This document shows, one piece after another, positions 1 through 64,000 of a stretch of DNA of 64,000 nucleotides. The notes beneath the pieces were generated by a model. It searched no databases, was not told where the DNA came from, and saw only the letters and a program-made list of their open reading frames with translations. The translations under genes were made by a program, and so were the position numbers. Positions within the stretch are counted from its first letter, which is position 1. The number at the start of each line of letters is the position of its first letter. The stretch lies in the NCBI GenBank assembly GCA_963790645.1, contig CAWBPS010000006.1, forward strand, positions 11,405 to 75,404. The letters are read 5' to 3'. The stretch is from Terriglobia bacterium. GTDB taxonomy: Bacteria; Acidobacteriota; Terriglobia; Terriglobales; Acidobacteriaceae.

Positions 1-1
1 A

Positions 2-2161
2 GTGGCTGGTCTGTACACGCCGCAGGGGGCGCTGCAAAAACTCCTTACCGGCACCGGCATCGGCTATCACTTGACCGGCGCGGACGCCGTGATTCTGGAA
101 ATCCAGGGCATGGCAACCACGGTCAATGTTACCGACACCAGCGTGCAGGTTTCGTTGCCGAAATTCACTCAGCCCCTGCTCGACACCCCGCACTCCATCG
201 ACATCGTTCCCCAGCACATCATCCAGGACCAGGGGGCAACCACGCTGCGCGATACCTTGCGCAATGTGGCCGGCATCAGTATCGCCGCGGGGGAAGGCGG
301 CGCCCAGGGCGACAACCTCACGGTTCGCGGCTTCACCGCCCGCAATGACATTTTCCTCGACGGCATGCGCGACTTTGGCAGCTACTATCGCGACCCCTTT
401 GACATGCAGCAGGTCGCGGTCCTGCAGGGTCCGTCATCGGTCACATTCGGCCGGGGCTCCACCGGCGGCGTGGTCAATCAGGAAAGCAAAGTTCCGCAGA
501 CGGCCGCGCTCTTCGCTGGCACCGTGGACCTGGGCACGGACCAGACCAAGCGCATCACTGTCGATCTGGATCGGCCACTGCCCTCTCTGGGAATTGGCAC
601 GGCTTTCCGGTTGAACCTGATGGGGCACGATTCGAAGGTCGCGGGACGGGACATTGCGCAGAGCCGGCGCTATGGCGTCGCTCCCTCGCTGGCCTTCGGA
701 CTGGGCACACCGACCCGATTCACACTCAGCTATCTGCACGAAGGCTCCGACGACACGCCCGACTATGGTATCCCCTGGCTGTTTAACGGCCCCGCTCCGG
801 TCGAGCGCCGCAACTACTACGGCTTTGAGCATGGCAATTATCTGAAGACCAACGTTGACATGGGGACGGTCACGTTCGAGCACGACGCGAACAGCCAGCT
901 CACGTTCCGCAACCAGGCCCGTTACGCGCATTACCATCGCGATGTTCGCATCACCGAGCCCCAGATCGACTCGGCCACTCTGGATGCGGACCCGTTGACC
1001 ACGCCGCTCGGTCAGATCGGCGTTGTTCGCAACCAGATTGCTGTCGATAGCACGGAGACTTTCCTGCAGAACCAGGCCGATGTGATCATGAAGTTCAACA
1101 CCGGCTCGCTGCGTCACACTGTGGTTGCAGGCGCGGAGGGAGGGCGCGAAACTTCGTCTCCGTATCGCCAGCGTTTCGATCTCACCACCGTTCCGACGAC
1201 CAACCTGCTGCATCCTGACACCAGCCAGCCCTTTGCCGGCATCGTCCCGGGCACCGGCATCACCGACACCCATGTCACCGCCATCAGCGCTGGCGCCTAC
1301 GCACTCGATACCGTTAACCTGCTGCCCAAGCTCGACCTCACCGCCGGGGTCCGCGTGGACCGGTTTGATGCCACGGCGAACCAGTCGGTGCCGGTAACGC
1401 CCGATTCGCCGTTCAAGCGGGTGGACGTCATGCCCAGTTGGCGCGGCGCGCTGGTATTCAAGCCCGTGGCTGGCGGAAGCATTTACTTCGACTACGGCAC
1501 ATCGTTCAACCCCTCCGCCGAGACGCTGGCGCTCAGCGTGGCCACGCAGAACGCGCCGCCCGAGCAGAGCCGGACTTTCGAAGTCGGCACCAAGTGGGAC
1601 CTGTTTGCGCGCAAGCTTTCCTTGCGGGCAGCTGCATTCCGCACCGACAAAACCAACGCCCGCGAAACCGTGAATGCCACCACGGTTGTTTTGTCTGGCA
1701 GCCAACGGGTGAGCGGCGTCCAGATACAAGCCAATGGATACATCACCAGCCGCTGGGAACTTCTGGCCAGCTACGCTTACCTGGATGGCAAGGTCACAGG
1801 ATCGCAGGTCTTTCCGCAATCCGTGGGCGCCCAACTGGCCAACGTGCCCAGGAACACCTTCAGCACCTGGAGTACTTTCGACCTGCCCTGGCATCTGAGC
1901 ATGGGCGGGGGCGCGGACTTCGTCGATAGCCGCACCGCCAGTTCCGCGACGCCTCTCAATCCCGTCACCGGATTGGTGAAGCAGGTGCCGGGTTACTGGG
2001 TGTTCAACGCGATGGCGAAGTATCCCCTGAGCGAACACGTCGATCTTCGGGCCAACGTGTACAACCTGGCCGACAAGTACTACTACGACCAGATTCATCC
2101 CGCGCACATCGTGCCTGGGGCGGCGCGTTCGGCGCTACTGGGCATCACTTTCAAATTCTGA
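2..2161 (+). CDS. TonB-dependent siderophore receptor (N-terminus lies outside the window)
   Basis: The ORF is open at the window edge. It has plug-domain motifs (LTVRGF, DGMRDFGSYYRDPF, VLQGPSSVTFGRGSTGGVVN) and a long beta-barrel ending in the aromatic terminus LLGITFKF. Confidence 0.9.
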   Translation: MAGLYTPQGALQKLLTGTGIGYHLTGADAVILEIQGMATTVNVTDTSVQVSLPKFTQPLLDTPHSIDIVPQHIIQDQGATTLRDTLRNVAGISIAAGEGGAQGDNLTVRGFTARNDIFLDGMRDFGSYYRDPFDMQQVAVLQGPSSVTFGRGSTGGVVNQESKVPQTAALFAGTVDLGTDQTKRITVDLDRPLPSLGIGTAFRLNLMGHDSKVAGRDIAQSRRYGVAPSLAFGLGTPTRFTLSYLHEGSDDTPDYGIPWLFNGPAPVERRNYYGFEHGNYLKTNVDMGTVTFEHDANSQLTFRNQARYAHYHRDVRITEPQIDSATLDADPLTTPLGQIGVVRNQIAVDSTETFLQNQADVIMKFNTGSLRHTVVAGAEGGRETSSPYRQRFDLTTVPTTNLLHPDTSQPFAGIVPGTGITDTHVTAISAGAYALDTVNLLPKLDLTAGVRVDRFDATANQSVPVTPDSPFKRVDVMPSWRGALVFKPVAGGSIYFDYGTSFNPSAETLALSVATQNAPPEQSRTFEVGTKWDLFARKLSLRAAAFRTDKTNARETVNATTVVLSGSQRVSGVQIQANGYITSRWELLASYAYLDGKVTGSQVFPQSVGAQLANVPRNTFSTWSTFDLPWHLSMGGGADFVDSRTASSATPLNPVTGLVKQVPGYWVFNAMAKYPLSEHVDLRANVYNLADKYYYDQIHPAHIVPGAARSALLGITFKF

Positions 2162-2182
2162 GCGTGAAGGGAACCTTACCCA

Positions 2183-2863
2183 TTGCTACTGCCCATCCCT
2201 GAGGTGTTGACATCCGAACAGGTGGCCGAAGCGCGGCAAGTCCTGGACCAGGCGGAATGGGTGGACGGGAAAGTCACAGCCGGCCATCAATCGGCCCGAA
2301 CCAAGGACAACATGCAGCTGCCGGAGAACCATCCTGCCGCACGCCAGCTGGGGGAAACCATTCTCACCGCCCTGGGGCAGAATCCTCTATTTGTTTCGGC
2401 GGCGTTGCCGGCGCGCGTCTTTCCTCCGCTCTTCAACCGCTATCAGGGCGGGCAATCATTCGGCACCCACGTGGACAATGCCATCCGGCAAGTCAGCGGA
2501 ACCGGACACAGAATTCGCACCGACCTTTCGGCCACCTTGTTTTTCTCCCGGCCCGATGAGTATGACGGGGGCGAACTGATCGTCGAGGACACCTACGGCG
2601 TGCACCGAGTGAAGCTTCCCGCCGGCCACATGATTCTCTATCCCTCAACCAGCCTGCATCACGTTACACCGGTTACACGCGGATCGCGGCTGTCCTCCTT
2701 CTTCTGGATCCAGAGCATGGTGCGCGACGACGGTCAACGCACCCTGTTGTTCGATCTCGACACCGCTATCCAGCGCATTAACCCGGCCAAGTCCGACGAT
2801 ACCGCCGTCGTCCAGCTTACCGGCGTCTATCACAACCTGCTGCGGCGCTGGGCGGAAGTCTGA
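2183..2863 (+). CDS. Fe(II)/2-oxoglutarate-dependent PKHD-type hydroxylase (PiuC/YbiX-like)
   Basis: 226 aa with a 2OG-Fe(II) oxygenase pattern (GTHVDNAIR ... [15 protein letters not shown]). It starts 21 nt after the TonB receptor stop, the usual PiuC arrangement. Confidence 0.85.
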
Positions 2864-3129
2864 GTTCGGAACATCTTCATGACACCCCGCAGAGTCCTGC
2901 TCTGGATACATGTCATTGCCGGCTGGTCTTTTTAACCAACCAGTTTCCAGTCTGGAGTTCCCGGTTCTCAGTTTGTTCGTCTTTTGTTCGTCTTGCGTTT
3001 GTGCCCCCTGCTACAATGCCTTGCCTTATAGATCGTAAGAACTTTTGGGGCCACATAAACGTATCTCTATTGTGGTGTTAAAGCCCGGGGTGTACCGGGC
3101 GACAGACCAGGAGTTCCGGGGAGTGCGGG

Positions 3130-3729
3130 TTGGAAGACGCCCAGGTCGTTGCCATGCTGGTCCGTCGCTGCATCGCCGGCGACGTCGTGGCCTGGGAGGA
3201 GATCGTGCAGCGCTACAACCGGCGAATCTACAACATCTGCTATCGCTTCGCCGGGTCAGGCGATGACGCCCAGGACCTCACCCAGGAGGTCTTTATCAAG
3301 ATGTTCCGCACCCTCAGTTCGTACGATGTCGAGCGGGGGGCGTTCATGACCTGGGTCACAACCATCACGCGCAACCTGCTGGTGGACCACTTCCGCAAGA
3401 GCAAGCAGGACCGCTTGACCGAGTCGCTGGACACCACGCCTTCGGAGCACGAAGACGCCATGCCGTTGAGCGAGAAGATCGAGGACAAGGCGCCGGCAGC
3501 CGATGCCAGCGTACAGAGCCGCGAAGCCCGCGAACTGATCCATAGCGCCTTGCAGAAACTTTCGCCCGAACTGCGCGAAGCGGTCATCCTGCGCGACCTG
3601 CATGACATGGATTACAAAGACATTGCCACGGTACTAAAGGTTCCGGAGGGCACAGTGAAATCAAGGATAAATCGCGGTCGAGCGGAACTTGCGCGGCTGC
3701 TCCAACGTACTTATAGGCAGGTGATGTGA
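3130..3729 (+). CDS. ECF-type RNA polymerase sigma-70 factor
   Basis: Region 2 (DAQDLTQEVFIKMF) and region 4 HTH (YKDIATVLKVPEGTVKSRINRGR) are present. TTG start lies 7 nt after GGGGAG. Confidence 0.9.
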   Translation: MEDAQVVAMLVRRCIAGDVVAWEEIVQRYNRRIYNICYRFAGSGDDAQDLTQEVFIKMFRTLSSYDVERGAFMTWVTTITRNLLVDHFRKSKQDRLTESLDTTPSEHEDAMPLSEKIEDKAPAADASVQSREARELIHSALQKLSPELREAVILRDLHDMDYKDIATVLKVPEGTVKSRINRGRAELARLLQRTYRQVM

Positions 3730-4478
3730 TGGCAGGCGAAACCAAAAACGGCATGCAATGCGCGGAATTCGATGCGCTGCTGATCGAAGCGCTCGATGGC
3801 TCGCTTAGCGGACGGAAGCTGGAAAGCTTTCAGGCCCATGCCCGGGCCTGCGCCGTATGCGGGCCGCTGTTCGCAGAGGCCGATGCGGGGCGGCGCTGGC
3901 TGAAGTCGCTGCCTGAAGTTGACGCTCCTCCTCACCTGGTACACAACATTCTGCTGGCCACCACGGGTTACGAAAGCAAGCGCGCCGCCGTCCGGCCCGG
4001 GGCCAAGGCTTCGGGGATGGATGCGATTGCGGCGTGGCTGCGGCCGGTGTTCGCGCCCGTCCTTTCCATGAGCCGCCAGCCCCGCTTCGCCATGTCATTC
4101 GGAATGGCGTTCTTTTCCTTATCAATTTCACTCAGCCTGGCGGGCGTGAAGATGAGCGATGTGCGGCATGTGGACCTGCGGCCCAGCGCCCTCAAGCGCA
4201 CTTACTACGAGACCACCGGACGGGTGGTCAAGTACTACGAAAATATTCGCTTTGTGTACGAAATCGAATCGCGGGTGCGGGAATTCAAACGAGTGACCGC
4301 TCCCCCGGCGCCACCCCCACAGGAGCAGAACAAAGAAAAAAAGGACAACAATACCAGTGGACAACCCGAACCGACACAGGAACGCAACTACAGCCAGGGA
4401 GAGAACCAGCCCGTGCTGGCCTCGCTCCCGAATGATCCGCCTGTAGTGAGGATGACCACTTACAGGAGGCTTTCATGA
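3726..4478 (+). CDS. Putative anti-sigma factor (zf-HC2-like N-terminus, single TM)
   Basis: ATGA overlap with the sigma gene stop. N-terminal C/H motif (CAEFDALL...HARACAVC), one TM helix (FAMSFGMAFFSLSISLSLAGV) and a low-complexity C-terminal tail. Confidence 0.7.
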   Translation: MMAGETKNGMQCAEFDALLIEALDGSLSGRKLESFQAHARACAVCGPLFAEADAGRRWLKSLPEVDAPPHLVHNILLATTGYESKRAAVRPGAKASGMDAIAAWLRPVFAPVLSMSRQPRFAMSFGMAFFSLSISLSLAGVKMSDVRHVDLRPSALKRTYYETTGRVVKYYENIRFVYEIESRVREFKRVTAPPAPPPQEQNKEKKDNNTSGQPEPTQERNYSQGENQPVLASLPNDPPVVRMTTYRRLS

Positions 4479-5446
4479 ACTGCGCCAACCACCCGGATAT
4501 CGAGAAGGTGGCATTTTGCCGCACCTGCGGAAAACCGCTGTGTGCCAACTGCACCCGTTCGGTGCACGGAGTGATTTATTGCGAGACCTGCCTGGCGGCG
4601 CGCCTGGAAGGCGTGCAGCCGAACGTGGCGCCCCCCGCCGCCGGCTTCGCTCCGGCAACCCCCATGGGTACTCCGGTCGCAGGCGGGGGTCCGAATCCCG
4701 CTCTGGCCGGCGTTTTGGCGGGCTTCTTTCCCTTCGGTGTGGGCGCCGTTTACACCGGTCAATATGCCAAGGGCCTGGCACACCTGGTCATCTTCACTCT
4801 GCTGATTCTGGGTGCGAGCAGCGGAAGCGACGCCATGGGCACGGTCTTCGGGCTGGCCATTGCCGGCTTCTACTTCTATCAGATCATCGATTCGGTACGC
4901 AGTGCCCGTGCCCTGCAGCTGGGACTGGCCCCGCCCGACCCTTTTGGATTGGCAACAACCTTTAGTGCGGGAGAGCGCGTGGACGTTAGCAAGGTTCCCG
5001 TGGGCGCCCTGGTGCTGATCGGTCTGGGCGTGATCTTCCTGCTGCATACCCTCGACATCTGGGATTTCAGTGCTCACCGCATCTGGCCCCTGGTGCTCAT
5101 TGGCATCGGCGGCTGGCTGCTGGTGCGACGCCTCGGCCTGGTAGGCGAAGTTCCGCCCGGATTTGACCGCATGCGCAGCTGCAGGCGCGGCTTGATGGGG
5201 CCGGCCATCCTGTTGACCCTGGGATTTCAATTCCTGCTGGACAGCATGGGCGTAATCCGCTTCGGCCGCACCCTGCCGCTGCTGCTGGTGGTGATTGGAC
5301 TGGTAAAGATTTTCCAGAGTACGGCTGGCCCGGACCCACTGCAGGGGCCGCCGCCATCAAGTGGAGCGCCGCCCTCCGGATTTACATCCGGTGAGGCGCA
5401 GCCCCCGTCATACGCGGAAGTTAAGCCGGAGGTAAAAAATGGCTAG
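4475..5446 (+). CDS. B-box-type zinc-ribbon membrane protein with TM2-like and LiaF-N-like TM segments
   Basis: ATGA overlap with the upstream stop. N-terminus is CANHPDIEKVAFCRTCGKPLCANCTRSVHGVIYCETC, followed by NPALAGVLAGFFPFGVGAVYTGQYAKG (TM2-like) and further TM hairpins. Confidence 0.6.
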   Translation: MNCANHPDIEKVAFCRTCGKPLCANCTRSVHGVIYCETCLAARLEGVQPNVAPPAAGFAPATPMGTPVAGGGPNPALAGVLAGFFPFGVGAVYTGQYAKGLAHLVIFTLLILGASSGSDAMGTVFGLAIAGFYFYQIIDSVRSARALQLGLAPPDPFGLATTFSAGERVDVSKVPVGALVLIGLGVIFLLHTLDIWDFSAHRIWPLVLIGIGGWLLVRRLGLVGEVPPGFDRMRSCRRGLMGPAILLTLGFQFLLDSMGVIRFGRTLPLLLVVIGLVKIFQSTAGPDPLQGPPPSSGAPPSGFTSGEAQPPSYAEVKPEVKNG

Positions 5447-6905
5447 CCCGGTGCAAGCCCCGCCCCCAATTGAGTATCGGCCGAGACAGCGACGTTCTGT
5501 GGCCGGTCCGGTAGTGATGATCCTGCTGGGACTGGTGCTGCTGCTCACCACCATGCGCGTGCTGCATCCGCAGCCCCTGCTGCACTGGTTCGGCACCTAC
5601 TGGCCCGCCCTGATCATTCTCTGGGGCGTCATCAAGCTGGTCGAGTACGAGCAGGCGAAAAGAGAAGGAACACGCCCTGCGGGGATCGGCGCCGGCGGAG
5701 TGCTGCTTCTATTTTTCCTGATCGTTTTCGGTTTGTCGGCGACCCAGGCTTCCCGCTTCAACTGGGATGAAATACGCAACCACATGCAGATGGGCGACGA
5801 CGATTTCACCCTGTTCGGACACAACTACAGTTATGACGACCAGCTGCAGCAGGACTTTCCCGCGGGCAGCAGCCTGCGTATCGTGAGTGATCGGGGAGCG
5901 GTGAACCTGACGGTTTCGGAAGACAACCAGATTCACGTGGCGGCGCACAAGCGGATCAACGCGGACAGCCAGGAAGAAGCCGACAAGTTCAATCCTTCCA
6001 CCAAGCCGCAAATCAGCGTCAGCGGCAATGTGATCACCTTGAACGCCAATACGCAGGGTGCCGGAGAGCACCCGGTTACGACCGATCTCGACGTCAGCGT
6101 ACCGCGCAAAGCGCCGGTCGTAATTACCTCCCGGCGCGGTGATGTCAGCGTGCTCGGACGCGACGGTGACGTTGAAGTTGGCAGCCAGCACGGCGACGTT
6201 GCCGCCTCTGATATCAACGGCAAGCTGGTACTCAACCTGTCCGGTGCCTCGGCACGGGTTTCGAACATTTCGGGTGATGTGTCGGTTCAGGGACGAGGGG
6301 ATGACATTTCCCTGGCTGACGTGAAAGGCGCGGCGCGCATCAACGGAGAGTTCGACACCATCAAGCTGGCAAAGATCGCCGGGCTGGTCGGCTTTAAATC
6401 CGCCCGCACCGACATGGAGTTTTCCAAACTGAACGGTGACCTCGATATGGATTCGGGCGATATGCGGGCCAGCGACCTGATGGGTCCATTCCGCCTGCTC
6501 ACCCGGTCGAAGGACATCCGGCTGAGCGGAGTCAATGGGGATGTGCGGGTGGAAAACGAAAACGGCGCAGTGGAAATCCACATGAGCAAGCTGGGCAACA
6601 TGCAGCTGAGCAACCGCAACAGTGACGTCCAGATCTACCTGCCCGACAAGGCCGGCTTCCAGGTGGACGCCCGCTCTCGCGGTGGGGAGATCGAATCCGA
6701 CTTCGCCGCCCTGAAAATCGACAACGGCGACGACCAAGCAACGGCCAGCGGCGCCGTGGGCGGCGGCGGTCCACACCTGGTGATCAACAACGAGCACGGC
6801 GGAATCGAACTGCGCAAGGGATCGTCGCTGGCCGAGGCGACGCCACCGCCCAAGCCGCCACGGGTCCCGGCAGTGCCCAAGGTACCGGTACCCACCGACA
6901 ACTAA
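5439..6905 (+). CDS. LiaF-like membrane protein with DUF4097 beta-helix repeat domain
   Basis: 8-nt overlap with the upstream gene. N-terminal TM helices are followed by many GDVSV/GDVEV/GDVRV repeats typical of DUF4097. Confidence 0.7.
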   Translation: MASPVQAPPPIEYRPRQRRSVAGPVVMILLGLVLLLTTMRVLHPQPLLHWFGTYWPALIILWGVIKLVEYEQAKREGTRPAGIGAGGVLLLFFLIVFGLSATQASRFNWDEIRNHMQMGDDDFTLFGHNYSYDDQLQQDFPAGSSLRIVSDRGAVNLTVSEDNQIHVAAHKRINADSQEEADKFNPSTKPQISVSGNVITLNANTQGAGEHPVTTDLDVSVPRKAPVVITSRRGDVSVLGRDGDVEVGSQHGDVAASDINGKLVLNLSGASARVSNISGDVSVQGRGDDISLADVKGAARINGEFDTIKLAKIAGLVGFKSARTDMEFSKLNGDLDMDSGDMRASDLMGPFRLLTRSKDIRLSGVNGDVRVENENGAVEIHMSKLGNMQLSNRNSDVQIYLPDKAGFQVDARSRGGEIESDFAALKIDNGDDQATASGAVGGGGPHLVINNEHGGIELRKGSSLAEATPPPKPPRVPAVPKVPVPTDN

Positions 6906-6907
6906 CT

Positions 6908-6961
6908 GGAGGACGGGCGTCCCGCCCGTCCAGCCGGGCGGGGACGCCCGGCCTCCATTTT
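6908..6961 (+). terminator. Compound GC-rich hairpin followed by ATTTT
   Basis: The sequence is GGAGG-[GGACGGGCG TCC CGCCCGTCC]-A-[GCCGGGCG GGGA CGCCCGGC]-CTCC ATTTT, directly after the operon stop at 6905. Confidence 0.4.
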
Positions 6962-7009
6962 CAACCCAAGCCATCCCCGTGCTATGTTCAATTTCTTTCC
7001 AAACTGAAC

Positions 7010-7522
7010 ATGATTCGTTCTTACAAAGGCAAAACGCCCACCGTCCCGGAATCCTGCTACGTGGACCCCTCGGCGCAGCTCATCGGCGACGTAATTCTCG
7101 GCGAACACGCCAGCATCTGGATGAATGCCGTGTTGCGCGGCGATGTCCACTCCATTCGCATCGGCTCATATTCCAATGTGCAGGATGGCAGCGTGCTGCA
7201 TGGCATGAAAGAGCAGTACGGAGTTTTCCTGGGCGAATACGTTACGGTCGGCCACTCCGTGATCCTGCATGGCTGCACTATCGAAGACCACTGCCTGATC
7301 GGCATGGGCTCGATCATCCTGAATGGGGCGCGCATTGGCGCGGGATCGATCATCGCGGCTGGCACGCTGATCCCGGAGAAAACAATTGTCGAGCCGGGAT
7401 CGCTGTGGATGGGATCTCCGGGAAAATTCAAACGCAAGCTGGAAGAGAAGGACCAGGAAACGATCATGCGCTACGCGCGGAATTACCTGGAGTATAAGGA
7501 ATCGTATCTGCGGGAAAGGTAA
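7010..7522 (+). CDS. Gamma-class carbonic anhydrase / hexapeptide-repeat family protein
   Basis: 170 aa left-handed beta-helix protein (YVDPSAQLIGDVILGEHASIW, NVQDGSVLHG, VTVGHSVILHGCTIED). Confidence 0.85.
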   Translation: MIRSYKGKTPTVPESCYVDPSAQLIGDVILGEHASIWMNAVLRGDVHSIRIGSYSNVQDGSVLHGMKEQYGVFLGEYVTVGHSVILHGCTIEDHCLIGMGSIILNGARIGAGSIIAAGTLIPEKTIVEPGSLWMGSPGKFKRKLEEKDQETIMRYARNYLEYKESYLRER

Positions 7523-7536
7523 CGCTTGGTAAGCAA

Positions 7537-7556
7537 CCGGGGCCTTGCGGCCCCGG
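7537..7556 (+). terminator. Possible stem-loop terminator
   Basis: CCGGGGCC TTGC GGCCCCGG lies 15 nt after the stop codon. No clear U-tract follows. Confidence 0.3.
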
Positions 7557-7591
7557 CTTCAGTTGGTGGTTGCCCGGATAAAAATCGTGTT

Positions 7592-7658
7592 CAATGTGGG
7601 CGCGAGCGTCCTCGCTCGTGCAGGCCGTGGCACGAGCGGGACGCTCGCGCCCACATTG
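7592..7658. repeat. Palindromic element family A, copy A1
   Basis: CAATGTGGGCGCGAGCGTCCTCGCTCGTGC - 8 nt - GCACGAGCGGGACGCTCGCGCCCACATTG. The same roughly 29-nt arms recur at 40651 and 53344. Confidence 0.85.
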
Positions 7659-7665
7659 GATCTGG

Positions 7666-8205
7666 TTACGCGCTGCGGCGAGGGCGCATGGTCAGGTCGC
7701 GGACCTGGGCCAGCACACTTGATAACTGCATCCCGTTCAGCTGCGACACGAACGGCATCAGGTCCGCGATGAACTGATCTTTCATCAGTTCGCCGATTTC
7801 TTCCTGGCGGTTACGTTCGCCGCCCGAAAGCAGATCGGGTACCGTGACCTCCAGTGCGCGGGCCAGCCGTTCCAGCGAGGAAAGGGTCGGGGTCGCCTTT
7901 TCATTTTCGATCTTCGACACGTAGGTCCGGGGGACCGACATGCGCGCCGCCAGTTGACGCTGGCTGAGTCCGCTGCGCAACCGGAGTGAACGGATCGAGG
8001 TCGCCAGGTTCAGATGTCCGCGGCCATTGCCATTCGCCGGCATCATCTGCGGCGGTGGCGGCGCCATCACGACTTCCGGCTCTTCCTCATCTAACGAGGC
8101 ATGGCAGCGCCGGCAAAGATCGTTGGTGGTACGGAATTGGACCAGCAGGCAGTGATCGCAACGAACTACTTCCCTTGAATCTACTGGTGCAAGGGTAGTG
8201 GCCAT
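7666..8205 (-). CDS. XRE-family HTH transcriptional regulator with N-terminal zinc-ribbon-like motif
   Basis: CDHCLLVQFRTTNDLCRRCH is followed by an HTH_XRE core (LRSGLSQRQLAARMSVPRTYVSKIENEKATPTLSSLERLARAL). Confidence 0.8.
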   Translation of the reverse strand: MATTLAPVDSREVVRCDHCLLVQFRTTNDLCRRCHASLDEEEPEVVMAPPPPQMMPANGNGRGHLNLATSIRSLRLRSGLSQRQLAARMSVPRTYVSKIENEKATPTLSSLERLARALEVTVPDLLSGGERNRQEEIGELMKDQFIADLMPFVSQLNGMQLSSVLAQVRDLTMRPRRSA

Positions 8206-8411
8206 CTAGGTGTGGGAGGGCCAGAGCGGGGCTTCTCCTGGAACGAAAAACGAACGAAAAACCGGAACCGAAAAAACTTCGTTCCAACCTGCAGCGTAAT
8301 CTGAGGTACAACACCTGTGGATGTCAAGAACATTCCGGGGTCAAACCCCGAACAGGTCGTGGAAATAGCAAAGTTAACTGGAGAAAACCCGGAGAAAACA
8401 GGTAAGAAACC

Positions 8412-9002
8412 ATGAACGATCGAGAGCAGGCGTGGTGTTTACTAACTGAGTTCACCCAGTCAGAAAGTTTGCGCAAGCACGGACTCGCGGTCGAGGCCTG
8501 CATGCGCGCCTACGCCCGCAAATTTGCTTCCGAGTCTCCTGAAAAAGAAGAGTTGTGGGGAGTGGTTGGATTGCTGCACGACTTCGATTACGAAAAATAT
8601 CCCAGCCTCGACGACCATCCCTACAAGGGCAACGAAATATTAAAAGAGCGGGGATATTCAGATGAAATCCGGCGCGCCATCATGTCGCACGCCGAATATT
8701 CCGGCGTGACCCGGGACTCCCCGATGGAGAAGGCCCTCTTCGCCTGCGACGAACTGGCTGGATTCATCACCGCCTGCGCCCTGGTGAAACCGGGAAAATC
8801 ACTGGCTGAAGTGGAGGCTAAATCAGTCCGAAAGAAGATGAAGGACAAAGCCTTCGCCCGCAGCGTAAAGCGCGAAGACATCGTAAACGGCGCGGCAGAT
8901 TTAGGGGTGGACCTGGAAGAGCACATCGCGTTCTGCATCGAGGCCATGAAGGGAATCGCAGACAAGTTAGGGCTGGACGGCGGCGCAGCGAAGTCGGCAT
9001 AA
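8412..9002 (+). CDS. HD/HDIG domain metal-dependent phosphohydrolase
   Basis: HG...LLHDFDYE...MSHAEY pattern in a 196-aa protein. Confidence 0.8.
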   Translation: MNDREQAWCLLTEFTQSESLRKHGLAVEACMRAYARKFASESPEKEELWGVVGLLHDFDYEKYPSLDDHPYKGNEILKERGYSDEIRRAIMSHAEYSGVTRDSPMEKALFACDELAGFITACALVKPGKSLAEVEAKSVRKKMKDKAFARSVKREDIVNGAADLGVDLEEHIAFCIEAMKGIADKLGLDGGAAKSA

Positions 9003-9009
9003 CCAGGTC

Positions 9010-9160
9010 CCGTGTGGGGACGGGTCTCCGAGCCGTCCATGCCGAGCAAGGCTCGGCTGGTGTTCTTTGCAAGACCACCAATACAGACTCGGGTCGCCAC
9101 CACCGAAATGCTGCCGAGCTGCGCTCGGCCTGGCCGGGTCGAAGGCCCGGCCCCACACGG
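9010..9160. repeat. REP/BIME-like inverted pair (GTGGGG heads)
   Basis: The termini CCGTGTGGGGACGG...CCGGCCCCACACGG are inverted. Internal hairpins are GCCGAGC AAG GCTCGGC and GCCGAGC TGC GCTCGGC. Confidence 0.75.
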
Positions 9161-9172
9161 CATTTCCAGTTC

Positions 9173-10747
9173 CTAGCGCAGCGCCTCCGCCACTTTTCCA
9201 CTGGCAATCAACTCCGCGATCCGGGCGAAATCCTGGTACATCACTCGATCTCTCTCCATGGTCGCGCACACTGAGCGAATTGCGGCGTGGGCGATCTGTC
9301 CGCGTTTCGAAGTCTTGAGCGGAGCGAGAAAGTCCAGGGCCTGGGCCGCCGCCATGGCTTCGATTGCCATTGCATTGCGCGAGTTCTCCACGATGCGCTT
9401 CAGTTTCAGAGCGGCGGTCATTCCCATGGACACGTAGTCTTCCTTGTTGCCGGAGGTGGTAATCGAATCCACCGAGGCGGGATGAGCCAGCACTTTGTTC
9501 TCGCTGACCAGCGAGGCGGCGGCTACCTGGGCCATCATGAATCCCGAGTTCAGGCCGGCGCCGGGCGCCAGAAATGGCGGCAGGCCTTCATTCAGCGCCG
9601 GGTTCACCAGGCGCTCCAACCTGCGCTCGGAAATGCCGGCCAGCGCGCTGAGCGCGATGCCCAGGAAGTCCAGGACGAAAGCCAGGGGCTGGCCGTGGAA
9701 ATTGCCGCCGGAGATGACATCGGCGTCTAGGGTTGCGGAGCTTCGCTCCGCTGGGCGGACGGGGGCGTCCGCCCCTACGTGGGCACTTTTTAAAAACACC
9801 AGGGGGTTGTCCACCGCCGAGTTGACTTCGATCTCCATCACCTCGCGACAGTGGGCCAGGGTGTCGCGCACCGCGCCATGCACTTGCGGCATGCAGCGCA
9901 GGGAGTAGGCGTCCTGCACGCGGTCACAGTCGCGATGCGAATCGCGCAGCGGACTGCCTTCGAGCATCTTGCGCAGGTTCGCGGCCGTCCGCAGCTGGCC
10001 CGGATGCGGACGAGCCTGATGGATGCGTTCGTCAAATGCCACATCAGTCCCCCGCAAGGCATCGAGCGAGAGCGCGCCGATCACATCCGCTGTGTCGGCC
10101 AGGATCTCGGCCGCCAGCAGCGCCAGTATTCCCACTGCCAGCATCGCCTGGGTTCCGTTGATGAGGGAAACGGCTTCCTTGGCTTCAAGCACCAGCGGCT
10201 TGATCTGGGCGCTCCGCATCGCCTCCGCGGCGGGAACGCGCATCGCTTTCTCGGTAAAACATTCGCCTTCACCGATGAGGGCCAGGGCCAGGTGCGCCAG
10301 GGGAGCCAGGTCCCCACTGGCTCCTACGCTGCCTTGCGATGGGACCATCGGAGTGACGCCGCGATTCAGCATCTCGCAAATCGTGTCGATGACAGCTCCG
10401 CGCACTCCGGAGTGCCCTTTGGAAAGTGAATTCGCGCGCAACAGCATCATGGCCCGCGTCTCGGCCACGGAAAGCGGTTCGCCGATACCGGCGGCATGTG
10501 AACGCACCAGGTTGACTTGCAACTCGCGAATCTGGTCGCCGGCAATGCGGACGTCGGCCAGCTTGCCCACACCCGTGGTGATGGCGTAAGACACGCGGTT
10601 CTCCGCGACTAGCGCGTCCACCACCGCGCGGGCCCGATCGACAGCCCCGCGGGCATCGGGATCAAGCAGAACGGGACGGCGCTCGACCGCCACTTCCCGG
10701 ACGGCTTCGAGAGTCAGGTCCTTGCCGTTGATGTGCAGGGCTTTCAA
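9173..10747 (-). CDS. hutH: Histidine ammonia-lyase
   Basis: 524 aa with the MIO-forming GSVGASGDLAPLAH motif, plus NPLVF and VISGGNFHGQP motifs. It carries an extra roughly 21-aa segment encoded by a REP-like repeat (see findings). Confidence 0.9.
   Translation of the reverse strand: MKALHINGKDLTLEAVREVAVERRPVLLDPDARGAVDRARAVVDALVAENRVSYAITTGVGKLADVRIAGDQIRELQVNLVRSHAAGIGEPLSVAETRAMMLLRANSLSKGHSGVRGAVIDTICEMLNRGVTPMVPSQGSVGASGDLAPLAHLALALIGEGECFTEKAMRVPAAEAMRSAQIKPLVLEAKEAVSLINGTQAMLAVGILALLAAEILADTADVIGALSLDALRGTDVAFDERIHQARPHPGQLRTAANLRKMLEGSPLRDSHRDCDRVQDAYSLRCMPQVHGAVRDTLAHCREVMEIEVNSAVDNPLVFLKSAHVGADAPVRPAERSSATLDADVISGGNFHGQPLAFVLDFLGIALSALAGISERRLERLVNPALNEGLPPFLAPGAGLNSGFMMAQVAAASLVSENKVLAHPASVDSITTSGNKEDYVSMGMTAALKLKRIVENSRNAMAIEAMAAAQALDFLAPLKTSKRGQIAHAAIRSVCATMERDRVMYQDFARIAELIASGKVAEALR
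9728..9793. repeat. REP-like half element inserted in-frame inside hutH
   Basis: GCGGAGCTTCGCTCCGC TGGGCGGACGGGGGCGTCCGCCCCTACGTGGG matches the right half of the 30264-30428 and 37151-37277 elements. It is 66 nt, or 22 codons. Confidence 0.8.
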
Positions 10748-10751
10748 GCGA

Positions 10752-10779
10752 GTTTCCGGTTTCCAGTTTCGGGTTTCAA
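10752..10779. repeat. Heptamer-periodic simple repeat
   Basis: GTTTCCG GTTTCCA GTTTCGG GTTTCAA lies between the hutH start and the thioesterase stop. Confidence 0.7.
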
Positions 10780-10787
10780 AGGCGCTC

Positions 10788-11234
10788 TTATTTTCCTGCT
10801 GCTTCGCGAAATGTCTTCAGAATATCTGGCGGCAGCTGTGCCGGTTTCATCTTCCCGTCAAGAATCATGTGCGTGGTCTCGCCTTCGGCCAGCAGTTCGC
10901 CGTCGTTGGCCCGCACCAGTTCGTAGCCAAAATGTATGAGGGACTCGCGAACGTTTCTCAGATGAGTGCGGACAATGATTTCGTCGTCATAACGCGCCGG
11001 CGCCTTGTAGCGGCAGCGGGCGTCCACCACTGGAATAAAGCATCCGTGGTCGCGTTCCATATCGCGATAAGTAAATCCCAGCTGACGCATGAGTTCGACG
11101 CGTCCGATTTCGAACCAGATGAAGTGATTGGCGTGATAAACCACGCCCATCTGGTCGGTCTCGGCGTAACGCACACGCACGCGGGTCTCCGAGATTACGC
11201 TGCTGCCGTGCGCGCTTGCTTGCGGTGGGTTCAC
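10788..11234 (-). CDS. Acyl-CoA thioesterase, YbgC/4HBT hot-dog family
   Basis: RVRYAETDQMGVVYHANHFIWFEIGRVELMR is a typical 4HBT N-terminus. There is a 4-nt overlap with the upstream hydratase stop. Confidence 0.85.
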   Translation of the reverse strand: MNPPQASAHGSSVISETRVRVRYAETDQMGVVYHANHFIWFEIGRVELMRQLGFTYRDMERDHGCFIPVVDARCRYKAPARYDDEIIVRTHLRNVRESLIHFGYELVRANDGELLAEGETTHMILDGKMKPAQLPPDILKTFREAAGK

Positions 11235-12016
11235 TTCGTACTCCAGCGCGGTTTACGTTTTTCCAGAAAGGACGTGATGCCTTCCCGAAAGTCGGCAGTG
11301 GTGCGAATGCGCGCGTTATCCTCAACCGCTTCTGCGATCTGCTGATCTAGCTGTTCTGCGATAAATCCGTTGATCAGGCGTTTGGCCGCCCGCACCGACG
11401 ATGGGCTGTTCTCCATGATCTGCGACGCCAGTTCGCGAGCTCGCGCGAGCAGGCGAGACGGCTCGACTACTTCGTTGACCAGGCCAAGAGCATGGGCCTC
11501 GGCGGCGTCAAACAACCGCCCGGTCAGCAGCAAGTCGCGGGCGACTTTATGTCCCACCTGCCACACCAGCATGGAGGAAACGATGGCCGGCACAAAACCG
11601 ATGCGGACTTCGGTGTAGCCGAACTTCGCCTCAGGCACAGCCAGAGTAAAGTCGCACATGGTGGCAAAGCCCGTGCCTCCGGCGATGGCAGCGCCGTTCA
11701 CGGCGGCGATGGTGGGCAGAGGAAAGTCGTAGATGCGGCGAAAAATGCGAGCCATGCGGGAGGAGTCCTGCACGTTCTCATCATGCGTTCTGCCCAGCAG
11801 GGCCTTCAATTCGTCGAGATCCATGCCCGCACAAAAGGCCTTGCCGGCACCGGTGAGGATGACGACCTGGGCCGGCGATCGCTCAACTTCGTCGAGAGCG
11901 GCAAGCAGTTCGTCCACCAGCGCGTGACTGATGGCATTGCGCTTCTCCGGCCGGTTAAGCGTAATGGTGGCAACGCCGGAATCGAACGCGAGCTGAATGG
12001 TGCTTGAATCCCATAT
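11231..12016 (-). CDS. Enoyl-CoA hydratase/isomerase family (methylglutaconyl-CoA hydratase-like); start codon unresolved
   Basis: Crotonase motifs are present (GAGKAFCAGMDL, AAVNGAAIAGG). The first canonical start (GTG, 11917) lies after the conserved VATITLNRPEKRNAIS strand, which is in-frame upstream. The 5' limit given here is a candidate ATA. See finding. Confidence 0.75.
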   Translation of the reverse strand: MWDSSTIQLAFDSGVATITLNRPEKRNAISHALVDELLAALDEVERSPAQVVILTGAGKAFCAGMDLDELKALLGRTHDENVQDSSRMARIFRRIYDFPLPTIAAVNGAAIAGGTGFATMCDFTLAVPEAKFGYTEVRIGFVPAIVSSMLVWQVGHKVARDLLLTGRLFDAAEAHALGLVNEVVEPSRLLARARELASQIMENSPSSVRAAKRLINGFIAEQLDQQIAEAVEDNARIRTTADFREGITSFLEKRKPRWSTK

Positions 12017-12025
12017 GGTCGTAAC

Positions 12026-12904
12026 TCAATCGGCGGCCGCAGACTCCGTGTACCGCGCCCCCAGCTCCGCCGTAATCCGCAACAACACATCCAGCGGCTT
12101 CAGGACCGGCAACTCCGCTCCTCTTTGTTGCAGCGCCTCCACCACTTTTTCGGTTGCGATATTTCCCACCAATGCGTCTTGCGCAAAGGGGCATCCGCCC
12201 AGTCCGCCCAACGCCGAGTCGAAGCGGCGGCAGCCGGCATCATACGCGGCCAGAATCTTCTCCGTTGCCTGTTCGGGGCGGCTATGCAGGTGCAGGCCAA
12301 TCTCCAGATAGTCGAACTTTGAATTCACCGCTGAAAACAGTTCGCGAATCTGCGCCGGCCCGGCCAGTCCCACCGTGTCGGCCAGAGAGATGGTGCGAAC
12401 CCCGAGCGATTCGAGCAGGTCCACGGCATCGATCACTTCGCCCACATTCCAGGGATCACCGTAAGGATTGCCAAACGCCATCGAGATGTAAACCACGGTG
12501 TCGAGCCCGGCCGGCTCGCCCTGGTTCGTGACTTTTTCCAATTCGTCGATCGCATCCTCTAAAGTCTGGCGCTGGTTATTCTGCAAAAATGTCGGCGAAA
12601 CGGAATAGGGGAAACCCAAAGTCCGGACTGCTTCGGTGGCAATGGCCCGCTGCGCGCCTTTCTCGTTGACCACGATTCCGATAATTTCAACATCATCGGG
12701 CGGATCGAGTTCTTTCAATACTTCTTCCGAATCGGCCATTTGGGGAACGGCCTTCGATGAGACAAACGAAACCGCATCAATGTGCTTGAACCCAGCGCTG
12801 ATCAGCGCCTTCAAATAGTCGGTCTTGATATAAGCGGGGATCTGCCCTTTCAGCCCCTGCCAGGCATCGCGCGGGCACTCAACGAGTTTTACGGAATTGG
12901 ACAT
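12026..12904 (-). CDS. Hydroxymethylglutaryl-CoA lyase
   Basis: VKLVECPRDAWQG...ISMAFGNPYGD...LHLHSRPEQA...GLGGCPFA is the HMGL TIM-barrel signature. ATG at 12904 chosen over the TTG at 12931. Confidence 0.9.
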   Translation of the reverse strand: MSNSVKLVECPRDAWQGLKGQIPAYIKTDYLKALISAGFKHIDAVSFVSSKAVPQMADSEEVLKELDPPDDVEIIGIVVNEKGAQRAIATEAVRTLGFPYSVSPTFLQNNQRQTLEDAIDELEKVTNQGEPAGLDTVVYISMAFGNPYGDPWNVGEVIDAVDLLESLGVRTISLADTVGLAGPAQIRELFSAVNSKFDYLEIGLHLHSRPEQATEKILAAYDAGCRRFDSALGGLGGCPFAQDALVGNIATEKVVEALQQRGAELPVLKPLDVLLRITAELGARYTESAAAD

Positions 12905-13005
12905 ACCAAATTCGCGGCCGCGGATCAACACAGATTCTCGCGGATTAAACCCTGAGGTATTTTATGATCCGTGTCGATCCGCGTTAATCCGTGACGAAAA
13001 AGAAG

Positions 13006-14706
13006 TTACGTTTGCAGCACTCCCACCTTGAACTCGGGCACGTCCGGGTTCAGCGCCGCGGCTTCCAGGGCCTGCGTGATGGCATCGCGCGTCTCCACCG
13101 GATCGATGATCTTGTCGATCCACAACCTGGCCGCTCCGTAACGCGGGTCGGTCTGCTCGTCGTAAGTTTTCTTTACCGACTCGAACAGCTCCTTGCGTTC
13201 TTCGTCGCTCAACTTCTTTCCGCTGCGTTCCAGCTGCTTGATCTTGATTTCGACCAGAGTGCCGGCCGCTGACTCGCCGCTCATGACAGCGTAGCGAGCG
13301 GTCGGCCAGGCAAACACAAAACGGGGATCGTAAGCCTTGCCGCACATGGCATAGTGTCCCGCGCCGAAGGAGCCGCCCACGATCACGGTAATCTTCGGGA
13401 CCACGGAGTTTGACACCGCGTTCACCAGTTTCGCTCCTGCCTTGATGATGCCGCTCCACTCCGCGTCGCGCCCCACCATGAATCCATTCACGTCGTGAAA
13501 AAAAACCAGCGGGACCAGGTTCTGATTGCAGTCCATGATGAAGCGGGCGGCTTTTTCCGCCGACTCGGTGTAGATTACGCCGCCGAATTCGAGGCGCTTG
13601 TGGCCTTCGTGATCGGTCTGCTGCGCGTGCAGCTTCTGGTTGGCCACAATCCCCACCGCAAAGCCGCCGATGCGCGCGTAACCGCAGATGATGGTCTTGC
13701 CATATTCAGCCTTGTACTCGTCGAACCGGCTGCCATCCACGATGCGGGCCAGGATTTCCCTGGTGTCGTAAGGACGCGCCGGCGACGAATCATAGATGCC
13801 GTAAATTTCCTCAGCCGCCAAAGCGGGCGGCTGCGGCTTCCTGCGGTCCCAGGGCGACTGCCGCCGATATCCCCACTTCTCGATGATGGAACGAATACGC
13901 GTGAGGCACGCTTCGTCGTTGGGCTCGCGAAAATCCACCGTACCGCTGATCGCGGAATGCATGGCAGCGCCGCCCAGTTCATCGGCGGAAATTTTCTGAC
14001 CGATGGCGGCCTGCACCAGCGCCGGCCCGGCAAGGAAAAGTCCGCTGCCGTCGGTCATGAGCACGTGATCGCACATTACGGGCAAGTAGCCGCCCCCTGC
14101 GACGCACATGCCCATGATGGCGGCAATCTGCGAAATCCCCATGGCTGACATCACGGCGTTGTTGCGGAAGACGCGTCCGAAGTCGTCCGTGTCCGGAAAG
14201 ACATCTTCCTGCAGCGGCAGGAAGACGCCCGCCGAATCCACCAGATAAACCGTGGGCACGCGGTTTTCGATCGAGATGTTCTGGGCGCGAATCACTTTCT
14301 TCGCGGTCATCGGGAAGAACGCGCCCGCTTTCACGGTGGCGTCGTTGGCGATGATCATCACCAGGCGGGTCTGAATGCGGGCCAGTCCTGTGATGACACC
14401 GGCTGCTGCAGCGCCTCCCCACTCTTCGTACATACCGTGAGCGGCATAGGCGCCGAGTTCGAAAAATGTTCCGGGATCGATCAGCAGATTGATGCGCTCG
14501 CGCGCGGTGAGGCGTCCCTTGCCGTGCTGGCTCTCGATCGCTTTCGGCCCGCCACCCTCGCGGATTCTTTCCTCTTCGTTGCGCACTTGCGAAACCAGGT
14601 CCGCCAGGAAGCGCATATTGGCTTCAAAGCGCGCCGAGGTGGGATCGATATGCGACTCGAGCACGGTGGAACTCGACGGCGTTCCGGGATCGACGCGTTC
14701 GTTCAT
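13006..14706 (-). CDS. Methylcrotonoyl-CoA carboxylase beta (carboxyltransferase) subunit
   Basis: Acyl-CoA carboxyltransferase motifs (IIANDATVKAGAFFPMTAKK, VYLVDSAGVFLP, MGMCVAGGGYLP). It sits next to the HMG-CoA lyase and hydratase. ATG at 14706 (MNERV...) chosen. Confidence 0.85.
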   Translation of the reverse strand: MNERVDPGTPSSSTVLESHIDPTSARFEANMRFLADLVSQVRNEEERIREGGGPKAIESQHGKGRLTARERINLLIDPGTFFELGAYAAHGMYEEWGGAAAAGVITGLARIQTRLVMIIANDATVKAGAFFPMTAKKVIRAQNISIENRVPTVYLVDSAGVFLPLQEDVFPDTDDFGRVFRNNAVMSAMGISQIAAIMGMCVAGGGYLPVMCDHVLMTDGSGLFLAGPALVQAAIGQKISADELGGAAMHSAISGTVDFREPNDEACLTRIRSIIEKWGYRRQSPWDRRKPQPPALAAEEIYGIYDSSPARPYDTREILARIVDGSRFDEYKAEYGKTIICGYARIGGFAVGIVANQKLHAQQTDHEGHKRLEFGGVIYTESAEKAARFIMDCNQNLVPLVFFHDVNGFMVGRDAEWSGIIKAGAKLVNAVSNSVVPKITVIVGGSFGAGHYAMCGKAYDPRFVFAWPTARYAVMSGESAAGTLVEIKIKQLERSGKKLSDEERKELFESVKKTYDEQTDPRYGAARLWIDKIIDPVETRDAITQALEAAALNPDVPEFKVGVLQT

Positions 14707-14791
14707 GAGTGGATTCTGAAAGAAGTTACGGTATAACAGCGGAGCAGCGCGGCGCAAACCGGTGTTTCTGCTGCCGAGCAGCCGGGCCAAT

Positions 14792-14830
14792 AGATTTCAG
14801 ATTGAAGATTCTCGATTTCAGATTTAAGAA
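14792..14830. repeat. Heptamer-periodic simple repeat (AGATTTC type)
   Basis: AGATTTC AGATTGA AGATTCT CGATTTC AGATTTA. It is related to the array at 16081. Confidence 0.7.
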
Positions 14831-14858
14831 CCAGAACGCTATTTTGCCCTAAGACACT

Positions 14859-15341
14859 TTAACTGGTCTTCTCCAGCCATCGTTCCAGGCGGCATCCATC
14901 TTCCTCCAGCAGGAAGCTACCGGTCCCATAGCATTCTCCAAAAATACGGTGCGACTCGGGATCGCGGGCCGCCCGCGTGATCCACTGCTTTCCCACCTGA
15001 TACTGACTGGCGGTAAACCATTTCTGCGGCAAAACCTCGACCAATCCCGCGTTTGGATAGATGACGTAGAGGGCGAAGGCCGGGCTGTCTGGGCCTTTCG
15101 CCGGATAGCTGGTGGGGACAATCAGTTCCTCCACAGTTTGCAGTTCGCCTGGCACTTCAAGCTTGTGCACCCCGGCGGCCAGGCCGAGCGAGACTTCAAA
15201 CTCGGCCAATGGCGCCGCTGCAGAGTAAATACGTTCGCTGGACGCTTTGAACCAGCCCGCAATCTCGGCCAGATCGAAAGCCTTGAGTTGGTCCGGATCG
15301 AAACAGGTAATGCGAATACTGCGGCCCTCGGGACACCACAC
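14859..15341 (-). CDS. Hypothetical protein, distal part of an apparently split gene
   Basis: 160-aa ORF with protein-like composition. It overlaps the tail of ORF 15196-15591, which is in another frame. Confidence 0.45.
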   Translation of the reverse strand: MWCPEGRSIRITCFDPDQLKAFDLAEIAGWFKASSERIYSAAAPLAEFEVSLGLAAGVHKLEVPGELQTVEELIVPTSYPAKGPDSPAFALYVIYPNAGLVEVLPQKWFTASQYQVGKQWITRAARDPESHRIFGECYGTGSFLLEEDGCRLERWLEKTS

Positions 15342-15591
15342 ACCCAGTTTCGAGGGGTGGCACGAAGAACGGCCGGCAATACGTATTCAGCGCGAGCCGC
15401 GGTTTGTCTGCTTCCTGCTCCAGTCCCAGAGTGACCAGGTAGCCAAGCGGCCCTTCACTGCCATGATGGGTCCATACGAAACGCTCACCGGATACCGAAT
15501 TGAAGGCGGGGAATGTCTTCCAGTACCACGGGGTGGGACCGACGGTACGCTGCAGAATATCTTTGAGGCGTGAAGTGCTGATCTCGGCCAT
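15196..15591 (-). CDS. Hypothetical protein, proximal part of an apparently split gene
   Basis: ATG lies 6 nt after the B12-subunit stop. The sequence is protein-like up to ...FFVPPLETG, then becomes an R/S/G-rich tail. Confidence 0.4.
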   Translation of the reverse strand: MAEISTSRLKDILQRTVGPTPWYWKTFPAFNSVSGERFVWTHHGSEGPLGYLVTLGLEQEADKPRLALNTYCRPFFVPPLETGCVVSRGPQYSHYLFRSGPTQGFRSGRDCGLVQSVQRTYLLCSGAIGRV

Positions 15592-15596
15592 CAATA

Positions 15597-16016
<420 letters not shown>

Positions 16017-16080
16017 CGATCTCCATTTAACCACAGAGGGTACGGAGGCGCACAGCTACCGGGGATTGCGGGCGTGATCG

Positions 16081-16191
16081 CAGATTGTAGATTCCAGATT
16101 GTAGATTTCAGATCTCAGATCTCAGATTTCAGATCTCAGTTCTCAGATTTGCTGCTGGGCTTGAAAAATCTGCAATCTAAAATCTGCAATC
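16081..16191. repeat. Heptamer array (10 units) with an inverted partner, forming a long imperfect hairpin
   Basis: Positions 16081-16150 read CAGATTG TAGATTC CAGATTG TAGATTT CAGATCT CAGATCT CAGATTT CAGATCT CAGTTCT CAGATTT. The inverted AATCTGC AATCTAA AATCTGC AATC lies at 16164-16191. Confidence 0.85.
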
Positions 16192-16192
16192 C

Positions 16193-16792
16193 CTACATAG
16201 TCTTGATGTCAAGGCTTCTCCACAAATACCAGCAGGCCACCGAACGGTACGGTTCCCAGGATTTCGCGATCTTCGTCATCAACTCGGGCTTGGGCATTTT
16301 GCGCTTCTTGTAATGCTTCCTGATCGCCATCTGGATGCCGTAATCGCCGGTGGGCAGGACGTTGGGGCGCTTCAGGGTGAACATCAAAAACATTTGTGCA
16401 GTCCATACACCCACGCCTTTGACCTGGGTGAGGTGCTTGATGACTTCGTCGTCGGTCATCTCGGGCAGGCGCGAAAAGTTCAGCTCTCCGCGCGATGCCC
16501 GGGCGGCCATATCTTTGAGGTAGGAAGATTTTTGCTTGGAGAGTCCCACCGACCGCAACTGCGCGTCCGTCAGCTTGAGGATACCTTCCGGCTTGACCGG
16601 TTCACCGGCCAGGGCGGCGAAGCGCTTGAAGATGGTTACCGCCGCCTTGCCATTCAGCTGCTGATAAACGATGGCTTCCGCCAGGCTGTGGAATTCAGGC
16701 GGGCCAAACTCCATCCGGAAGGGTCCGACCTTTGCGATGATGGCGGCCAGCACCGGATCGGCCTTCTTCAGATAATTGGTGGCTTTGCGCAT
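16193..16792 (-). CDS. DNA-3-methyladenine glycosylase II family (HhH-GPD)
   Basis: HhH-GPD motifs (LTQVKGVGVWTAQMFLMF, PTGDYGIQ) in a 199-aa protein. Confidence 0.85.
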   Translation of the reverse strand: MRKATNYLKKADPVLAAIIAKVGPFRMEFGPPEFHSLAEAIVYQQLNGKAAVTIFKRFAALAGEPVKPEGILKLTDAQLRSVGLSKQKSSYLKDMAARASRGELNFSRLPEMTDDEVIKHLTQVKGVGVWTAQMFLMFTLKRPNVLPTGDYGIQMAIRKHYKKRKMPKPELMTKIAKSWEPYRSVACWYLWRSLDIKTM

Positions 16793-16848
16793 GCAGTAAT
16801 TTGACGCGAACCCGGCCCGGGGAGATAGCGGCGACAGCTTGTGAAATC

Positions 16849-17781
16849 TCAGGAAAGATACTGCACAGTTTGCCTGATCAACTCCGCCGTCCCGAGGTAG
16901 GGATCGCCGGCGTCATCCCACTCCATGGAACAATACCCTTTGTAGCCGTGCTGCTTCATAAGAGCGAAGGTCTTCGCCATATCCACGTGCACGGTGATCC
17001 CCTTGCTGTTGGTTTCGGAGGACTTCACGTGTGAAATGCAGTAAGCCTTTCCGAACATGGCAGCGATCCCGCGATAGGCGTAGTCAGGGTCTTTGGCGGC
17101 AAGGGTGTTGCCAAAGTCGGGCAGTGTGTGCAGCCAGGGGCTGTTGACCTTTTCCACCAGCGCCACCAGGAAGAACGGGTCTTCGCTCACTGGATTGTCG
17201 TTCTCGAGCGTAACAACGATGTTCTTCGTGGAGGCGTACTCAGCCACGCGCGCCAGGCTTTCCGCGGTGCGATCGAAATCCGGCTTGGAGCCCTTCGCGC
17301 GGGCAAGGTTGGTACGAATGCTGGGGGAGTTGAGAGCTGCAGCATGGTCCACCCACTTCTTGCTGAAGGCGATGGCCTGCTCGCGCTCGGTACGATCGGC
17401 CGCATAGGGACTGTGGTCGCCATCCACCGCGATGTTCACCACGGCCGCACCGGCTTTCTCCACGGCGGCGCGAAACTCCGCCAGATACTTCGGATCGGTG
17501 GAAGGAAAGTGCCCTGTCCAGGGCTCGATCTTATTGACCTGGAACTTCTCGATTACATGGGCGGCGAAGTTTTTCAGGTCCATGGGCTTCGCGGATTTGC
17601 TCTCCTTGCCCGCGATGAACTCGCGGAAGGGATAGGAGGCAATGGCGATGCGTTCTCGCGGCTGCGAAGGAAACTGCAGGTTCGGAGCGGAACTGGCGCG
17701 GGCCAGTGCCGGGGCCAGCCACGCTCCAGCCGTTGTGGTCGCGCATCGTTGCAAAAAGCGTCTTCGAGTAAGTGAGGACAA
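16849..17781 (-). CDS. Sugar phosphate isomerase/epimerase (xylose-isomerase-like TIM barrel) with TAT signal
   Basis: LTRRRFLQRCATTTAGAWLAPALARA is a TAT signal. The ORF track extension to 18015 overlaps the divergent gene, so the TTG at 17781 is proposed as start (uncertain). Confidence 0.7.
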   Translation of the reverse strand: MSSLTRRRFLQRCATTTAGAWLAPALARASSAPNLQFPSQPRERIAIASYPFREFIAGKESKSAKPMDLKNFAAHVIEKFQVNKIEPWTGHFPSTDPKYLAEFRAAVEKAGAAVVNIAVDGDHSPYAADRTEREQAIAFSKKWVDHAAALNSPSIRTNLARAKGSKPDFDRTAESLARVAEYASTKNIVVTLENDNPVSEDPFFLVALVEKVNSPWLHTLPDFGNTLAAKDPDYAYRGIAAMFGKAYCISHVKSSETNSKGITVHVDMAKTFALMKQHGYKGYCSMEWDDAGDPYLGTAELIRQTVQYLS

Positions 17782-17899
17782 GCTGGTCAGTCTAGCACGG
17801 TTGTCGCTATAGGCTCTCCGTGGCTTTGGCGCGCGGGCGTGTCGCCCGCGACCACACAGGCTCTCACCGTTTACTATTGAGACTTCACGAAAGGGAATC

Positions 17900-18463
17900 A
17901 TGATCACCATCGTTTCTGGCCTGCCCCGTTCCGGCACCTCGCTCATGATGCAGATGCTGTCCGCGGGTGGCATGCCCATCCTCTCTGACGGAGAACGCCG
18001 GGCTGACGTTGACAACCCGCGAGGCTACCTGGAGTGGGAACGCATCAAGCAACTGCCCAAAGAGCCGACCTGTATTGCCGAAGCCGAAGGCAAAGCCGTG
18101 AAAGTGATCTCGCAGCTTTTGCTTTCTCTTCCGCCGCAGCATGAGTACCGGGTCATCTTTATGCAGCGGCCCTTGCCCGAAGTGATGGCGTCACAGGACG
18201 AGATGCTGCGTCGCCGGGGGAATTTCAATCCCGGAGAAGACAATTCCGTGGTGACACGAGCCTTCCAGGACCACCTGTCCGACGTTTACGCCTGGCTCAA
18301 TGGCAAAGCTCATGTGAAAGTGAATCGAGTGCAATATCACGCTGTCTTACACGAACCCAGGCAAACGGCGAAGACGGTGGCGACGTTTTTGGAAGTCGCG
18401 CTGGACGTCGAGGCCATGGCGAAGCAGGTGGATGGAACTTTGTACCGCCAGCGCCGCAAATAG
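17900..18463 (+). CDS. Sulfotransferase family protein
   Basis: N-terminal PAPS-binding loop (IVSGLPRSGTSLMMQML) in a 187-aa protein. Confidence 0.7.
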   Translation: MITIVSGLPRSGTSLMMQMLSAGGMPILSDGERRADVDNPRGYLEWERIKQLPKEPTCIAEAEGKAVKVISQLLLSLPPQHEYRVIFMQRPLPEVMASQDEMLRRRGNFNPGEDNSVVTRAFQDHLSDVYAWLNGKAHVKVNRVQYHAVLHEPRQTAKTVATFLEVALDVEAMAKQVDGTLYRQRRK

Positions 18464-18531
18464 TGATTCGCCCCATGTGGCCCGTGCGCATGTGTGCCCA
18501 TGTGGCCGCGGGCGACTCGCCCGCGACGCAT

Positions 18532-19068
18532 TTAGCCTTTGCCTGGCGGAAGCTGAAAACCGATCCTGCGCTTCGACGGGCCTTCGGGAACCATGAGCTC
18601 CTTGATGGCCTCGATGATGTCCTGAATCGAGGCGTCATGGGTTTCCAGGCGGCGGTCCAACTCGTCGATTTTGGCGGCGAGCAGGCGGTTTTTGACCAGC
18701 ATCTCGCGCATGCGCACGAAAGCGCGGACCACGAAAACGCTCATCTCGATGGCGCGCTCGGAATTGAGCACGGTGGCTGCCATGATGGCGCCGTGCTCGG
18801 TGAAGGCATAGGGTGGATAGCGGCGTCCGCCATGCCTCTTACTTGAGGTCACAATTTGTGACCTCAAGATTTGATCTTCTTTGGCCGTAAGCTGGAACAT
18901 GAAGTCCCCTGGGAACCGCTCGCGGTTGCGCTTTATCTGCTGGTTCAAGTGCTTAACGGGGACCCCGTAGAGCTCGGCGAGGTCGCTATCCAGAATGACC
19001 CGTTGGTGCCGGAGGATTAGAATTCGCGATTCCACGGGCATGGCGAGCTGTGCCGGGCGTTTTGGCAT
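18532..19068 (-). CDS. ORF6N-domain DNA-binding protein (KilA-N-related)
   Basis: ILRHQRVILDSDLAELYGV...NRERFPGDFMFQLT...LRSQIVTSS..HGGRRYPPYAFTEHGAIMAATVLNSERA is the ORF6N signature. Confidence 0.85.
   Translation of the reverse strand: MPKRPAQLAMPVESRILILRHQRVILDSDLAELYGVPVKHLNQQIKRNRERFPGDFMFQLTAKEDQILRSQIVTSSKRHGGRRYPPYAFTEHGAIMAATVLNSERAIEMSVFVVRAFVRMREMLVKNRLLAAKIDELDRRLETHDASIQDIIEAIKELMVPEGPSKRRIGFQLPPGKG
18842..18868. repeat. Perfect 13+1+13 palindrome inside ORF6N coding sequence
   Basis: CTTGAGGTCACAA T TTGTGACCTCAAG encodes the LRSQIVTSS motif. Confidence 0.9.
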
Positions 19069-19093
19069 GGACTACGGCAAGTATAGCGGATGG

Positions 19094-19120
19094 TTTGAGG
19101 TCACAATTTGTGATCTCAAA
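19094..19120. promoter_or_regulatory. Second copy of the ORF6N palindrome, 26 nt upstream of the ORF6N start (candidate operator)
   Basis: TTTGAGGTCACAA T TTGTGATCTCAAA. The central 25 nt match the intragenic copy at 24 of 25 positions. The flanks are unrelated. Confidence 0.45.
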
Positions 19121-19170
19121 AACTGGCAGCAGTTCAGGTCAGACACAGAAGGCGGGCGAGGGCGTCCGCC

Positions 19171-19198
19171 CCACATTCCACACTCCACACTCCACACA
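19171..19198. repeat. Heptamer repeat
   Basis: CCACATT CCACACT CCACACT CCACACA. Confidence 0.7.
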
Positions 19199-19201
19199 AT
19201 T

Positions 19202-21007
19202 CTAGGTGACGCTTACCTCGGTGTAGGTTCCGAAAACTTCGCGGAGGGCTTCGCAGATTTCGCCAACCGTCGCGTAGGCCCGCACCGCGTCCACAATGTA
19301 GGGCATGGTATTGGCGGATGAGATGTCGCCGTTTGCGGACGTTCGCGGTTCCTGGACAGCGGCTTTTTTCAAGGCGTCCAGACGCCGCTGGACTTCTTCA
19401 TTCGAACGGCGTGCGCGCAAGGCCTTGAGCTTTTCCGATTGATGCCGGGCCACGCTTTCATCGATGTACAGCGTATGCGGCGGTTCTTCCTCGACCACAA
19501 ACTCGTTCGCTCCCACTATGATCTTTTCTTTGGCTTCGACGGCGCGCTGGTATTGGTAGGACGCTTCAGCAACTTCTTTCTGCGGATAACCGCGCTCGAT
19601 GGCTTTGACCATGCCGCCCATGGCGTCCAGCTTGCCAAAATAGTCGAAGGCCCCCTTCTCCATTTGCAGGGTCAGGGTTTCGAGGAAATAAGACCCGCCC
19701 AGGGGATCGACTGTCTGGGTCACTCCCGATTCGTAAGCGATGATCTGCTGGGTGCGCAGCGCGATGCGCGCCGCTTCTTCCGTCGGCAGGGCGAAAGCCT
19801 CATCGTAGGAATCCGTGTGCAGCGACTGGGTGCCGCCCAGCACCGCCGCCATGGCCTGCAAGGCCGCCCGCGCGATGTTGTTCATAGGCTGCTGCGCCGT
19901 GAGTGAGACACCTGCCGTCTGGGTGTGGAAGCGAAGCAGGCGGCTGCGCTCGTTCTTTGCCTGGAAACGGTCCTTCATCACCTGGTACCAGATCTTGCGG
20001 GCTGCCCGGTATTTGGCAATCTCTTCAAAAAAATCGTTGTGGGCGTTGAAGAAGAAACTGAGCCGCGGCCCGAAGTCATCCACGTCGAGACCGCGCCGCT
20101 GCGCCCATTCCACGTACTCGACGCCGTCGTAAAGCGTGAAAGCCAACTCCTGCAGGGCGGTCGAGCCGGCCTCGCGAATGTGGTATCCGCTGATCGAAAT
20201 TGTGTTGAACTTTGGCGTAAACCTGGAACCAAACTCGAAGGTGTCCACCACCAGGCGCATCGAAGGCGCGGGGGGATAGATATATTCCTTCTGCGCGATG
20301 TACTCCTTCAGGATGTCGTTCTGCAGCGTGCCCGAAATTTTCTTCCAGTCGGCGCCCTGCTTTTCCGCGACCACCAGGTACATCGCCCATAGCACCGACG
20401 CGGGTGAGTTGATAGTCATCGAGACCGTGGTTTTTTCCAGGGGGATGCCGCCGAACAGGATCTCCATGTCCTCGAGCGAATCGATGGCCACGCCGCACTT
20501 GCCGACCTCGCCTTCGCTGGCGGGATGATCGGAGTCATACCCCATCAGCGTGGGAAGATCGAAGGCCACCGACAATCCGCCGCCGCCGCTTCCCAGCAGA
20601 TATTTGTAGCGCTGGTTGGTTTCTTCCGGCGAGGCGAAGCCGGAGAATTGCCGCATCGTGAACAGCTTGCCCCGATATCCGCTGGCGTGAATGCCGCGCG
20701 TGAACGGCGGCTGCCCGGGATGGCCCAGATATTTTTCTGCGCTCCAGTCAGCGGGCAGATCAGCGGGAGTATAAAGCCGCCGCACACGTACGCCGGAAAT
20801 TGTGGTGAAGCGGGCGTGGCCGTGCTCATCGCAATTTACGCCGGTGGACGCGCCGATCGGCTTCTCGGGCGCTTTTTCCAGAGTCGGCAGGAGCGTTTTC
20901 TCCGCCCACTCCTTTTCGCCCGGGGAGGGATGCCGGCCGTCAAACACATCGGCAATCGGGTTTTCCGCGATTTGCGGCTTGGAAGGCTTCTTATCAGGCA
21001 TGTGCAC
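19202..21007 (-). CDS. B12-dependent acyl-CoA mutase large (catalytic) subunit, isobutyryl-CoA-mutase-like signature
   Basis: Strong similarity by eye to the MutB catalytic barrel ([38 protein letters not shown]). TMRQF and [12 protein letters not shown] occupy the Tyr89 and Arg207 positions of MutB. Confidence 0.85.
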
Positions 21008-21434
21008 TCCGCCTATCTCCGATCATAGAAGAGGCCAGTACGGCGGGCAAGGCACCAACTGAAGTCATCAACTGAAATCACGTGGGGACAGCCGCCCTCG
21101 GCTGTCCGGTCGAGTGAAACTCGACGAGTCTCTGCCGGAGACCAGCAGCGGAGCTTCTCTCCGCCGGACAGCCGAAGTGTCATCCTGAGCGGAGCAACTG
21201 TTTCGCGAAGCGAAGCAGCTACGGAGTCGAAGGACCCCTATATTCACGCGGATGCTGGCACTTCAAGAGAGAGCGCAGGACGTTCCTTCTTCCTGAGGTA
21301 GGGGTCCTTCGACTTCGTGAGCCATTCGCAAGCAAATGAGCTCACTCCGCTTGATTGGATAACGACGTTGGCTCGTCGCGGAGTAGAGTGGTATGCGATG
21401 AACACGACCAAGGCTCGTGAGAGGAGCCAACGTC

Positions 21435-22478
21435 ATGCTGATTATAGGCTGCGATTTTCATCCTGGCTTTCAGCAGGTCGCGATCTTTGACAACTTAACG
21501 GGTGAGATTCAGGAAAAGCGGTTACAGCACCGCGCCGAGGCGGAGCAGTTTTACCGCGGGCTGGCGGGCCAGGAAGTGCGGGTGGGGATGGAGGCCTGCG
21601 GGCACTATCCGTGGTTCGAGCGGCTGCTGGCGGAGCTGGGCTTCGAGTTGTGGTTCGGCGATGCGGCGAAGGTGCGAGCCTCGGTGGTGCGCAAGCAGAA
21701 GACGGACCGGCGGGATGCCGAACACTTGCTGGATCTATTGCGCGAGAATCGATTTCCGCAGATCTGGGTGCCGAGTCTGGAAGTGCGGGACGTGCGGCAG
21801 TTGCTGGTGCATCGCCACAAGCAAGTGCAGGCGCGGACGCGCACCAAGAACCAGCTGCAGGCCATGGCGCTGAGCCAGGGCGTGCAGAAAAAATACAAGC
21901 TGTGGACGAAGGCAGGGCGCGAGGAGATGGAGCAGTTGCCCTTGCTGCCGTATGCGGCCCAGCGGCGAAAGCAGTTGCTGCAATCGCTCGACGGACTGGA
22001 AGCGGAAATCAGCGAACTGGACCGGCGAGTGGCGGACGAAGCGCGGCAGCGGCCGGAGGCGGTGCGGCTGATGACGCATCCCGGAGTCGGTCCGGTAACG
22101 GCCTTGGCCCTGGTGCTGACCTTGGGACCGGCCAACCGATTCGAATCGGCCAAGCAAGTGGGCAGCTACTTCGGGCTGATTCCCAGTGAAGATTCCAGCG
22201 GCGGAAAACAGCGGCTGGGCAGGATCAGCAAACAGGGCAGTTCGTTTCTGCGCTTTTTGCTGGTGGAAGCGGGACAGACCGCGGCGCGGTTGGATCCGCA
22301 GCTGAAACGCTTCTATCGTCGCCTGGCGGCGCGCAAGAATCGCAGCGTCGCCAAGGTGGCCGTGGCCAGAAAACTGGCCACGCGGTTGTACCTGATGTTG
22401 CGCGAAGACTGGACGTACACGCAACTCTGTCAGGCCGTTATGCAGGTGAGCCTGAGTCATTCTGTGGCCGGCCACTAA
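21435..22478 (+). CDS. IS110-family DEDD transposase
   Basis: The N-terminal RuvC-like domain (MLIIGCDFH...VGMEACG) and C-terminal Transposase_20 motif (HPGVGPVTALALV...SAKQVGSYFGLIPSEDSSGGKQRLGRISKQGSSFLR) are present. ATG at 21435 follows GAGGAG. Confidence 0.9.
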   Translation: MLIIGCDFHPGFQQVAIFDNLTGEIQEKRLQHRAEAEQFYRGLAGQEVRVGMEACGHYPWFERLLAELGFELWFGDAAKVRASVVRKQKTDRRDAEHLLDLLRENRFPQIWVPSLEVRDVRQLLVHRHKQVQARTRTKNQLQAMALSQGVQKKYKLWTKAGREEMEQLPLLPYAAQRRKQLLQSLDGLEAEISELDRRVADEARQRPEAVRLMTHPGVGPVTALALVLTLGPANRFESAKQVGSYFGLIPSEDSSGGKQRLGRISKQGSSFLRFLLVEAGQTAARLDPQLKRFYRRLAARKNRSVAKVAVARKLATRLYLMLREDWTYTQLCQAVMQVSLSHSVAGH

Positions 22479-22724
22479 GAGCCGAGCGCTTGAGTGGGCA
22501 GCCTGCCTCCCTGAAAAGGTCAGGGAGATCGAACTGAGCAATCATGGGAGCTAGTCCCGAAGAGATGGATAGTGGAACCTGAGGTTCCACTGCGAGATTG
22601 AAATCGAATGACGACCTTGGTCTGGGAGTCAAATACCTTCTACCAGAGCGAAATGGCGCCACTCACCGCGTCCACGCCGTAGTGTCGCTACAGAACTCTT
22701 GACAGGGCACACCGTCGTTAGAGA
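22479..22724 (+). ncRNA. Candidate bridge/seek RNA region in the IS right end
   Basis: The region is non-coding and contains hairpins TCCCTGA-AAAGG-TCAGGGA (22508-22526) and AGTGGAACC-TGA-GGTTCCACT (22571-22591). The position matches IS1111-type elements. No guide pairing was demonstrated. Confidence 0.3.
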
Positions 22725-22776
22725 CAGGATGACAGGGGGCTGTCCCCATGTGATTCATTCCAGGCACGTGCACCTG

Positions 22777-22891
22777 TGTGGGGCGGACACTCTTGTCCGC
22801 CGCCTTTGACTTTGTTTTTGAGCATATCGGACCGATGGCGAGACTGGTAAGGCAACTTCAAAAGCGTCGGACAAGAGTGTCCGACCCACAC
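22777..22891. repeat. REP/BIME-like inverted pair (GTGGG head plus GGACACTCTTGTCC hairpin)
   Basis: The element reads GTGTGGGGCGGACACTCTTGTCCGCC ... GTCGGACAAGAGTGTCCGACCCACAC. Confidence 0.8.
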
Positions 22892-22895
22892 CGGA

Positions 22896-25310
22896 CTATG
22901 GTCCCACTACTGGCGGCGTGGGCGGACCCTCGTCCTTCTTTTCGGCATCGGGCTTGGGGACGCCAGGAGGCAGCACGTTTGCCTTGGTGAGCCCGCCACC
23001 ATCGTCTCCTAAAGCTCGAGTCTGCACCGTCATTCCGGACGCCTTGCGCAGATCTTTCAGAATGTCCTGGCGGTCGTGGCCGGCGTATTCGCGGGCAAAG
23101 CGGGTAAGTGCTTCGGTCAGAATATCGTGATGATGCAGCGTCTCCAGGCCCGGCTCGCGCGTGATGTTCAGCCACAAGCGATGCACCAGATGCACGTCTT
23201 CCGTCTTCAGCGACGGCGTGTGTGGACCAATGTGGAAGGTGTCAACCTTGAGATTGGGATAGATGACCTGGAAAATGAATTGCCGCTTAGGCTCGGGCAT
23301 GGCCTCCCAGGCATGGCCCAGGTAGAAGGCCTGTTCCTGGGCACTCATCTTGCTGGAGAGTCCCGAAACCACAGCGGAGCTTTCCAGGTTGTTGGCGGTC
23401 TGCACGATCGCCGACCAGGGATCGCGCGCGGGCACCACCAGCAGTGAGACATGTTTGCCGAAATTTTCCGCGACCGACACCGCCCGGGTAAACAACTGCT
23501 GCTCGTAGTCGCTGAATATCTGCTCCGTTGAAAGATCATAGGCCGCGGTGCCGAACTGGCTCACCCGGGCCGACATGACCACGATGTCCTGCTCCTTCGT
23601 GTCGATACGCTCCAGCACCCACTTGAGATGGTTCAGCGTGTTGTAATCGCGCACCGTCACCATCACATTCCCGGCCCGGATGCCCAGTCCGGAGCGCTCC
23701 ACCGTATCGCTTTGCAGCAACTGGAAGTGCTCCTTCATGTGCTGCTCGGCCAGGGCGTGCTTGCTCCGGTTAACCCGCTCGGAGATGGTAAAAATCAGGA
23801 AAAACGCGCCCGCGAAACCGAGACCGGCAACCGTGGCGATCGACTTGGTGAACAGATTGAGGATGGCGGTGCAGAACAGCACCAGAAAGACGGCGAACAG
23901 TCCCACCGGCAACTCGTGGCCGGCGATGGTGATGTTGGGCGGCACTTTCCAGCCGCGCTCGCCTTTGTACTTGATGCGCAGCACCAGCATGGCGAGACTG
24001 TTGAAGGTGAAGCTCCAGATCACGCCAAAGGCGTAGGCCTCGCCCAGCAGATACACGTTGCCGCGGCTCACCAGAATAGTGAAGATCTGCAGAATCACGA
24101 CCAGGTTGACGATCCGGTAAGTGGTCCCGAATCGCGGATGCGGCTGCCGGAACCAGTCCGTGAGAACGCCGTCTTCTGAAATACGGTTAAGAACGCCGTT
24201 GGAACCGATGATCGCGGTATTGACCGCGCCCGAAAGGATCAGGAAGCCCACCACCACCACAAAGGCCCGGAAAGCCAGACGCAGCAGCAACGGGCCGTAC
24301 TGATACATGGCGAGGCCGGCAATAAGATTGTCTTTGTAAACCGGGACCCGGACCGAGTCCGGAATAATCATGACGAACAGCAGCGCCGTGAGCCCGGTAA
24401 AGACGAAACTGTAAACCGCGATAATGATGGCGGCGCGCTTCAGGTTCTTCAGCTTGGGATGGGCCAGCTCGCGGTTGACCTGGGCCAGCGATTCCTCGCC
24501 GCTCATGGCCAGCACGGAATGGCCGAAGGCAATCAGGATGCCGAGAATGGCGAATTTGGAGGCCAGGCCGTGCGCCAGGTCGGTGTGCTTCAAAAAGCCC
24601 AGCGCCTCTTCGCTGAACTTCAGGCTGTCGGCAGTGGGCAGCGGCACGGTCTGGTAGCCCTGCTTCATCAGGGTAAGGGCCGACCAGCCCAGTAGGATGA
24701 CCACCATCACCGTGGTGATCTGCATTACCCGCAGGGCCTTCTCGCTGGATTCCTGAATCCCCTTGGTGTTCTGCCACCAGAAGTACGTGGTCACGGCCAG
24801 AGCAAATACTACCGAGGTCCAGTTGACGTCCAGGTGTGGCGTCCCGTGAAACAGGTTGTGCAGGGCCCGCGGGATCCAGCCGTGGGCCTCGGCGGCGGCG
24901 AAAGTGTCATTGATCAGTCCGGCGATGTACTGTCCCGCCGAGACCCCCGAGATCGGGCCGGTCAGGATGTAATCGAACATGAGAGCGGAAACGCTGACCT
25001 TGGCCAGGGTCCCGCCCAGCGCCTCCTTGACCACGCGGTAAACCCCGCCGCGGACGAACATGGAACAACTCTCGACGTAAACCGCCCGGACGGCAAAAGA
25101 GAACAACATCACCGCCACGATGAACCAGGGCGCCGACTTCCCGATGGCCTGCTCGGCAATGCCGGCAGCATAGAAGGCGGACGAACCCAGGTCATTCAGC
25201 ACTATGGCGGCCGCCCGCCAATAGGAGATGAACGTCAGCATCACCGAGGTCGCGACTACAATGCGAACGCGATCAGCGGTTGAACCTGCGGGTTGTAAAG
25301 GAGTTGCCAT
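22896..25310 (-). CDS. APC-family amino acid permease with C-terminal cytoplasmic (USP-like) domain
   Basis: 804 aa. About 12 TM helices are followed by a soluble domain (DIVVMSARVSQF...LLVVPARDPW). Confidence 0.8.
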   Translation of the reverse strand: MATPLQPAGSTADRVRIVVATSVMLTFISYWRAAAIVLNDLGSSAFYAAGIAEQAIGKSAPWFIVAVMLFSFAVRAVYVESCSMFVRGGVYRVVKEALGGTLAKVSVSALMFDYILTGPISGVSAGQYIAGLINDTFAAAEAHGWIPRALHNLFHGTPHLDVNWTSVVFALAVTTYFWWQNTKGIQESSEKALRVMQITTVMVVILLGWSALTLMKQGYQTVPLPTADSLKFSEEALGFLKHTDLAHGLASKFAILGILIAFGHSVLAMSGEESLAQVNRELAHPKLKNLKRAAIIIAVYSFVFTGLTALLFVMIIPDSVRVPVYKDNLIAGLAMYQYGPLLLRLAFRAFVVVVGFLILSGAVNTAIIGSNGVLNRISEDGVLTDWFRQPHPRFGTTYRIVNLVVILQIFTILVSRGNVYLLGEAYAFGVIWSFTFNSLAMLVLRIKYKGERGWKVPPNITIAGHELPVGLFAVFLVLFCTAILNLFTKSIATVAGLGFAGAFFLIFTISERVNRSKHALAEQHMKEHFQLLQSDTVERSGLGIRAGNVMVTVRDYNTLNHLKWVLERIDTKEQDIVVMSARVSQFGTAAYDLSTEQIFSDYEQQLFTRAVSVAENFGKHVSLLVVPARDPWSAIVQTANNLESSAVVSGLSSKMSAQEQAFYLGHAWEAMPEPKRQFIFQVIYPNLKVDTFHIGPHTPSLKTEDVHLVHRLWLNITREPGLETLHHHDILTEALTRFAREYAGHDRQDILKDLRKASGMTVQTRALGDDGGGLTKANVLPPGVPKPDAEKKDEGPPTPPVVGP

Positions 25311-25588
25311 TGCGAGGCGGCCTAGCTGATGTCCGAAGCGGTATCCCTACGGAGCAGCGGCGTCCCGATATGTTCCATGCCCCGGCTCAGTACGGCCCCG
25401 GAGCCCGGAACTCCCGTGATGCATAAGAACTGTAGCAGAAGAATTCTATCCCTGAGGAGAGGACCCATACGCGCTAGGTATGTTAGCCCATAGCGGCACG
25501 GCGGCATAGATGGAAAAAGCGAATACGCCCAATCGCTTCAACCCACGTGGTCTGATCTGGCAAGGGACCACTTTGCTATTCTTTCCGC

Positions 25589-27232
25589 ATGTGGCGGATG
25601 CATAAAAGCGCATGGCTGCTGGTCTTGCTATCGGCGGGCCTGCAGATTCTGATTTTTCCCCTGCCCAATCTGTATTTTCTGGGCTGGGCGGCGGTGGCTC
25701 CCCTGCTTATCGCGCTTTTGCGCGCCCGGCAACCAGATACCCTGCAGCTTCAGGCCGGAGTGAAGCTGCTGCCGGCCAAGCCGGCCCAGGCTTTTCTTCT
25801 AGCCTACATCTGCGGAATTCTCTGGTACGCCGGAACCTGCTACTGGATCTACCACACCATGCGCCAGTACGGCGGGGTAGGCACGCTGGCCGCGCTGGGG
25901 CTGCTCTTTCTTTTCTGCCTTTACCTGGCCCTCTATCACGGCCTCTTCGGCTTGCTGATCGGACTGCTGGCAAGGGGCGGCGTGGGAACAAACCCATTCA
26001 GCCGCCGGGCGCTGGTTCTGGCCCCGGCAGCCTGGGTTGCCGTGGAACTGGCCCGCACCCGCATCACCGGCTTTCCCTGGGACCTGCTGGGCGTCACCCA
26101 GGTGGACAATATTCCGCTGGCCCACATCGCGACGCTCACTGGCGTTTACGGACTGTCGTTCGAAATCATGGTGGTCAATACCGCCCTGGCCGCCGCTTTC
26201 GTCATTCGGAGCGAAAGGGGCCAAGGCAGCAAACGGAAACCGCTTCTGCTGGCCACGGCCGCTGCCGTGATTGTGCTGCAAGCCGGAAGCCTGGTCAGCC
26301 CGCCGCCCCTGCCCACCGACCACACCGCCCGCCTGGTGCAACAGAACATTCCGGTACTGCAGGGAAGCGACTGGACCAAGGAATATTTCGAGGGAACGCT
26401 GCGGGACTTGAGCCGCATAAGTTTGAATGTTCCCGGTCCAGAGCAGTCATCTGCTTCCCCGGCGGCGCCCGCTGTGCGTCCTGACCTGATTGCCTGGCCA
26501 GAGTCTCCGGCACCGTTCTATACCAGCGATCCCGCCTTCCGGGAGGCGGTCAGCAACATCGCCCGCGAGGCCCAGACCTGGATGCTGGTGGGGAGTCTGG
26601 GCAGCCGCAATGCCTCGGAGACCCCGGAGCACGCCACCCAGCTCTACAACTCCGGCAGCCTGGTCAGCCCGGGAGGCGAGTGGGTGGGGCGCTATGACAA
26701 GATGCACCTGGTCCCATTCGGGGAGTATGTCCCGTTCAAGCGTGTGTTTGGTTTTGCCGGCGGCCTGACCCAGGAGGTCGGCGATTTTTCGCCGGGCACC
26801 TCGCGGGCGCCGCTTCAGGCCGGCGGCAAGCTGGGCGTCTTTATCTGCTATGAATCCATCTTCCCGGACGAGATCCGGCAACTGGCGGCCAATGGCGCCC
26901 AGGTGTTCGTGAATATATCCAACGACGGCTGGTACGGCGACAGCGGAGCCTATGCCCAGCACCTGAAGCAGGCCCGCATGCGCGCCGTCGAAAATGACCG
27001 CTGGCTGCTGCGCGATACCAACACCGGGGTGACCGCGTCGATCGATCCCTACGGCAGAGTTGTGTCCAGCCTTCCCCGCAAGGTCCGCGCCGCCCTCGAT
27101 GCTCCCTACGCCCTCACCAACGTAACCACGTTCTACACCCGTCACGGCGACTGGTTCGCTTACCTGTGTGCGATAATTTCTGTAGCGGGACTGCTGTTGA
27201 ATTTCCGGTCCCGCGCCAGGACAGAAACTTAA
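25589..27232 (+). CDS. lnt: Apolipoprotein N-acyltransferase
   Basis: N-terminal TM helices plus a C-terminal nitrilase-type CN hydrolase domain (LIAWPESP, KMHLVPFGEYVP, GVFICYESIFPD, NISNDGWYG). Confidence 0.9.
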   Translation: MWRMHKSAWLLVLLSAGLQILIFPLPNLYFLGWAAVAPLLIALLRARQPDTLQLQAGVKLLPAKPAQAFLLAYICGILWYAGTCYWIYHTMRQYGGVGTLAALGLLFLFCLYLALYHGLFGLLIGLLARGGVGTNPFSRRALVLAPAAWVAVELARTRITGFPWDLLGVTQVDNIPLAHIATLTGVYGLSFEIMVVNTALAAAFVIRSERGQGSKRKPLLLATAAAVIVLQAGSLVSPPPLPTDHTARLVQQNIPVLQGSDWTKEYFEGTLRDLSRISLNVPGPEQSSASPAAPAVRPDLIAWPESPAPFYTSDPAFREAVSNIAREAQTWMLVGSLGSRNASETPEHATQLYNSGSLVSPGGEWVGRYDKMHLVPFGEYVPFKRVFGFAGGLTQEVGDFSPGTSRAPLQAGGKLGVFICYESIFPDEIRQLAANGAQVFVNISNDGWYGDSGAYAQHLKQARMRAVENDRWLLRDTNTGVTASIDPYGRVVSSLPRKVRAALDAPYALTNVTTFYTRHGDWFAYLCAIISVAGLLLNFRSRARTET

Positions 27233-27234
27233 TC

Positions 27235-28363
27235 ATGAATGAAGAGCTCGAGCAGGAATACACCGGCCTGAAGGACAAAGTCCGTGATCTCCGGGAGTAC
27301 CTTTGACGCGGACAATCTCCGTGAGCAGCTAGCTGAAATCGAAAAGCAGGCTGCTGACCCGGCTCTGTGGTCGAATCCGCAGAAGTCCCAGCAGGTCATG
27401 CGTCAGAAAAAGCGCCTGGAAAATGTGCTGGCGACCGAAACCGACCTGGTGCGGCGGGGCGACGATATCACCGCTTATTTCGATCTGGGCCGCGAAGGTG
27501 AGAATGTTGAGGCCGACCTGCGCCGCGAGATTGACGGGCTGCGCAACCTGGTTGACCGCCTCGAAACCGAGAGCCTGCTCTCCGGCGAAAATGACGGCCG
27601 CAACGCCATCGTGACCATCCATCCTGGCGCCGGCGGAACCGAATCGCAGGACTGGGCCGACATGCTGCTGCGTATGTATCTCCGCTGGGCGGAGCGCCGC
27701 GGCTTCCCGACTGTTCTCTACGACTACCAGCCCGGTGAAGAGGCCGGACTCAAGTCCGCGACTTTCGCCGTAAATGGCGAGTATGCCTTCGGCCTGTTGA
27801 CCAGCGAAATCGGCGTCCACCGCCTGGTGCGCATTTCGCCCTTCGACCAGGCCAAGCGTCGCCATACTTCGTTTGCCAGCGTGTACGTCTCGCCCGAAAT
27901 CGATGACAGCATTGAAATCGTGATCAAGCCGGAAGAGTTGCGGGTGGACACCTACCGTTCCAGCGGCAAGGGCGGGCAGCACGTGAACACCACCGACTCT
28001 GCGGTGCGTATCACCCATATTCCCACCGGCTTGGTCGCCAGTTGCCAGAACGAGCGCTCGCAGCACAAAAACCGGGAACGGGCCATGAGCATGCTGAAAT
28101 CCAAGCTGTATGAATTTGAGCTGGAGAAAAAACGCGAAGTCACCCGCAAGATTGAAGATTCCAAGCTCGACATCGACTTCGGTTCGCAGATCCGTTCCTA
28201 CGTCCTGCAGCCTTATCGCATGATCAAGGACCACCGGACGAAAATGGAGGTGGGCGACGTGGACCGGGTGCTCGATGGCGACCTCGATCCCTTTATCCGC
28301 GCCTATTTGCGAATGCGGCGGGGGGAGAAGCAGGACGGCAACAGGCAAAACGGCAACAACTAG
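27235..28363 (+). CDS. prfB: Peptide chain release factor 2 (two frames joined by programmed +1 frameshift at 27301-27305)
   Basis: Frame 0 (27235-27303) encodes MNEELEQEYTGLKDKVRDLREYL, then CTT TGA C. The +1 frame continues DADNLREQL... through the SPF and GGQ motifs (SSGKGGQHVNTTDSAVR). Confidence 0.95.
27292..27307 (+). promoter_or_regulatory. prfB autoregulatory +1 frameshift site
   Basis: CGGGAGTAC CTT TGA C: an SD-like GGGAG lies 3 nt before the CUU UGA C slippery/stop context. Confidence 0.9.
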
Positions 28364-28386
28364 AGCTTCAGGAGGAGTTCGAGGTT

Positions 28387-29634
28387 ATGGCCCGCATGAT
28401 CGATCTCATCCGCGCCTCGGCGGTGCCGGCGACCCTGATGCAGTCGGCGGCCAAGGGAGCGCTCTCCGTGCCTCCGCGGGAGATGATTGAAATCCTGGTG
28501 TACCTGGCCGTGCACAGCAAGATCTTCGGCGTGCAGGCGCAACTCACGCTCGCGGGGTGGGAAGAGGCAGCATCGCGGGCGGCGGCCAGCGATCCCACCA
28601 CGCCCAGGGAAGTTCTCGAATATCTGGTTTCGCCGAAAAACCTGCGGCCGGTCCTGCTGCCAGCCCTGCTTGCCAACCCATCGCTGTCCGAAGAGTCGTG
28701 GCTGGAACTGGCGCCGAGCGCCGGCCGCGAACTGGTGGAGGTCATGCTGAAGAGCGAACGCATCACCCAGTCTCCCGGCATTCTCAGTGCGCTCCTGTCC
28801 AATCCGAACCTGAGCGGAATCCAATCGGAGAACATCCGAAACAAGATTGAGCAGGCGACGTCCGCTTCGAGGGAACCCGAGGCAAAAGAACCTGAAGCGC
28901 ATTCCGCGCCGGAAGGCGCAGAGGGAGTATCGGAGGAAGTCTTACAGGCAGCCCCCGCCGACGAAGTCCAGGAAGCAGAAGATGTGCTCGACGAAGGCGT
29001 TCTGGCATATCTGGCCGAGCACGAGAGCGAGATCGCGGCCCACGGTGATCAGCCTTATCAGCCAATCGGGGGGATTCACGAAGAAATCCCGGCTGATGAA
29101 CCCCTGGCAGCAGCGGCAACCACCGTCACCGCATCCGCCGGGAAGGCGACCGGAGCAGCGGCCAAGAAAGCGCCGATCAAGAAAACTAACTTGAATCCCA
29201 CGGAGGAACGGGGAAGCGCGTTGCAGAAGATTGCCAAGCTGGACATCAAAGGGCGAATTCAGCTGGCCATGAAAGGCTCCAAGGAAGAACGGTCCCTGCT
29301 CATCCGCGATGGCACCAAGATCGTCGCCCTGGCGGTGCTGGAATCGCCCAAGGTCAGCGACGGTGAAGTGGAGAGATTTGCCACCCAGAAGAACGTGCTG
29401 GAGGCGGTGCTTCGCGGCATCCCGATGAAGCGGCGTTTCGCCAAGAATTACGCCATCGTCCGCAACCTGGTATTCAACCCGCGCACCCCGCTGGACCTCT
29501 CGCTAGGACTGATGAAGAACATGCTGGTAGGCGACCTTCGTAACCTCTCCAACAACAAAGAAATTTCAGACACGGTCCGCAAGCTGGCCACCAAGATGTT
29601 CAAGCAGAAGATGGACACTAACAGCAAGCGCTAA
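28387..29634 (+). CDS. Hypothetical helical-repeat protein
   Basis: 415 aa. It has repeated PRE(M/V)(I/L)E(I/Y)LV and LL(A/S)NP(S/N)LS motifs, an acidic linker and a basic C-terminal domain. No family recognised. Confidence 0.55.
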   Translation: MARMIDLIRASAVPATLMQSAAKGALSVPPREMIEILVYLAVHSKIFGVQAQLTLAGWEEAASRAAASDPTTPREVLEYLVSPKNLRPVLLPALLANPSLSEESWLELAPSAGRELVEVMLKSERITQSPGILSALLSNPNLSGIQSENIRNKIEQATSASREPEAKEPEAHSAPEGAEGVSEEVLQAAPADEVQEAEDVLDEGVLAYLAEHESEIAAHGDQPYQPIGGIHEEIPADEPLAAAATTVTASAGKATGAAAKKAPIKKTNLNPTEERGSALQKIAKLDIKGRIQLAMKGSKEERSLLIRDGTKIVALAVLESPKVSDGEVERFATQKNVLEAVLRGIPMKRRFAKNYAIVRNLVFNPRTPLDLSLGLMKNMLVGDLRNLSNNKEISDTVRKLATKMFKQKMDTNSKR

Positions 29635-29639
29635 AGAAT

Positions 29640-29774
29640 CACGTGGGGACAGCGCGCCCCGGCTGTCCGGTCGAGTGAAACTCGACAAGTTTTTATCTTT
29701 GCCAGGCACCGCACGGTCGACACCACAGCGGAGCTTCGCTCCGCCGGACCGCCGGGGGCGGCTGTCCCCACGTG
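29640..29774. repeat. Family B REP-like element, intact copy B2
   Basis: The termini are CACGTGGGGACAGCG...GCTGTCCCCACGTG. Internal hairpins are GTCGAGT GAA ACTCGAC and GCGGAGC TTCG CTCCGC. Confidence 0.85.
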
Positions 29775-29819
29775 GTCTTTTACTGGACTGGCTTTCCCTG
29801 GCAACACTACAATCGCGGC

Positions 29820-30233
29820 ATGGCTTCCCTGCCTGAGTCCGATCCCATCGCTGACCTGCTCAAGCGCTCCCGCACCATCGCGGTCGTGGGGCTCTCCAAC
29901 AGCCCGCTGCGTCCCAGCCACGGAGTTTCCGCCTATATGCAGACGCAGGGCTACCGCATCATTCCGGTGAATCCGAACATCCATGGATCTCTGGGAGAGA
30001 AGGCGTACCCGTCGCTGCTCGAGGTCCCGGAGAAGATCGATATCGTGAATATCTTCCGCCGGTCAGAGTTTGTGGACGACGCGGTCGATCAGGCCATCCG
30101 GCTGAAGGTGCCGGTGATCTGGATGCAAGAAGGGGTGGTCAACGAGAGTGCCGCCCAGAAGGCCCGCGGGGCAGGCATCTTCGTGATTATGGACCGCTGC
30201 ATTCTGAAAGAGCACAAAGCGCGCTTCGGGTGA
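29820..30233 (+). CDS. CoA-binding domain protein (YccU/YneT-like)
   Basis: SRTIAVVGLSNSPLRPSHGVSAYMQTQGYRIIPVNP is the CoA_binding_2 signature. ATG at 29820 chosen. Confidence 0.85.
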   Translation: MASLPESDPIADLLKRSRTIAVVGLSNSPLRPSHGVSAYMQTQGYRIIPVNPNIHGSLGEKAYPSLLEVPEKIDIVNIFRRSEFVDDAVDQAIRLKVPVIWMQEGVVNESAAQKARGAGIFVIMDRCILKEHKARFG

Positions 30234-30263
30234 TTCCGGCACGACCTCACGAACGCCTCGAAC

Positions 30264-30428
30264 CACGTAGGCCCGGACGCCCTCGTCCGGGCGGGCGAGC
30301 GGAGCTCGCCGGTTGTTGAGTGCCGAAACGAACGCGCTCCCAAACCGCGCTCGCGCATCGGTGATTCCTGGAGTACACAGGAGCGGAGCTTCGCTCCGCC
30401 GGGCGGGTGAGACACCCGCCCCTACGTG
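30264..30428. repeat. Family D REP/BIME-like element, copy D1
   Basis: The element reads CACGTAGG-[CCCGGACG CCC TCGTCCGGG]-CGGGCGAGCGGAGCTCGCC ... GCGGAGC TTCG CTCCGC-[GGGCGGGTG AGA CACCCGCCC]-CTACGTG. Confidence 0.85.
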
Positions 30429-30447
30429 TTCTGTGGTGGAATTGCTC

Positions 30448-31716
30448 TTATGCCCGGACGAAAATTACGGTTGCGTCATCCTGGAAGCCCTGGCCATTGG
30501 CAAAGACTCGTACATCGGCCAGGATGCTCTCCGCGGAGGATTCCGGCTGCAACACGTGGTCCCGCATGCGCTCCGCACCGTACTCTTCGTCGGACAGGCC
30601 GGTGGCTTCCGTAATTCCGTCGCTGTAGAAAACCAGCCGCGAGTCTTTGGAGAGCTGCACCCGGCTCTCGGAGAATTCACCTGTACCCAGGCCCAGCGGC
30701 ATGCCGCGTTCGCTGTCCAGAAAGCGCGCGCCTTGCTCATCGATCAGCAGCGGTCGCAGATGGCCGGCGCTGGAGAACGTCAACTCCCGCGTGGTCGGAT
30801 TCAGCACGGCCAACAGCATGGTGACGAATTTGCCGGAGGGGAAATCCTCCACCAGCAGGCGATTCAGGCGAGTAAGGACTTCGCCCGGTCCGCTGCAGGT
30901 CTGCGTCAGAGACCGCAACATCCCGCGCGTGGCGGACATCAGGAGGGCCGCCGCAGTTCCCTTCCCGGAAACGTCAGCCAGCACCAGGCCCCAGCATCCA
31001 TCGTCGAAAGAAATGAAATCGTACCAGTCGCCGCCCACCGCGCCTGCGGGGATGGACAGCCCGGAAATAGCGAATCCCGGAATGAACGGAGAACTCTTGG
31101 GCAGCAGCGCCTGCTGGATGGCGCGCGCCTCGTGTGCCTCCTGGCTCATGCGCTCGCGCTCATGGCGTTCATGCTGGAAGCGCCGCGCGTTGTGCACAGC
31201 GACAGCAACGTGGTCGCACAAACTCTGCAACCAGCGCAGATGCTCGCGGGTGAAAGCGTCCAGGTCGTGATGCGACGCCGCAAAGACGCCCACCAGCTGA
31301 CCATCCACCAATAAGGGAATGGCCACCTCGGAAAGCGTCGATTCCTCGCACGCGATGTAGTACGGGTCCTGGCGTACATCCGGCGCATACCGCATCTGGC
31401 GGGTAGCGGCTACGTAGCCCACCATCCCTTCCGTGCCCACCTTCAGCCTCGAACCCTTGCCGTGAACGGTGCAGCCGTGGACGCCGGCCATCTCCAACTC
31501 CCCCCGCTCCTGGTCGTGCAAATAGATGTTGGTTTCCACGCAGCAGAAGCTCGTGGCCACATCGTCCACAATCTTGTGGATCAGCTCGTCCAGATCGAGG
31601 ATGGAGGAAATCTTCTGCGCCCATTTCTGCAATTTGAGCAGGTGGTCAACCTGATCGAGCTGTACGGGGCGGGCGGCGACCGGCTCCGGAACGATAGGTC
31701 TTGGGCTCGTGGCCAT
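30448..31716 (-). CDS. GAF-domain SpoIIE/PP2C-family protein phosphatase
   Basis: An N-terminal GAF domain is followed by a PP2C-like domain (GGDWYDFI...LADVSGKG...GDRLVFYSDGITEA). Confidence 0.85.
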   Translation of the reverse strand: MATSPRPIVPEPVAARPVQLDQVDHLLKLQKWAQKISSILDLDELIHKIVDDVATSFCCVETNIYLHDQERGELEMAGVHGCTVHGKGSRLKVGTEGMVGYVAATRQMRYAPDVRQDPYYIACEESTLSEVAIPLLVDGQLVGVFAASHHDLDAFTREHLRWLQSLCDHVAVAVHNARRFQHERHERERMSQEAHEARAIQQALLPKSSPFIPGFAISGLSIPAGAVGGDWYDFISFDDGCWGLVLADVSGKGTAAALLMSATRGMLRSLTQTCSGPGEVLTRLNRLLVEDFPSGKFVTMLLAVLNPTTRELTFSSAGHLRPLLIDEQGARFLDSERGMPLGLGTGEFSESRVQLSKDSRLVFYSDGITEATGLSDEEYGAERMRDHVLQPESSAESILADVRVFANGQGFQDDATVIFVRA

Positions 31717-31782
31717 GGGATCCAGCCTCCTTAGAAGAAGTACAGCAAGGGAAAGAGCTTACACAGCATCAGATGCGCCGGC

Positions 31783-33159
31783 CTAGGCGCCGGATTCTGT
31801 TTTCGGAAGGCGGGAGGCAGCCTTCTGGGAGCGCCGCCGTTTGATCTCTTCCATCCGCTCCCCGATGCGCTTTTCCAGCCCTTCGCTGGTGGGCTGATAA
31901 TAAACCCGGCCGGCCAGGTTGTCAGGGAGACACTGCATGTCAGCCACTTTGTCTTCCAGATCATGGGCGTACTGATAGCCCTGGCCATAGCCCAACCCCT
32001 TCATCAATCCCGTAGGCGCGTTGCGCAAGTGCAGTGGCACAGGCTCCGCGACGGTGCGTTCCACGTCGCCCAGAATGGCCCCGTAGGCGGTGTACAACGC
32101 ATTGGACTTGGGTGCCACCGACAAATACACCACGGCTTGCGCCAGGGCCAGGTTCCCTTCCGGCATGCCGAGAAAATCCACGGCATCGCGGGCGGCCATG
32201 CATTGCGAAAGCGCATTGGGATCGGCCAGGCCGATGTCCTCGACCGCCATGCGCACCACCCGGCGTGCGATGTACAAGGGATCTTCGCCGGCTTCGAGCA
32301 TTCGTCCCAGCCAGTACAGGGCCGCATCGGGATCGCTGTTGCGCACCGATTTGTGCAGCGCTGAGATGAGGTTGTAATGTTCCTCTCCGGCTTTGTCGTA
32401 GCGCAAGACCCGCTTTTGCAGGGCGTCCTGGACCAGGTCGTCGGAAATTTCCGCGCCCGTCTCTTTGTGGTCGCGGCCGACGGCCAGCGAGGCGGCCACT
32501 TCCAGCACGTTGTAGGCGCTGCGAGCGTCGCCGCTGGAGTAGGCCGCGATTTTTTTCAGGACGTCGTCGGACGCCTGCAGCTTCATCGCGCCCAGCCCGC
32601 GTTCTTCATCACTCAAGGCGCGTTTCAGCAGCTCGACAATCTGTTCTTCAGTCAGCGGCTTGAGCACGTACACCCGGCTGCGGGAAAGCAGCGCGGAAAT
32701 GATTTCGAACGAGGGATTCTCCGTAGTGGCGCCAATCAGGCGGATGTTGCCTTTCTCCACGTGGGGCAGGAACGCATCCTGCTGGGCCTTGTTGAAGCGG
32801 TGGATTTCATCGATGAACACGATCGTGCGCGTGCCGTACTGCTTGGCGCGCTCGGCGTCGGCCATGACCTGCTTGATTTCCTTGATGCCGGTGAGCACGG
32901 CGGAGAATTCGACAAACTCCGCCTTGGTGAGGCGCGCGATGATCTGCGCCAGCGTGGTCTTGCCGGTGCCGGGCGGCCCCCAGAAGATGAGCGAGCCGAT
33001 GTCGTCGCGCTCGATTTGTGTACGCAGCGGCTTGCCCGGACCGACCAGGTGTTCCTGGCCGACGAATTCATCGAGCGTGCGGGGACGCATGCGATCCGCC
33101 AGGGGGCGGGTGCGGTCGCCGGGATTTTCGCCGCTCGGGATGGTTGGGAACAGACTCAT
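31783..33159 (-). CDS. rarA: Replication-associated recombination protein A (AAA+ ATPase)
   Basis: RPRTLDEFVGQEHL, Walker A GPPGTGKTT, Walker B FIDEIHRFNK, and the C-terminal MgsA domain (HYNLISALHKSVRNSDPDAALYWL). Confidence 0.95.
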   Translation of the reverse strand: MSLFPTIPSGENPGDRTRPLADRMRPRTLDEFVGQEHLVGPGKPLRTQIERDDIGSLIFWGPPGTGKTTLAQIIARLTKAEFVEFSAVLTGIKEIKQVMADAERAKQYGTRTIVFIDEIHRFNKAQQDAFLPHVEKGNIRLIGATTENPSFEIISALLSRSRVYVLKPLTEEQIVELLKRALSDEERGLGAMKLQASDDVLKKIAAYSSGDARSAYNVLEVAASLAVGRDHKETGAEISDDLVQDALQKRVLRYDKAGEEHYNLISALHKSVRNSDPDAALYWLGRMLEAGEDPLYIARRVVRMAVEDIGLADPNALSQCMAARDAVDFLGMPEGNLALAQAVVYLSVAPKSNALYTAYGAILGDVERTVAEPVPLHLRNAPTGLMKGLGYGQGYQYAHDLEDKVADMQCLPDNLAGRVYYQPTSEGLEKRIGERMEEIKRRRSQKAASRLPKTESGA

Positions 33160-33170
33160 GCAAAAACCAC

Positions 33171-33203
33171 TTCACCACAGAGGCACAGAGTCACAGAGAA
33201 AAC
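33171..33203. repeat. CACAGAG octamer repeat, left flank of the GxxExxY gene
   Basis: TTCACCACAGAGGCACAGAGTCACAGAGAAAAC. It is inverted relative to 33610-33641. Confidence 0.8.
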
Positions 33204-33231
33204 CCGGAAAATTCTTTTAAAAACCCATCAT

Positions 33232-33651
33232 TCAAAGAACTCTTCTGATTATGCCTTGCGTCAACAAGGGCACGTTGAAGTTGATCAGAAGGCCGACTCT
33301 CTTGCCGGTCAATTTCAGGTAAGTCAAGAGCTGTGCCTCGTGGATTGGTAGAAGTCTTTCGACTGCTTTCAATTCCAGGAGGACCTCGTCTTGCACGATC
33401 AAGTCGATCTTGTACCCGCAGTCCAATTTGAGCCCCTTATAGAGCAGGGGCAGTGGCACTTGACGTTTGCAGTCTAAGCCGCGGAGATGGAGTTCGTGGC
33501 ACAGACACTCCTCATATGCCGACTCAAGGAGTCCCGGACCCAAGTTGCGGTGCACCTCGACGGCGGCGGCGCCGATGATAGGGCTGGTTCTGGGATCCTT
33601 TCCGTCTTCGATTTCTCTGTGTCTCTGTGTCTCTGTGGTGATAAGCCTCAC
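33232..33651 (-). CDS. GxxExxY family protein (PD-(D/E)XK-like)
   Basis: [25 protein letters not shown]...DLIV...LELKAV are family hallmarks. The first roughly 12 codons (TTETQRHRE) are encoded by the CACAGAG repeat. Confidence 0.85.
   Translation of the reverse strand: [139 protein letters not shown]
33610..33641. repeat. CACAGAG octamer repeat, right flank of the GxxExxY gene (inside its 5' end)
   Basis: GATTTCTCTGTGTCTCTGTGTCTCTGTGGTGA is the reverse complement of TCACCACAGAGACACAGAGACACAGAGAAATC. Confidence 0.8.
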
Positions 33652-34481
33652 CGCTTTTGCCTCATTACTTCATACAACACGATACTCGCCGCCACGCCCA
33701 CGTTAAGCGACTCCACCTGCACCGCCTGCGGAATAGCCAAGACCTCATCCATTTGTTGGATGAGGTCCCGGGACAACCCTGCGCCTTCGCTGCCGATAAA
33801 AATAGCCAGCGGCCCGGACAGTTTGGCCTGATCGAGCAACGTACCCTTGTGCGATGCCGTGCCTACCAGGCGCAAGCCTTGATCTTTCATCCCAACCACG
33901 ACTTCGGATAATTTTGCCCGCGCCAGCGGCAGCCGGAATACCGAGCCTGCCGAGGCCCGCACAACTTTGGGATTGTATGGGCTGACCGTGCCCTCTCCCA
34001 GCAGAACGCCACCGGCGCCGAAGGCTTCAGCGGAACGCAGGATTGTCCCCAAATTTCCCGGGTCCTGCACTCCAGCGATGACCAGAATTGGTCCTGCCGG
34101 TGACTTGGCCAGTACGTCCTCCAGTGAGAATTCCTTCCAGCGTGCCAGCGCGGCCACGCCCTGGGGAGCGTCGCTGGGGATGGCGCTCGAAAACAGCTTG
34201 TCGGGCAGCAGCAGAGTCTCCACCTGGGCTCCCAGCTGGGAGAGCAGCTTGTCGGCCCGGGGTCCCGCCGATTCGCTGAAGAATACCGCCCGGAACCGGA
34301 GCCCGCTGCGAATGGCTTCTTCCAAAATGCGAAAGCCTTCGATGGCGCAATAACCATCGGAGGTGATGTCTCCTCGGGAGAAGGCCGCGCGCAACTCTTT
34401 GACCAGAGCGTTGTGGCGTCCCTCGATGCGGCGCAGTCGGGTATTCAGGACCTGGGCGCCCGTGGCTGTGGTTTTCTTCAT
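33648..34481 (-). CDS. TrmH/SpoU-family RNA 2'-O-methyltransferase (RlmB-like)
   Basis: SpoU motifs are present (GVQDPGNLGTILRSAEAFG, IFIGSEGAGLS, IPQAVQVESLNVGVAASIVLYE). Confidence 0.85.
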   Translation of the reverse strand: MKKTTATGAQVLNTRLRRIEGRHNALVKELRAAFSRGDITSDGYCAIEGFRILEEAIRSGLRFRAVFFSESAGPRADKLLSQLGAQVETLLLPDKLFSSAIPSDAPQGVAALARWKEFSLEDVLAKSPAGPILVIAGVQDPGNLGTILRSAEAFGAGGVLLGEGTVSPYNPKVVRASAGSVFRLPLARAKLSEVVVGMKDQGLRLVGTASHKGTLLDQAKLSGPLAIFIGSEGAGLSRDLIQQMDEVLAIPQAVQVESLNVGVAASIVLYEVMRQKR

Positions 34482-34543
34482 GTTCGCGCGTGTGCGCTGA
34501 GAATCATACCTGTTCTACTCGGCTTTCTGCGCTTTCCCATGTT

Positions 34544-35239
34544 ATGTTTAACTTTCGCGATTTCAACACTTGGGGCAGGAAGGGACCTGCAGTGCGTGTA
34601 GAAATTGTCAAGATTAACTGCGATAACCCGGAAGCATCACTGATCCGCTACGCGGCGGACCAGATTCGCGCCGGCGAAGTGCTGGGCATGCCGACCGATA
34701 CCTTTTACGGGCTGGCGGCCGATCCGTTTAACCTGCGCGCTGTGGACCGGGTATATGACATCAAGTCGCGCTCGCGCCATAAACCGCTGTCGTTGCTGAT
34801 TGCGGACGTGGACCAGGCCGAACAACTGGCGCAGGACCTGACGGAAGAGTTTTACGCCCTGGCGCGGCGTTTCTGGCCGGGACCGCTCACCATCATCGTG
34901 AAGGCCTCTTCGCGGCTTCCCCTCAAAGTGACGGCCAACACCGGCAACGTCGCGCTGCGCGTCCCCAAGGCCCCGATTCCGCTGGCGGTGGTGCAGGCGG
35001 CGCAGATTCCGATTACCGCCACTTCCGCCAACCTGAGCGGCGAATCCGAGTGCACGACTGCGCTGGCCGTCCGCGATCAGCTCCAGGACCGCATTGCGAT
35101 CATCGTCGATGGCGGCACTTCGCCGCGGGAAGTGGCTTCGACCATCATCGACCTCACCGACGAAGAGGCGCGCTGGCGCATCATGCGGGAAGGCGCCATT
35201 CCCGCCCAGGAGATTTCCGAGTTTTTCGCGCAAGGATGA
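34544..35239 (+). CDS. tsaC: L-threonylcarbamoyladenylate synthase (YrdC/Sua5 domain)
   Basis: GMPTDTFYGLAADPFN, RSRHKPLSLLI, FWPGPLTII, ITATSANLSG. The start is either ATG 34544 or GTG 34592. Confidence 0.85.
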   Translation: MFNFRDFNTWGRKGPAVRVEIVKINCDNPEASLIRYAADQIRAGEVLGMPTDTFYGLAADPFNLRAVDRVYDIKSRSRHKPLSLLIADVDQAEQLAQDLTEEFYALARRFWPGPLTIIVKASSRLPLKVTANTGNVALRVPKAPIPLAVVQAAQIPITATSANLSGESECTTALAVRDQLQDRIAIIVDGGTSPREVASTIIDLTDEEARWRIMREGAIPAQEISEFFAQG

Positions 35240-35853
35240 ACGTGGCAGCGAAGCGGCGTCAGCGAACCCTTTGGCTTTTGTGGGCGGTGGCGCTGGCTGT
35301 TGCGGTAGTCGCGGTCTTCCTCGGAATCACCAGCATTCAGATCGTGCGCGAATCCGGCTTGCAGGAAGTTCATCCCTCCGGCGCTATCGTGGTTTTCGGG
35401 GCAGCCCAATATGCCGGACGCCCGTCGCCTGTGTTCCGTGCCCGGCTGGACCACGCCTACGACTTGTTCCAGCGCGGCGTTGCGCCGGTGGTCATCACCA
35501 CCGGAGGCTCAGGAGATGATCCCACTTTCAGCGAAGGCGGCGTCGGACACGACTATCTGATGCATCGCGGCATTCCCGAACCCAGGCTGATCGCTGAAAC
35601 CCAGGGCTCAGACACGGCTTCCTCGGCGGAACGGGTGGCCGTGATCATGCGCACCAACCGGATGCGCAGCTGCGTAGCGGTCAGCGACGCCTACCACGTG
35701 TTCCGCATCCGCAAGTTGCTGGAGCACGAAGGCGTGCGGGTTTACGTGGCGCCGCGCCCGGACTCTCGCCCGCGCTCGGTCTGGCAACGAGCGTTGGCGG
35801 TCCTGCGCGAAGCCGCCAGCTATACGGCATGGCGGCTGCATATTCCAGCGTAG
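35236..35853 (+). CDS. YdcF/ElyC family protein (DUF218)
   Basis: ATGA overlap with the tsaC stop. It has a signal-anchor and the DUF218 core (IVVFGAAQYAGRPSPVFRARLDHA...VITTGG...VSDAYHVFR). Confidence 0.8.
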   Translation: MNVAAKRRQRTLWLLWAVALAVAVVAVFLGITSIQIVRESGLQEVHPSGAIVVFGAAQYAGRPSPVFRARLDHAYDLFQRGVAPVVITTGGSGDDPTFSEGGVGHDYLMHRGIPEPRLIAETQGSDTASSAERVAVIMRTNRMRSCVAVSDAYHVFRIRKLLEHEGVRVYVAPRPDSRPRSVWQRALAVLREAASYTAWRLHIPA

Positions 35854-35861
35854 CCACGAAC

Positions 35862-35986
35862 CACGTAGGGGCGGGTGCCCTCACCTGTCCGGCCGGGCAA
35901 AGCCCGGCAAGGTTTTCTGCTGACACTATCTTAAACCCAAGGCGAGCTGCGCTCGCCCGCCCGGACGAGGCGTCCGGGCCTACGTG
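35862..35986. repeat. Family D element, copy D3 (inverted relative to D2)
   Basis: Its reverse complement aligns with 37151-37277 over the whole length, at roughly 85% identity by eye. The terminus CCTACGTGG overlaps the last codons and the TAG stop of murG. Confidence 0.85.
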
Positions 35987-37074
35987 GATGGCGGCTGATC
36001 GTCCGTTTCTATCCCTGCCAGCCGCGCCGCCATTGCGGTTATGTCGCGTGCTGCATCGGGGTGGGCCAGCTTGCGCGCGGCTGCACTCATGCGTTGCAGA
36101 CGGCCCGAATCGCCCAGCAGCGCGGCGATGGTATCGGCCAGCCAGACCCGCTCAAGCTTCGTTTCTTCCACCACCACGGCCGCGCCGGCGCGTTCCAGCG
36201 CCTGGGCATTGACCCGCTGATGATCGTCTGCCGCGAGCGGGAAAGGAACAAAAACGGCCGGCTTCCCCGCCGCGGTGATTTCCGCCACCGTGCTCGCACC
36301 CGAGCGGCACAGCAGCAAATCGGCCCGGGCGAAGACCCCGGGCATGTCCGTGATAAAGGGAGAGACTTCAGATGACAAGCCTGCCTGCTGATACGCAGCC
36401 TGTGCGTCATTGAAGCCGCGCTCGCCCGTCTGATGGATGATGTGGATATCCGGTATCTGTTTCACCAGTTCCGGCAAACACTGAACCATGGCCTGGTTGA
36501 TGGCATTGGCCCCCTGGCTTCCGCCGAAAACCAGCAGGGTAGGATTCGCGTTTCCGGTAGCGCGCCCCGCGATCTGGAAAAACGCCTCGCGCACCGGCAC
36601 CCCGGTGACTTCTGCGTTGCGGAAATATTCTGCTGTCTCTTCAAAGTGAACCGCCGCGCCTGAAACCCATCTCGCCACCATGCGATTGGCGAAGCCGGGC
36701 ACCACGTTGGGTTCGAAGGCCAGGGTCGGAGTTCCCCTCAGAATGGCCGCCAGCATGGCCGGGCCGGACGCGTATCCGCCCACCCCGATCACAATATCGG
36801 GTTGGAACTCAGCCAGAATACTGCGAGCGTCCCAGACCGCGCGAGGAAGATCGAACAGAGTCTTCAGCCGCGTCTTGAGGCTGACCTTGTTGAGCGCGCC
36901 TACCTGAACCAATCGCAACGGAAATCCCGCCGCCGGAACCAGCCGGTTCTCGATGCCGCGCGCGGTTCCGACAAACAGTACCTCCGCGCCATACCGCTTC
37001 TGTAGTTCGTGGGCAATGGCCAGGGCGGGAATTACGTGTCCGCCGGTGCCGCCCCCCGCCAGAATTGCCCGCAT
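35980..37074 (-). CDS. murG: Undecaprenyldiphospho-muramoylpentapeptide beta-N-acetylglucosaminyltransferase
   Basis: [32 protein letters not shown] and the C-terminal GT28 domain. Confidence 0.95.
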
Positions 37075-37150
37075 GATCTGACTATAAACCGGAAGTTGTG
37101 GAGTCAGATCACGGCAAGTTGACAGTTAAGGAGCATGCGCCATCGCGACC

Positions 37151-37277
37151 CACGTAGGCCCGGACGCCCTCGTCCGGGCGGGCGAGCGCAGCTCGCCGAG
37201 ATGTTTACAGGTAGGAAAGCAGAAAACCCTGCCGGGCGTTGCCCGGCCGGGCGGGTGGGGACACCCGCCCCTACGTG
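37151..37277. repeat. Family D element, copy D2
   Basis: The element reads CACGTAGGCCCGGACGCCCTCGTCCGGGCGGGCGAGCGCAGCTCGCC ... CCGGGCGGGTGGGGACACCCGCCCCTACGTG. Confidence 0.85.
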
Positions 37278-37317
37278 GGCGGTGTTGTGCCAGACTGCTC
37301 ATCGATATACTCAGACC

Positions 37318-39219
37318 ATGAATCAGGAGAAGCGCGACCGCGAACTCGGCATGGGCCGCCGCATTACCCGCCGCGATTTTCTGAACGGCGTCGCCGTAGG
37401 GATCGGCGTGCTGGGATTGTCAGAACTGGCTTCAGGCAAAGCCTCAGGTGAGGGTCATTCTGCAGCGGAACCCTACCCACCGGCGCTCACGGGTATGAGA
37501 GGCAGTCAGCCGGGCGCCTTTGACGTCGCCCACGCCCTGCGTGATGGAACTTTTTGGGAGACCGCCGGGGATCCAACAGACACAGGTGAGACTTACGATC
37601 TGATTGTCGTGGGCGGCGGCATCAGCGGGCTGGCAGCCGCTTACTTCTACCGCAAACAGGCTGGCACAAAATCCCGCATTCTCATTCTCGACAATCACGA
37701 CGACTTCGGCGGACACGCCCGGCGCAACGAGTTTCGCGTGGGCAAGCGCCTGCTTCTGAGCAACGGCGGCACCCAGTCGATTGAGAGTCCTTCAGAGTAC
37801 AGCGCGGTTGCCAGGAGCGTTCTCCAGGATCTCGGGATCGAAACCAAAAAATTCTACAAGGCCTACGACCAGAAACTCTACTCGCATCTGGGGACGGCTT
37901 GCTTCTTCGACAAGGAGACTTTCGGCGAAGACCGCGTGGTGCCGGGCATGGGCTCGCTCCCCTGGGCCGAGTTTCTTGACAAGACTCCGCTACCCGAAAA
38001 AGTGCGGAGCGAGATTGCGCGGCTCTATACCGAGAAGAAGGATTACTTGCCGGGCCTATCCCGCGAGCAGAAGCAGGCTCGCCTGGCCAGCATCAGCTAC
38101 GCCGGATTTCTGACCGATATCTGCCACGCCGATCCCGCCGTTCTTCCGTTCTTTCATACCTATACCTACGATCTGTTCGCCGTGGGAATCGAGGCCATCT
38201 CAGCCCTGGCCTGCTATCGAAATCCGGACGACTACGGGGCATACCACTACGCCGGCTTCGATGGCATGGACCTGGGCGAGAGCGCGGAAGACGAAGGCGA
38301 GCCTTACATCTTCCACTTTCCCGACGGCAACGCCTCGATCGCGCGCCTGCTGGTCCGGTCGCTGGTTCCCGAATGCATCCCGGGACACACGATGGAAGAC
38401 GTCGTCACAGCCCGGGCCGACTACGGCAAGTTGGACCAGCCCTCGGCTCCGATTCGTATTCGTCTCAACGCTACAGCTGCGCGAGTGCGGCATCTTGGTC
38501 CGCCCGATGCAGCGAAAGAAGTTGAAGTCGCTTACATGCGGGAGGGAAAGCTACAGAGCGCGAAGGGCAAAGCCTGCGTACTTGCCTGCTACAACGGCAT
38601 GGTTCCGTATCTCTGCACGGACCTGCCGGAGTCGCAGAAAGAGGCACTGCATTACGGCGTGAAAGAGCCCTTCATCTACACCCACGTTGCGATTCGCAAC
38701 TGGACGGCATTTCACAAACTGGGAATCCGGCAGATCATTTCGCCCGGCGGCTATCACTGCTTTACCATGCTGGACTTTCCCGTCAGCCTGGGCGAATACA
38801 AATTCCCCAGCAATCCCCAGGAACCGATGGTGCTGTTCATGCTGCGCACCCCCTGCACGGCCGGCCTGCCGCGCCGCGACCAGTACCGCATGGGAAGATT
38901 CGAGCTGATCAACACACCTTTCTCTACCTTCGAACGCAACATCCGGGACCAGTTGCAACGCATGCTGTCGCCCGGCGGATTCAACGCTTCCCGCGACATT
39001 GCAGCCATCACGGTAAATCGTTGGGGACACGGCTACGCCTACGAATACGATTCGTTTTCCGACCCACACTGGGCGCCGGAGGATCGTCCCTGCGTGATCG
39101 GCCGCAAGCAATTTGGCAGGATCTCGATCGCTAATTCCGACGCCGCCGCCAGCGCGTACACCAACGCGGCCATCGACCAGGCCTATCGCGCGGTCCAGGA
39201 ACAGCTGACAAGCTCATGA
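37318..39219 (+). CDS. TAT-exported FAD/NAD(P)-binding oxidoreductase (amine-oxidase / spermidine-dehydrogenase-like)
   Basis: TAT signal [21 protein letters not shown] and dinucleotide fold [18 protein letters not shown]. The ORF track extension to 37135 only reads through repeat D2. Confidence 0.7.
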
Positions 39220-39234
39220 AATGTCCATTGCCGT

Positions 39235-39436
39235 GTCATCCTGAGCGAAATCGGCCCATTCGCTTGCGAATGGGCCGATGAAGTCGAAGGACCCCTACCT
39301 CAGGAAACAGGTGTCCCGCATTTTTCTTGAAGTGCGATCGACAAAACATGAGGTTGCCAGCATCCGCGTGAACATAGGGGTCCTTCGACTCCGGGGCTGC
39401 TTCGCAAAGCGAAGCAGCCCCTGCGCTCAGGATGAC
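39235..39436. repeat. Family C cruciform element, copy C2
   Basis: The element reads GTCATCCTGAGCG-[hairpin]-GAAGTCGAAGGACCCCTA ... TAGGGGTCCTTCGAC-[hairpin]-CGCTCAGGATGAC. Confidence 0.9.
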
Positions 39437-39455
39437 ATTTCCAAAATGAAGTGCG

Positions 39456-40547
39456 TCAGTCGGTTTGCTTGGTGATGTTGAGCAGGACGCCCACGCAGGC
39501 CAGGGTCACGAACAGCGACGATCCTCCGTAAGATACGAAGGGCAGCGGGATCCCCTTGGTCGGCATAAGGCCCAGTACCACGCTCATATTGATGAAGGCC
39601 TGCACCACCACCATGCTGGTGATCCCGACCGCGAGCAGCCGGCCGAACGTGTCCTGGGTGCGGAGCGCGGTGCGAACTCCACGCCACAGGAAGATTCCGA
39701 AAAGCAGCAGGACCACAAGCGATCCCAGCAGACCCAACTCTTCGGCAGTTACGGCAAAAATAAAATCGGTGTGCGGTTCGGGCAAATAAAACAGCTTCTG
39801 CTTGCCTTCCATGAATCCCAGGCCGGTAACGCCTCCGGTGCTCACCGCAATCAGTGACTGAATAATGTGAAAGCCTTTTCCCTGCGGGTCCGAGTAGGGA
39901 TTGAGAAACGCCAGAATGCGGTCGCGGCGATAGGCAACATGAAAGATCAGAAAATAGAGGGGAAGCAACGACGCCAGCCCGGCGTATCCCAGCCAGCGCA
40001 GGTCGAGGCCGGCCACGAACAGGATGCACGCGGTAATCGCGGCGCAGGCGATGGCAGTACCCAGGTCGGGCTGAAACACGATCAGGCCCAGAAACATCAG
40101 CGTGGGCAGGACCGCGGGCAGCAACGTGTTTCGCCAGTCGTTCATGGCGTTAAGACGGCTCTCCAGAAAGAAAGCCAGAAACAGAATGATTGCGACCTTG
40201 GCGACTTCAGACGGCTGGAAAGAAAACCCGCTGAAGTGAATCCAGCGGTGCGTGTTGTGGGCGCGGTCGAGAAAAAAGACCGAGATCAACATCAGGGTAG
40301 TAACGCCCAACATCGAAAACACGACCCCGGGATGCTTGTAGCGCCGGTAGTCAACCTTCATCGCGATCACCATGGCGGCAAGGCCGGCGGCCGCCCATCC
40401 CACCTGCCGCAACAGGAAGTAATAGCCCGAGCCATAGCGTTCCTTCGCCATAACCGCCGAGGCGCTGAATACCATCACCAATCCGACAAATACCAGGATC
40501 AGGGTGACAGTAAACAGCCAGCTATCGACGCTTACGCGCTTGGCCAT
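39456..40547 (-). CDS. ftsW: Cell division peptidoglycan polymerase FtsW (SEDS family)
   Basis: 10-TM SEDS protein (QPSEVAKV, PEPHTDFIFA, GLMPTKGIPLPFVSYGGSS) at the dcw position between murD and murG. Confidence 0.9.
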   Translation of the reverse strand: MAKRVSVDSWLFTVTLILVFVGLVMVFSASAVMAKERYGSGYYFLLRQVGWAAAGLAAMVIAMKVDYRRYKHPGVVFSMLGVTTLMLISVFFLDRAHNTHRWIHFSGFSFQPSEVAKVAIILFLAFFLESRLNAMNDWRNTLLPAVLPTLMFLGLIVFQPDLGTAIACAAITACILFVAGLDLRWLGYAGLASLLPLYFLIFHVAYRRDRILAFLNPYSDPQGKGFHIIQSLIAVSTGGVTGLGFMEGKQKLFYLPEPHTDFIFAVTAEELGLLGSLVVLLLFGIFLWRGVRTALRTQDTFGRLLAVGITSMVVVQAFINMSVVLGLMPTKGIPLPFVSYGGSSLFVTLACVGVLLNITKQTD

Positions 40548-40557
40548 GGGGAATTCA

Positions 40558-40589
40558 TTTCACCACGGAGACGCGGAGACACGGAGCAG
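40558..40589. repeat. Solo CACGGAG/CACAGAG-type octamer repeat
   Basis: TTTCACCACGGAGACGCGGAGACACGGAGCAG lies upstream of the ftsW start. Confidence 0.6.
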
Positions 40590-40650
40590 AATGTCTGTGA
40601 ATTTCCAGGGTGGACTGTAACCAACTTGGTTCCCCGGGGGGGAAGGGTTT

Positions 40651-40757
40651 CAATGTGGGCGCGAGCGCCCCGCTCGTGCGGGGGTGCCACAAACCACGTG
40701 GGACACGTGGTTTGTGTGATGTCACAGAGGCACGAGCGGGGCGCTCGCGCCTACATT
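40651..40757. repeat. Family A palindromic element, copy A2 (with nested inner palindrome)
   Basis: The arms are CAATGTGGGCGCGAGCGCCCCGCTCGTGC ... GCACGAGCGGGGCGCTCGCGCCTACATTG. The inner palindrome is CACAAACCACGTG GGA CACGTGGTTTGTG. The right terminus supplies the murD stop. Confidence 0.85.
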
Positions 40758-42103
40758 GCGGACAGGGCGTGTACTACTTCTTTGAATACTCTGCCCCGGT
40801 GCTCGTAGTTCCGGAACTGGTCGAAGCTGGCACAGGCCGGAGCCAGCAGCACGACGTCTCCTGCTGCGGCGATCGCCGAGGCGCGCCTCAGCGCGGTTTC
40901 AAGCGTCTCGGAGTGGTCGATTTCCACGCCTTTGATCTGGGACTCGATCTTTTCCGCAGCCGCTCCAATCGTATAGACCCGCTTGACCCGCTGCCGCAGC
41001 AGTTCGTTGAGCTGTGTGTAGTCACTGTCTTTGTCCTTGCCGCCCAGAATCAGGTGGACATTTGCCGGGAACGATTCCAGGGCCTTGATCGTCGCATCCA
41101 CATTGGTGGCCTTGGAGTCGTTGTAATATTCAACGCCGCGAATGGTCGCGACATACTCCAGCCGGTGTTCGACCGCTTTGAAGCCTCGTACCGCCTGGCT
41201 GATGCGTGCAGGCTCGCAACCCATAAGCGCGCCGACGCAAACCGCGGCCAGAACGTTCTCCACGTTGTGGCCTCCCTTGAGAGGGATTTCCGAAGCCAGC
41301 ATGATCTCGCGCTGCCCTTTGCCATCGCGAAGAAGGACGCGGCCATCGCGGACGCACGCACCTTGCTCAACTTCTTTCTTGCGGCTGAACCAGAAGACTT
41401 GCGCCCGCGTACGGCCGGCCAGTCCGGCGCAGGTGGGATCGTCGGCATTCAGGACCGCGAAATCTTCCGCCTTCTGGTTCTCAAAAATGCGGGCCTTCGC
41501 GTTCGTATAGGCCTCGAACGTGCGGTGACGGTCGAGGTGGTCAGGCGTGATGTTGAGCACCACGGCAACTTTTGGACGAAAGGTCTGGATCGTTTCCAGC
41601 TGGAAGCTCGATACTTCCAGAACTACCAGGGTATTGGCTTTGGCGCGCTCGACCAGCGAGATTGCTGGTGTGCCGATATTGCCGCCGACCAAGGTCGGGA
41701 AGCCACCCGCCGCAACGATTTCACCCGCCAGCGTCGTGGTCGTGGTCTTGCCGTTCGAACCGGTGATGGCGACGATGTTCCCGGGCAGGAATTGTGACGC
41801 CAGCTCAATCTCGCCGATCACGGGCTCGCCGAGGGCACGGGCCTGCACCAGCGGGGGCGAGTCCACCGGGACGCCGGGGCTGACCACGATCAGGTCCTGC
41901 CCTCGAAATGTGCGCTCGCCGTGTCCACCGGTTTCTACAGCAATGCCGTGATCGAGCAGCAGTGGGATTTCTTCCCCCAGCTGGTCTTGCGGCTTGGCGT
42001 CGGAGACCGTGACCTTCGCGCCCCGGGACTTCAGAAACAAAGCCGAGGCCACGCCGGATTTGCCCAGCCCGACGACGAGAACGCGTTTGTTGGCAAGATC
42101 CAT
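40751..42103 (-). CDS. murD: UDP-N-acetylmuramoylalanine--D-glutamate ligase
   Basis: VLVVGLGKSGVA, AITGSNGKTTTT, and Mur ligase middle and C-terminal domains. Confidence 0.95.
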   Translation of the reverse strand: MDLANKRVLVVGLGKSGVASALFLKSRGAKVTVSDAKPQDQLGEEIPLLLDHGIAVETGGHGERTFRGQDLIVVSPGVPVDSPPLVQARALGEPVIGEIELASQFLPGNIVAITGSNGKTTTTTLAGEIVAAGGFPTLVGGNIGTPAISLVERAKANTLVVLEVSSFQLETIQTFRPKVAVVLNITPDHLDRHRTFEAYTNAKARIFENQKAEDFAVLNADDPTCAGLAGRTRAQVFWFSRKKEVEQGACVRDGRVLLRDGKGQREIMLASEIPLKGGHNVENVLAAVCVGALMGCEPARISQAVRGFKAVEHRLEYVATIRGVEYYNDSKATNVDATIKALESFPANVHLILGGKDKDSDYTQLNELLRQRVKRVYTIGAAAEKIESQIKGVEIDHSETLETALRRASAIAAAGDVVLLAPACASFDQFRNYEHRGRVFKEVVHALSAM

Positions 42104-42119
42104 GAGGGCTGGCTGCTAG

Positions 42120-42182
42120 CTTCTGGCTTCTGGCTTGAAGGTTTGGTCTTTGGCTAGAAGCCAGGAGCCAGGAGCTAGAAGC
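42120..42182. repeat. Heptamer-periodic hairpin (9 units) in the murD-mraY junction
   Basis: CTTCTGG CTTCTGG CTTGAAG GTTTGGT CTTTGGC TAGAAGC CAGGAGC CAGGAGC TAGAAGC. The two halves are imperfectly complementary. Confidence 0.8.
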
Positions 42183-42184
42183 GT

Positions 42185-43318
42185 TTATCTTAGCTTTAAC
42201 GTAGTCAGGGCGAACAGGGCAAATACCAGCGACCCAATCCAGAAGCGCACGATGATTTTTGATTCTGACCAGCCCAGCAGTTCGAAATGATGGTGCAGAG
42301 GCGCCATCTTGAAGATGCGTTTCTTTCGCAATTTGTAGGACGCAACCTGAAGAATCACGGACAGCGCCTCGATCACAAAGATGCCGCCGATGAAAGGCAG
42401 CAGCAGTTCCTGCTTGATCATCACGGCTACCGTGCCGATAGCGCCGCCCAGGGCCAGGGACCCTACGTCCCCCATGAAGACTTCGGCGGGATGGGCGTTG
42501 TACCAGAGGAATCCGATGGACGCTCCGACCATGGCCCCGCAGAAGATCGTCAGCTCACCGGCCAGAGGCATGCGCTGCAATTCAAGGTACTGTGCGAAGG
42601 TGGCGTGGCCGCTGACGTAAGTAAGGACAGCCAGCGCCCCGGCGGCAATGACGGTGCATCCGATGGCGAGACCGTCCAGGCCGTCGGTAAGATTCACCGC
42701 GTTGCTCGAACCCACAATCACCAGTACCACAAAAGCCACAAAGGGAAGAAACGCCAGCGGCCACAGCGCAGGATTGTTGACCAGCTTCTCGATCACCAGG
42801 TCGGGATGAAATTGTTTGATGAAGGGAACCATCAGCTTGGTCGAGTAGGCGTCCCGCGTCTGCATGGCGATCAGCGCCACCGCGATCAGGATGCTTACGG
42901 CAATCTGCAAGCCCAGCTTAGCTTTCGAAGTGAGCCCCAGGTTCCTTCGGTTCACCACTTTGATGTAGTCGTCGGCAAATCCAATGGCAGCGAAGGCGCA
43001 GGTGGCAAAAACCGCGATCCAGATGAACAGGTTGCTCAGATCGGCCCACAACAGAGTCGGGACCACGATGGAGATGGCGATCAGCAGCCCGCCCATGGTC
43101 GGAGTGCCGGCTTTTTTCTGATGGGCCTTGGGCCCCTCCTCCCGGATGAACTGGCCGATCTGAAATTCGCGCAGACGATTGATGACGATGGGGCCGACGA
43201 TCAGTGCTGTGAACAGGGCGGTGAGACTGGCAAAAGCTGTACGAAAGGTCAAATAGCGAAAAATACGGAATGGCGGAAAGTAATGGAACAGTTTCAGGTA
43301 CAGCAGCCAGTAGAGCAA
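42185..43318 (-). CDS. mraY: Phospho-N-acetylmuramoyl-pentapeptide transferase
   Basis: [45 protein letters not shown] start. Confidence 0.95.
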
Positions 43319-43329
43319 TCAGCCTCCCT

Positions 43330-43434
43330 GCAGTCGTCAGTCGTCGGTCTTCAGTCGTCAGGAAACAGCGGTCAGGAACGTTCGTCGGCCGACTTTGATT
43401 TGCTGACGACCGACGACTGACGACCGACGACTGC
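43330..43434. repeat. Heptamer-periodic hairpin spanning the mraY-murF junction and the murF 3' end
   Basis: The left arm is GCAGTCGTCAGTCGTCGGTCTTCAGTCGTCAGG. The right arm is GCTGACGACCGACGACTGACGACCGACGACTGC. The murF stop (43372-43374) lies in the loop. Confidence 0.8.
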
Positions 43435-44781
43435 CTCTAGAGCACGTTCCAGCTTTACGCCGCGCGACGCTTTGAGCAGAACCACGTCGCCTTCGCGGGT
43501 TTCGCGGACCAGCCACTCGCCGGCTTCTTCCGGTGTAGCCACGAATTCCGCCCTGATCCCGGCGTGGGTGGCGGCCTCGACCATGGGCTGCGCCAGGCCT
43601 CGCACTCCCACCAGGATGTCGATTCCCTTCTGCGCCATGTGCTGGCCGGAACGGCGATGCAACTCCTCGCCTGACGGACCCAGTTCCAGCATTTCGCCTG
43701 CGACCACGATGCGGCGCTTGGCCGGCATTGCCGCCAGCGTGTCCACCATTGCGTCCAGGGCCGTTGGATTGGAATTGTAACAATCGTTGATGACCGTAAT
43801 GTTGCCCAGTTGGACGACCGCCCCTCTTTTATCTGCGGGAGCGAGAGTCGCCAGGGCGCGCGTGGCCTCGGCGGGACTCAGGCCTCGCTCCATTGCGGTC
43901 GCCACCGCGGCCAGGGCGTTATAAATGTTGTGCGTCCCCACCAGGGGCAAGTTCGCGGGTTCACGGCTGCCGTCGGCCACGACATCGAACGTGGAGCCGG
44001 AGGCGCCGCGCGATACGATGTTTTCCGCTCGCACGTCGGCCGTCTGATGCAGTCCGTAGCGCACCACCTTGCCGTGAAAGTCGCGGCCGAACTGGGAGAC
44101 ATACTCGTCGTCGGCGTTGAGGATTGCGGTCCCGTTGGTGGGCAGGGACTCAATCAGTTCGTACTTTGCCCGCGCGATTTCGGCCACCGACTTGAAAAAC
44201 TCCAGATGAACTGGGGCCACGTTGGTGACCACGCCGATTTCCGGCTGCGCAATCTTTGCAAGGGCGGCAATCTCTCCCCGATGCGACATGCCCATCTCGA
44301 TGACGGCGGCTTCGTGCTCAGGCTCGATTTTCAGCAGCATCAGGGGCAGGCCGAAATGATTATTGAAGTTGCCCTCTGACTTCAGCACCCGGAAGCGTGC
44401 AGAGAGCACGTGGGCAATCGCCTCTTTGGTGGTGGTCTTGCCGGTGGACCCGGTCACGCCGATCAGCGGTTTCGCCCACAGGCGGCGGACCGCGGCACCC
44501 AGGGTTTGCAGAGCGACCAGCGTGTCGGCGACCGCCAGTAGCCGGGTCTTTACCGCATAGCGCGCCAGTTCGTCCTTGCGGACGACTGCGGCCACGGCCC
44601 CCTTTTCCAGCGCCTGCTGGACAAAATCGTGGCCATCCATGCGGTCGCCCTTCACCGCGAAAAAAAGCTCGCCGGGCTGGATGGTGCGCGAGTCAATCGA
44701 GTAAGCCTGGGCGATCGCTCTGTGGTCGAACTCGCCGCTGGCCGAAGTGAATTCGGCGATTTTCGAGAGCGGAAGCTTCAT
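43372..44781 (-). CDS. murF: UDP-N-acetylmuramoyl-tripeptide--D-alanyl-D-alanine ligase
   Basis: GVTGSTGKTTTKE, Mur ligase domains, and an ATGA overlap with the murE stop. The C-terminal roughly 20 aa are encoded by the heptamer repeat. Confidence 0.95.
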   Translation of the reverse strand: MKLPLSKIAEFTSASGEFDHRAIAQAYSIDSRTIQPGELFFAVKGDRMDGHDFVQQALEKGAVAAVVRKDELARYAVKTRLLAVADTLVALQTLGAAVRRLWAKPLIGVTGSTGKTTTKEAIAHVLSARFRVLKSEGNFNNHFGLPLMLLKIEPEHEAAVIEMGMSHRGEIAALAKIAQPEIGVVTNVAPVHLEFFKSVAEIARAKYELIESLPTNGTAILNADDEYVSQFGRDFHGKVVRYGLHQTADVRAENIVSRGASGSTFDVVADGSREPANLPLVGTHNIYNALAAVATAMERGLSPAEATRALATLAPADKRGAVVQLGNITVINDCYNSNPTALDAMVDTLAAMPAKRRIVVAGEMLELGPSGEELHRRSGQHMAQKGIDILVGVRGLAQPMVEAATHAGIRAEFVATPEEAGEWLVRETREGDVVLLKASRGVKLERALEAVVGRQSSVVSKSKSADERS

Positions 44782-46301
44782 GCACGTTTTCCGGCGGCAG
44801 CGTTGGACGACTTGCAGTCGTATCCAGCCTCGCGCAGGATTCTCTGCGCGACTTCCACATCGTCAAAAGGAACGGACCCGTCCCGCGTAATCTGAAACTT
44901 CTCGTGACCTTTGCCCGCGATCAGCACGATATCTCCTGGGTCCGCTTCGCGGACCGCCAGGGCAATGGCAGCCTTGCGGTCAGGCTCAGTCTTATATTTT
45001 GTGCCCGAGCGTTGCAGTCCAACCATGGCGTCGTTAATGATGGCAAGTGGATCTTCGCTGCGCGGATTGTCCGAGGTCATGATTACGAAATCGCTGCCCC
45101 GCCCGGCCGCCTCACCCATTAACGGACGCTTGGCCCGGTCGCGATCGCCGCCACAGCCGAACACCGTGATCACCTTGCCCTTCTGTCCCGCCTGCTGAAC
45201 GAATTCCCGCGCCAGGGCGGTCAGGTTGCGCAGAGCGTCGTCGGTATGAGCATAGTCCACGACCACGGTAAAGGGCTGCAGGCAGTCCACCCGTTCAAAG
45301 CGGCCCGGGACGCGGGTAAGCGCCGCTACACCCTGCGCGATTTCCTCCGGCGTGCAGCTCCGTAAATAGGCCGCACCCGCTGCCGCCAGGATGTTGTACA
45401 CATTCACTTTTCCAATGAGCGGAGAAAACAGCGGAATGGTTTCCTTTGCGCCCACCAGATCGAACCTGGTTCCCCGCGGGGTAATTTCGACTTTCTCGGC
45501 ATGGAAGTCGCCCTTGCTCAGCCCATAGGTCAATACTTCGGAACTGCGCTTCCTGCTGATCTGCACCAGCTTCTGACCGTACTCATCGTCGCCGTTGAGC
45601 ACGGCCGTGCGAGGCGGCTCCGTGCCGCAGCCTTCGAACAATACCTGCTTGGAGAGAAAATACTCTTCCATGGTGCGGTGATAATCGAGGTGGTCGCGGG
45701 TCAGGTTGGTGAAGACGGCGACGTCGAATGGAATCCCGTAAACCCGCTGCTGCTCCAGCGCGTGCGAGGAAACTTCCATCACGGCTTCGGTTGTGCCCTG
45801 GCCCAGAGCCTGGTTCAGAATGCGATTCAGTTCCAGCGCTTCGGGAGTGGTGTGCGGCGCCGGAAGAGTTTTTCCGGCAACGTGATATTCGATGGTCCCG
45901 ACCAGCGCGCTCTTGCGCTCCGCGGCGGTAAGAATGGCCTCGAGCAGAAATGCAGTCGTGCTTTTCCCGTTCGTGCCGGTAATGCCGGTGATGGCCAGCC
46001 GCTCGGCCGGCTTCTTGTAGAAATTGGCGCTGAGCCGCGCCAGCGCCCGGCGTCCGTGCGGCACCTGGGCCCAGGCCACGTCCGGGCGGCGCTTTTCAGT
46101 TGCGGAGTCGGTGACGATCGCAACCGCCCCTGCCGCGATCGCCTGATCGATGAACTTATTCCCATCCCTCGACTCGCCCTGCATGGCGACAAAGGCATCG
46201 CCCGGCTTGATCCGGCGTGAGTCATACTCCAGGCCGCCGATACCGGGGTTGCCGGTCTGCGAAAGCACTTCCGCGCCGTACAGGAGTTCGAGGAAAGTCA
46301 T
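44778..46301 (-). CDS. murE: UDP-N-acetylmuramoyl-L-alanyl-D-glutamate--2,6-diaminopimelate ligase
   Basis: ITGITGTNGKSTTA, DYAHTDDAL, FGCGGDRDRAKRP, TSDNPRSEDP. ATG at 46301 (MTFLELL) chosen. Confidence 0.95.
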   Translation of the reverse strand: MTFLELLYGAEVLSQTGNPGIGGLEYDSRRIKPGDAFVAMQGESRDGNKFIDQAIAAGAVAIVTDSATEKRRPDVAWAQVPHGRRALARLSANFYKKPAERLAITGITGTNGKSTTAFLLEAILTAAERKSALVGTIEYHVAGKTLPAPHTTPEALELNRILNQALGQGTTEAVMEVSSHALEQQRVYGIPFDVAVFTNLTRDHLDYHRTMEEYFLSKQVLFEGCGTEPPRTAVLNGDDEYGQKLVQISRKRSSEVLTYGLSKGDFHAEKVEITPRGTRFDLVGAKETIPLFSPLIGKVNVYNILAAAGAAYLRSCTPEEIAQGVAALTRVPGRFERVDCLQPFTVVVDYAHTDDALRNLTALAREFVQQAGQKGKVITVFGCGGDRDRAKRPLMGEAAGRGSDFVIMTSDNPRSEDPLAIINDAMVGLQRSGTKYKTEPDRKAAIALAVREADPGDIVLIAGKGHEKFQITRDGSVPFDDVEVAQRILREAGYDCKSSNAAAGKRA

Positions 46302-46370
46302 TGTTCTGGATTCTAGAGCACTGGGGCGCTTACGCAAGTGTGATCCCAGGGGCAATCGTGAAGCGAAAGT

Positions 46371-46516
46371 GTCATCCTGAGCGAAGCTGAAGGTTTCGCT
46401 TGCGAAACGTTCAGCGGAGTCGAAGGACCCCTACCCACACGTACTACAGTTACCAAGGGGTCCTTCGACTGCATGTGAGGCCCGCAAGGCGGGCCTCACA
46501 CTTCGCTCAGGATGAC
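46371..46516. repeat. Family C cruciform element, copy C3 (ftsI-murE junction)
   Basis: The element reads GTCATCCTGAGCG..GAGTCGAAGGACCCCTA ... AAGGGGTCCTTCGAC..CGCTCAGGATGAC. Confidence 0.9.
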
Positions 46517-46550
46517 GACGATTGCCAGGTTGTCATGACGGCGATCGCGT

Positions 46551-48740
46551 TCACCGGCCGAACTTCACCGTCACCTGCGAGCCTGACGCTACGTGCGAAC
46601 CGGGCGGGGGCGACTGTTCCCGGGCCAGGCCGCTGCCCACCACATCCAGGTCCAATCCGCTTTCCTGGGCCATCTCGATGGCGGCCCGGACGCTCTTTCC
46701 CAGAAACGATGGGACTGCAATTCCACCTTGCTCCACGTCCAGCACCACCGTGCCGCTCGACGGAAGACGAACCGGAAGTGGCGTCGCTGCTGGTTTGTCT
46801 TCCGGCATGGCATTTTGCTTTTGCTCGGGAACGGCCGGTTCGGGCTGGCGCATGGCTGCGGGCATCACAACGCTGGCGGTTACGTTGGGCGAGGAGGGCG
46901 CGGACGCGACGGCCGGTTGGTCCCTGGCATCGGCCGGCGGAATATCGGATGCATCCAGCGTTTCGCCCAGGCGGTCCGGCGATCCTTCTTCGACATCCTG
47001 GTCTTTTACCCTCCGCTCCGCCAGCAGGACCTGGCGGCTGGGCGGCAACTCAACGTCGTGGGGCGTGTGTAGATATTCCAGGACTTGCTGCGTGACCCTC
47101 TGGAACACAGGCGCGGAAACCTGTCCACCCTGATGCAGGCCCACTGCGGAATCCAGAATTACCGCCACCGTAATCGCCGGGTCATTGATTGGAGCGAATC
47201 CGGCGAACGACGCCACGTACTTGGTGTGCGAATAAGCATGAGTGGACGGATCAACTTTCTGCGCGGTCCCGGTTTTTCCCGCCGAGCTATAACCCTCGAG
47301 AATGGCCTTCTTCCCGGTGCCGTGCAGGACCACTCCCTGCATCATCTGTTTCATCTGCGCTGCGGTCATCGGAGAGATCACCCGACGCTGCACTCCGGGA
47401 TGAAAGGCCACCATCTGTGGAGTGCCCTGCGGTTCGGTGGTCCCGGCCACGATTCGCGGCGCCACCCAGATGCCATCATTGGCGATGGTCGAAATCATGG
47501 CCACCAACTGTAGCGGCGTCACTCCAATCTCCTGCCCCATAGAGATGGCGCCAATGGACACCTTGGACCAGCGATTCAGCGGCTTGGAAAGACCACGGGT
47601 CTCGCCGGGCAGTTCAATGCCCGTGTGCTGCCCGAAACCGAAGGCGCGAATGTACTTGTAAAAGCGCTCCTCGCCCAGGCGCAGCGCGATCTTGATCGCG
47701 CCCACGTCGCTCGATTCGGCCAGAATGCCGGCCACCGAAAGCAGTCCGTGAGGCTTGCTGTCCCGAATCCGCATGCCGTTGATCACGATCGAACCCATCT
47801 GGCAGTCAAACACCTCACTGGGATGGGTCAATTTTTCTTCCAGCGCGGCCGCGATGGTGACTACCTTGAAGGTCGATCCCGGCTCGTACACGTCGCTCAC
47901 GGCGTGGTCTTTTAATTTTTGCGGTGTGATGTCGCGGGCCAGGTTGGGATTGAAGGTGGGACGATTGGCGAGGGCCAGGATCTCTCCGGTTTTCGGGTTT
48001 TCCACCACCACCGTGCCCGACTCGGCATGGGTCTCCCGCATCGCGGTTTCCAGTTCGCGTTCCGCAATGTACTGGATTTTTTCGTCGATGGTCAGAACCA
48101 CATTTTCGCCGGGATCAGGTTGCTTCTCCACGCTGCCGAACCATTTGCGGCGGGCATCGACTGAGATCAACATGCGGCCGGGCTTGCCGCGCAGTTCGTC
48201 ATCATCCGCGCGTTCGATCCCGCTCAGACCCTCGTCGTCCATGCCGACATAGCCCAGCACCTGGGCCGCCAGTTCACGTTTGGGATAGAAGCGCTTGGAT
48301 TCTTTCTGGAAATAAATGCCGCGCAGATTCATGGACCGGATGCGGTCGGCGGTTTCCGCGTCCGCCTTGCGCGCCAGCCAGCAGAAGGTGCGGGCGGCCT
48401 TGCATCGGGCCAGCAATTCGCGCGGATCATCCCGGGTGATGCGGGCCACCAGGGAGATGGTCCCGGCCAGGTCGGGAATGTCGGCGGGCACCGCGAATAC
48501 AGAATCCACGGAGATGGACATGGCCAGTTCTCGGCCGGCGCGATCGTAGATGACTCCACGCTTGGCAGCGACTTCGGTGGTGCGCTGCTGCTGGCGCTGC
48601 GCTCTCTGCTCGAAATCGCCGTAGCGGAAGATCTGCAGATAGACCAGGCGCAGGCTGATGGCGCCGGCCCACAGCACCAGGATTGCCCCCAGAAGGTAGA
48701 GTCGTTTATTCGCGCTATTACGGGGTGAGTTCGTTGCCAC
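46551..48740 (-). CDS. ftsI: Penicillin-binding protein FtsI/PBP3-type transpeptidase with C-terminal PASTA domain
   Basis: N-terminal TM helix, PBP dimer domain, and transpeptidase motifs (STFK, SSD, KTGT). A Pro/Ala-rich linker is followed by a PASTA-like VPSFLGKSVRAAIEMAQESGLDLDVVGSG...GSQVTVKFG. Confidence 0.9.
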   Translation of the reverse strand: MATNSPRNSANKRLYLLGAILVLWAGAISLRLVYLQIFRYGDFEQRAQRQQQRTTEVAAKRGVIYDRAGRELAMSISVDSVFAVPADIPDLAGTISLVARITRDDPRELLARCKAARTFCWLARKADAETADRIRSMNLRGIYFQKESKRFYPKRELAAQVLGYVGMDDEGLSGIERADDDELRGKPGRMLISVDARRKWFGSVEKQPDPGENVVLTIDEKIQYIAERELETAMRETHAESGTVVVENPKTGEILALANRPTFNPNLARDITPQKLKDHAVSDVYEPGSTFKVVTIAAALEEKLTHPSEVFDCQMGSIVINGMRIRDSKPHGLLSVAGILAESSDVGAIKIALRLGEERFYKYIRAFGFGQHTGIELPGETRGLSKPLNRWSKVSIGAISMGQEIGVTPLQLVAMISTIANDGIWVAPRIVAGTTEPQGTPQMVAFHPGVQRRVISPMTAAQMKQMMQGVVLHGTGKKAILEGYSSAGKTGTAQKVDPSTHAYSHTKYVASFAGFAPINDPAITVAVILDSAVGLHQGGQVSAPVFQRVTQQVLEYLHTPHDVELPPSRQVLLAERRVKDQDVEEGSPDRLGETLDASDIPPADARDQPAVASAPSSPNVTASVVMPAAMRQPEPAVPEQKQNAMPEDKPAATPLPVRLPSSGTVVLDVEQGGIAVPSFLGKSVRAAIEMAQESGLDLDVVGSGLAREQSPPPGSHVASGSQVTVKFGR

Positions 48741-48802
48741 GGTCCAGGCCCCTTAGACAAACATGGCGGCCCACCGTTGCGGGAGCCGCCAATCGGACTC
48801 TT

Positions 48803-48876
48803 GTAGCGCCGGCGTCTCGCCGGCTGTCTGGCGGGCGTCCCGCCCGCCAATCGGGCCGACCGGAGGGCAGCAGTAC
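48803..48876. repeat. Family F element, copy F1
   Basis: GTAGCGCCGGCGTCTCGCCGGCTGTCTGGCGGGCGTCCCGCCCGCCAATCGGGCCGACCGGAGG... It is a direct repeat of 49735-49808. Confidence 0.85.
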
Positions 48877-48902
48877 TTGAAGATCCGGCCGGTCGTGCTT
48901 CC

Positions 48903-49358
48903 CTATCGTGCCGAAACCACCGAGACCGGAGTCACGCTGGCCAGCACCGGCGTTGCGGCGTCCGGTGAAACCGTATCCATGTGCATCACCTGGCCGGCTT
49001 GCGGGGATTGCAGTCCCAGCTTCCGCGCCAGCATATCAATGCGCTCGGGATCGCGCAGTGAGGCTTCTTCCAGGCGCAGAGCGCGGTTCACCTCGGCGAG
49101 GCCGTCGCGCTGCACCCTGAGTGCTTCGATCTTGTAGCCGTATTCAATGGCTTTGAAATGCTGCCAGGCAAAAGTCATCACCAGCAGGAACAGGCAGCCC
49201 AGAGCAACTCCAAATTGTTTCATTTCGCGGCTGCGCTGCGGGTCCTCCACTTTCACCAGGCGTGAATTATCGATCGGCTTGGCGAAATAAATCTCGGGAG
49301 TTCCCGTCCAGGAGCGTTTAGGCCGCACGACCGGAGCTGCGCACTGCGCCGCCGCCAT
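48903..49358 (-). CDS. ftsL: Cell division protein FtsL-like
   Basis: Single TM helix (FGVALGCLFLLVMTFAW) followed by a coiled-coil region (IEALRVQRDGLAEVNRALRLEEASL). It lies at the dcw position upstream of ftsI. Confidence 0.7.
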   Translation of the reverse strand: MAAAQCAAPVVRPKRSWTGTPEIYFAKPIDNSRLVKVEDPQRSREMKQFGVALGCLFLLVMTFAWQHFKAIEYGYKIEALRVQRDGLAEVNRALRLEEASLRDPERIDMLARKLGLQSPQAGQVMHMDTVSPDAATPVLASVTPVSVVSAR

Positions 49359-49559
49359 CTATGCCACCCCAGCCAGACTGGATTCGAATTGCGCAACTTC
49401 CTGTTGCGCCACCGCATACCAGTAGGCAAGTTTCTCTTCCTGGGAGCGCGTGTCCTGCAGCAGCATGTCGGACCGCACTTCGGTCCGGGCTTCAGTTCGC
49501 TCCACCGTGGCAATCAGTTCGTCGATCAGTGTTCCTGTGTACGTCGTTGCTCGGTACAT
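49359..49559 (-). CDS. Small acidic hypothetical protein (66 aa) translationally coupled to ftsL
   Basis: ATG at 49559 lies 7 nt after GGAGG. The TAG stop abuts the ftsL ATG (TAGATG). The ORF track extension to 49694 has no support. Confidence 0.5.
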   Translation of the reverse strand: MYRATTYTGTLIDELIATVERTEARTEVRSDMLLQDTRSQEEKLAYWYAVAQQEVAQFESSLAGVA

Positions 49560-49572
49560 CTGTGGCCTCCGT

Positions 49573-49657
49573 TCTACCTTCCCATCTCTCCGGGACGGCA
49601 CCGAAGAAGGTAGAGAGTTGTGTTTCGCCCTTGTTGTGAGAGGCGATGCCGTCCCGG
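49573..49657 (-). promoter_or_regulatory. Pseudoknot-capable leader upstream of the small ORF and ftsL
   Basis: On the mRNA strand, S1 is CCGGGACGGCA/TGCCGTCCCGG (11 bp) and S2 is TCTACCTTC/GAAGGTAGA (9 bp). They are interleaved in the order S1a-S2a-S1b-S2b. S2b ends 3 nt before the GGAGG. Confidence 0.3.
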
Positions 49658-49734
49658 AACTTGTCTTGCCAAATTCACCCCGGCGCGCACTCACGTCCGT
49701 ACCGGGTTCCCGGCAGGTTTTCCGGGTAAACTTT

Positions 49735-49808
49735 GTAGCGCCGGCGTCTCGCCGGCTGTCCGGCGGGCGTCCCGCCCGCCTATCGGGCCGGCCGGAGGCC
49801 GGCGCTAC
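49735..49808. repeat. Family F element, copy F2
   Basis: GTAGCGCCGGCGTCTCGCCGGCTGTCCGGCGGGCGTCCCGCCCGCCTATCGGGCCGGCCGGAGGCCGGCGCTAC. It abuts the rsmH TAG stop. Confidence 0.85.
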
Positions 49809-50744
49809 CTAAATTCTCTCCGCCGCTCGCATCTTCGCGCTGCGCGCCCGCGGATTGCGTTCGATCTCTTCTTCCCCGGCGGTCACTGGCTTTTTGGTCA
49901 GCAACTTGTAGTGACCCTGCTTCGCGCCTTCGCGGAAGGCATCTTTCACGATGCGGTCCTCCAGCGAGTGGAAACTGATGATCACTATCCTTCCGCCTGC
50001 TTTCAGCACTCGCGGGGCCGCTTTCAGCAACTCCTGCAAGTCGTCCAGTTCATGGTTTACGAAGATTCGGAGAGCTTGAAAGGTCCTTGTCGCGGGATGA
50101 ATTCTTCTTTCCGCCTGATTCATTGGCCGGGCCGCGGCCGATACCACAGCTGCAAGTTCCGCAGTTGTACGTATTGGCCGCGACCGGACAATGGCTCTGG
50201 CGATTCTCCGCGACCTCCTTTCCTCACCGAATTCGTAAATCAGATTGGCGAGTGTGACCTCGTCCGTCTGATTTACCACTTGTTCGGCGGTGGGCCCGGC
50301 TTGCGTATTCATTCGCATGTCGAGCGCGCCTTCCGCCTGAAAGCTAAAGCCTCGCGATGGTGTGTCCAGCTGCAGGCTGCTTACGCCGAGGTCTGCCAGC
50401 AGTCCGTCGGCTGACGCCGCGCCGAACCGCTCTCCGATCTCCGCGAAGGAACCATGCAGAAGAACCACTTCAGGCCAACCCTCCCCCCCGGAAGAAGTCA
50501 GCCTGACGCGGGCCTCATCGAGCGCCGCAGGGTCCTTATCGAGCCCAATCAAATGACCCGGTGCGCCGAGGCGTTTTGCGATTTCTAAACTGTGCCCGCC
50601 CAGGCCCACCGTGGCGTCGATATACGTCCCGCCGCGCTGGATAGCTAAAAAGTCGATCGCTTCTTTTAAAAGAACCGGGACATGGCCACTCTTGTTTCCA
50701 CCATGTCCACCCCGCTCGGGGGTGTTTGTTGAACCCTCGTCCAC
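49809..50744 (-). CDS. rsmH: 16S rRNA (cytosine1402-N4)-methyltransferase
   Basis: HVPVLLKEAIDFL, DATVGLGGHS, DLGVSSLQLD, ISFHSLEDRIVK. Confidence 0.95.
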   Translation of the reverse strand: MDEGSTNTPERGGHGGNKSGHVPVLLKEAIDFLAIQRGGTYIDATVGLGGHSLEIAKRLGAPGHLIGLDKDPAALDEARVRLTSSGGEGWPEVVLLHGSFAEIGERFGAASADGLLADLGVSSLQLDTPSRGFSFQAEGALDMRMNTQAGPTAEQVVNQTDEVTLANLIYEFGEERRSRRIARAIVRSRPIRTTAELAAVVSAAARPMNQAERRIHPATRTFQALRIFVNHELDDLQELLKAAPRVLKAGGRIVIISFHSLEDRIVKDAFREGAKQGHYKLLTKKPVTAGEEEIERNPRARSAKMRAAERI

Positions 50745-51184
50745 TAGATGCCCAGATCGTCGAGCGTCTTCTCATCCTCAGGCGTGAACGCTTGCTCCTC
50801 AATCTCCGCGCGATACCCTTCCAGATTGCGAACCACGAGATGGCTGAGATTGCCGGTCACCGCGACTTCCCCTTTGAGCTGCGCCGCTTCCCGCAATAGC
50901 TGCGGTAACAGCAGCCGCCCCTGACCATCCATCTCCACCATTTGCCCGTAGTAGTTCACCCGATCCAGAAACTTTTTCTTCGTAGGATTGAAAGTGGAGA
51001 GCCCGGCCAGCTTCTGCTCGATCCGTTCCCATTCCTCGAAGGGATACACCTGGCCAACCTTGCCATCCAGGCTCGTGATGTAAAATTGGGTGCTGTACTT
51101 CTCGTCGATCACCCGTTTGAACTCCGCGGGGACCTTGAGCCGTCCTTTTTCGTCCACGCGAGTTGGGTGATTGCCGCGAAACAT
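50744..51184 (-). CDS. mraZ: Transcriptional regulator MraZ
   Basis: MFRGNHPTRVDEKGRLKVPAEFK plus a second DxxGR motif (MDGQGRLLLP). 1-nt overlap with the rsmH start. Confidence 0.95.
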   Translation of the reverse strand: MFRGNHPTRVDEKGRLKVPAEFKRVIDEKYSTQFYITSLDGKVGQVYPFEEWERIEQKLAGLSTFNPTKKKFLDRVNYYGQMVEMDGQGRLLLPQLLREAAQLKGEVAVTGNLSHLVVRNLEGYRAEIEEQAFTPEDEKTLDDLGI

Positions 51185-51365
51185 GTGTTCTGCCCCTTAG
51201 GGCGGGTAAACTTTTAAAAACGAGTGCTGCCACAGCGAGGGAGGTAAAAGCGGTCAAAATGGCCGTAGTATCTGGTTCGTTCGGGCTGTTTTTTGGGGTG
51301 TCAGCTACAAAATCCACTGGCGCCTCTCAAAGTTCCAACGCTGCCCACGACCGCTACCGTCTAGA

Positions 51366-51417
51366 CCACTTTCTACCACATTTGTCCACATCCTACGCCT
51401 AAAGCATTTGTTGTCAA
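51366..51417 (-). promoter_or_regulatory. Candidate dcw (Pmra) promoter with three phased GTGG boxes (MraZ operator-like)
   Basis: On the minus strand the sequence is TTGACA (51417-51412), a 16-nt spacer, TAGGAT (51395-51390), then GTGG at 51389, 51379 and 51369 with exact 10-nt spacing. Confidence 0.5.
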
Positions 51418-51685
51418 TGAGAAAGTTATAGGTAGCTATGGGGAGAGATGAGGTCTTTTCGAAAGCGCGATTAGTTGTGGCTAACTGAATTGATGACCAC
51501 AATGGGTATGGTTTAGGAATCTGGTTCCGCTGTCGCTACCCGATTAATTTCAACACCAGCCAGCCTCTATTTAAGTGGAAATCCTGTGGAAAAACACCGT
51601 CCGAAGGAGAACGTGTGGTCGCGGGCGACTCGCCCGCGAGGCTTTGACTCTTTGCCGAGACAAAGCAGAGAACCGCAGCGGAACA

Positions 51686-52729
51686 TCAATAGACGGAATT
51701 GCCCTGTTGGGTGGTGCGGATCACTCCACTCTCAACCGTGATGGAGTAGGCGTTACCTCCGTCGCCCGTCCAGGTCTTCAAATCAAAATGTGCTCCGGCG
51801 GGAGCGTGGTATGCGGAAATGTTGCGGATGGTGAGCGGAACATTGGGTTTACAAACCTGTGGCGCCGCGTTGACCTGCAGGAAGTAGGCGCCTTTGCCGG
51901 ACCCGATCACGGTACCCTTTCCATCGGGTTCTACGAGCACTGCGGACTTCTCGTCGAGGGCAACTTCGCGCGGGGCCTTCGACCAACCGTCCTGCACCAG
52001 GCGTGACAGAAAAACCAGTGTCCGTCCCATGCGGTCGCGTTTGGCGAAGTGGCTGTCGGTGAGAGTGTTTTCCAGGTTCGGCACTTTGAGAAAATCGCGG
52101 ACCAGCGTCATCCGTTCATGGTAGGGGTTGGGCAGCACGTCGGCTGAAGCAAGGTCGTTGTCGTCTGCCTTGTCTTGCAATGCGCCGTAGGCGAACTCGC
52201 TCAGCACGGCGAGGCCGGCGCTGGTGCCACCGATGGGCTTCCCGTCCGCGATATTCGCATTGATGGCATCCTGCACCGGCGTGCCCTGCCAGAAGTTGAC
52301 GTAGCGAGACTGGTCGCCGCCGGCAATGAAGACCGCTTCGGCATGCCGGATGATATCGGCAACCGCGGGCTCCTGGGCCGCGTTGCGATCAGGGATGATC
52401 AGCGTGGCCACCGAGTTGAGCGCGCACAAGCCGTTGATGTAGGAGTTGTAGTCGTCGTCACCGCGCGCCCGCAGTATCAGAAAATCGCCGCCGTTTGCCT
52501 TCCGGCACAGCCAGAGAAAGGCCTCGTCAAGGTCATCGCCGCCGCCCATCATCGCCGTACCTGCCGCCGGAATCGCTACGCTGTCAGCATTTTTCCCCAG
52601 TCGAATGTATTGATACGAAGCGGCCGCTGCCGCGCTGGAGAAAAGGAGTATGGTCAGGAGAAGAAACAGAATCGTGGTCCGGGCGCTCTTCGGAGAAACG
52701 ATCCGTGGGGACATGGGTTTGGCGGACAT
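51686..52729 (-). CDS. Peptidase S51 / cyanophycinase-like type 1 glutamine-amidotransferase-like protein, secreted
   Basis: Signal peptide, then FIAGGDQSRY...KPIGGTSAGLAVL (nucleophile-elbow Ser). The start is uncertain (52729 or 52714). Confidence 0.7.
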   Translation of the reverse strand: MSAKPMSPRIVSPKSARTTILFLLLTILLFSSAAAAASYQYIRLGKNADSVAIPAAGTAMMGGGDDLDEAFLWLCRKANGGDFLILRARGDDDYNSYINGLCALNSVATLIIPDRNAAQEPAVADIIRHAEAVFIAGGDQSRYVNFWQGTPVQDAINANIADGKPIGGTSAGLAVLSEFAYGALQDKADDNDLASADVLPNPYHERMTLVRDFLKVPNLENTLTDSHFAKRDRMGRTLVFLSRLVQDGWSKAPREVALDEKSAVLVEPDGKGTVIGSGKGAYFLQVNAAPQVCKPNVPLTIRNISAYHAPAGAHFDLKTWTGDGGNAYSITVESGVIRTTQQGNSVY

Positions 52730-52819
52730 GCGGCCCGGACAATTTATCGCGCTCCGGTTCTGTCCGTCCACTATTTCACTGCGCGCTATGGCGGCATTTT
52801 GTTACGTGGCCCGAATAGT

Positions 52820-53350
52820 ATGGTCCATCTGGCACAGTTCGAACAATGGGTGCCGGTCCCGATTGAGCGGGTCTTTCTCTTCTTTGCCAATCCCGGAAAC
52901 CTGCAACGGATCATGCCGCCGCGCACTGGCACTGAACTCGTCCGGCTGAAACTGGTGCCGCCTCCCGGGATCGCGGAGGAACGAGCAACTATCACCGACC
53001 GGCCCCCTTTGGCCGGCGCCGGTTCTGAAATTGTTACTTCGTTTCGCCTGGTTCCCTTCCTTCCCTTTCGTGCCCACTGGATCGCCCTGATCACTGAATT
53101 TGAATGGAACCACCATTTTGCCGACGTGCAAAAGAAGGGGCCGTTCAAGAGTTTTCATCATCGTCACGAACTCACCAGCGAAACGCGAAACCAAGTCAAG
53201 GGAACCGTGATACGCGACGTGATCGAATACGACGTTGGATTTGGATGGCTGGGCGAGCTGGCACAGAAGCTTTTCGTCAGCCGCCAGTTGCAGCAGACAT
53301 TTGCGTATCGGCAAAAAGCATTGGAGAAGCTGCTGGGAAATAAAATGTAG
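52820..53350 (+). CDS. SRPBCC-family (cyclase/dehydrase-like) protein
   Basis: MVHLAQFEQWVPVPIERVFLFFANPGNL...FKSFHHRHEL. The ORF track extension to 52175 is antisense shadow. Confidence 0.8.
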   Translation: MVHLAQFEQWVPVPIERVFLFFANPGNLQRIMPPRTGTELVRLKLVPPPGIAEERATITDRPPLAGAGSEIVTSFRLVPFLPFRAHWIALITEFEWNHHFADVQKKGPFKSFHHRHELTSETRNQVKGTVIRDVIEYDVGFGWLGELAQKLFVSRQLQQTFAYRQKALEKLLGNKM

Positions 53351-53489
53351 GCGCGAGCGCCTTCGCTCGTGCTCCCGCGGCACGGACCAAGCCCTTCGCA
53401 ACTACATCATCCCAGATGGAACGACCTTGGACGCTGGCGCGGAGTCGTCCGTGGCACTGCAGCACGAGCGGGACGCTCGCGCCCACATT
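53344..53489. repeat. Family A palindromic element, copy A3
   Basis: The arms are AATGTAGGCGCGAGCGCCTTCGCTCGTGC ... GCACGAGCGGGACGCTCGCGCCCACATT. The left head supplies the final ATG codon and the TAG stop of the SRPBCC gene. Confidence 0.85.
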
Positions 53490-53495
53490 CACAAT

Positions 53496-53870
53496 TTACC
53501 TGCTGGGCTCGACCACTACTGCCGTCCCGTAAGCCAGCACTTCGGTGACGCCCTGCATCACTTCGGTGGCATCGTAACGCGCGCCAACCACCGCGTTGCC
53601 GCCCAGTTCAGCGGAATGCTGCAGCATCAGATCGAAAGCCTCTGCCCGGGTCTTCTCGCACAACTGGGTGAGAAGAGTGATATTGCCGCCGAGAATGGTT
53701 TGCAGGCTCGCCCCGATTGTTCCGAAGATCGAGCGGGAGCGCACCACAATGCCGCGCACCACGCCCAGCGTGCGCACTACGCGAAAGCCGTCGAGCTCGA
53801 ATTGCGTGGTCACCATGTTGTGGGCGACCATCCGTCCGGACGTACCGTAGCCTGTGGACATCGTGTTCAT
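53496..53870 (-). CDS. YbjQ-family (UPF0145) protein
   Basis: [26 protein letters not shown]...[14 protein letters not shown] at 53870 follows AGGAGG. Confidence 0.85.
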
Positions 53871-53908
53871 CCTTCCTCCTGGAAGTTTGTCGTGCCGCTT
53901 CGCAGCTA

Positions 53909-54094
53909 CTATAACGATTCCAGCTGCGCTGTAATCACAAATTCGTGTTCTCCTGTGTCGTACTGCACGCGCAACACATTCGGCTTGCAGCACACCTGGC
54001 AATCTTCCACGTAAGACTGATTGCGTCCCGCGGATTCGTCCACCGTAGTCTGGTTCCACTCGCCACAGCCGGCGCATTGGAATCCGGTTTCCAT
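53909..54094 (-). CDS. CPXCG-motif cysteine-rich small protein
   Basis: [15 protein letters not shown]...[15 protein letters not shown] at 54094 chosen. Confidence 0.7.
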
Positions 54095-54203
54095 CACTGC
54101 CTCATTTTCAATTTTCCGATGCTGCTTGCCAATTGCATATCGGAAGACCCCTATAATGGCGGTTCGATTAGTCACACGGGGGTTGGGTCAAGTGGAGGAA
54201 TTC

Positions 54204-55493
54204 ATGGTTTCACGGCGCCACTTTTTGCAGGCTGGGACAATTACCGCTGGTGCGAGTCTGGCAGGGTTCACATCGCCGCTCTACGCAGAGGACGCATGCG
54301 CCCCCCTGCCGCCCTCGATCGCCAGCCTGAAATCGATGAAAGACAAAGCCAGGCCCATCACGGTTGACGAAAGAGCGGCACGCCAGGAAGAGGCGCGGCA
54401 GCTCATGGCGGCCAACCGCCTCGACGCGATTCTTCTGGCCGATGGCACGTCGCTCAACTACTTTGCCGGAGTGCAATGGTGGGGCAGCGAACGCCTGTTT
54501 GCCCTGGTGCTGCCGGCCAAGGGTCACCAGCTCTGTGTATGCCCTGCATTCGAGGAAGGCCGGGCCCGCGAGTTGCTGGCAAATTCTCCGGAGGGGAAGA
54601 ATGCCGACGTGCGCACCTGGCAGGAGGACCAGAATCCCTACCAACTCCTGGCGCAGGGATTTACAGACCTGAAAATCTCCGCCGGCAGGCTGGGTATGGA
54701 AGAATCCGTGCGCTTTGTCTTCAGCGATGCCATCGCAAAAGCTGCGCCGCGATTGCAGATTGTGAGCGCCACCCCGGTCACCGCGGGTTGCCGCATGATC
54801 AAGAGTGACCATGAACTTGAGCTGATGCGACTGGCGAACCAGGTCACGCTGACGGCCTATCGTGCCGCCCACAAGACATTGCATGACGGGATGCCGCAGG
54901 CGGAACTCGAAAGAATGATCATGGCCGCCTACAGTCAACTGGGATTTTCCGGCGAAGTAGATATAGAGATCGCCGAGAATTCATCTTTCCCGCACGGCTC
55001 GATTGTGCCGCAGGTGATTCGCGAAGGCACCCTGGTGATGCTGGACGACGGCTGCACCGTCGAGGGCTATCAATCCGATATCACACGCACCTTCGTATTC
55101 GGCAAACCTTCAGACAAGATGAAGAGAGTATTTGAGACTGTGCATCGTGCGCAGACCGCCGCATTGAAAGCAGCCCGTCCCGGCGCGGAATGCCAGGCGG
55201 TGGATACAGCAGCGCGAAAAGTAGTCAGCGATGCCGGATTTGGTCCAGACTACAAATTCTTCACCCACCGCGTGGGGCACGGAATCGGCATGGACGGCCA
55301 CGAGTGGCCTTATCTGGTGCGAGGCAACACCACGCCGCTGGCCCGCGGCATGACCTTCAGCGATGAGCCGGGCGTCTACATCCCGGGCGAATTCGGAGTG
55401 CGCCTGGAAGATGACATGCACATCACGGAAGATGGAGCGGAACTGTTCACACCGCAGAGCCCGTCACTGGAAGATCCTTTCGGAGCAGCGTAA
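54204..55493 (+). CDS. M24-family Xaa-Pro peptidase with TAT signal
   Basis: TAT signal SRRHFLQAGTITAGASLAG and a pita-bread fold (MLDDGCTVEGYQSDITRTF, HRVGHGIGMDGHE, FSDEPGVY, VRLEDDM). Confidence 0.85.
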   Translation: MVSRRHFLQAGTITAGASLAGFTSPLYAEDACAPLPPSIASLKSMKDKARPITVDERAARQEEARQLMAANRLDAILLADGTSLNYFAGVQWWGSERLFALVLPAKGHQLCVCPAFEEGRARELLANSPEGKNADVRTWQEDQNPYQLLAQGFTDLKISAGRLGMEESVRFVFSDAIAKAAPRLQIVSATPVTAGCRMIKSDHELELMRLANQVTLTAYRAAHKTLHDGMPQAELERMIMAAYSQLGFSGEVDIEIAENSSFPHGSIVPQVIREGTLVMLDDGCTVEGYQSDITRTFVFGKPSDKMKRVFETVHRAQTAALKAARPGAECQAVDTAARKVVSDAGFGPDYKFFTHRVGHGIGMDGHEWPYLVRGNTTPLARGMTFSDEPGVYIPGEFGVRLEDDMHITEDGAELFTPQSPSLEDPFGAA

Positions 55494-55521
55494 ACTCCTC
55501 CCCGCCAAAAATCTCTCACGT

Positions 55522-55723
55522 GTCATCCTGAGCGGAGTGCTGTCCATTCGCTCCGCGAATGGACAGACGGAGTCGAAGGACCCCTATACGCTCGCGGTCG
55601 CTGAGATTTCGTGGGGAGGCGCCGGTGAACACGCCCGTGCCAATCGGCTTTGATCCAGCTATAGGGGTCCTTCGACTGCGTGACTGCTTCGCAAAGCGAA
55701 GCAGTCATTCCGCTCAGGATGAC
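55522..55723. repeat. Family C cruciform element, copy C4
   Basis: The element reads GTCATCCTGAGCG-[CTGTCCATTCGC TCC GCGAATGGACAG]-ACGGAGTCGAAGGACCCCTAT ... ATAGGGGTCCTTCGAC-[TGACTGCTTCGC AAA GCGAAGCAGTCA]-TTCCGCTCAGGATGAC. Confidence 0.9.
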
Positions 55724-55736
55724 AAATCAGAAGAAA

Positions 55737-56336
55737 TTAAGCTTCGGGTACGGGAGGGCATCCCGGGAAGGTGAGCAGGTAGGTGTTGCCCACGTAGCCC
55801 AGATACTTGATGCCGATCTCGCTGGTGAAGAATCCGTCGGCGGTCATCTCCCGCAGAAATGCAAAAAACTCAACGCCCTGGCTTAGACCAGGATCTTTCT
55901 CTGCATTCTTGCAATAGGCGATCAGGTCGAGAATCTCCTTTTGCTGGGCCGGCAAACAGTCGAGATAAGCTTTGCCATAACGGTCAGTGCACTGCGCCTC
56001 CAGCCACATCATGCCGCCGCCGAGTTTCAGCTGATAGTCAGGATTCTCACTGGTCAGCAGGTCGATAAACTCCGGCGCGCCCGCTTCCCTGGCTCCACCG
56101 GAATCAGCGTCTGCGGGAATGATGGCCTGGCAGAGCGCCTGCAGCGTCTTATATTGCTGCGGCGAGAAAAATTTCGGAGTATAGACGCCCGCTGTGGTGG
56201 CGGCCTTCTCCGTTGCCACCATGTGGTGCGCGTATTCGGCGGCCTGCGCCGGAATCACGCGCAGGACTGAGCCGGCCATCGCTCCCATGGTCAGGGTCTT
56301 AAGAATGTCGCGACGCGAGATGGACTTGGTTGCCAT
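55737..56336 (-). CDS. Gluconate 2-dehydrogenase subunit 3-family small subunit (TAT signal)
   Basis: SRRDILKTLTMGAMAGS is a TAT signal. The 199-aa protein lies immediately downstream of a GMC oxidoreductase. Confidence 0.8.
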   Translation of the reverse strand: MATKSISRRDILKTLTMGAMAGSVLRVIPAQAAEYAHHMVATEKAATTAGVYTPKFFSPQQYKTLQALCQAIIPADADSGGAREAGAPEFIDLLTSENPDYQLKLGGGMMWLEAQCTDRYGKAYLDCLPAQQKEILDLIAYCKNAEKDPGLSQGVEFFAFLREMTADGFFTSEIGIKYLGYVGNTYLLTFPGCPPVPEA

Positions 56337-56345
56337 GTTTTCTTC

Positions 56346-58052
56346 CTAAAGACTTCCCTTCTTCGCCTGATCGATCAGGTATTCTGACGTGCGCCAGGAG
56401 AGCGCCATGATGGTGAGCGTCGGGTTCTTGTCCGGATTGGTCACGAACGATGCGGCATCGGTGACAAACACATTGTTCACGTCGTGGGCCTGGGAGTACT
56501 TGTTGAGCACCGAAGTTTTGGGATTGTTCCCCATGCGCGCAGTGCCCAGTTCGTGGATGATCACGCCGCCGTCCTCGATTCCGTAGGGATGGCGGCCTTC
56601 AGGTTTTACTTTGCTGATGAAGGTCCCGCCCGCCGTTTCGACGATCGAGCGGAAGGTTTCCTGCATGTCCTTGGCCATGTTGATTTCGTTATCGCTCCAC
56701 TGCCAGTGGAAGCGCAACACCGGGATTCCCCACTGGTCCACGGTGTCGGGATCGATATCGCAGTAGCTATGTTCGTTGGGGATCATTTCGCCGCGCCCGG
56801 CGAAACCGATGTAGGTGCCGTACCGGCTGCGGCAGTACTGCTTGAGGGACGCGCCGTATCCTTCGTGCTCTTTGCACGTGTCCTCGAATTCGCCCACGCC
56901 GGGCATGCCCCGGCCACCGCCAAACTCGATGTGGTAGCCGCGCAGAAAATCATTCTTGCGGTCGTATCTCCACCACGGCATGTACAAGTGCATGCCGCCC
57001 ACGCCGTCGTGATTGTGGGGCGGCATTTTCTCCAGCTGCGGAAAATATCCGCCAGCGGAACTTCCGACCGAGTCCGTCAGGTAACGGCCGACCGCGCCGG
57101 AAGAATTGGCCAGACCGTCGGGAAACAAAGTAGAGCGGGAATTCAGCAGGAGGCGTGCCGACTCGCAGGCGCTCGCAGCCACCACAAAGGCCCGGGCATG
57201 CACCCGCTTTTCGGAATGCGTGGCTTTGTCGATGTAAGCCACGGCTTCGGCTTTGCCATCTTTTCCCACCACGATCTCGCGAGCCATGGCGCCCGTGACC
57301 AGAGTGAGCCGTCCGGTGGCTTGCGCCGGCGGAATCATGACTTGGCTGGAACTGAAGTTCGAAGCCGTCAGGCAGCCGCGGCCGCACTGGGCGCAGTAAT
57401 GGCAGGCAGCGCGCCCGTTCAGCGGCTTGGTGAGGATCGCCAGCCGCGAGGGCACGCAGGGAATGTTTAATTTGTCGCAGGCCTTCTTGATGATGGTTTC
57501 GGTGCAACGCGGCGGAGGCGGCGGCAGAAAAATTCCGTCCGGCGCGCTGGGAATATTCTCCTTACTCCCGAACACGCCGATGTAGGACTCCACCTTGTCG
57601 TAGTAAGGCGAAACTTCTTCGTAGGTGATGGGCCAGTCGTCGCCCATGCCATCGGTGGAGCGGGACCTGAAATCCACCGGGGCAAAGCGGAGAGCGATGC
57701 GTCCCCAATGATTGGTGCGCCCGCCCACAATGCGGGAGCGGAACCAGCGGAATTGCGATCCCGCCGCGGAAGTGTAGGGTTCGCCTTCGATTTCCCAGGC
57801 TCCATTGGGCGCAATGAATTCGTCGTTCAGTTCATGGCGGTGCTCGCCGCCGACACCAACCCCGCGATGCGGCAGCTGGTAGGGCCACATGTGCTCTTTG
57901 AAATCCTTTTCCGGATTCAGCGGCGGGCCCGCTTCCAGCATCACGACATTCAATCCGCCTTCGGTGAGCACTTTGGCGGCGGTGCCGCCTCCCGCACCCG
58001 ATCCAATGATGCAGACGTCATACACTTTCGGGGAACGAACGACTTGTGCCAT
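56346..58052 (-). CDS. GMC-family FAD-dependent oxidoreductase
   Basis: YDVCIIGSGAGGGTAAKVL (FAD fold) and the C-terminal GMC domain (HELGTARMG..., NVFVTDAASF). Confidence 0.9.
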   Translation of the reverse strand: MAQVVRSPKVYDVCIIGSGAGGGTAAKVLTEGGLNVVMLEAGPPLNPEKDFKEHMWPYQLPHRGVGVGGEHRHELNDEFIAPNGAWEIEGEPYTSAAGSQFRWFRSRIVGGRTNHWGRIALRFAPVDFRSRSTDGMGDDWPITYEEVSPYYDKVESYIGVFGSKENIPSAPDGIFLPPPPPRCTETIIKKACDKLNIPCVPSRLAILTKPLNGRAACHYCAQCGRGCLTASNFSSSQVMIPPAQATGRLTLVTGAMAREIVVGKDGKAEAVAYIDKATHSEKRVHARAFVVAASACESARLLLNSRSTLFPDGLANSSGAVGRYLTDSVGSSAGGYFPQLEKMPPHNHDGVGGMHLYMPWWRYDRKNDFLRGYHIEFGGGRGMPGVGEFEDTCKEHEGYGASLKQYCRSRYGTYIGFAGRGEMIPNEHSYCDIDPDTVDQWGIPVLRFHWQWSDNEINMAKDMQETFRSIVETAGGTFISKVKPEGRHPYGIEDGGVIIHELGTARMGNNPKTSVLNKYSQAHDVNNVFVTDAASFVTNPDKNPTLTIMALSWRTSEYLIDQAKKGSL

Positions 58053-58079
58053 CAGGCTCTCCGGGAACGATTTTGACCG

Positions 58080-58922
58080 CTAAAAGCGCACCTTCGCCAG
58101 GTATTCATAACTCGTCTTGATGCTGGCAAACGGGTCCTTGGGATGATCATGCTCGACGAAGTAATGCTTGATGCCGGCTTTTTCGGATTGGGCGAAAATC
58201 TTTTTCCAGTCGATCATCCCACTGCCCACTTCCGTCATTTCGTCCAGCGAGTCGCCGAAATTCTGCCCTCCGGAGGCGTCTGTTTTCGGGATCTTCGTCA
58301 GGTCCTTCACGTGCACCAGCGGGAAGCGTCCCGGATAGCGCTTGAAATACTTCAACGGGTCCTGCCCGCCCACCATGATCCAGCACAGGTCCATCTCCAT
58401 CTTCACCAGCTTGGGATCGCACTCTTCCAGCAGAATGTCGTAAGGAAGTTTACCGTTGACCGGCGCGAATTCGAACCAGTGATTGTGATACGCGAATTGA
58501 ATTCCTGCCTTCTGGCAGGCTTCTCCGGCCCGATTAAAAGTTTCCGCGGCATGCTTCCAGCCATCGGGCCCTTTGCGTACGTCGTCGTCAATGTAGGGAT
58601 TGACCAGATACTGGTGGCCCACCACGTGGGCGGCATCCAGCACGCTGGGAAACTCGGCGCCCAGGCTTTTGTATGGTATGTGCGCGGAGGGGCCGGTCAG
58701 TCCGTGGCGGTCGAGCATGGCCCGCACCTCCTGGGGAGAGTGGTCATCGTAGCCGGCGAACTCGACTTCGCGATAACCGATTTCGGCGACTTTCGCCAGC
58801 TTGCCCTCGAAGTCGTCCTTCATCACGCTGCGGATGGTATAGAGCTGCAGCCCGACTTTATCGATCTTGTGGTCACCCGCGGCCCAGGAAAGCTGGCGTG
58901 ACAGAATCGTCGCCGCCGTCAT
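58080..58922 (-). CDS. Sugar phosphate isomerase/epimerase (xylose-isomerase-like TIM barrel)
   Basis: VGLQLYTIR...GYREVEFAGY...HNHWFEF...VEHD pattern. An RRKFL twin-arginine motif lies in-frame just upstream of the first ATG (see finding). Confidence 0.85.
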   Translation of the reverse strand: MTAATILSRQLSWAAGDHKIDKVGLQLYTIRSVMKDDFEGKLAKVAEIGYREVEFAGYDDHSPQEVRAMLDRHGLTGPSAHIPYKSLGAEFPSVLDAAHVVGHQYLVNPYIDDDVRKGPDGWKHAAETFNRAGEACQKAGIQFAYHNHWFEFAPVNGKLPYDILLEECDPKLVKMEMDLCWIMVGGQDPLKYFKRYPGRFPLVHVKDLTKIPKTDASGGQNFGDSLDEMTEVGSGMIDWKKIFAQSEKAGIKHYFVEHDHPKDPFASIKTSYEYLAKVRF

Positions 58923-58949
58923 CGTACCCAGAAACTTTCGTCGGTCCTA

Positions 58950-60635
58950 TTAGATTTCTCCTCGCTTCATCTGGCTGACAGCATAGTCGCAGGCCCGCGC
59001 CGTGAGGGCCATGTAGGTAAGAGAAGGGTTGACGCAGGAAGATGACGCCATGCAGGCGCCATCGGTGACAAAAAGATTGTTGGCGTCGTGCGCCTGGTTG
59101 TGGGCATTCAGCACCGAAGTTTTCGGGTCGCGTCCCATACGCGCCGTGCCCATCTCGTGAATAGTGAGCCCGGGGGCGTTGTCCTCGATGAAAGGTTCGA
59201 TGTCCCTCGCCCCGGCCGCAGAAAGCATTTCCGCCGCCGTAATCGACATGTCTTTCAGCAGGGCGCGTTCGTTCTCCCGCCAGGCGCAACTGATCCGGAG
59301 CACCGGAATGCCCCAGGCGTCCACCGTGGTCTTGTCGAGTTCGACAAAATTTTCGTGGTTTGGGAGACATTCGCCGAATCCGTAAAATGACATCGTCCAC
59401 GGTCCGGGCCGCCTCAGAGTGTGCTTGAAATTCGCTCCGAAGCCTCGCATCTCCGTGCCCCGCTCCCACTTCGGCCGGCTGGCGCTGCCCTGAAAACCGT
59501 ATCCCCGAAGAAACATCGGATGTTTCTGTTTCACGTTGCGGAAGCGAGGAACGTAAATTCCATTGGGACGGTTTCCCAGTGATATGTGGTCTTCGTTTCC
59601 CGGAATGCGTCCAGTGGCGCCGGCACCCATGCAGTGGTCCATGACATTGTGCCCCAACTCTCCGCTGGAATTAGCCAGACCGTTGGGAAATTCAGGAGTG
59701 GCGGAGTTGAGCAGAATACGGGCCGACTCCAGCGCCGAAGCGCACAGGAAGACAATGCGGGCGCGAAACTCGATGGTGTCACGCGTCTGCCCATCGATCA
59801 CGCGCACCCCTGTGATTTTCCTTTTTTTCGAATCGAACATCAGGCTGTGCACCACGCTGTGCGGACGTACCGTCACTTTGCCGGTGGTCAGGGCAGCGGG
59901 CAAAGTCGAGTTCAGGCTGCTGAAGTAAGAGCGGGTGATGCAGCCGCGGGCGCACGGCCCGCAGTAGTGGCAGGGCGCCCGCCCCTTGTGCGGCTGGGTC
60001 AGGATCGCGGTGCGCCCGATGGTCATGAGGCGCTCGCCCGCGAAATATTTGGCGATGGCATCCTTGACCACGACTTCCGCACAATTCAATTCCATGCCCG
60101 GCAAAAAATGGCCATCGGGCAACTGCGGAAGTCCCTCGCGCTGGCCGGAGACGCCGATGAAATCTTCCACGTAGTCGTACCAGGGAGCAATTTCCTTGTA
60201 CCGGATCGGCCAATCCACGCCCAGGCCCTCGCGTTGGTTGGCTTCAAAATCAAGATCGCTCCAGCGGTACGATTGCCGTCCCCAGATGATCGACCGGCCG
60301 CCCACCTGGCGTCCGCGAATCCACAAGAAGGGTTTGCCCGGCTCGGTCTTGTAAGGATTCTGCTTGTCGTTGACGAAGAACTTGCTGTTCCACTCGTCCA
60401 TTCCGCTGCAGGTTTCCTGCACCGGCTGGTTTTCCTGCACCCTCCGGCGGTCGCTCATCCCGCGATAGCGCACTTCCCACTCGGGCACATGTTCGGCGTA
60501 GTCCTTGTCGGGATCGATGGGGCGCCCGGCCTCGAGAACCAGCGTCTCCAGTCCCTTTTCGCCCAGTTCCTTCGCGGCCCATCCTCCGGTGATTCCCGAG
60601 CCCACCACGATTGCGTCGTATGTCTTGGCTGCCAT
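58950..60635 (-). CDS. GMC-family FAD-dependent oxidoreductase (paralog)
   Basis: YDAIVVGSGITGGWAAKEL and HEMGTARMG...NLFVTDGACM. ATG at 60635 chosen. Confidence 0.9.
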   Translation of the reverse strand: MAAKTYDAIVVGSGITGGWAAKELGEKGLETLVLEAGRPIDPDKDYAEHVPEWEVRYRGMSDRRRVQENQPVQETCSGMDEWNSKFFVNDKQNPYKTEPGKPFLWIRGRQVGGRSIIWGRQSYRWSDLDFEANQREGLGVDWPIRYKEIAPWYDYVEDFIGVSGQREGLPQLPDGHFLPGMELNCAEVVVKDAIAKYFAGERLMTIGRTAILTQPHKGRAPCHYCGPCARGCITRSYFSSLNSTLPAALTTGKVTVRPHSVVHSLMFDSKKRKITGVRVIDGQTRDTIEFRARIVFLCASALESARILLNSATPEFPNGLANSSGELGHNVMDHCMGAGATGRIPGNEDHISLGNRPNGIYVPRFRNVKQKHPMFLRGYGFQGSASRPKWERGTEMRGFGANFKHTLRRPGPWTMSFYGFGECLPNHENFVELDKTTVDAWGIPVLRISCAWRENERALLKDMSITAAEMLSAAGARDIEPFIEDNAPGLTIHEMGTARMGRDPKTSVLNAHNQAHDANNLFVTDGACMASSSCVNPSLTYMALTARACDYAVSQMKRGEI

Positions 60636-60637
60636 GC

Positions 60638-61225
60638 TTACTTCGCCGCCTCCTCTTCCAGAGGGACGCAAGCGGCATGGCGCGAGGGAATGATCTGCCC
60701 ATGAAGTTCCTGCTCAAACCCGATCTGTGAAGTGTAGTAACCAACCAGCGTGAGCTGCTTGATCATGAAAAAGAAATTGTGTTCCGGCGGGCGCCTGCGC
60801 CTGCGTCTGGGCTCAGGTTCGGCGCGAGTCGCGGCCAACTCATCATCCAGTGCCTGGAGAATTTCGGTCTGCGATTTCGCCTCGCAATCAACGAAATCCT
60901 TGCCGAACAAGTCCCGCGCGCGCGCGTCAACATCCGTCAGGCCGGTCATGAAGATCGATTTCTCTTCCTCGTCGTACCACTCGGTAAGGATCAGGTCGAT
61001 GAATTCGTTTACCCGCGCGGCCTTCGCGCCCGGAGTGTCGGTTTGCGGGATGATGAGTTCGGAGATGATTGTGACGGTCGCGTCCTGATGGGGATCGAGG
61101 CTCTTCAGTACAGGCTGATCGGGAAGCTGTTCGTGCACCGCCCGGAACATCGAAAACGCTTCCCGCGACAGCAGCGGCAGGGCCGCGGCCGAGGCCAGGA
61201 GTCGTAACGCTTCGCGTCTTTGCAT
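60638..61225 (-). CDS. Gluconate 2-dehydrogenase subunit 3-family small subunit (TAT signal)
   Basis: MQRREALRLLASAAALPLLS. It ends 2 nt before the GMC start. Confidence 0.8.
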   Translation of the reverse strand: MQRREALRLLASAAALPLLSREAFSMFRAVHEQLPDQPVLKSLDPHQDATVTIISELIIPQTDTPGAKAARVNEFIDLILTEWYDEEEKSIFMTGLTDVDARARDLFGKDFVDCEAKSQTEILQALDDELAATRAEPEPRRRRRRPPEHNFFFMIKQLTLVGYYTSQIGFEQELHGQIIPSRHAACVPLEEEAAK

Positions 61226-61303
61226 GCCTGCTCCCGAAAATTCGCGGAAAGGGCAGCTTACGCCGTCGCGGGAAGCGAGGTCAACGGCTTACGCGTGATA
61301 TCT

Positions 61304-61450
61304 GTCATCCCGAGCGCAGTCTCGAGCCGCGCTTGCGCGGTGAGAGCAAGTCGAGGGACCCCTGCGCTACCACAAATCTATCCGTTCATAGGGGCCCTTC
61401 GACTCCGTAAGTGCTTCGCGAGGCGAAGCACTTACTTCGCTCAGGATGAC
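61304..61450. repeat. Family C cruciform element, copy C5 (diverged)
   Basis: The element reads GTCATCCCGAGCG...GTCGAGGGACCCCTG ... TAGGGGCCCTTCGAC-[AAGTGCTTCGC GAG GCGAAGCACTT]-ACTTCGCTCAGGATGAC. Confidence 0.85.
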
Positions 61451-61463
61451 GGCGGTGGGGTGG

Positions 61464-62591
61464 TTACGTCGTTCCCAGAATTTCGTTCCTGACATTCTTC
61501 AGCACGTACAGCGCCCGCTCCACTCCCACTTCGCCGGAGAGAATCGGATCTTCATTCTCGACGCTGAAAATGCCCTGGAATCCGACGTCCATATACGCTC
61601 GCATAATTTCTTTCCAGGTGCCGGCGCTGTGTCCGTAACCTACGGCCCGGAATGTCTCCGAAGCCTGCGCAAGGTCGCTCTTGTCGGAGGAGAAGTTAAG
61701 CACGCCATATCGATCGACGTTATGTTTGTAGAAGGTCGTGTCTTTCATGTGGGCGTGGAAGAGCGCGCCAGCCTTGCCCAGCATGTGAATGACCTCGACC
61801 GCATCGCACTGCTGCCAGAAAAGATGGCTGAGATCGCAGTTGGCCCCGATCTCTTCGCCCACGGCCTCGCGCAGACGCAGCAGCGTCTTGGGGTTATAGA
61901 CCACAAAATTCGGGTGCATCTCGAGCGCGATCTTGTGAATGCCGTGGTCGCGGGCAAACTTGGCCGCCTGCTTCCAGAACGGAATGACTTTTTCTTTCCA
62001 CTGCCAGTCAAGCATTTGCCCATACTCCGGCGGCCAGCGATAGGTCACCCAGTTGGGCATGGTGTCGGTAGGGCTGCCGCCGGGACAGCCGGAGAACCCT
62101 ACGATCACGCTCACTCCAAGGCGTTCGGCCAGCAGCACAGTGCGGCGGAAAGATTCCGCATCGCGCTCTGCAATTTTGGGATCGGGTGACACCGGGTTGC
62201 CGTGGCAACTGAACGTCGCCACCTGGATGTTGCGGTCCTCGAATTTCTTCTTCCATGCCTTCGCTTTGGCGGGATCGTCCAGCAGGTCCTTCACCGGACA
62301 GTGAGTTGAATTGGGATAGCCGCCGGTGCCGATCTCAACCGCCTCCACGCCCCAGGCGGCGAACTTGTCGATCATTTCTTCGGTGGACAGATTAGGGAAC
62401 GCAGGATCGAAGACGCCGATCGGAATCTTGCGCAGCGTGCCCGGTGTCACAGGCTTTTCACCCGACTGCGGGGCCGGATCGCCGGCCAGCGCGGAAGCGG
62501 CCCGCGGCGTTGCCGCCGCCACCGCCAGCAGGCTGGAAGTTGCAAGAAAATCTCTTCGACTATGGGAGGTGGGCGCGGACTTCTTATCCAT
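61464..62591 (-). CDS. Sugar phosphate isomerase/epimerase TIM-barrel protein with TAT signal
   Basis: SRRDFLATSSLLAVAAATPRAASA is a TAT signal, followed by a xylose-isomerase-like barrel (VEIGTGGYP, LEMHPNF). Confidence 0.85.
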   Translation of the reverse strand: MDKKSAPTSHSRRDFLATSSLLAVAAATPRAASALAGDPAPQSGEKPVTPGTLRKIPIGVFDPAFPNLSTEEMIDKFAAWGVEAVEIGTGGYPNSTHCPVKDLLDDPAKAKAWKKKFEDRNIQVATFSCHGNPVSPDPKIAERDAESFRRTVLLAERLGVSVIVGFSGCPGGSPTDTMPNWVTYRWPPEYGQMLDWQWKEKVIPFWKQAAKFARDHGIHKIALEMHPNFVVYNPKTLLRLREAVGEEIGANCDLSHLFWQQCDAVEVIHMLGKAGALFHAHMKDTTFYKHNVDRYGVLNFSSDKSDLAQASETFRAVGYGHSAGTWKEIMRAYMDVGFQGIFSVENEDPILSGEVGVERALYVLKNVRNEILGTT

Positions 62592-62702
62592 GGCATGTCC
62601 CCGGGCGCTGGTTTGATAGGTGTGAGTACCGCGCCCGCATTATACGCATGCGGCGAACCAACCATCCACCAGGGACCACGCAGGGGCGGATGCCCCTCGG
62701 AC

Positions 62703-62836
62703 CACGTGGAGACAGCCGCCCTCGGCTGTCTGGCGGAGCAGGGCTCCGCTGTTTCCGACAACGATCAAGATCCGCCGGCGAGAAGATTCGTCGAGCTACG
62801 CTCGACCAGACAGCCGAGGGCGGCTGTCTCCACGTG
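62703..62836. repeat. Family B REP-like element, copy B3
   Basis: The termini are CACGTGGAGACAGCCGCCCTCGGCTGTC ... GACAGCCGAGGGCGGCTGTCTCCACGTG. Internal hairpins are GCGGAGC AGG GCTCCGC and GTCGAGC TAC GCTCGAC. Confidence 0.85.
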
Positions 62837-62904
62837 ATCTCAGGGCTCCCAGGCGCTCCGTTGAGTTGACAAGAACGGCGCTTTCTACCATGCTTTTGTG
62901 CCCC

Positions 62905-63780
62905 ATGAGAAAGCCGCGGAAAGTTAAGCGTTCTGTTCCAATCCTGAGTCCATCCGTCCGGATCACTCTCCTGAGCCCAAAGCGACAGCAGATTATCCGG
63001 CCGGCTTTCGAACGTCCGCGCGAGTTTGTACTGATGAGCGTGCGGGCCATGGCCAAGCGCCTGCGTACCGATCCTGCCACCATGGTCCGCATTGTTCGCG
63101 GAATGAAGTTTGATTCCTACCGTGAATTCCAGCACTACGTGCACGAGCTGTCCATTGCCCACGCCACCTCGCTAGAGACCATGCAGACCGGCCCGGCAGG
63201 CCGGTCCGCCATTTCGACGCAAGTGCGCGCGTCGCTCGACCAGGATGTCAAGAACCTGAACCATCTCGTCCAGACCCTTGAACCGCAAAGAATCGCGGCG
63301 CTGGTGCGGCGGCTTTATGCGGCGCGGCACGTGGTGCTCATCGGCGGCGATCTGGCCGCCAACCTGGTGAACTTTCTGGAACACCTGCTGATCATCCTGG
63401 GATTGCCCGTCGCCAGCGCCACTACGCCCGCGGAAGTGGTGCACAAAGTTCGCATGCTGGGGAAACGGGACCTGGTGATTGCGGTCAGCCACGGCCGCGG
63501 CCTGCGGCAGACGGTGGAAGGCCTGCGCCAGGCCCGCGAAAAAGGAGCTTACTGCGTGGGCATCACCAACACGCTGGTGTCCCCCATCGGGCAGTTCGCC
63601 CACGAGTTTTTTCTGACTTCGATCGCCACTCCTTCGTTTGGTTCTTCGTACGTCGCTCCCATGGCGCTGTTCAACGTGATCGTGCTCGCCTGTGCCAATC
63701 ACCGTCGCACTCGAACCCTCAAGCTGGCGAAACAACTGGAGCAGGAACAGCGCCACGGCTTCCGCTGGTACGAATCATGA
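62905..63780 (+). CDS. MurR/RpiR-family transcriptional regulator (HTH plus SIS domain)
   Basis: HTH_6 (MSVRAMAKRLRTDPATMVRIVRGMKFDSYREF) and a SIS domain (VVLIGGDLAAN, LVIAVSHGRG). The start is uncertain (62866, 62890 or 62905). Confidence 0.85.
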   Translation: MRKPRKVKRSVPILSPSVRITLLSPKRQQIIRPAFERPREFVLMSVRAMAKRLRTDPATMVRIVRGMKFDSYREFQHYVHELSIAHATSLETMQTGPAGRSAISTQVRASLDQDVKNLNHLVQTLEPQRIAALVRRLYAARHVVLIGGDLAANLVNFLEHLLIILGLPVASATTPAEVVHKVRMLGKRDLVIAVSHGRGLRQTVEGLRQAREKGAYCVGITNTLVSPIGQFAHEFFLTSIATPSFGSSYVAPMALFNVIVLACANHRRTRTLKLAKQLEQEQRHGFRWYES

Positions 63781-64000
63781 GAATCCGGGCCGGCTTTTCC
63801 TTACAGCTTTTTGTAAGCCTGCTGGTGCTGATGGTGACCACGGCTCTCGGCGTCGAGCCTCCTTCCCCGCCGACTTACAACATCCGCATGCAGAACACAT
63901 GGATTCCAATGCAGGATGGCATCCGCCTGGCGGTCACGCTGTACACACCCGATGGAGGCAAAGCCGGCGAGAAATTCCCCGCCGTCCTCGAGTATCACCC
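63777..64000 (+). CDS. CocE/NonD-family (S15) hydrolase, N-terminal fragment running off the window
   Basis: My own translation from ATG 63777 (ATGA overlap with the rpiR stop) gives MRIRAGFSLQLFVSLLVLMVTTALG...IPMQDGIRLAVTLYTPDGGKAGEKFPAVLEYH. This ORF is not in the supplied track. Confidence 0.65.
   Translation, partial: MRIRAGFSLQLFVSLLVLMVTTALGVEPPSPPTYNIRMQNTWIPMQDGIRLAVTLYTPDGGKAGEKFPAVLEYH

Follow-up and report, generated by a model that had tools for sequence, protein, structure and literature searches.

Can a mobile palindromic repeat become part of a working enzyme? This question is raised by hutH, the gene for histidine ammonia-lyase (HAL), located at 9173..10747 on the minus strand of a 64,000-nt stretch of Terriglobales DNA, hereafter the window. 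The gene, recognised from a list of open reading frames as well as from profile and structure matches, encodes a protein of 524 aa with a TTG start, in which the reading frame runs NPLVF-LKSAHVGADAPVRPAERSSATLDAD-VISGGNF. In-frame palindromic repeats represent a rare natural experiment of loop insertion into proteins; discussion of them has so far centred on Rickettsia and on a small number of proteobacterial and verrucomicrobial genomes. The explanation that best accounts for the data as a whole, and that is considered here to be highly probable, is that one REP/REPIN unit lies in-frame in hutH and is translated as a tolerated loop of a functional HutH.

The unit spans positions 9730..9785 (minus strand), where a covariance model built from an alignment of 14 units, the hutH copy included, gives 69.8 bits with an E-value of 1.9e-13. 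It holds a conserved head, CCCACGTAGGG on the coding strand (9773..9783, minus strand), with a GTAG-type tag (CAYGTRG, in which C, G, T and G are invariant). RNA folding and pair counts define two hairpins on the same strand. Hairpin 1 (9753..9774) consists of a 9-bp stem, GGGCGGACG/CGTCCGCCC, and a 4-nt loop, while hairpin 2 (9735..9751) consists of a 7-bp stem, GCGGAGC/GCTCCGC, and the loop GAA; the latter is paired in 100% over the 14 aligned units, and four of its seven pairs covary. The 71-nt segment holding both hairpins folds as RNA with -32.3 kcal/mol (z = -4.17). The unit keeps the reading frame, introduces no stop codon, and provides 16 codons (H323 to A338, at 9734-9781) for the peptide HVGADAPVRPAERSSA, which is rich in Gly, Ala, Pro, Ser, and Arg. 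Of the six frames in which the element can be read, five are open; the one used in hutH yields a small hydrophilic peptide. As judged from the sequence, the unit is most likely translated as part of HutH.

The hutH copy is one of 15 units in the window, the other 14 being intergenic. Its segment 9735-9782 aligns with 29728-29775 (83%), 37231-37278 (75%), 62790-62837, and 9113-9160, and in reverse complement with 35861-35910 and 37149-37194. In the 14-unit alignment, 94% of the cells are paired, compared with 29-46% in slid alignments used as a control, and 10 of the 16 base pairs have changed on both sides. At seven of the eight repeat sites, the units form an inverted pair about 130-175 nt long (intact in six cases, truncated in one), the sole single unit, half of the usual inverted pair, being that of hutH, whose 69.8 bits fall within the range of the intergenic copies (50-74 bits, a truncated arm of 13.7 bits aside). 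The pair closest to the gene, REPIN-like and made of diverged units, lies between the hutH stop and a convergent HD-domain gene (9007..9163, with arms at 9007-9062 on the plus strand, 50.5 bits, and 9108-9163 on the minus strand, 53.4 bits); units just downstream of hutH are also present in the orthologous loci L001, L002, L008, L016, L041, L023, L029, and L044 (locus region 5560-5790). The pair at 21075..21183 has its right arm truncated at an abutting second repeat family (73.6 bits at 21075-21130 and 13.7 bits at 21143-21183). The remaining intergenic inverted pairs, with the covariance-model scores of their two arms, are found at 29636..29778 (64.3 and 72.0 bits), 30260..30432 (72.1 and 66.9 bits; right arm 30378-30432), 35858..35990 (71.4 and 65.6 bits), 37147..37281 (71.9 and 67.0 bits; right arm 37226-37281), and 62699..62840 (69.9 and 70.8 bits). 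No second copy of the stem type of the hutH unit exists within the 64-kb window. Scanned against Rfam at gathering thresholds, the window as a whole matched no family, and the repeat therefore does not belong to any curated RNA family. An earlier note on this DNA had proposed a REP-like repeat in-frame in hutH, and the sequence at 9735-9783, the repeat alignments, and the covariance model confirm it. The position that the note gave, between NPLVF and VISGGNF, is borne out by the 524-aa translation, and the module is indeed that of the right arms of the elements at 30264-30428 and 37151-37277, both of which are inverted pairs; the similarity survives proper alignment and the covariance model.

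The family is a REP/REPIN-type element. Its units are GC-rich palindromes with an end tag (a CAYGTRGGG head and stems of 9 and 7 bp), which often occur as inverted pairs separated by a short spacer, as at the window sites described above. They occur in many dispersed, mainly extragenic copies, both in the window and in metagenome contigs, where a DNA-pattern scan found 120 loci with 199 further units, about 86% of them outside verified genes. The assignment to this type follows from related metagenomic contigs, where members of the family flank the gene of a RAYT-like Y1 transposase. A 164-aa ORF with HUH and Y..NP motifs is bracketed by units in L096, L122, and L180, a pair preceding it and one inverted unit following it, and the same kind of ORF adjoins units in L114, L142, L196, and L201. 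Three of these ORFs were scanned with PF01797 (Y1_Tnp); those of L096 and L122 pass at 29 and 32 bits (cut-off 23), and that of L142 lies below it, at 18.1 bits, while those of L114, L180, L196, and L201 were recognised by motif only. The L096 protein also matches PDB 2XM3 (E 4e-4) and TnpA-REP 4ER8 (E 6e-4). A motif scan found no RAYT gene in the 64-kb window, so the link to a transposase comes from unbinned metagenomic contigs that carry the same repeat family. It is presumably this Y1 transposase that mobilised the family. The window genes bracketed by repeats were also considered as transposases and discarded, as they encode a CoA-binding protein (29772-30233) and a MurG-like glycosyltransferase (35980-37074).

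The size of the insert was established by comparison with HutH proteins lacking the repeat. In P. putida HAL (1GKM), the two motifs are separated by AAEGD, that is, by five residues, in line with the earlier note, and the phmmer alignment gives the window HutH 20 residues more at this point (60 nt), 16 of which are encoded by the repeat. The close repeat-free orthologs do not carry a segment of the same length at this position, but a 10-residue loop (FKNSRNGDAD), and the net gain with respect to the nearest of them is 15 residues, or 45 nt. The earlier estimate of 63-66 nt without a stop codon was thus right about the frame and the absence of stops, and slightly high in size. No exact insertion point or target motif was identified in hutH when repeat-bearing and repeat-free sister sequences were compared, the flanks evolving too fast, and the codons preceding the unit gave no support to 'AAT' as an insertion target.

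Several lines of evidence bear on the state of the enzyme. HutH scores 656.4 bits with the NCBIfam equivalog TIGR01225 hutH (cut-off 539.15) and 681 bits with NF006871 (cut-off 524), and matches P. putida HAL 1GKM in phmmer with an E-value of 1.9e-119. The MIO-forming ASG triad is present in GASGDLAPL (residues 142-150), and Y54, N197, Y281, R284, F350, and E416 are invariant or nearly so in an alignment of 123 diverse homologs. We take these residues to have catalytic roles from what is known of HAL enzymology, an assignment backed by the PDB entries of the HAL mutants Y280F, F329A/G, and D145A. The NPL and GGNF motifs presumably hold active-site residues as well (Asn313 and Phe329 in P. putida numbering), which would place the insert about 10 residues away from them. 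The dN/dS of hutH ranges from 0.037 to 0.083, both for pairs of repeat-bearing genes and for pairs of a repeat-bearing and a repeat-free gene; between the window gene and the repeat-free P0014, with the loop excluded, there are 67 synonymous and 0 non-synonymous codon differences. Because of this purifying selection, HutH is likely to be catalytically active with its insert, and, with profile and motifs intact, the repeat-bearing protein looks functional. If the enzyme stays functional, the insert would therefore be a tolerated passenger, probably neutral.

The predicted structure agrees with the position of the insert in the sequence. The AlphaFold (AF2) model of HutH, a monomer of what in HAL is a tetramer, has a mean pLDDT of 95.4 and a pTM of 0.94, and Foldseek superimposes it on P. 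putida HAL 1GKJ with a TM-score of 0.94 and an rmsd of 2.0 Å. It was obtained from an alignment of 123 rows, comprising 117 diverse representatives (below 57% identity to the query) and six close orthologs. The low-confidence blocks are confined to residues 321-340 (pLDDT 60 and 58), which lie between strands 316-319 and 342-345. In the model, the insert is predicted to protrude as a flexible loop at the tip of a beta-hairpin between the NPL and GGNF motifs. With 59 close orthologs alone (at least 89% identical), AF2 reached a pLDDT of only 37.

The repeat is not a peculiarity of the window. Of the 120 closest protein clusters, 98 have it in hutH, as do 23 of 80 species-level relatives, and the covariance model independently matches the orthologous inserts of 11 species. 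The same insert appears in dozens of independent assemblies (ENA, JGI, NCBI) with conserved synteny. Over the HAL family, loop lengths were counted by alignment, as a regular expression alone missed 60 of 150 representatives; the modal length is 5, and unrelated loops of 23-28 residues occur in distant members of 570-692 aa (25 residues in P0160, of 591 aa; 28 in P0218, of 570 aa; and 23-26 in four members of 647-692 aa). This site is therefore permissive by nature.

The hutH trees are neighbour-joining trees of one recombining gene, with poorly bootstrapped deep nodes; in the 81-taxon tree, repeat-bearing and repeat-free species are interleaved (the repeat-free L033 pairs with the repeat-bearing L039 with 98% bootstrap). 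Repeat-free alleles are scattered at shallow depth, P0014 grouping with the window protein and L028 with P0115 with 100% bootstrap in both cases. The window gene and P0014 form a mosaic, in which blocks of 100% identity alternate with blocks of about 8% divergence. Near the loop, these two genes show one mismatch in 160 nt upstream and one in 80 nt downstream, and 12 of the 19 aligned loop-flank positions differ; the loop flanks of the window gene agree with those found in other alleles that bear the repeat. Short-tract recombination appears to have shuffled the repeat-bearing and repeat-free alleles between hutH backgrounds.

As for the hairpins, four stem types, all of them perfect, are found in hutH of different lineages. 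Type A, that of the window, also turns up between genes and within genes other than hutH; according to stem-arm counts, B, C, and D are likewise common in the metagenomic sample. The repeat DNA has diverged by 2-21%, whereas the third codon positions of these gene pairs differ by 22-55%, and the most variable codon of the insert is located in the loop of hairpin 1. Some hairpins are perfect at a host dS near 1 and must therefore have been maintained, converted, or re-inserted. Decay of the hairpins is seen in about half of the lineages with a long loop, so any constraint on the nucleic acid is not universal. Their upkeep in hutH probably reflects either such a constraint or conversion or re-insertion from other copies.

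According to these data, a sequence of events can be proposed. A RAYT-like HUH tyrosine transposase would mobilise the GTAG/GTGG-tagged unit with its two hairpins, and one unit would have landed in the codons for the beta-hairpin tip of HutH, keeping the frame and extending the loop. Its survival may be due to a loop permissive to changes in length, to mostly open frames that give a small hydrophilic peptide, and to selection purging disruptive insertions. Two old loop haplotypes, with and without the repeat, would then have been moved by short-tract homologous recombination between near-identical hutH backgrounds, with the hairpins kept 'alive' in many lineages and decaying elsewhere into ordinary loop sequence.

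Other explanations have to be weighed against this one. The idea that the insert is an ordinary lineage-specific loop extension, similar to the intergenic repeat by coincidence, is scarcely credible: the unrelated long loops at the same HAL site and the tendency of GC-rich coding DNA to look palindromic speak for it, but the head, both stems, the spacing, and the loop are all shared, the exact 44-mer of the hutH unit has 0 chance matches expected, the covariance score (69.8 bits, E 2e-13) equals that of intergenic copies, and the inserts of 11 species were matched independently. Also very improbable is that the repeat inactivated hutH, which would now be a pseudogene or a neofunctionalised paralog, or that the insert is an assembly artefact. 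An insert between the conserved NPL and GGNF motifs, so close to what we take to be active-site residues, could suggest damage; nevertheless, the dN/dS of 0.04-0.08, the 67:0 count, and the preserved catalytic motifs argue for function, and the recurrence of the insert in independent assemblies with conserved synteny argues against an artefact. A role of the hairpins in hutH, by ribosome pausing, mRNA protection or processing, or protein binding, with the allele kept by selection, is unlikely, although it has points in its favour. Both hairpins fold stably (-32.3 kcal/mol, z = -4.2), divergence of the repeat DNA stays below that of third codon positions and of the gene average, variation is concentrated in the hairpin loops, the repeat-bearing allele is the majority one in the closest clusters (98/120), and a second inverted pair follows the stop codon in several species. 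Against it, repeat-free alleles persist under the same purifying selection, about half of the long-loop lineages no longer have intact hairpins, and the element is found in some 20 functionally unrelated genes, which speaks for filtering by tolerance and not for a role specific to one gene.

The number of insertion events is a different matter. Rather than stemming from a single vertical ancient insertion, the hutH inserts could be recurrent and independent, either because the loop is a hot spot or because units are swapped by the transposase or by ectopic gene conversion; this has an appreciable chance of being correct, although we do not favour it. The interleaving of repeat-bearing and repeat-free species (L033/L039) is what it would predict, as are the four perfect stem types, which are common elsewhere and differ even between the sisters L018 and L048, with P0015 (type B) nested among type A alleles. 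To these can be added the hairpins that are perfect at a host dS of at least 1, the lineage-dependent numbers of residues left and right of the unit (4+5, 5+3, 5+5, and 6+3), the excess of other units in the flanks of repeat-bearing hutH loci (16 in 23 loci versus 7 in the 57 others), and the units of AlaS and MnmG, each found at the same site in two unrelated contigs. However, all the hutH copies share orientation and reading frame and lie at a similar position, which argues for either a common origin or a strong filter; the flanks of the repeat-bearing alleles of the window clade are homologous (K-S/T/N ... S/T-L-E/D-A-D) and far from the repeat-free loop, in keeping with a single origin followed by recombination; and no target-site motif was found. 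A broader proposal, put forward only tentatively, is that coding sequences are a regular, long-term habitat of an acidobacterial REPIN-RAYT system, where intact hairpins are kept at saturated synonymous divergence by RAYT-dependent replacement, conversion from the pool, or selection on the hairpin, the loops of HutH, AlaS, and MnmG being recurrent landing sites and the hutH dimorphism trans-species. If this were true, the repeat family would produce and renew surface loops of housekeeping enzymes in a systematic way, and the dimorphism of hutH would be a trans-species polymorphism and not a frozen accident.

The preferred reading, a single tolerated and translated REP/REPIN unit, describes a known sort of event, to which the Terriglobales are now added as a new group. 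Intragenic REPs of the GTAG type and REP/REPIN-RAYT systems (REPtron/TIRtron) have been described before (Di Nocera, De Gregorio and Rocco 2013, PMC3733652; Nunvar 2010, PMC2817692; Bertels and Rainey 2011, PMC3116915), and a GGGGWSAS motif has been reported in repeats flanking acidobacterial tyrosine transposases (PMC3733652), which the head GGGGACAG of the window repeat fits. The elements have in common a short GC-rich hairpin with a 5' GTAG/GTGG tag, dispersed copies that are mostly intergenic inverted pairs, and a small HUH Y1 transposase gene bracketed by repeats, as well as a minority of units in-frame in genes, in particular those for tRNA synthetases, tRNA modification, and DNA repair, as in other phyla (PMC3733652). 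In contrast to REPs, which have one hairpin, the window-type unit has two (about 48 nt); furthermore, the host is an uncultured member of the Terriglobales, the intragenic share (17% of the sampled loci) appears high, and the hutH site is polymorphic for presence, with several stem subfamilies at one site. Neither PMC3733652 with its supplements nor the other papers found list intragenic REPs for Terriglobales.

The likeness to Rickettsia palindromic elements (RPEs), also pointed out in the earlier note, holds as an analogy. As summarised in the literature citing them (Ogata et al. 2000, cited in PMC3733652), these elements carry a CGTC tag and no dedicated transposase, and are likewise palindromic repeats in-frame in functional genes, with a peptide tolerated by the fold; hutH and other genes here similarly seem to stay functional with the insertion. 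RPEs are an unrelated sequence family, RPE-1 is longer, and their hosts are obligate intracellular bacteria with a reduced genome, unlike the free-living soil bacterium considered here; with a GTAG/GTGG instead of a CGTC tag, no Rfam match, and a Terriglobales host, the hutH unit is an analogue and not a member of that family. Small mobile sequences inside enterobacterial genes (Delihas 2007, PMC2759123) and MITEs such as Correia/NEMIS and Nezha are also small, non-autonomous, and sometimes contribute coding sequence. These elements, however, have terminal inverted repeats for DDE transposases and usually target-site duplications, whereas the enzyme here is a Y1 HUH protein, and the inverted arms of the four pairs inspected (29636-29778, 30260-30432, 37147-37281, and 62699-62840) are flanked by no direct duplications. 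Among enzymes, the closest comparison is P. putida HutH (PDB 1B8F, 1GKM), with the same fold (TM-score 0.94, 43% identity), ASG triad, and catalytic motifs, and 20 residues fewer at the tip of the NPLVF-VISGGNF hairpin.

The relevance of these observations goes beyond one gene. Terriglobales are an abundant soil lineage, and their element, with its RAYT-like transposase, has a copy inside a conserved gene in about one-sixth of the sampled loci. Since there are hutH allele pairs with identical proteins outside the loop, both the neutrality of the insert and an RNA-level role of the hairpin are directly testable. Perfect hairpins at saturated synonymous divergence bear on the debate on whether REPIN populations are actively maintained, and repeat inserts inflate the apparent loop diversity in metagenomic protein catalogues.

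In the metagenomic sample, the unit lies in-frame inside a Pfam-verified gene in 21 of the 120 repeat-anchored loci (about 17%), and the intragenic units show a reading-frame bias. The host genes, among which are genes for tRNA modification and DNA repair, include MnmG, AlaS, Tgt, LpxB, and NadD. Ten other loci (L136, L126, L149, L157, L177, L173, L119, L153, L129, and L123) were discarded, as the ORF was non-coding or the unit lay upstream of the real start. A synthetic 48-aa triple REP peptide searched against a protein database retrieved only 21 short unannotated ORFs (E 0.5-10) and no domain proteins. In-frame units are also present in the neighbouring HD gene (L041 and L051) and in an S9-type peptidase (L057), while two unit-bearing frames, a ParB (L098) and a kinase-like fragment (L195), are ambiguous.

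The histidine ammonia-lyase gene hutH occupies a 524-codon open reading frame at 9173-10747 on the minus strand. Its identity is given by both profile and phmmer searches, since it scores 656 bits against the NCBIfam equivalog TIGR01225 (cut-off 539) and the protein matches the Pseudomonas putida enzyme (PDB 1GKM) at 1.9e-119. The sequence on which an earlier note had based its proposal of an in-frame REP-like repeat in this gene is present within 9500-10000, inside the frame. The spacing of about five residues that the note gives for the two flanking motifs in characterised enzymes also holds for 1GKM, which reads NPLVF-AAEGD-VISGGNF, whereas the window protein reads NPLVF-LKSAHVGADAPVRPAERSSATLDAD-VISGGNF, an insert of 20 residues in the pairwise alignment. 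The gene ends a same-strand run (9173-11917, minus) that includes a 4HBT thioesterase (10788-11234, minus) and an enoyl-CoA hydratase (11231-11917, minus), and orthologous contigs carry HMG-CoA-lyase-like and carboxyltransferase genes upstream. Neither hutU nor hutI adjoins hutH, a neighbourhood that is unusual for a histidine-utilisation gene.

The insert truly belongs to a repeat family. In a repeat search of the window, 9733-9783 resembles 29728-29775, 30381-30428, 37231-37278, 62790-62837 and 9113-9160, with reverse-complement matches at 35861-35910 and 37149-37194. The alignment of 14 window units, each of them one double-hairpin copy, revealed a common head (CAYGTRGGG), a first stem of 9 bp with a 3-4-nt loop, and a second stem of 7 bp with a 3-nt loop (consensus GCGGAGC GAA GCTCCGC). 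In this structure 94% of the cells are paired and changes on both sides occur in 10 of the 16 pairs; the covariation score is 0.505, while slid controls reach 0.04-0.17 and shuffles 0.16. A covariance model built from this alignment (R1) was run without filters over the whole window, where the training units score 50-74 bits and the next match 27 bits; the 69.8 bits of the hutH unit (9730-9785, minus strand) are partly so by construction, as it is among the training sequences. All remaining units are arranged as inverted pairs about 130-175 nt long, located at 9007-9163, 21075-21183 (with a truncated right arm), 29636-29778, 30260-30432, 35858-35990, 37147-37281 and 62699-62840. The hutH unit is the only singleton in the window and the only one within a long real gene. 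On the mRNA strand this segment folds into two hairpins (-32.3 kcal/mol, z = -4.2). No Rfam family was found for the element.

The extent of the insert was defined by alignment with orthologs. Among the 120 protein clusters closest to the window HutH (89-100% identical, from Terriglobales MAGs and soil metagenomes), 22 exhibit a 10-residue loop (FKNSRDGDAD, LKNSKNGEAD) and 98 a long loop with variants of HVGADAPVRPAERSSA, whose length variants are all multiples of three. Compared to the nearest repeat-free gene (cluster P0014, locus L081), the window gene holds 45 extra nt, and no loop of equal length was found in the close orthologs lacking the repeat. In a second sample of 80 species-level representatives from GTDB genomes, the loop has 8-12 residues in 55 species (ITDAKNAEGD, VKNPKAMDGEGD), which is the ancestral-looking form, 16 in L055 and 5 in L057, while 23 species present a long loop of at least 19 residues. 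R1 detects the unit within hutH in 11 of these 23 (L001, L002, L007, L008, L010, L011, L016, L018, L039, L041 and L066); the remaining ones show various degrees of hairpin decay.

Several data indicate that the gene carrying the insert is functional. Outside the loop, all 67 codons that differ between the window gene and P0014 are synonymous, and comparison with P0003, a repeat-bearing cluster, yields 110 synonymous and 12 non-synonymous differences. The dN/dS ratio (Nei-Gojobori) is 0.037-0.083, equal for pairs in which both genes or only one of them bear the repeat, and the catalytic motifs are conserved. An AlphaFold model, obtained with an alignment of 123 sequences including diverse representatives, shows a mean pLDDT of 95.4 and a pTM of 0.94, and superimposes on the P. 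putida enzyme with a TM score of 0.94 and an rmsd of 2.0 A. Its sole poorly defined stretch comprises residues 321-340 (block means of 60 and 58), which coincide with the repeat-encoded H323-A338. As this block lies between strands 316-319 and 342-345, the unit is placed at the tip of a beta-hairpin. By HAL/PAL enzymology, the asparagine of NPL and the phenylalanine of GGNF (Phe329 in P. putida) lie at the base of this hairpin, a placement that the PDB mutant entries F329A and F329G fit. Among 148 diverse representatives of the HAL family that share 41-80% identity with the window protein, the loop has 3-10 residues in 133, with a mode of 5, and at least 12 in 15. Unrelated segments of 23-28 residues occupy it in six members: P0160 (591 aa, 25 residues), P0218 (570 aa, 28 residues) and four proteins of 647-692 aa (23-26 residues). 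The insertion would thus be tolerated because the site is permissive in length across the family.

A motif scan of all fetched DNA for the HUH (PDHVHMI) and Y..NP motifs connected the family to a transposase. ORFs with both motifs, about 160 aa long when complete, were found in L096, L114, L122, L142, L180, L196 and L201, and R1 units directly adjoin the ORF in all seven, within a sample of 120 repeat-anchored metagenomic loci. The genes of L096 (9000-9557, minus), L122 (about 4603-5094, plus) and L180 (about 5553-6049, plus), encoding proteins of ~164 aa, are directly preceded by an inverted pair and directly followed by a single inverted unit. The ORFs of L096 and L122 pass the Pfam Y1_Tnp cut-off (PF01797, 23 bits) with 29 and 32 bits, that of L142 stays below it (18.1 bits), and those of L114, L180, L196 and L201 were identified from the motifs alone. 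The L096 protein matches ISDra2 TnpA (2XM3, E 4e-4) and Escherichia coli TnpA-REP (4ER8, E 6e-4) in the PDB. The repeat-bracketed Y1 gene corresponds to the REPtron/TIRtron arrangement. Cultivated Acidobacteria encode a distinct group of transposases of this type, flanked by repeats, some of them double palindromes, that have in common a GGGGWSAS motif (Di Nocera et al. 2013, PMC3733652), which the head of the window family, GGGGACAG, fits. Neither gene inspection nor the motif scan revealed a transposase gene within the 64-kb window.

Across lineages, the hutH unit exhibits four versions of the first stem, each perfectly complementary: type A (5' arm GGGCGGACG; window, L001, L002 and L082), type B (GGACGGGCG; L007, L010, L018 and L203), type C (GGACGGCCG; L011 and L066) and type D (GGACAGCCG; L039 and L041). 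Type A is also found in intergenic copies and other genes, with near-exact matches to particular hutH variants among them, such as the CCCA-loop form HVGADAHVRP in the methyltransferase gene of L104. By exact stem-arm counts, types B, C and D are frequent in the metagenomic sample as well, and D is the most frequent. Within the insert, the codon that varies most across the 98 repeat-bearing clusters lies in the hairpin-1 loop (L, P, H or S). In P0003 (L082, 4239-5837), P0031, P0053, P0058 and P0114 this loop holds 24 additional nt (TCCTTCGACTTCGCTCAGGACAGGC) resembling the joined ends of the second repeat family of the window, and a unit inside an HD-domain gene of L041 has a similarly extended loop.

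Between stem-type lineages, the dS of the host gene is 0.35-1.7, and third positions diverge by 22-55% versus 2-21% for the repeat DNA. Intact hairpins can thus not be regarded as neutral remains of a single ancient event; nucleic-acid constraint, homogenisation with other copies or re-insertion would account for them. All lineages share the orientation and frame of the unit and roughly its position, which speaks for a common origin or a strong filter, and the switches of stem type between sister lineages favour replacement of units. In neighbour-joining trees made without the loop, repeat-free and repeat-bearing alleles are interleaved even at the tips, with the pairs P0014 and window protein, L028 and P0115, and the P0080 and P0012 groups at 100% bootstrap, and L033 and L039 at 98%. 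At the nucleotide level, the window gene aligns with P0014 as a mosaic of identical blocks (e.g., columns 0-124 and 351-619) and others about 8% divergent. The 160 nt preceding the loop contain one mismatch, as do the 80 nt following it, while 12 of 19 aligned positions differ in the loop flanks, which in the window gene resemble those of other repeat-bearing alleles. The repeat-free loops are alike (86% identity) and close to the ancestral type. Precise excision as their source is ruled out because the repeat-bearing alleles lack some of their sequence. The most parsimonious view is that of two old loop forms, which short recombination tracts would shuffle between backgrounds.

Units are also carried by other genes. 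The HD-domain gene convergent with hutH (8412-9002), which has no insert in the window, holds an in-frame unit in its L041 (6122-6201) and L051 (6176-6231) orthologs, in the loop between ARKF and ELWG, whose length varies among 24 orthologs even without a unit; the whole aligned segment WCLL...HDFDY spans 49-66 residues in them, versus 87 and 103 with the repeat. A PD40/S9-type peptidase of L057 also carries an in-frame unit, and the frame of the hutH unit is reused in these three genes. The 120 metagenomic loci, collected by an exact pattern (hairpin 2 plus 2 nt), contain 199 R1 units. Genes were recognised from all stop-to-stop frames that continue for 50-60 codons or more to either side of a unit, inspection of translations and Pfam verification. 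At least one in-frame unit inside a recognisable gene was found in 21 loci (17.5%), a percentage that is indicative only given a small sample taken in database order with one hairpin-2 subtype as anchor. The hosts encode MnmG (L102 at two sites, L186 at the same first site), AlaS, MnmE (L131), Tgt (L101, with a whole inverted pair in frame), DusB (L112), SelA (L168), SelD (L113), LpxB (L100), NadD (L183), a protoporphyrinogen/amine oxidase (L184), a molybdopterin oxidoreductase (L160), a PAD_porph deiminase (L095), an S9 peptidase (L097), a zinc-type dehydrogenase (L135), a Y-family polymerase (L192), an MFS transporter (L197), a DUF255 protein (L175), a C26 amidotransferase (L191) and a DNA methylase (L104); ParB (L098) and a kinase-like fragment (L195) are ambiguous. 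The AlaS clusters, all in frame in the catalytic-domain region, occur at the same site in unrelated contigs, with five units in L086 (5112-5406) and two flanking a short tandem array (GHVETTTGHLENG) in L165 (7632-7880). In several genes the Pfam domain alignment either extends across the unit or is broken by it. Every reading frame occurs, with uneven usage: sense units adopt the HVG..AERSSA frame at about 13 gene-sites versus 2 and 1 for the others (chi-square against equal use, p about 3e-4), and antisense units mostly read AAELRSAGQP.AAVPT. The hutH insert is thus one example of a general tendency of the family.

In-frame palindromic repeats are known from Rickettsia (RPEs), and intragenic GTAG and CGTC REPs from Opitutus, Thauera, Xanthomonas and others (PMC3733652), while small mobile sequences lie inside enterobacterial genes (PMC2759123). 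The enrichment of tRNA-related and repair genes among the acidobacterial hosts echoes that described for intragenic repeats in other phyla (PMC3733652). Inserts of this kind in Acidobacteria or hutH were not found in the supplements of PMC3733652 or other open-access literature, which is not proof of novelty. Less expected are the shuffled polymorphism of repeat-bearing and repeat-free alleles, the presence of several stem subfamilies at a single hutH site, and hairpins intact at saturated synonymous divergence. The observation of an in-frame REP-like repeat in hutH is confirmed and its interpretation supported: very probably, a REP unit of a family associated with a REP-associated tyrosine transposase (RAYT) is translated here into a flexible extension of a permissive hairpin loop, which the functional enzyme tolerates.

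The window holds other repeats. A second short family (TAGGGGTCCTTCGACT - variable hairpin - TTCGCTCAGGATGACA), mostly in inverted pairs, is found at 21179-21351, 39259-39441, 46367-46517, 55548-55724 and 61388-61451; at 21143-21183 it abuts a REP pair and truncates its right arm, and peptides of its type (FDSAQGRL, GSFDSRNRFASESV) stand beside the units in NadD (L183) and the methyltransferase (L104). A third palindromic family (CAATGTGGGCGCGAGCGCCCCGCTCGTGC), at 7620-7658, 40651-40758 (an inverted pair) and 53444-53489, scores only 20-21 bits with R1; its ATGTGGG-type head suggests a possible distant relationship to the REP family. An 81-nt GC-rich direct repeat with internal palindromes (CGGGCGTCCCGCCCG) is located at 48801-48881 and 49733-49813 (89% identity), with a related 28-mer at 6914-6941. 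Low-complexity sequences comprise 7-nt-period arrays (AGATTKY; 14792-14829 and 16068-16147) and CACAGAG-rich 30-nt inverted repeats 410 nt apart (33172-33201 and 33612-33641). Finally, 56452-57440 and 59056-60008, offset by some 2.6 kb, share three collinear blocks with 71-77% nucleotide identity and may represent paralogous genes in a tandem pair.

What the first reader, a model, noticed from the sequence alone, without database searches (positions are those of the whole stretch)
21079..22752. Three-level nested insertion: an IS inside a cruciform element inside a REP-like element
Intact family C elements end ...CCGCTCAGGATGAC (for example 39424-39436 and 55711-55723).

At 21341-21351 the right arm of copy C1 reads CTCACTCCGCT and then diverges. 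The missing CAGGATGACA resumes at 22725-22734. It is followed directly by GGGGGCTGTCCCCATGTG (22735-22752), the inverted partner of CACGTGGGGACAGCC at 21079.

So a 1373-bp IS (21352-22724) sits at ...CCGCT^CAGGATGAC of a family C element. That element itself sits inside the terminal stem of a family B element.

Several features fit the IS1111 subgroup of IS110, members of which are known to target REP-type palindromes:
- There is no target-site duplication.
- Subterminal inverted repeats TAACGACG and CGTCGTTA are present.
- The transposase gene hugs the left end.
- A long non-coding right end follows.

The nesting gives a relative order of three mobilisation events. It also identifies a very abundant repeat as the probable programmed target.
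Basis: partly seen in the sequence, partly recalled or inferred. Interest (0 to 1): 0.7.

Follow-up and report, generated by a model that had tools for sequence, protein, structure and literature searches.

The report
RNA-guided insertion sequence inside nested repeats
A 1.37-kb IS1111-type insertion sequence sits at one exact position in an abundant palindromic repeat, which itself sits inside another repeat, and carries short RNA guide segments that match that position; this is a well-behaved new member of a known kind of RNA-guided mobile element.

Summary
Removing 21352-22724 restores a family C repeat. Removing C (21178-22734) restores a family B repeat.

The 1373-bp insert is an intact IS1111-group element of the IS110 family:
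- a 347-aa DEDD/PF02371 transposase;
- an 83-bp left end and a 246-bp non-coding right end;
- subterminal inverted repeats with 7-nt and 3-nt extensions;
- no target duplication.

I examined 95 further left junctions, 77 full copies in Acidobacteriota genomes plus 18 in metagenome contigs. Relatives lie almost always at ...CGCT^C[A/G]G[A/G]ATGAC, in one orientation.

I located the probable guide (seek/bridge) RNA:
- A 9-nt segment, GUCAUUCUG (22456-22464), lies in the last codons of the transposase gene and is the complement of the right flank.
- A 5-nt segment, GCGCU (22486-22490), copies the left flank.
- Both sit in an internal loop between covarying stems.
- Natural guide variants match their own flanks: 1 mismatch in 675 positions against about 19 in shuffles.
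- A second loop matches the element's own ends, and this match changes in step in a 55 %-identical relative.

The experimentally studied ISEc11 shows the same module order.

This is a new member of a known kind, of moderate interest.

The parts
21079..21177 (.). Family B element, left 99 bp (left terminal hairpin, body, and 5' half of the right terminal hairpin, ending ...GGACAGCCGAAG)
   Evidence: Aligns with intact B copies 29640-29774 and 62703-62836.
21178..21351 (.). Family C element: left arm, centre, and right arm up to ...CTCCGCT. The left arm still holds an unoccupied target on the minus strand at 21179-21191.
   Evidence: Alignment A2 with four intact C copies; target pattern search.
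21352..22724 (+). IS1111-group insertion sequence, 1373 bp
   Evidence: blastn alignments to related copies start at base 1; most end at base 1373, and the common right terminus is read directly in the rest. Flanks restore the C element.
21352..21370 (+). Left end: 7-nt terminal extension TGATTGG plus left subterminal inverted repeat ATAACGACGTTG
   Evidence: 10 of 12 match to the right repeat, with an 8-bp perfect core. The 55 % relative L044:762-2203 has a perfect 13-bp repeat with 7-nt and 3-nt extensions at homologous positions.
21365..21433 (+). Left-end hairpin: ACGTTGGCTC pairs with GAGCCAACGT and encloses the Shine-Dalgarno GGAG (21423-21426)
   Evidence: RNA fold -37.2 kcal/mol, z = -4.3. 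The role in translational control is inferred.
21435..22478 (+). Transposase gene (347 aa). Catalytic residues D7, E53, D91, D94 and the GLIPSEDSSG motif (S255-G256) are conserved.
22442..22506 (+). Target-binding internal loop of the predicted guide RNA. Outer stems 22442-47/22501-06 and 22450-54/22495-99; inner stem 22465-68/22481-84.
   Evidence: Single-sequence fold. Pair counts on 49 sequences show compensatory changes.
22456..22464 (+). Guide T: GUCAUUCUG, the complement of right-flank top strand +1..+9 (CAGGATGAC). It lies in transposase codons 341-344.
   Evidence: 1 mismatch in 675 cells against 18.6 +/- 2.4 in shuffles. Four kinds of matching variants. Top pair in the blind mutual-information scan.
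22486..22492 (+). Guide B: GCGCU (+UG), same sense as left flank -5..-1 (xCGCT), so it would pair with the bottom strand
   Evidence: Variants GGGUU, GCGGU and GCCUU match flanks ggtt, ggt and actt. 28 mismatches against 39.0 +/- 2.4 in shuffles; 4 of 20000 shuffles reach it.
22507..22527 (+). Hairpin H1 (CUCCCUG / CAGGGAG) between the two loops
   Evidence: Covarying closing pair C-G / U-A / U-G.
22538..22567 (+). Donor-binding module: (GC)AAUCA (22538-22544, complement of left end TGATT(GC)), stem 22545-49/22555-59, and AGAGA+UG (22561-22567, equal to right end AGAGA | TG)
   Evidence: Same flanking motifs as the target loop (YGA-[T]-UGG ... CCGA-[B]-UG). In L044 both guides change together with the ends: TGATTTC with GAAAUCA, ATAGA with AUAGA. 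ISEc11 has the same order.
22571..22591 (+). Hairpin H3 (AGUGGAACC / GGUUCCACU)
   Evidence: Four pairs with changes on both sides.
22592..22698 (+). Conserved 3' part of the non-coding region (includes GAGAGCGAAAUGGCGC and a hairpin of variable length); role unknown
   Evidence: Alignment of 58 unique right ends.
22699..22704 (+). TTGACA, a candidate -35 box of a promoter completed only in the circle junction (-10 GA|TGAT at 18-nt spacing)
   Evidence: Invariant in 58 unique right ends while its neighbours vary. The promoter function is inferred by analogy with ISEc11 (PMC11187229).
22710..22724 (+). Right subterminal inverted repeat CACCGTCGTTAG plus 3-nt extension AGA
22725..22734 (.). Family C element, last 10 bp of the right arm (CAGGATGACA)
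22735..22752 (.). Family B element, last 18 bp (3' half of the right terminal hairpin and terminal CCCCATGTG)

Best explanation
An intact IS1111-group insertion sequence (IS110 family, DEDD transposase) has inserted without duplication at CTCCGCT^CAGGATGACA. This site is in the right arm of a family C palindromic repeat. That repeat had earlier landed in the loop of the right terminal hairpin of a family B repeat.

Target choice is RNA-guided. A transcript of the 3' end of the element starts inside the last codons of the transposase gene. It folds into two internal-loop modules.

1. The first module presents GUCAUUCUG and GCGCU(UG). GUCAUUCUG pairs with the top strand of target positions +1..+9; its two U residues allow A or G at +2 and +4. 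GCGCU(UG) pairs with the bottom strand of positions -5..+2.
2. The second module, built the same way, presents (GC)AAUCA and AGAGA(UG). These match the element's own left and right termini as joined in a circular intermediate.

The transposase-RNA complex would bring the circle junction and the repeat terminus together and recombine them. The conserved TTGACA, 20 nt from the right end, would supply the -35 box of a promoter that exists only in the circle.

What is shown: the anatomy, the site specificity, the guide-flank covariation and the stem covariation. What is inferred: the RNA itself, the circle, the promoter and the chemistry.
For: Transposase family and motifs.

Boundaries and restoration of the C and B repeats.

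Site specificity in 77 full copies. The left flank ends in T in 73 of 73 copies with enough flank, and the right flank reads C-R-G-R-A-T-G-A-C in 72-75 of 77. A further 18 left junctions from metagenomes all end in gct.

Guide T:
- 618 Watson-Crick pairs, 56 G.U pairs and 1 mismatch in 675 cells; shuffles give 18.6 +/- 2.4 mismatches and 0 of 20000 reach the observed value.
- A guide C opposite +2 always meets G (18 of 18), against 8 G and 49 A for a guide U (Fisher p = 1.6e-11).
- A guide C opposite +4 always meets G (13 of 13).
- A unique guide G (L017) meets a unique flank C.
- The guide UUUCG variants (L079, L080) meet CGGAA and CGAAA.

The blind mutual-information scan of 15312 pairs (IS column against flank position) ranks window 22463 with flank +2 first.

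Guide B covaries more weakly but significantly.

Stems around the loop: 92.7 % of cells paired against 35-50 % when partners are slid; 10 pairs with changes on both sides against 4.2 +/- 1.2.

Donor module: both guides change in step with both ends in L044:762-2203.

Positive control: in ISEc11, whose target GTGAAAATACTG and seekRNA were established experimentally (PMC11187229), the same inspection finds CAGUAUUUU, then GUGAAAAU, then AUUACAU, then AUAUAAA. That is the same order: target module, then donor module.

The order of top-strand complement before bottom-strand match is the IS1111 order reported in PMC11187229.

A third lineage (L020:1136-2389, 33 % aa identity) sits in the same repeat one base further on. 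It carries its own matching guides GUCAUCCU and ACGCUCAG.
Against: - No RNA, circle junction or empty site was observed; none can be with these tools.
- The source genome is not in the searchable collections. The nearest copies are 92 % (aa) and 89 % (nt) identical, so other copies of this exact IS were not examined.
- Guide variants and flank variants are both partly genome-specific, so some of the association could be confounded by lineage.
- Guide B tolerates many mismatches, especially at -5.
- The donor T guide is only 5 nt (AAUCR) across the close family. It does not track the G/C difference at left-end position 7, which is G in the window.
- Donor and target share no identical core. Positions +1 and +2 are TG in the donor and CA or CG in the target, unlike ISEc11 (AAAT) or IS621 (CT).
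- Rfam holds no family that matches.
Confidence: 0.87

Rival explanations
1. The element recognises the repeat through protein-DNA or structure recognition, for example the hairpin or cruciform of the palindromic repeat. The short complementary segments would then be coincidental or secondary.
For: The target lies next to a perfect hairpin in every family C arm. REP-type targets of other IS were once explained this way. Guide B is short and often mismatched.
Against: Flanking hairpins differ completely among insertion sites. Some targets belong to other repeat families (...GCCCGGTT|CGGAATGACA), and only the 5+9 nt at the junction are conserved. Guide T variants match their flanks base for base, including unique changes. 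The blind scan picks the guide position first. Experimental work on ISEc11 and ISPa11 shows RNA guidance in this group (PMC11187229).
Confidence: 0.06
2. The arrangement is not three successive insertions. C and B would be adjacent or recombined repeat units, with BIME-like clustering and no mobility of C into B. Only the IS would be a true insertion.
For: No target duplication flanks C. The restored B hairpin loop is one base longer than in intact copies and reads GGGGGCTG rather than GGGCGGCTG. Family C arms carry different hairpins in the two arms, so C looks like a pair of REP-like units rather than a classical MITE.
Against: Both parts of B abut C exactly. Together they rebuild a full-length B (117 bp against 134-135 bp in the intact copies) with both terminal hairpins, at 80 % mean column identity. 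Another C copy (46371-46516) also lies between the arms of a flanking inverted repeat, GGCAATCGT / ACGATTGCC. This suggests that C lands in hairpin loops.
Confidence: 0.12
3. The IS is a decayed, immobile remnant rather than an active element.
For: Only one copy lies in the 64-kb window although 9 further perfect target sites are unoccupied. The outermost subterminal repeat pair is mismatched. Left-end position 7 (G) does not match the donor guide. Truncated remnants of relatives exist.
Against: The ORF is intact with all catalytic residues. Both ends, both guide modules, all stems and the TTGACA box are intact and match the consensus of 58 unique relatives. Several relatives have 5-10 copies per genome.
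Confidence: 0.15

Closest known systems
ISPa11 (IS1111 group, Pseudomonas aeruginosa) and ISPpu9/ISPpu10 (P. putida)
   Same: They are IS110-family elements that insert in one orientation at one position of repetitive extragenic palindromes, without duplication. ISPa11 has a downstream non-coding region giving a seekRNA that co-purifies with the transposase (PMC11187229; PMC12288879; Tobes and Pareja 2006, as cited in PMC11208160).
   Different: The host phylum differs (Acidobacteriota). The target repeat differs (...CGCT^CRGRATGAC). Sequence similarity to ISPa11 was not measured here, and the best named hits are only about 30 % identical. Here the 5' guide lies inside the transposase reading frame.
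ISEc11 (IS1111 group, Escherichia/Shigella)
   Same: The transposases are 31 % identical over their full length, with the same catalytic and GL-P----SG motifs. The extension geometry is the same, 7 nt and 3 nt. The guide order is the same: top-strand complement, hairpin, bottom-strand match, then a donor module. A junction promoter is reported for ISEc11 (PMC11187229).
   Different: ISEc11 targets a short linear site, GTGAAAATACTG, and shares a 4-bp core (AAAT) between donor and target. Its guides lie about 110 nt downstream of the stop codon. The present element has no identical core (TG against CA/CG), and its target loop straddles the stop codon.
IS621 bridge RNA system (IS110 group)
   Same: Both have a DEDD recombinase plus a structured RNA with two internal loops. 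One loop reads both strands of the target and the other reads the donor (PMC11208160, PMC11208158).
   Different: In IS621 the RNA is in the left end upstream of the gene, subterminal repeats are 2-3 bp, and there is a CT core. Its transposase aligns with ours only in the C-terminal domain (E = 1e-9).

Membership tests
IS1111 group of the IS110 family | DEDD (RuvC-like) N-terminal domain plus PF02371 C-terminal domain | tested here: met
   PF01548 1.3e-15 and PF02371 3.7e-26. NF033542 241 bits against a cut-off of 140. D7, E53, D91 and D94 are aligned with ISEc11.
IS1111 group of the IS110 family | GL-P----S(T)G motif; transposase of 330-350 aa (PMC11187229) | tested here: met
   GLIPSEDSSG at residues 247-256; 347 aa.
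IS1111 group of the IS110 family | Longer non-coding region downstream of the transposase gene | tested here: met
   Left end 83 bp, right non-coding end 246 bp.
IS1111 group of the IS110 family | Subterminal inverted repeats (usually 11-13 bp; 7-17 bp range) with terminal extensions of 7 (or 6) bp on the left and 3 bp on the right | tested here: met
   ATAACGACGTTG against CACCGTCGTTAG: 10 of 12, with an 8-bp perfect core. Extensions are TGATTGG (7) and AGA (3). The 55 % relative in L044 has a perfect 13-bp repeat at the same positions. The repeat is weaker than typical.
IS1111 group of the IS110 family | No target-site duplication; insertion at one site in one orientation | tested here: met
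   Flanks rebuild CCGCT|CAGGATGACA exactly. 77 full copies plus 18 further left ends are at the same position and orientation.
IS1111 group of the IS110 family | Transposase closer to IS1111-group than to IS110-group members | tested here: met
   Full-length tblastn hits to ISEc11 (2e-27) and 80 %-coverage hits to IS5075/IS4321. IS621 and ISCro4 match only at residues 184-324, 1e-9. No phylogeny was made.
IS1111 group of the IS110 family | seekRNA/bridge RNA from the non-coding region, with the top-strand complement 5' of the bottom-strand match | tested here: met
   In silico only. Guides lie at 22456-64 and 22486-92 in that order, with guide-flank and stem covariation. The RNA itself was not observed.
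IS1111 group of the IS110 family | Circular intermediate whose junction forms a promoter | not testable with these tools
   Only indirect: an invariant TTGACA 20 nt from the right end would pair with GA|TGAT at 18-nt spacing in a circle.
REP/BIME-type repeats (for family C) | Short, abundant, extragenic palindromic units, often in inverted pairs | tested here: met
   11 termini matching CGCTCRGRATGAC with up to 1 mismatch in 64 kb, against 0.65 expected. Each arm is conserved box, variable perfect hairpin, conserved box. All copies read lie between ORFs.
REP/BIME-type repeats (for family C) | Association with a RAYT (REP-associated tyrosine transposase) and a conserved GTAG-type head | not tested
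   No search for a RAYT gene was made.
MITE (for families B and C) | Terminal inverted repeats plus a target-site duplication | tested here: not met
   Terminal inverted repeats are present, but no duplication flanks any of the five C copies or the B copies read.

The most novel reading that the evidence does not exclude
This lineage may work without an identical donor/target core. The two positions read by both guides are TG in the donor and CA or CG in the target. They are related only by transitions and are covered by G.U-tolerant guide bases.

The two U residues in the 9-nt guide widen the target to several repeat subfamilies (CAGG, CGGA, CGGG, CAGA).

Because that guide is also transposase codons 341-344, retargeting rewrites the protein's C-terminal tail (S-H-S-V, S-H-P-V, S-H-A-V, S-H-F-V are all seen).

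If true, this would be a natural example of degenerate, core-mismatch-tolerant bridge recombination with a guide embedded in coding sequence.
Probability: 0.3. Interest if true: 0.55.

Novelty: new member of a known kind. Interest (0 to 1): 0.36.

Why it matters
The finding documents an uncatalogued IS1111-group lineage that is widespread in soil Acidobacteriota (Terriglobia). At least three transposase lineages (more than 76 %, 55 % and 33 % identical) have converged on one abundant repeat terminus.

The roughly 95 independent insertions give a natural data set on guide-target pairing rules:
- which positions are read;
- that G.U pairs are accepted;
- that mismatches are almost never accepted on the 9-nt side.

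Such data are useful to people engineering seekRNA/bridge-RNA recombinases. The data also give a practical way to annotate such elements and their guides in metagenome-assembled genomes, where they are now called only 'IS110 family transposase'.

The nesting itself is ordinary genome archaeology.

Tried and rejected
- **Rfam.** At gathering thresholds over the whole window, and at E <= 10 over 21000-22850, there were only chance miRNA-like hits on the B/C palindromes and no bridge/seek RNA family.
- **RNAalifold on the whole right end.** It gave a weak consensus with a covariation term of -0.43. The structure had to be built by hand and then counted.
- **First guide candidates.** GAAUGAC at 22606-22612 and GAGCG at 22647-22651 were rejected. 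The first is not conserved among relatives, and the order is wrong for IS1111.
- **Hairpin H1.** Its halves CCCUGA and UCAGGGA resemble the target, but its covariation is unrelated to the flanks (for example L077, L058), so it is structural.
- **Shared donor/target core or hidden duplication.** None exists at any register.
- **Staggered-cut model.** It predicts frequent CA.. left ends. Only L013 (C at left-end position 1) and L050 (T at flank +1) fit, and both may be point mutations.
- **Exact-protein look-ups.** Look-ups for the transposase (two starts) and both neighbouring genes, meant to find the source genome or an empty site, found nothing on record.
- **Full-text search for the repeat terminus sequence.** It returned only unrelated primer sequences.
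- **Metagenome scan with the exact 28-nt left end.** It found no copy closer than about 90 %.
- **Donor guide T in the 33 % relative (L020).** It could not be assigned convincingly; only 4 nt matched.
Full report
**1. The observation**

The family C terminus CCGCTCAGGATGAC occurs 8 times in the window with up to 1 mismatch, against 0.05 expected. The family B terminus CACGTGGGGACAGCC occurs 6 times against 0.16 expected.

Deleting 21352-22724 gives a 184-bp element that aligns end to end with four intact family C copies: 39235-39437, 55522-55724, 46371-46516 and 61305-61450.

Deleting the whole of C (21178-22734) gives a 117-bp element that aligns with the intact family B copies 29640-29774 and 62703-62836. 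Both terminal hairpins are rebuilt. C lies in the loop of B's right terminal hairpin (GGACAGCC GAAG^GGG GGCTGTCC).

There is no duplication at either junction of the IS or of C.

**2. What the insert is**

The ORF 21435-22478 (347 aa; ATG preceded by GGAG) is an IS110-family transposase:
- Pfam PF01548 and PF02371;
- NCBIfam NF033542, 'IS110 family RNA-guided transposase', 241 bits against a cut-off of 140.

Aligned with the ISEc11 transposase (31 % identity over the full length), it keeps D7, E53, D91, D94 and the GL-P----SG motif (GLIPSEDSSG).

The named relatives with full-length matches include ISEc11, which belongs to the IS1111 group; IS5075 and IS4321 match over 80 % of the query. IS621 and ISCro4, the solved IS110-group recombinases, match only the C-terminal domain at 1e-9.

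The layout is that of IS1111 as defined in PMC11187229:
- The left end is 83 bp and the right non-coding end is 246 bp.
- The subterminal inverted repeats are ATAACGACGTTG and CACCGTCGTTAG (10 of 12, with an 8-bp perfect core).
- The terminal extensions are 7 nt (TGATTGG) and 3 nt (AGA).

A 55 %-identical relative found by chance next to another copy (L044:762-2203) has a perfect 13-bp repeat with the same 7/3 geometry. This fixes the homology of these positions.

**3.

A scan of one genome per species recovered 80 loci encoding transposases 76-92 % identical. Nearly all are in Acidobacteriota/Terriglobia assemblies, and two short contigs are binned to other phyla.

blastn of the window's IS against them starts at query base 1 in nearly all loci. 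It ends at base 1373 in most. About 25 alignments stop near base 1308 at a divergent stretch, but the shared terminus ...CGTCGTTAGAGA is read directly there.

In 77 full copies:
- the left flank ends in T in 73 of 73 copies with enough flank, in C at -2 in 62, in G at -3 in 66, and in C at -4 in 57;
- the right flank reads C-R-G-R-A-T-G-A-C in 72-75 of 77.

An exact-match scan of metagenome contigs with the 28-nt left end gave 18 more left junctions, all ending in gct. It also gave 6 right junctions, all CAG(G/A)ATGAC or CGGGATGAC.

The flanking hairpins and the rest of the repeats differ from site to site. Some sites belong to other repeat families (...GCCCGGTT|CGGAATGACA). Only the roughly 14 nt at the junction are common. 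The prediction 'each copy interrupts the same position' holds at the level of the IS family.

Copies of this exact IS could not be examined. The source genome is not in the collections.

**4. How the target is chosen**

IS1111-group elements use a seekRNA (bridge RNA) encoded downstream of the transposase gene. A segment complementary to the target's top strand precedes a segment matching the top strand (PMC11187229; PMC11208160).

Rfam has no model for this, so I looked for the segments directly.

- GUCAUUCUG (22456-22464) is the antiparallel complement of +1..+9 of the right flank (CAGGATGAC), with one G.U pair.
- 21 nt further on, GCGCU (22486-22490) repeats -5..-1 of the left flank. It is followed by UG.

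Across 75 insertions (two aberrant right flanks set aside), the 9-nt guide forms 618 Watson-Crick pairs, 56 G.U pairs and 1 mismatch. Shuffling flanks among copies gives 18.6 +/- 2.4 mismatches, and none of 20000 shuffles reaches the observed value.

The variants are telling:

| Guide variant | Flank found |
|---|---|
| ..UUCCG | always CGG.. (18 of 18; with U the flank is A 49 times and G 8 times; Fisher p = 1.6e-11) |
| ..UCCUG | always G at +4 (13 of 13) |
| ..UGCUG (the single case, L017) | CAGCATGAC (the single case) |
| ..UUUCG (L079, L080) | CGGAATGAC and CGAAATGAC |

The two degenerate positions of the target logo (R at +2 and +4) are exactly those opposite U in the commonest guide.

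A blind scan of mutual information between every variable IS column and 30 flank positions (15312 pairs) ranks window 22463 with flank +2 first.

The 5-nt guide is looser but also tracks its flank. GGGUU pairs with ggtt, GCGGU with ggt, and GCCUU with actt. There are 28 mismatches at -4..-1 against 39.0 +/- 2.4 in shuffles, reached by 4 of 20000.

**5. RNA structure**

The two guides face each other across an internal loop.
- The outer closure is GCAGGU/GCCUGC (22442-47/22501-06) and GCCUG/UGGGC (22450-54/22495-99).
- The inner closure is UGGC/GCCG (22465-68/22481-84).

The single-sequence fold recovers the outer stems and the hairpins; the inner stem appears one register off.

On 49 distinct sequences, 92.7 % of cells are paired, against 35-50 % when partners are slid. 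There are 10 pairs with changes on both sides against 4.2 +/- 1.2 in shuffles (0 of 500). One example is A-U to C-G in the outer stem of L021. Another is C-G to U-A in 18 sequences at the inner stem.

The 5' guide and part of the outer stem lie inside the transposase reading frame (codons 341-344). This is beyond the region matched by the family model (residues 3-325). Guide variants change the tail from SHSV to SHPV, SHAV or SHFV.

**6. The donor side**

A second module has the same layout and even the same flanking motifs (YGA-[guide]-UGG ... CCGA-[5 nt]-UG).
- (GC)AAUCA (22538-22544) is the complement of the left terminus TGATT(GC).
- Then comes a small hairpin (22545-49/22555-59).
- Then comes AGAGA+UG (22561-22567), equal to the right terminus AGAGA joined to the left terminus TG, as in a circle junction.

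Within the close family the termini hardly vary, so there is only conservation there. In the 55 % relative, both change together:

| Element | Left end | Guide | Right end | Guide |
|---|---|---|---|---|
| Window IS | TGATTG(G/C) | (GC)AAUCA | AGAGA | AGAGA |
| L044:762-2203 | TGATTTC | GAAAUCA | ATAGA | AUAGA |

Its target guides (GUCAUCCUG, CCGCU) still match the same repeat.

As a positive control I applied the same reading to ISEc11, whose target GTGAAAATACTG and seekRNA are experimentally established (PMC11187229). Its non-coding region holds, in order:
1. CAGUAUUUU, the complement of AAAATACTG;
2. GUGAAAAU, equal to the target's left part;
3. AUUACAU, the complement of its left end;
4. 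AUAUAAA, its right end joined to its left end.

A third, distant lineage (L020:1136-2389, 33 % aa identity) sits in the same repeat one base further on (CGCTC^AGGATGAC, with an AG core). It carries GUCAUCCU and ACGCUCAG in the same arrangement.

**7. Other features**

- TTGACA (22699-22704) is invariant in 58 unique right ends while its neighbours vary. In a circle it would lie 18 nt upstream of GA|TGAT. This fits the junction promoter known for this group, but that is an inference.
- The left end folds into a long hairpin that encloses the Shine-Dalgarno sequence (-37.2 kcal/mol, z = -4.3).
- About 105 nt of conserved sequence (22592-22698) have no assigned role.
- Unlike ISEc11 (AAAT) and IS621 (CT), donor and target share no identical core. 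The two positions read by both guides are TG in the donor and CA or CG in the target.

**8. Verdict**

The insert is an intact IS1111-group element, unnamed as far as these tools can tell; its best named relatives are about 30 % identical. It is inserted site-specifically in a REP-like repeat, which is nested in another repeat.

The kind of system (RNA-guided DEDD transposase, REP targeting, natural retargeting) is already described. I therefore rate it as a new member of a known kind.

Its value lies in the natural guide-target covariation set. There are also two possible peculiarities: a guide embedded in coding sequence and wobble-degenerate, and the absence of an identical core.

Noticed in passing
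L044:762-2203: A second IS of the same group (55 % aa identity) lies 700 bp from the main copy. It sits in the same kind of repeat terminus (CTTCGCT|...|CAGGATGACA). It has a perfect 13-bp subterminal repeat and a reading frame that runs through both target guides.
   Followed up: yes
L020:1136-2389: A distant IS110-family element (33 % aa identity, 1254 bp) is inserted in the same repeat motif one base further on (CGCTC^AGGATGAC), with a 2-bp AG core. Its own guides are GUCAUCCU (2252-2259) and ACGCUCAG (2275-2282). At least three lineages have therefore converged on this repeat.
   Followed up: partly
L035:4263-4320 (right junction): The last 25 nt of the right end (TGACAGGGTGCAACGTCGTTAGAGA) are tandemly duplicated before the flank CGGGATGACA. 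This looks as if the right end had recombined with an internal TGA... site resembling the left terminus.
   Followed up: no
L086, L088, L092, L098 (same locus in four metagenomes); L096:7012-7074: These are decayed copies. In the first four, the left end plus about 150 bp is joined directly to GGATGACA of the right flank. In L096, a 28-nt left-end fragment is followed 35 nt later by a second left end.
   Followed up: partly
L013 (left end) and L050 (right flank): L013 begins CGATTGC instead of TGATTGC. L050 has TAGGATGAC instead of CAGGATGAC at flank +1. These are the reciprocal bases expected if position +1 were occasionally exchanged, but they could also be simple C/T mutations or read errors.
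   Followed up: no
window 39235-39437, 46371-46516, 55522-55724, 61305-61450, 21178-21351: Each family C arm is conserved box (TGTCATCCTGAGCG), then a perfect hairpin of quite different sequence in every arm and copy (apex CGC-NNN-GCG), then conserved box (GAGTCGAAGGACCCCTA). The variable centre ranges from about 15 to 75 bp. The nature of this repeat family (REP/BIME-like, MITE or other) was not resolved.
   Followed up: partly
window 46352-46535: The C copy at 46371-46516 lies between the arms of a flanking inverted repeat (GGCAATCGT ... ACGATTGCC). This resembles C1 in the hairpin loop of B. Family C may insert preferentially into hairpin loops.
   Followed up: no
window 21365-21433: A 10-bp perfect inverted repeat in the IS left end (ACGTTGGCTC / GAGCCAACGT) encloses the ribosome-binding site of the transposase gene. 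The pairing is kept in relatives and, with changed sequence, in L044.
   Followed up: partly
window 21435-22475 (protein residues 126-264): There are weak sub-threshold similarities of the transposase's middle part to the TIGR-Tas RNA-guided endonuclease (NCBIfam NF052498, 26 bits against a cut-off of 100) and to TasH in the PDB (E = 0.0013).
   Followed up: no
window 22592-22698: This is a conserved stretch of the right non-coding end downstream of both guide modules. It includes the nearly invariant GAGAGCGAAAUGGCGC and a hairpin whose length varies by insertion of extra paired bases. No function is assigned.
   Followed up: partly

Follow-up and report, generated by a model that had tools for sequence, protein, structure and literature searches.

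The window analyzed here is a 64,000-nucleotide stretch of contig CAWBPS010000006.1 from a Terriglobia bacterium (GCA_963790645.1), and features are on its + strand unless noted otherwise. It contains an insertion sequence of 1373 bp (21352-22724), the boundaries of which were set by comparison of copies and by intact target sites. Its sole gene encodes a DEDD transposase of 347 aa (21435-22478), with AGGAG before the ATG and the stop codon TAA at 22476-22478. The product matches PF01548 (DEDD_Tnp_IS110, RuvC-like DEDD; E 1.4e-15) and PF02371 (Transposase_20; E 3.8e-26). GLIPSEDSSG in the translation corresponds to the C-terminal GL-P----S/TG motif of the IS1111 branch, which has been given as a mark of that group (PMC11187229). 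The non-coding sequence amounts to 83 nt 5' of the gene versus 246 nt 3' of it. An earlier reading of this DNA, made from the letters alone (the sequence-only reading), had described this 246-nt tail as non-coding, and it does run from the TAA to the element end at 22724 without a gene.

The left end (21352-21370) begins with an 8-nt extension, TGATTGGA, and continues as the subterminal inverted repeat TAACGACGTTG. The right end (22710-22724) consists of the inverted repeat CACCGTCGTTA followed by the 4-nt extension GAGA. The two 11-bp repeats (21360-21370 and 22710-22720) match at 10 of 11 positions. The termini, TGATTGGAT... and ...GTTAGAGA, were checked on 10 full genome copies. Inverted repeats within the 7-17 bp range, short extensions, and oriented, site-specific insertion without duplication are the marks of the IS1111 group. 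By these sequence features, the element at 21352-22724 is an IS1111-type insertion sequence of the IS110 family.

The left end also folds as a long hairpin (21352-21445, z -4.3). It is formed by GACGUUGGCUC, which lies beside the inverted repeat, and GAGCCAACGUC, and their pairing covers the AGGAG ribosome-binding site immediately 5' of the ATG. The pairing is kept in relatives with altered sequence, such as the G000b group, where UCGGCUCC pairs with GGAGCCGA. This hairpin may serve as a translational brake on read-through transcripts.

When the whole element was used as a DNA query against the genome, 10 full copies and a truncated one were recovered, all 98-100% identical, and no isolated right-end matches (orphan RNA gene copies) were seen. 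The host site of the 10 full copies is a REP-like repeat of about 65 nt. It is entered in a single orientation, CGCT^CAGGATGAC, without duplication, and the target reads ..CGCT^CAGGATGACAG. The left flank is ..CGCT in nine of the 10 copies, and the right flank is CAGGATGACA or a near variant in all of them. In the window, the left part of the interrupted repeat (21299-21351) ends in ..CTCCGCT, its last 4-5 bases being the left target, and the right part (22725-22734) is CAGGATGACA, the right target. The intact repeats read CGCTCAGGATGAC, so the insertion point is unambiguous. The sequence-only reading had called the target an abundant repeat, which agrees with 167 exact intact sites in the genome and 245 by a looser pattern.

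The remaining full copy (L010; contig C21 of genome G000, ~67151-68527) has an altered left junction, ..GACTGCGCG|AGATTGG rather than ..CGCT|TGATTGG, and the hairpin part of its repeat is missing. This points to a rearrangement next to the copy or to insertion into a partial repeat. Further repeats surround the element in the window. Immediately upstream is another, intact REP-like repeat of the same kind, oppositely oriented (21170-21235, - strand). The sequence past the right target (22735-22752, GGGGGCTGTCCCC...) is the inverted partner of 21084-21100, and the target repeat seems to be nested within a larger palindromic element. A long inverted repeat 3' of the element (22773-22893, - strand) gave a sub-threshold match to an Rfam microRNA precursor (31.6 bits versus a gathering score of 45), and it is almost certainly just a hairpin.

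About 60 related Acidobacteriota elements, among which no fewer than 12 different targets are used, served for comparison. Within the phylum, other genomes yielded relatives with proteins 38-84% identical, and the genome of the element itself has a second family. A scan of public genomes added 80 loci, all from Acidobacteriota assemblies except L074 and L086. All relatives share one end geometry, TGAT..NNA and then the repeat on the left and the repeat and then NNGA on the right, and this was used for automatic end placement in 62 related loci. The same repeat family, in slightly varied form, is the target of many relatives, and others insert at quite different sites. Alignment statistics were taken on 42 non-identical homologous tails aligned with MAFFT. 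The homologues share ancestry, so that shuffle statistics overstate their independence and the approximately 12 distinct target classes are the safer count. The second family in the genome is also of IS1111 type and is found on other contigs (L012-L018), with 59% protein identity and at least six copies. Its guides are distinct (ACAUCGCCAU and GUAAU), as is its target, GTGTAAT^GGCGATGTT, and 14 intact GTGTAATGGCGAT sites remain in the genome.

The sequence-only reading had placed an IS1111-type guide RNA 3' of the transposase gene, beginning at 22479. The guides found here do covary with the targets, and the 5' boundary lies near 22442, inside the transposase frame. A basal stem formed by 22442-22454 and 22495-22506 closes a putative target loop. 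It is 98.5% paired in the 42 homologues, and eight of its 11 pairs are changed on both sides. A distal hairpin with a UGGC/GCCG stem (22465-22484) is 97.6% paired, and one of its column pairs (34/49) is UA in 27 sequences and CG in 12. Both helices were obtained with RNAalifold and by pair counts. Between them is a 10 x 10 nt internal loop, with a guide on each side of the distal hairpin. The 5' half of the loop falls within the last 12 transposase codons, past the conserved part of the protein. The position of the stop codon shifts relative to the RNA among relatives, and in G189a the entire loop lies inside the reading frame.

The right-target guide, GUCAUUCUG (22456-22464), occupies transposase codons 341-343. 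It is complementary to the top strand of the right flank from +1 to +9, CAGGATGAC, over 9 bp with one G-U. For the segment aligned with 22453-22465, contiguous pairing with the right flank of its own target averages 8.7 pairs across the 42 homologues, versus 4.4 with unrelated targets. Relatives show matched changes of guide and flank: CAGCATGAC with GUCAUGCUG, CGTGATGAC with GUCAUCACG, CGGAATGAC with GUCAUUCCG, GGCGATGT with ACAUCGCC, CGGCGCTAC with GUAGCGCCG, and CGAATACATT with AAUGUAUUC.

The left-target guide (22487-22494) begins with CGCU (22487-22490), a copy of left-flank positions -4 to -1, and continues with UGAG. Its predicted partner is the bottom strand of the left target. The UGA is identical to the first three bases of the left end and is invariant among relatives. 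This guide lies about 22 nt 3' of the right guide: the 4-6 bases that precede UGA repeat the left flank of the element that carries them. Over the 6 nt 5' of UGA, 4.3 of 6 positions agree with the own left flank versus 1.4 of 6 with unrelated flanks. About 10 distinct left-flank classes are matched, including CGCT, GTAAT, GAAAT, GCTAT, GCTTAT, CCACT, TCAAAC, AGGC, and AGCC. The closest relative, G189a, has one mismatch (CCGUU versus CCGGT). The top-strand match lies 5' of the bottom-strand match, which is the IS1111 order. This covariation shows that the guides of the predicted target loop track the target.

Two other assignments were considered for the left side of the loop. In the first, CCGAGCG (22482-22488) would pair with top-strand CGCT^CGG and thereby bridge the insertion point. 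It fails in the G000b group, whereas the rule of a left-flank copy followed by UGA fits all groups, and the idea was dropped. In the second, all of UGAGUGG (22491-22497) would mirror TGATTGG at the left end; UGA(G/U)U is the only general part, and 22495-22499 belong to the basal stem.

A second, putative donor loop (22539-22567) repeats the layout of the target loop, with a complementary guide, a hairpin, and a same-sense guide. Its distal hairpin (GGGA/UCCC, 22546-22558), identified by pair counts, is 81.5% paired, and three of its four pairs have changes on both sides. The same-sense candidate guide, AGAGAUG (22561-22567), reads as the final five right-end bases continued by the two that open the left end, and is predicted to base-pair with the circle junction on its bottom strand. 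It tracks the right-end variants: AGAGA, ATAGA, and ATTGA are matched by the RNA block (AUAGAUG and AUUGAUG for the latter two) in 41 of 42 homologues and in G250 as well. One clade (L108, L113-L115, and L120) departs from this rule: the right end is ATAGA and the RNA reads AGAGAUG.

On the other side of the donor loop, CAAUCAU (22539-22545) is a possible but weak donor guide, a sequence match complementary to the circle junction A|TGATTG. AAUCAU does not covary with the left end beyond left-end position 5, and the start of the left end itself hardly varies. AAUCAU also varies in some relatives while the left end is constant. An extension of the pairing into left-end positions 6-8 was ruled out, as there was no covariation. 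CAAUCAU is therefore only plausible as a junction-complementary donor guide, and the covariation establishes the predicted donor loop as a whole only in part. The sequence-only reading had anticipated loop complementarity to both target and donor. This was found for both sides of the target and for AGAGAUG; AAUCAU is the part for which covariation was not seen.

These observations bear on a narrower reading, in which the RNA (~22442-22527) seeks only the target, the transposase reads the ends through the subterminal inverted repeats, and AGAGAUG and AAUCAU are scaffold or protein-binding sequence. Published IS1111 work describes target matches alone, and an RNA of 82 nt is enough for transposition. 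The behavior of AAUCAU and the clade that violates the AGAGA/ATAGA rule are also in keeping with this reading. It does not account for the AGAGAUG block, which tracks three right-end variants in nearly every homologue, or for a donor module that repeats the target-loop arrangement. In addition, donor-matching loops have been reported in IS1111 bridge RNAs (Durrant et al.). A target-only RNA is thus rather unlikely, and an RNA with guides for both target and ends is preferred.

The remaining structure of this two-loop RNA was examined by helix. The sequence-only reading had singled out two hairpins for the guide RNA. The first was given as a 7-bp stem at 22508-22526; it is present, and the stem is one base wider on each side (22507-22527, with 22507-22513 paired to 22521-22527). 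It is 89.6% paired, with compensatory changes among the 42 homologues. The second, a perfect 9-bp hairpin at 22571-22591 (22571-22579 with 22583-22591), stands as described. Eight of its nine pairs are changed on both sides, and it is also recovered by a single-sequence fold. Both stems are real, covary, and belong to the scaffold; the guides lie elsewhere. Two stem positions set the window copy apart from the other nine full copies: 22453 is T instead of C, and 22571 is A instead of G. In both cases a Watson-Crick pair and a wobble pair are exchanged, so pairing is kept.

RNAalifold applied to the whole 42-sequence alignment recovered only the target-loop module and part of the second hairpin. 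Differences in loop length misalign the other stems, and the remaining helices were therefore tested with a structure drawn from the window sequence and counted on the 42-sequence alignment. With this structure, 86.6% of cells are paired, compared to about 42% when the partners are slid. There are 25 pairs changed on both sides versus 5-11 in the slid controls, and none of 500 shuffles attained the observed values. The covariation among homologous copies to which the sequence-only reading had looked is thus present. A single-sequence fold of 22479-22724 is unexceptional (z -1.5 and -1.3 on the two strands). The fold of 22440-22595 has a z of -3.0 and recovers the same helices. The short form of the RNA is probably about 85 nt with a 3' end near 22527, and the long form is probably about 150 nt with a 3' end near 22591.

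The structure also includes conserved G-U stem pairs (42/42 and 40/42), which favor an RNA read from the + strand. This is relevant to the proposal that guiding is done by single-stranded DNA from the element end, in the manner of IS200/IS605-type target recognition. Covariation by itself cannot separate RNA from DNA. However, the other strand would have C-A mismatches in place of these G-U pairs, which in DNA are also weaker. RNase-sensitive RNA of this region co-purifies with homologous IS1111 transposases, and it works in trans. A DNA guide is thus very improbable. Least likely of all is an ordinary 3' untranslated tail with incidental hairpins, in which the protein alone picks the target and the matches are chance or copying artefacts: the weak fold of 22479-22724 and the lack of a relevant family in an Rfam scan of 20900-23000 at permissive thresholds would agree with it, but in about 12 independent target classes the guides vary together with the target, and they do so at fixed places within a covarying structure, and unrelated targets score at background level.

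The best explanation, to which we assign a probability of about 0.88, is that the 3' region of the IS1111-type element (21352-22724) encodes a + strand bridge/seek RNA that starts near 22442 and has guides matching the target and the ends. We infer that this region is transcribed.

Between the predicted long form and the right end there is a conserved 3' module (22592-22698), recognized in alignment A2. It includes a near-invariant sequence, AGAGCGAAAUGGCGC (22645-22659), that is almost unchanged across clades differing in every guide. The helices proposed for this module are just 75-80% paired, and some relatives have a small hairpin there, AGAGCG/CGCUCU. It could tentatively be regarded, although this is doubtful, as a third functional domain outside the published seek/bridge RNA models. 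If true, the module could, for example, control excision versus insertion or RNA processing. The position of the target loop in the last transposase codons would mean that retargeting also rewrites the protein tail.

Next to this module is TTGACA (22699-22704), the -35 hexamer of a predicted promoter that would form only on the circularized element. The sequence-only reading had noted this hexamer 20 nt from the end, facing GATGAT at a spacing of 18 nt. Both features are in the sequence, and their position is held among relatives. CTTGAC is invariant in all 42 aligned sequences. TTGAC[AT] is located 19-20 nt from the end in 69 of 69 loci, in which the joined ends give GATGAT at 17-18 nt, inside the 16-18 nt spacing that marks a circle-junction promoter. 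In the window copy, GA from the right end (22723-22724) would supply the first two bases of the -10, and TGAT from the left end (21352-21355) the last four, at the 18-nt spacing. Circle formation is hypothetical here; given a circle, TTGACA and GATGAT would make up a junction promoter. A scan for one promoter type, the complete sigma-70-like promoter, found none in the linear element, including an internal one for the RNA. In ISEc11, the junction promoter is the sole promoter seen and the short RNA comes from a longer transcript (PMC11187229).

By analogy with ISEc11, ISPa11, and IS621, we infer the following mechanism. The element would excise as a circle, and the circle junction would join TTGACA to GA|TGAT to form the promoter. 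The transposase gene and the RNA could then be transcribed from it as a single unit. The RNA would be trimmed and bound by the DEDD transposase. It would hold the circle junction and the REP-like repeat together, and insertion would split CGCT^CAGG between its T and C and leave no duplication. In the integrated copy, the left junction (CGCT|TGA) and the right junction (AGAGA followed by CAGGATGAC) are matched by these guide segments as well. This fits the published need for target-derived flanks in excision.

The element can be compared to the IS1111 elements for which seekRNAs have been described. The seekRNAs of ISEc11, ISPa11, and ISKpn4 were measured at 82-96 and 154 nt (Siddiquee et al. 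2024, PMC11187229), similar to the predicted lengths of about 85 and 150 nt. As in those elements, there is a DEDD transposase with subterminal inverted repeats, a long 3' non-coding region, no target duplication, and a circle-junction promoter, which is predicted here. The order of the top-strand and bottom-strand matches is also the same, and ISPa11 likewise targets a REP (PMC11187229). In contrast to those elements, the host is an acidobacterium, the REP-like repeat is a different one, and the RNA would start inside the transposase frame. An extra conserved module of about 107 nt also lies between the long form and the -35. Their RNAs were measured, while the RNA here is predicted from sequence comparison.

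Bridge RNAs have been predicted in 93% of IS1111 elements (Durrant et al. 2024, PMC11208160). Like the bridge RNA of IS621 and the IS110 group (PMC11208160; Hiraizumi et al. 2024, PMC11208158), the putative RNA has two stem-closed internal loops. As in IS621, each loop would have one strand that complements the top strand right of the crossover and a second that copies the top strand left of it. The donor-like bases after the left-target guide also resemble the handshake guide of IS621. Unlike IS621, the RNA lies 3' rather than 5' of the recombinase gene and the inverted repeats are long. There is also no common core dinucleotide, in that the target is CT^CA and the circle junction GA^TG, with no bases shared at either junction. 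The solved recombinases of IS621 and ISCro4 are no more than distant relatives of the transposase (E 1e-9). ISPpu9/ISPpu10 of Pseudomonas putida are likewise IS110-family elements in REPs with a small-RNA gene (Ssr9) downstream of the transposase gene (PMC12288879). P. putida also has extra orphan RNA gene copies, of which none were seen in the present genome when it was searched with the whole element.

The guide RNA is of a known family and reveals no new mechanism; it is well supported but ordinary. For the bacterium, the RNA guides would account for the restriction of the element to one REP-like repeat family, of which 10 of about 170-250 potential genome sites are occupied. For the family, RNA-guided IS1111 transposition would be extended to the soil Acidobacteriota. 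The relatives make up a natural reprogramming series, with about a dozen target classes on one scaffold and guide positions that can be read directly. Such a series helps to define how guides are specified in IS1111-type systems, where the rules are not as well understood as in IS621.
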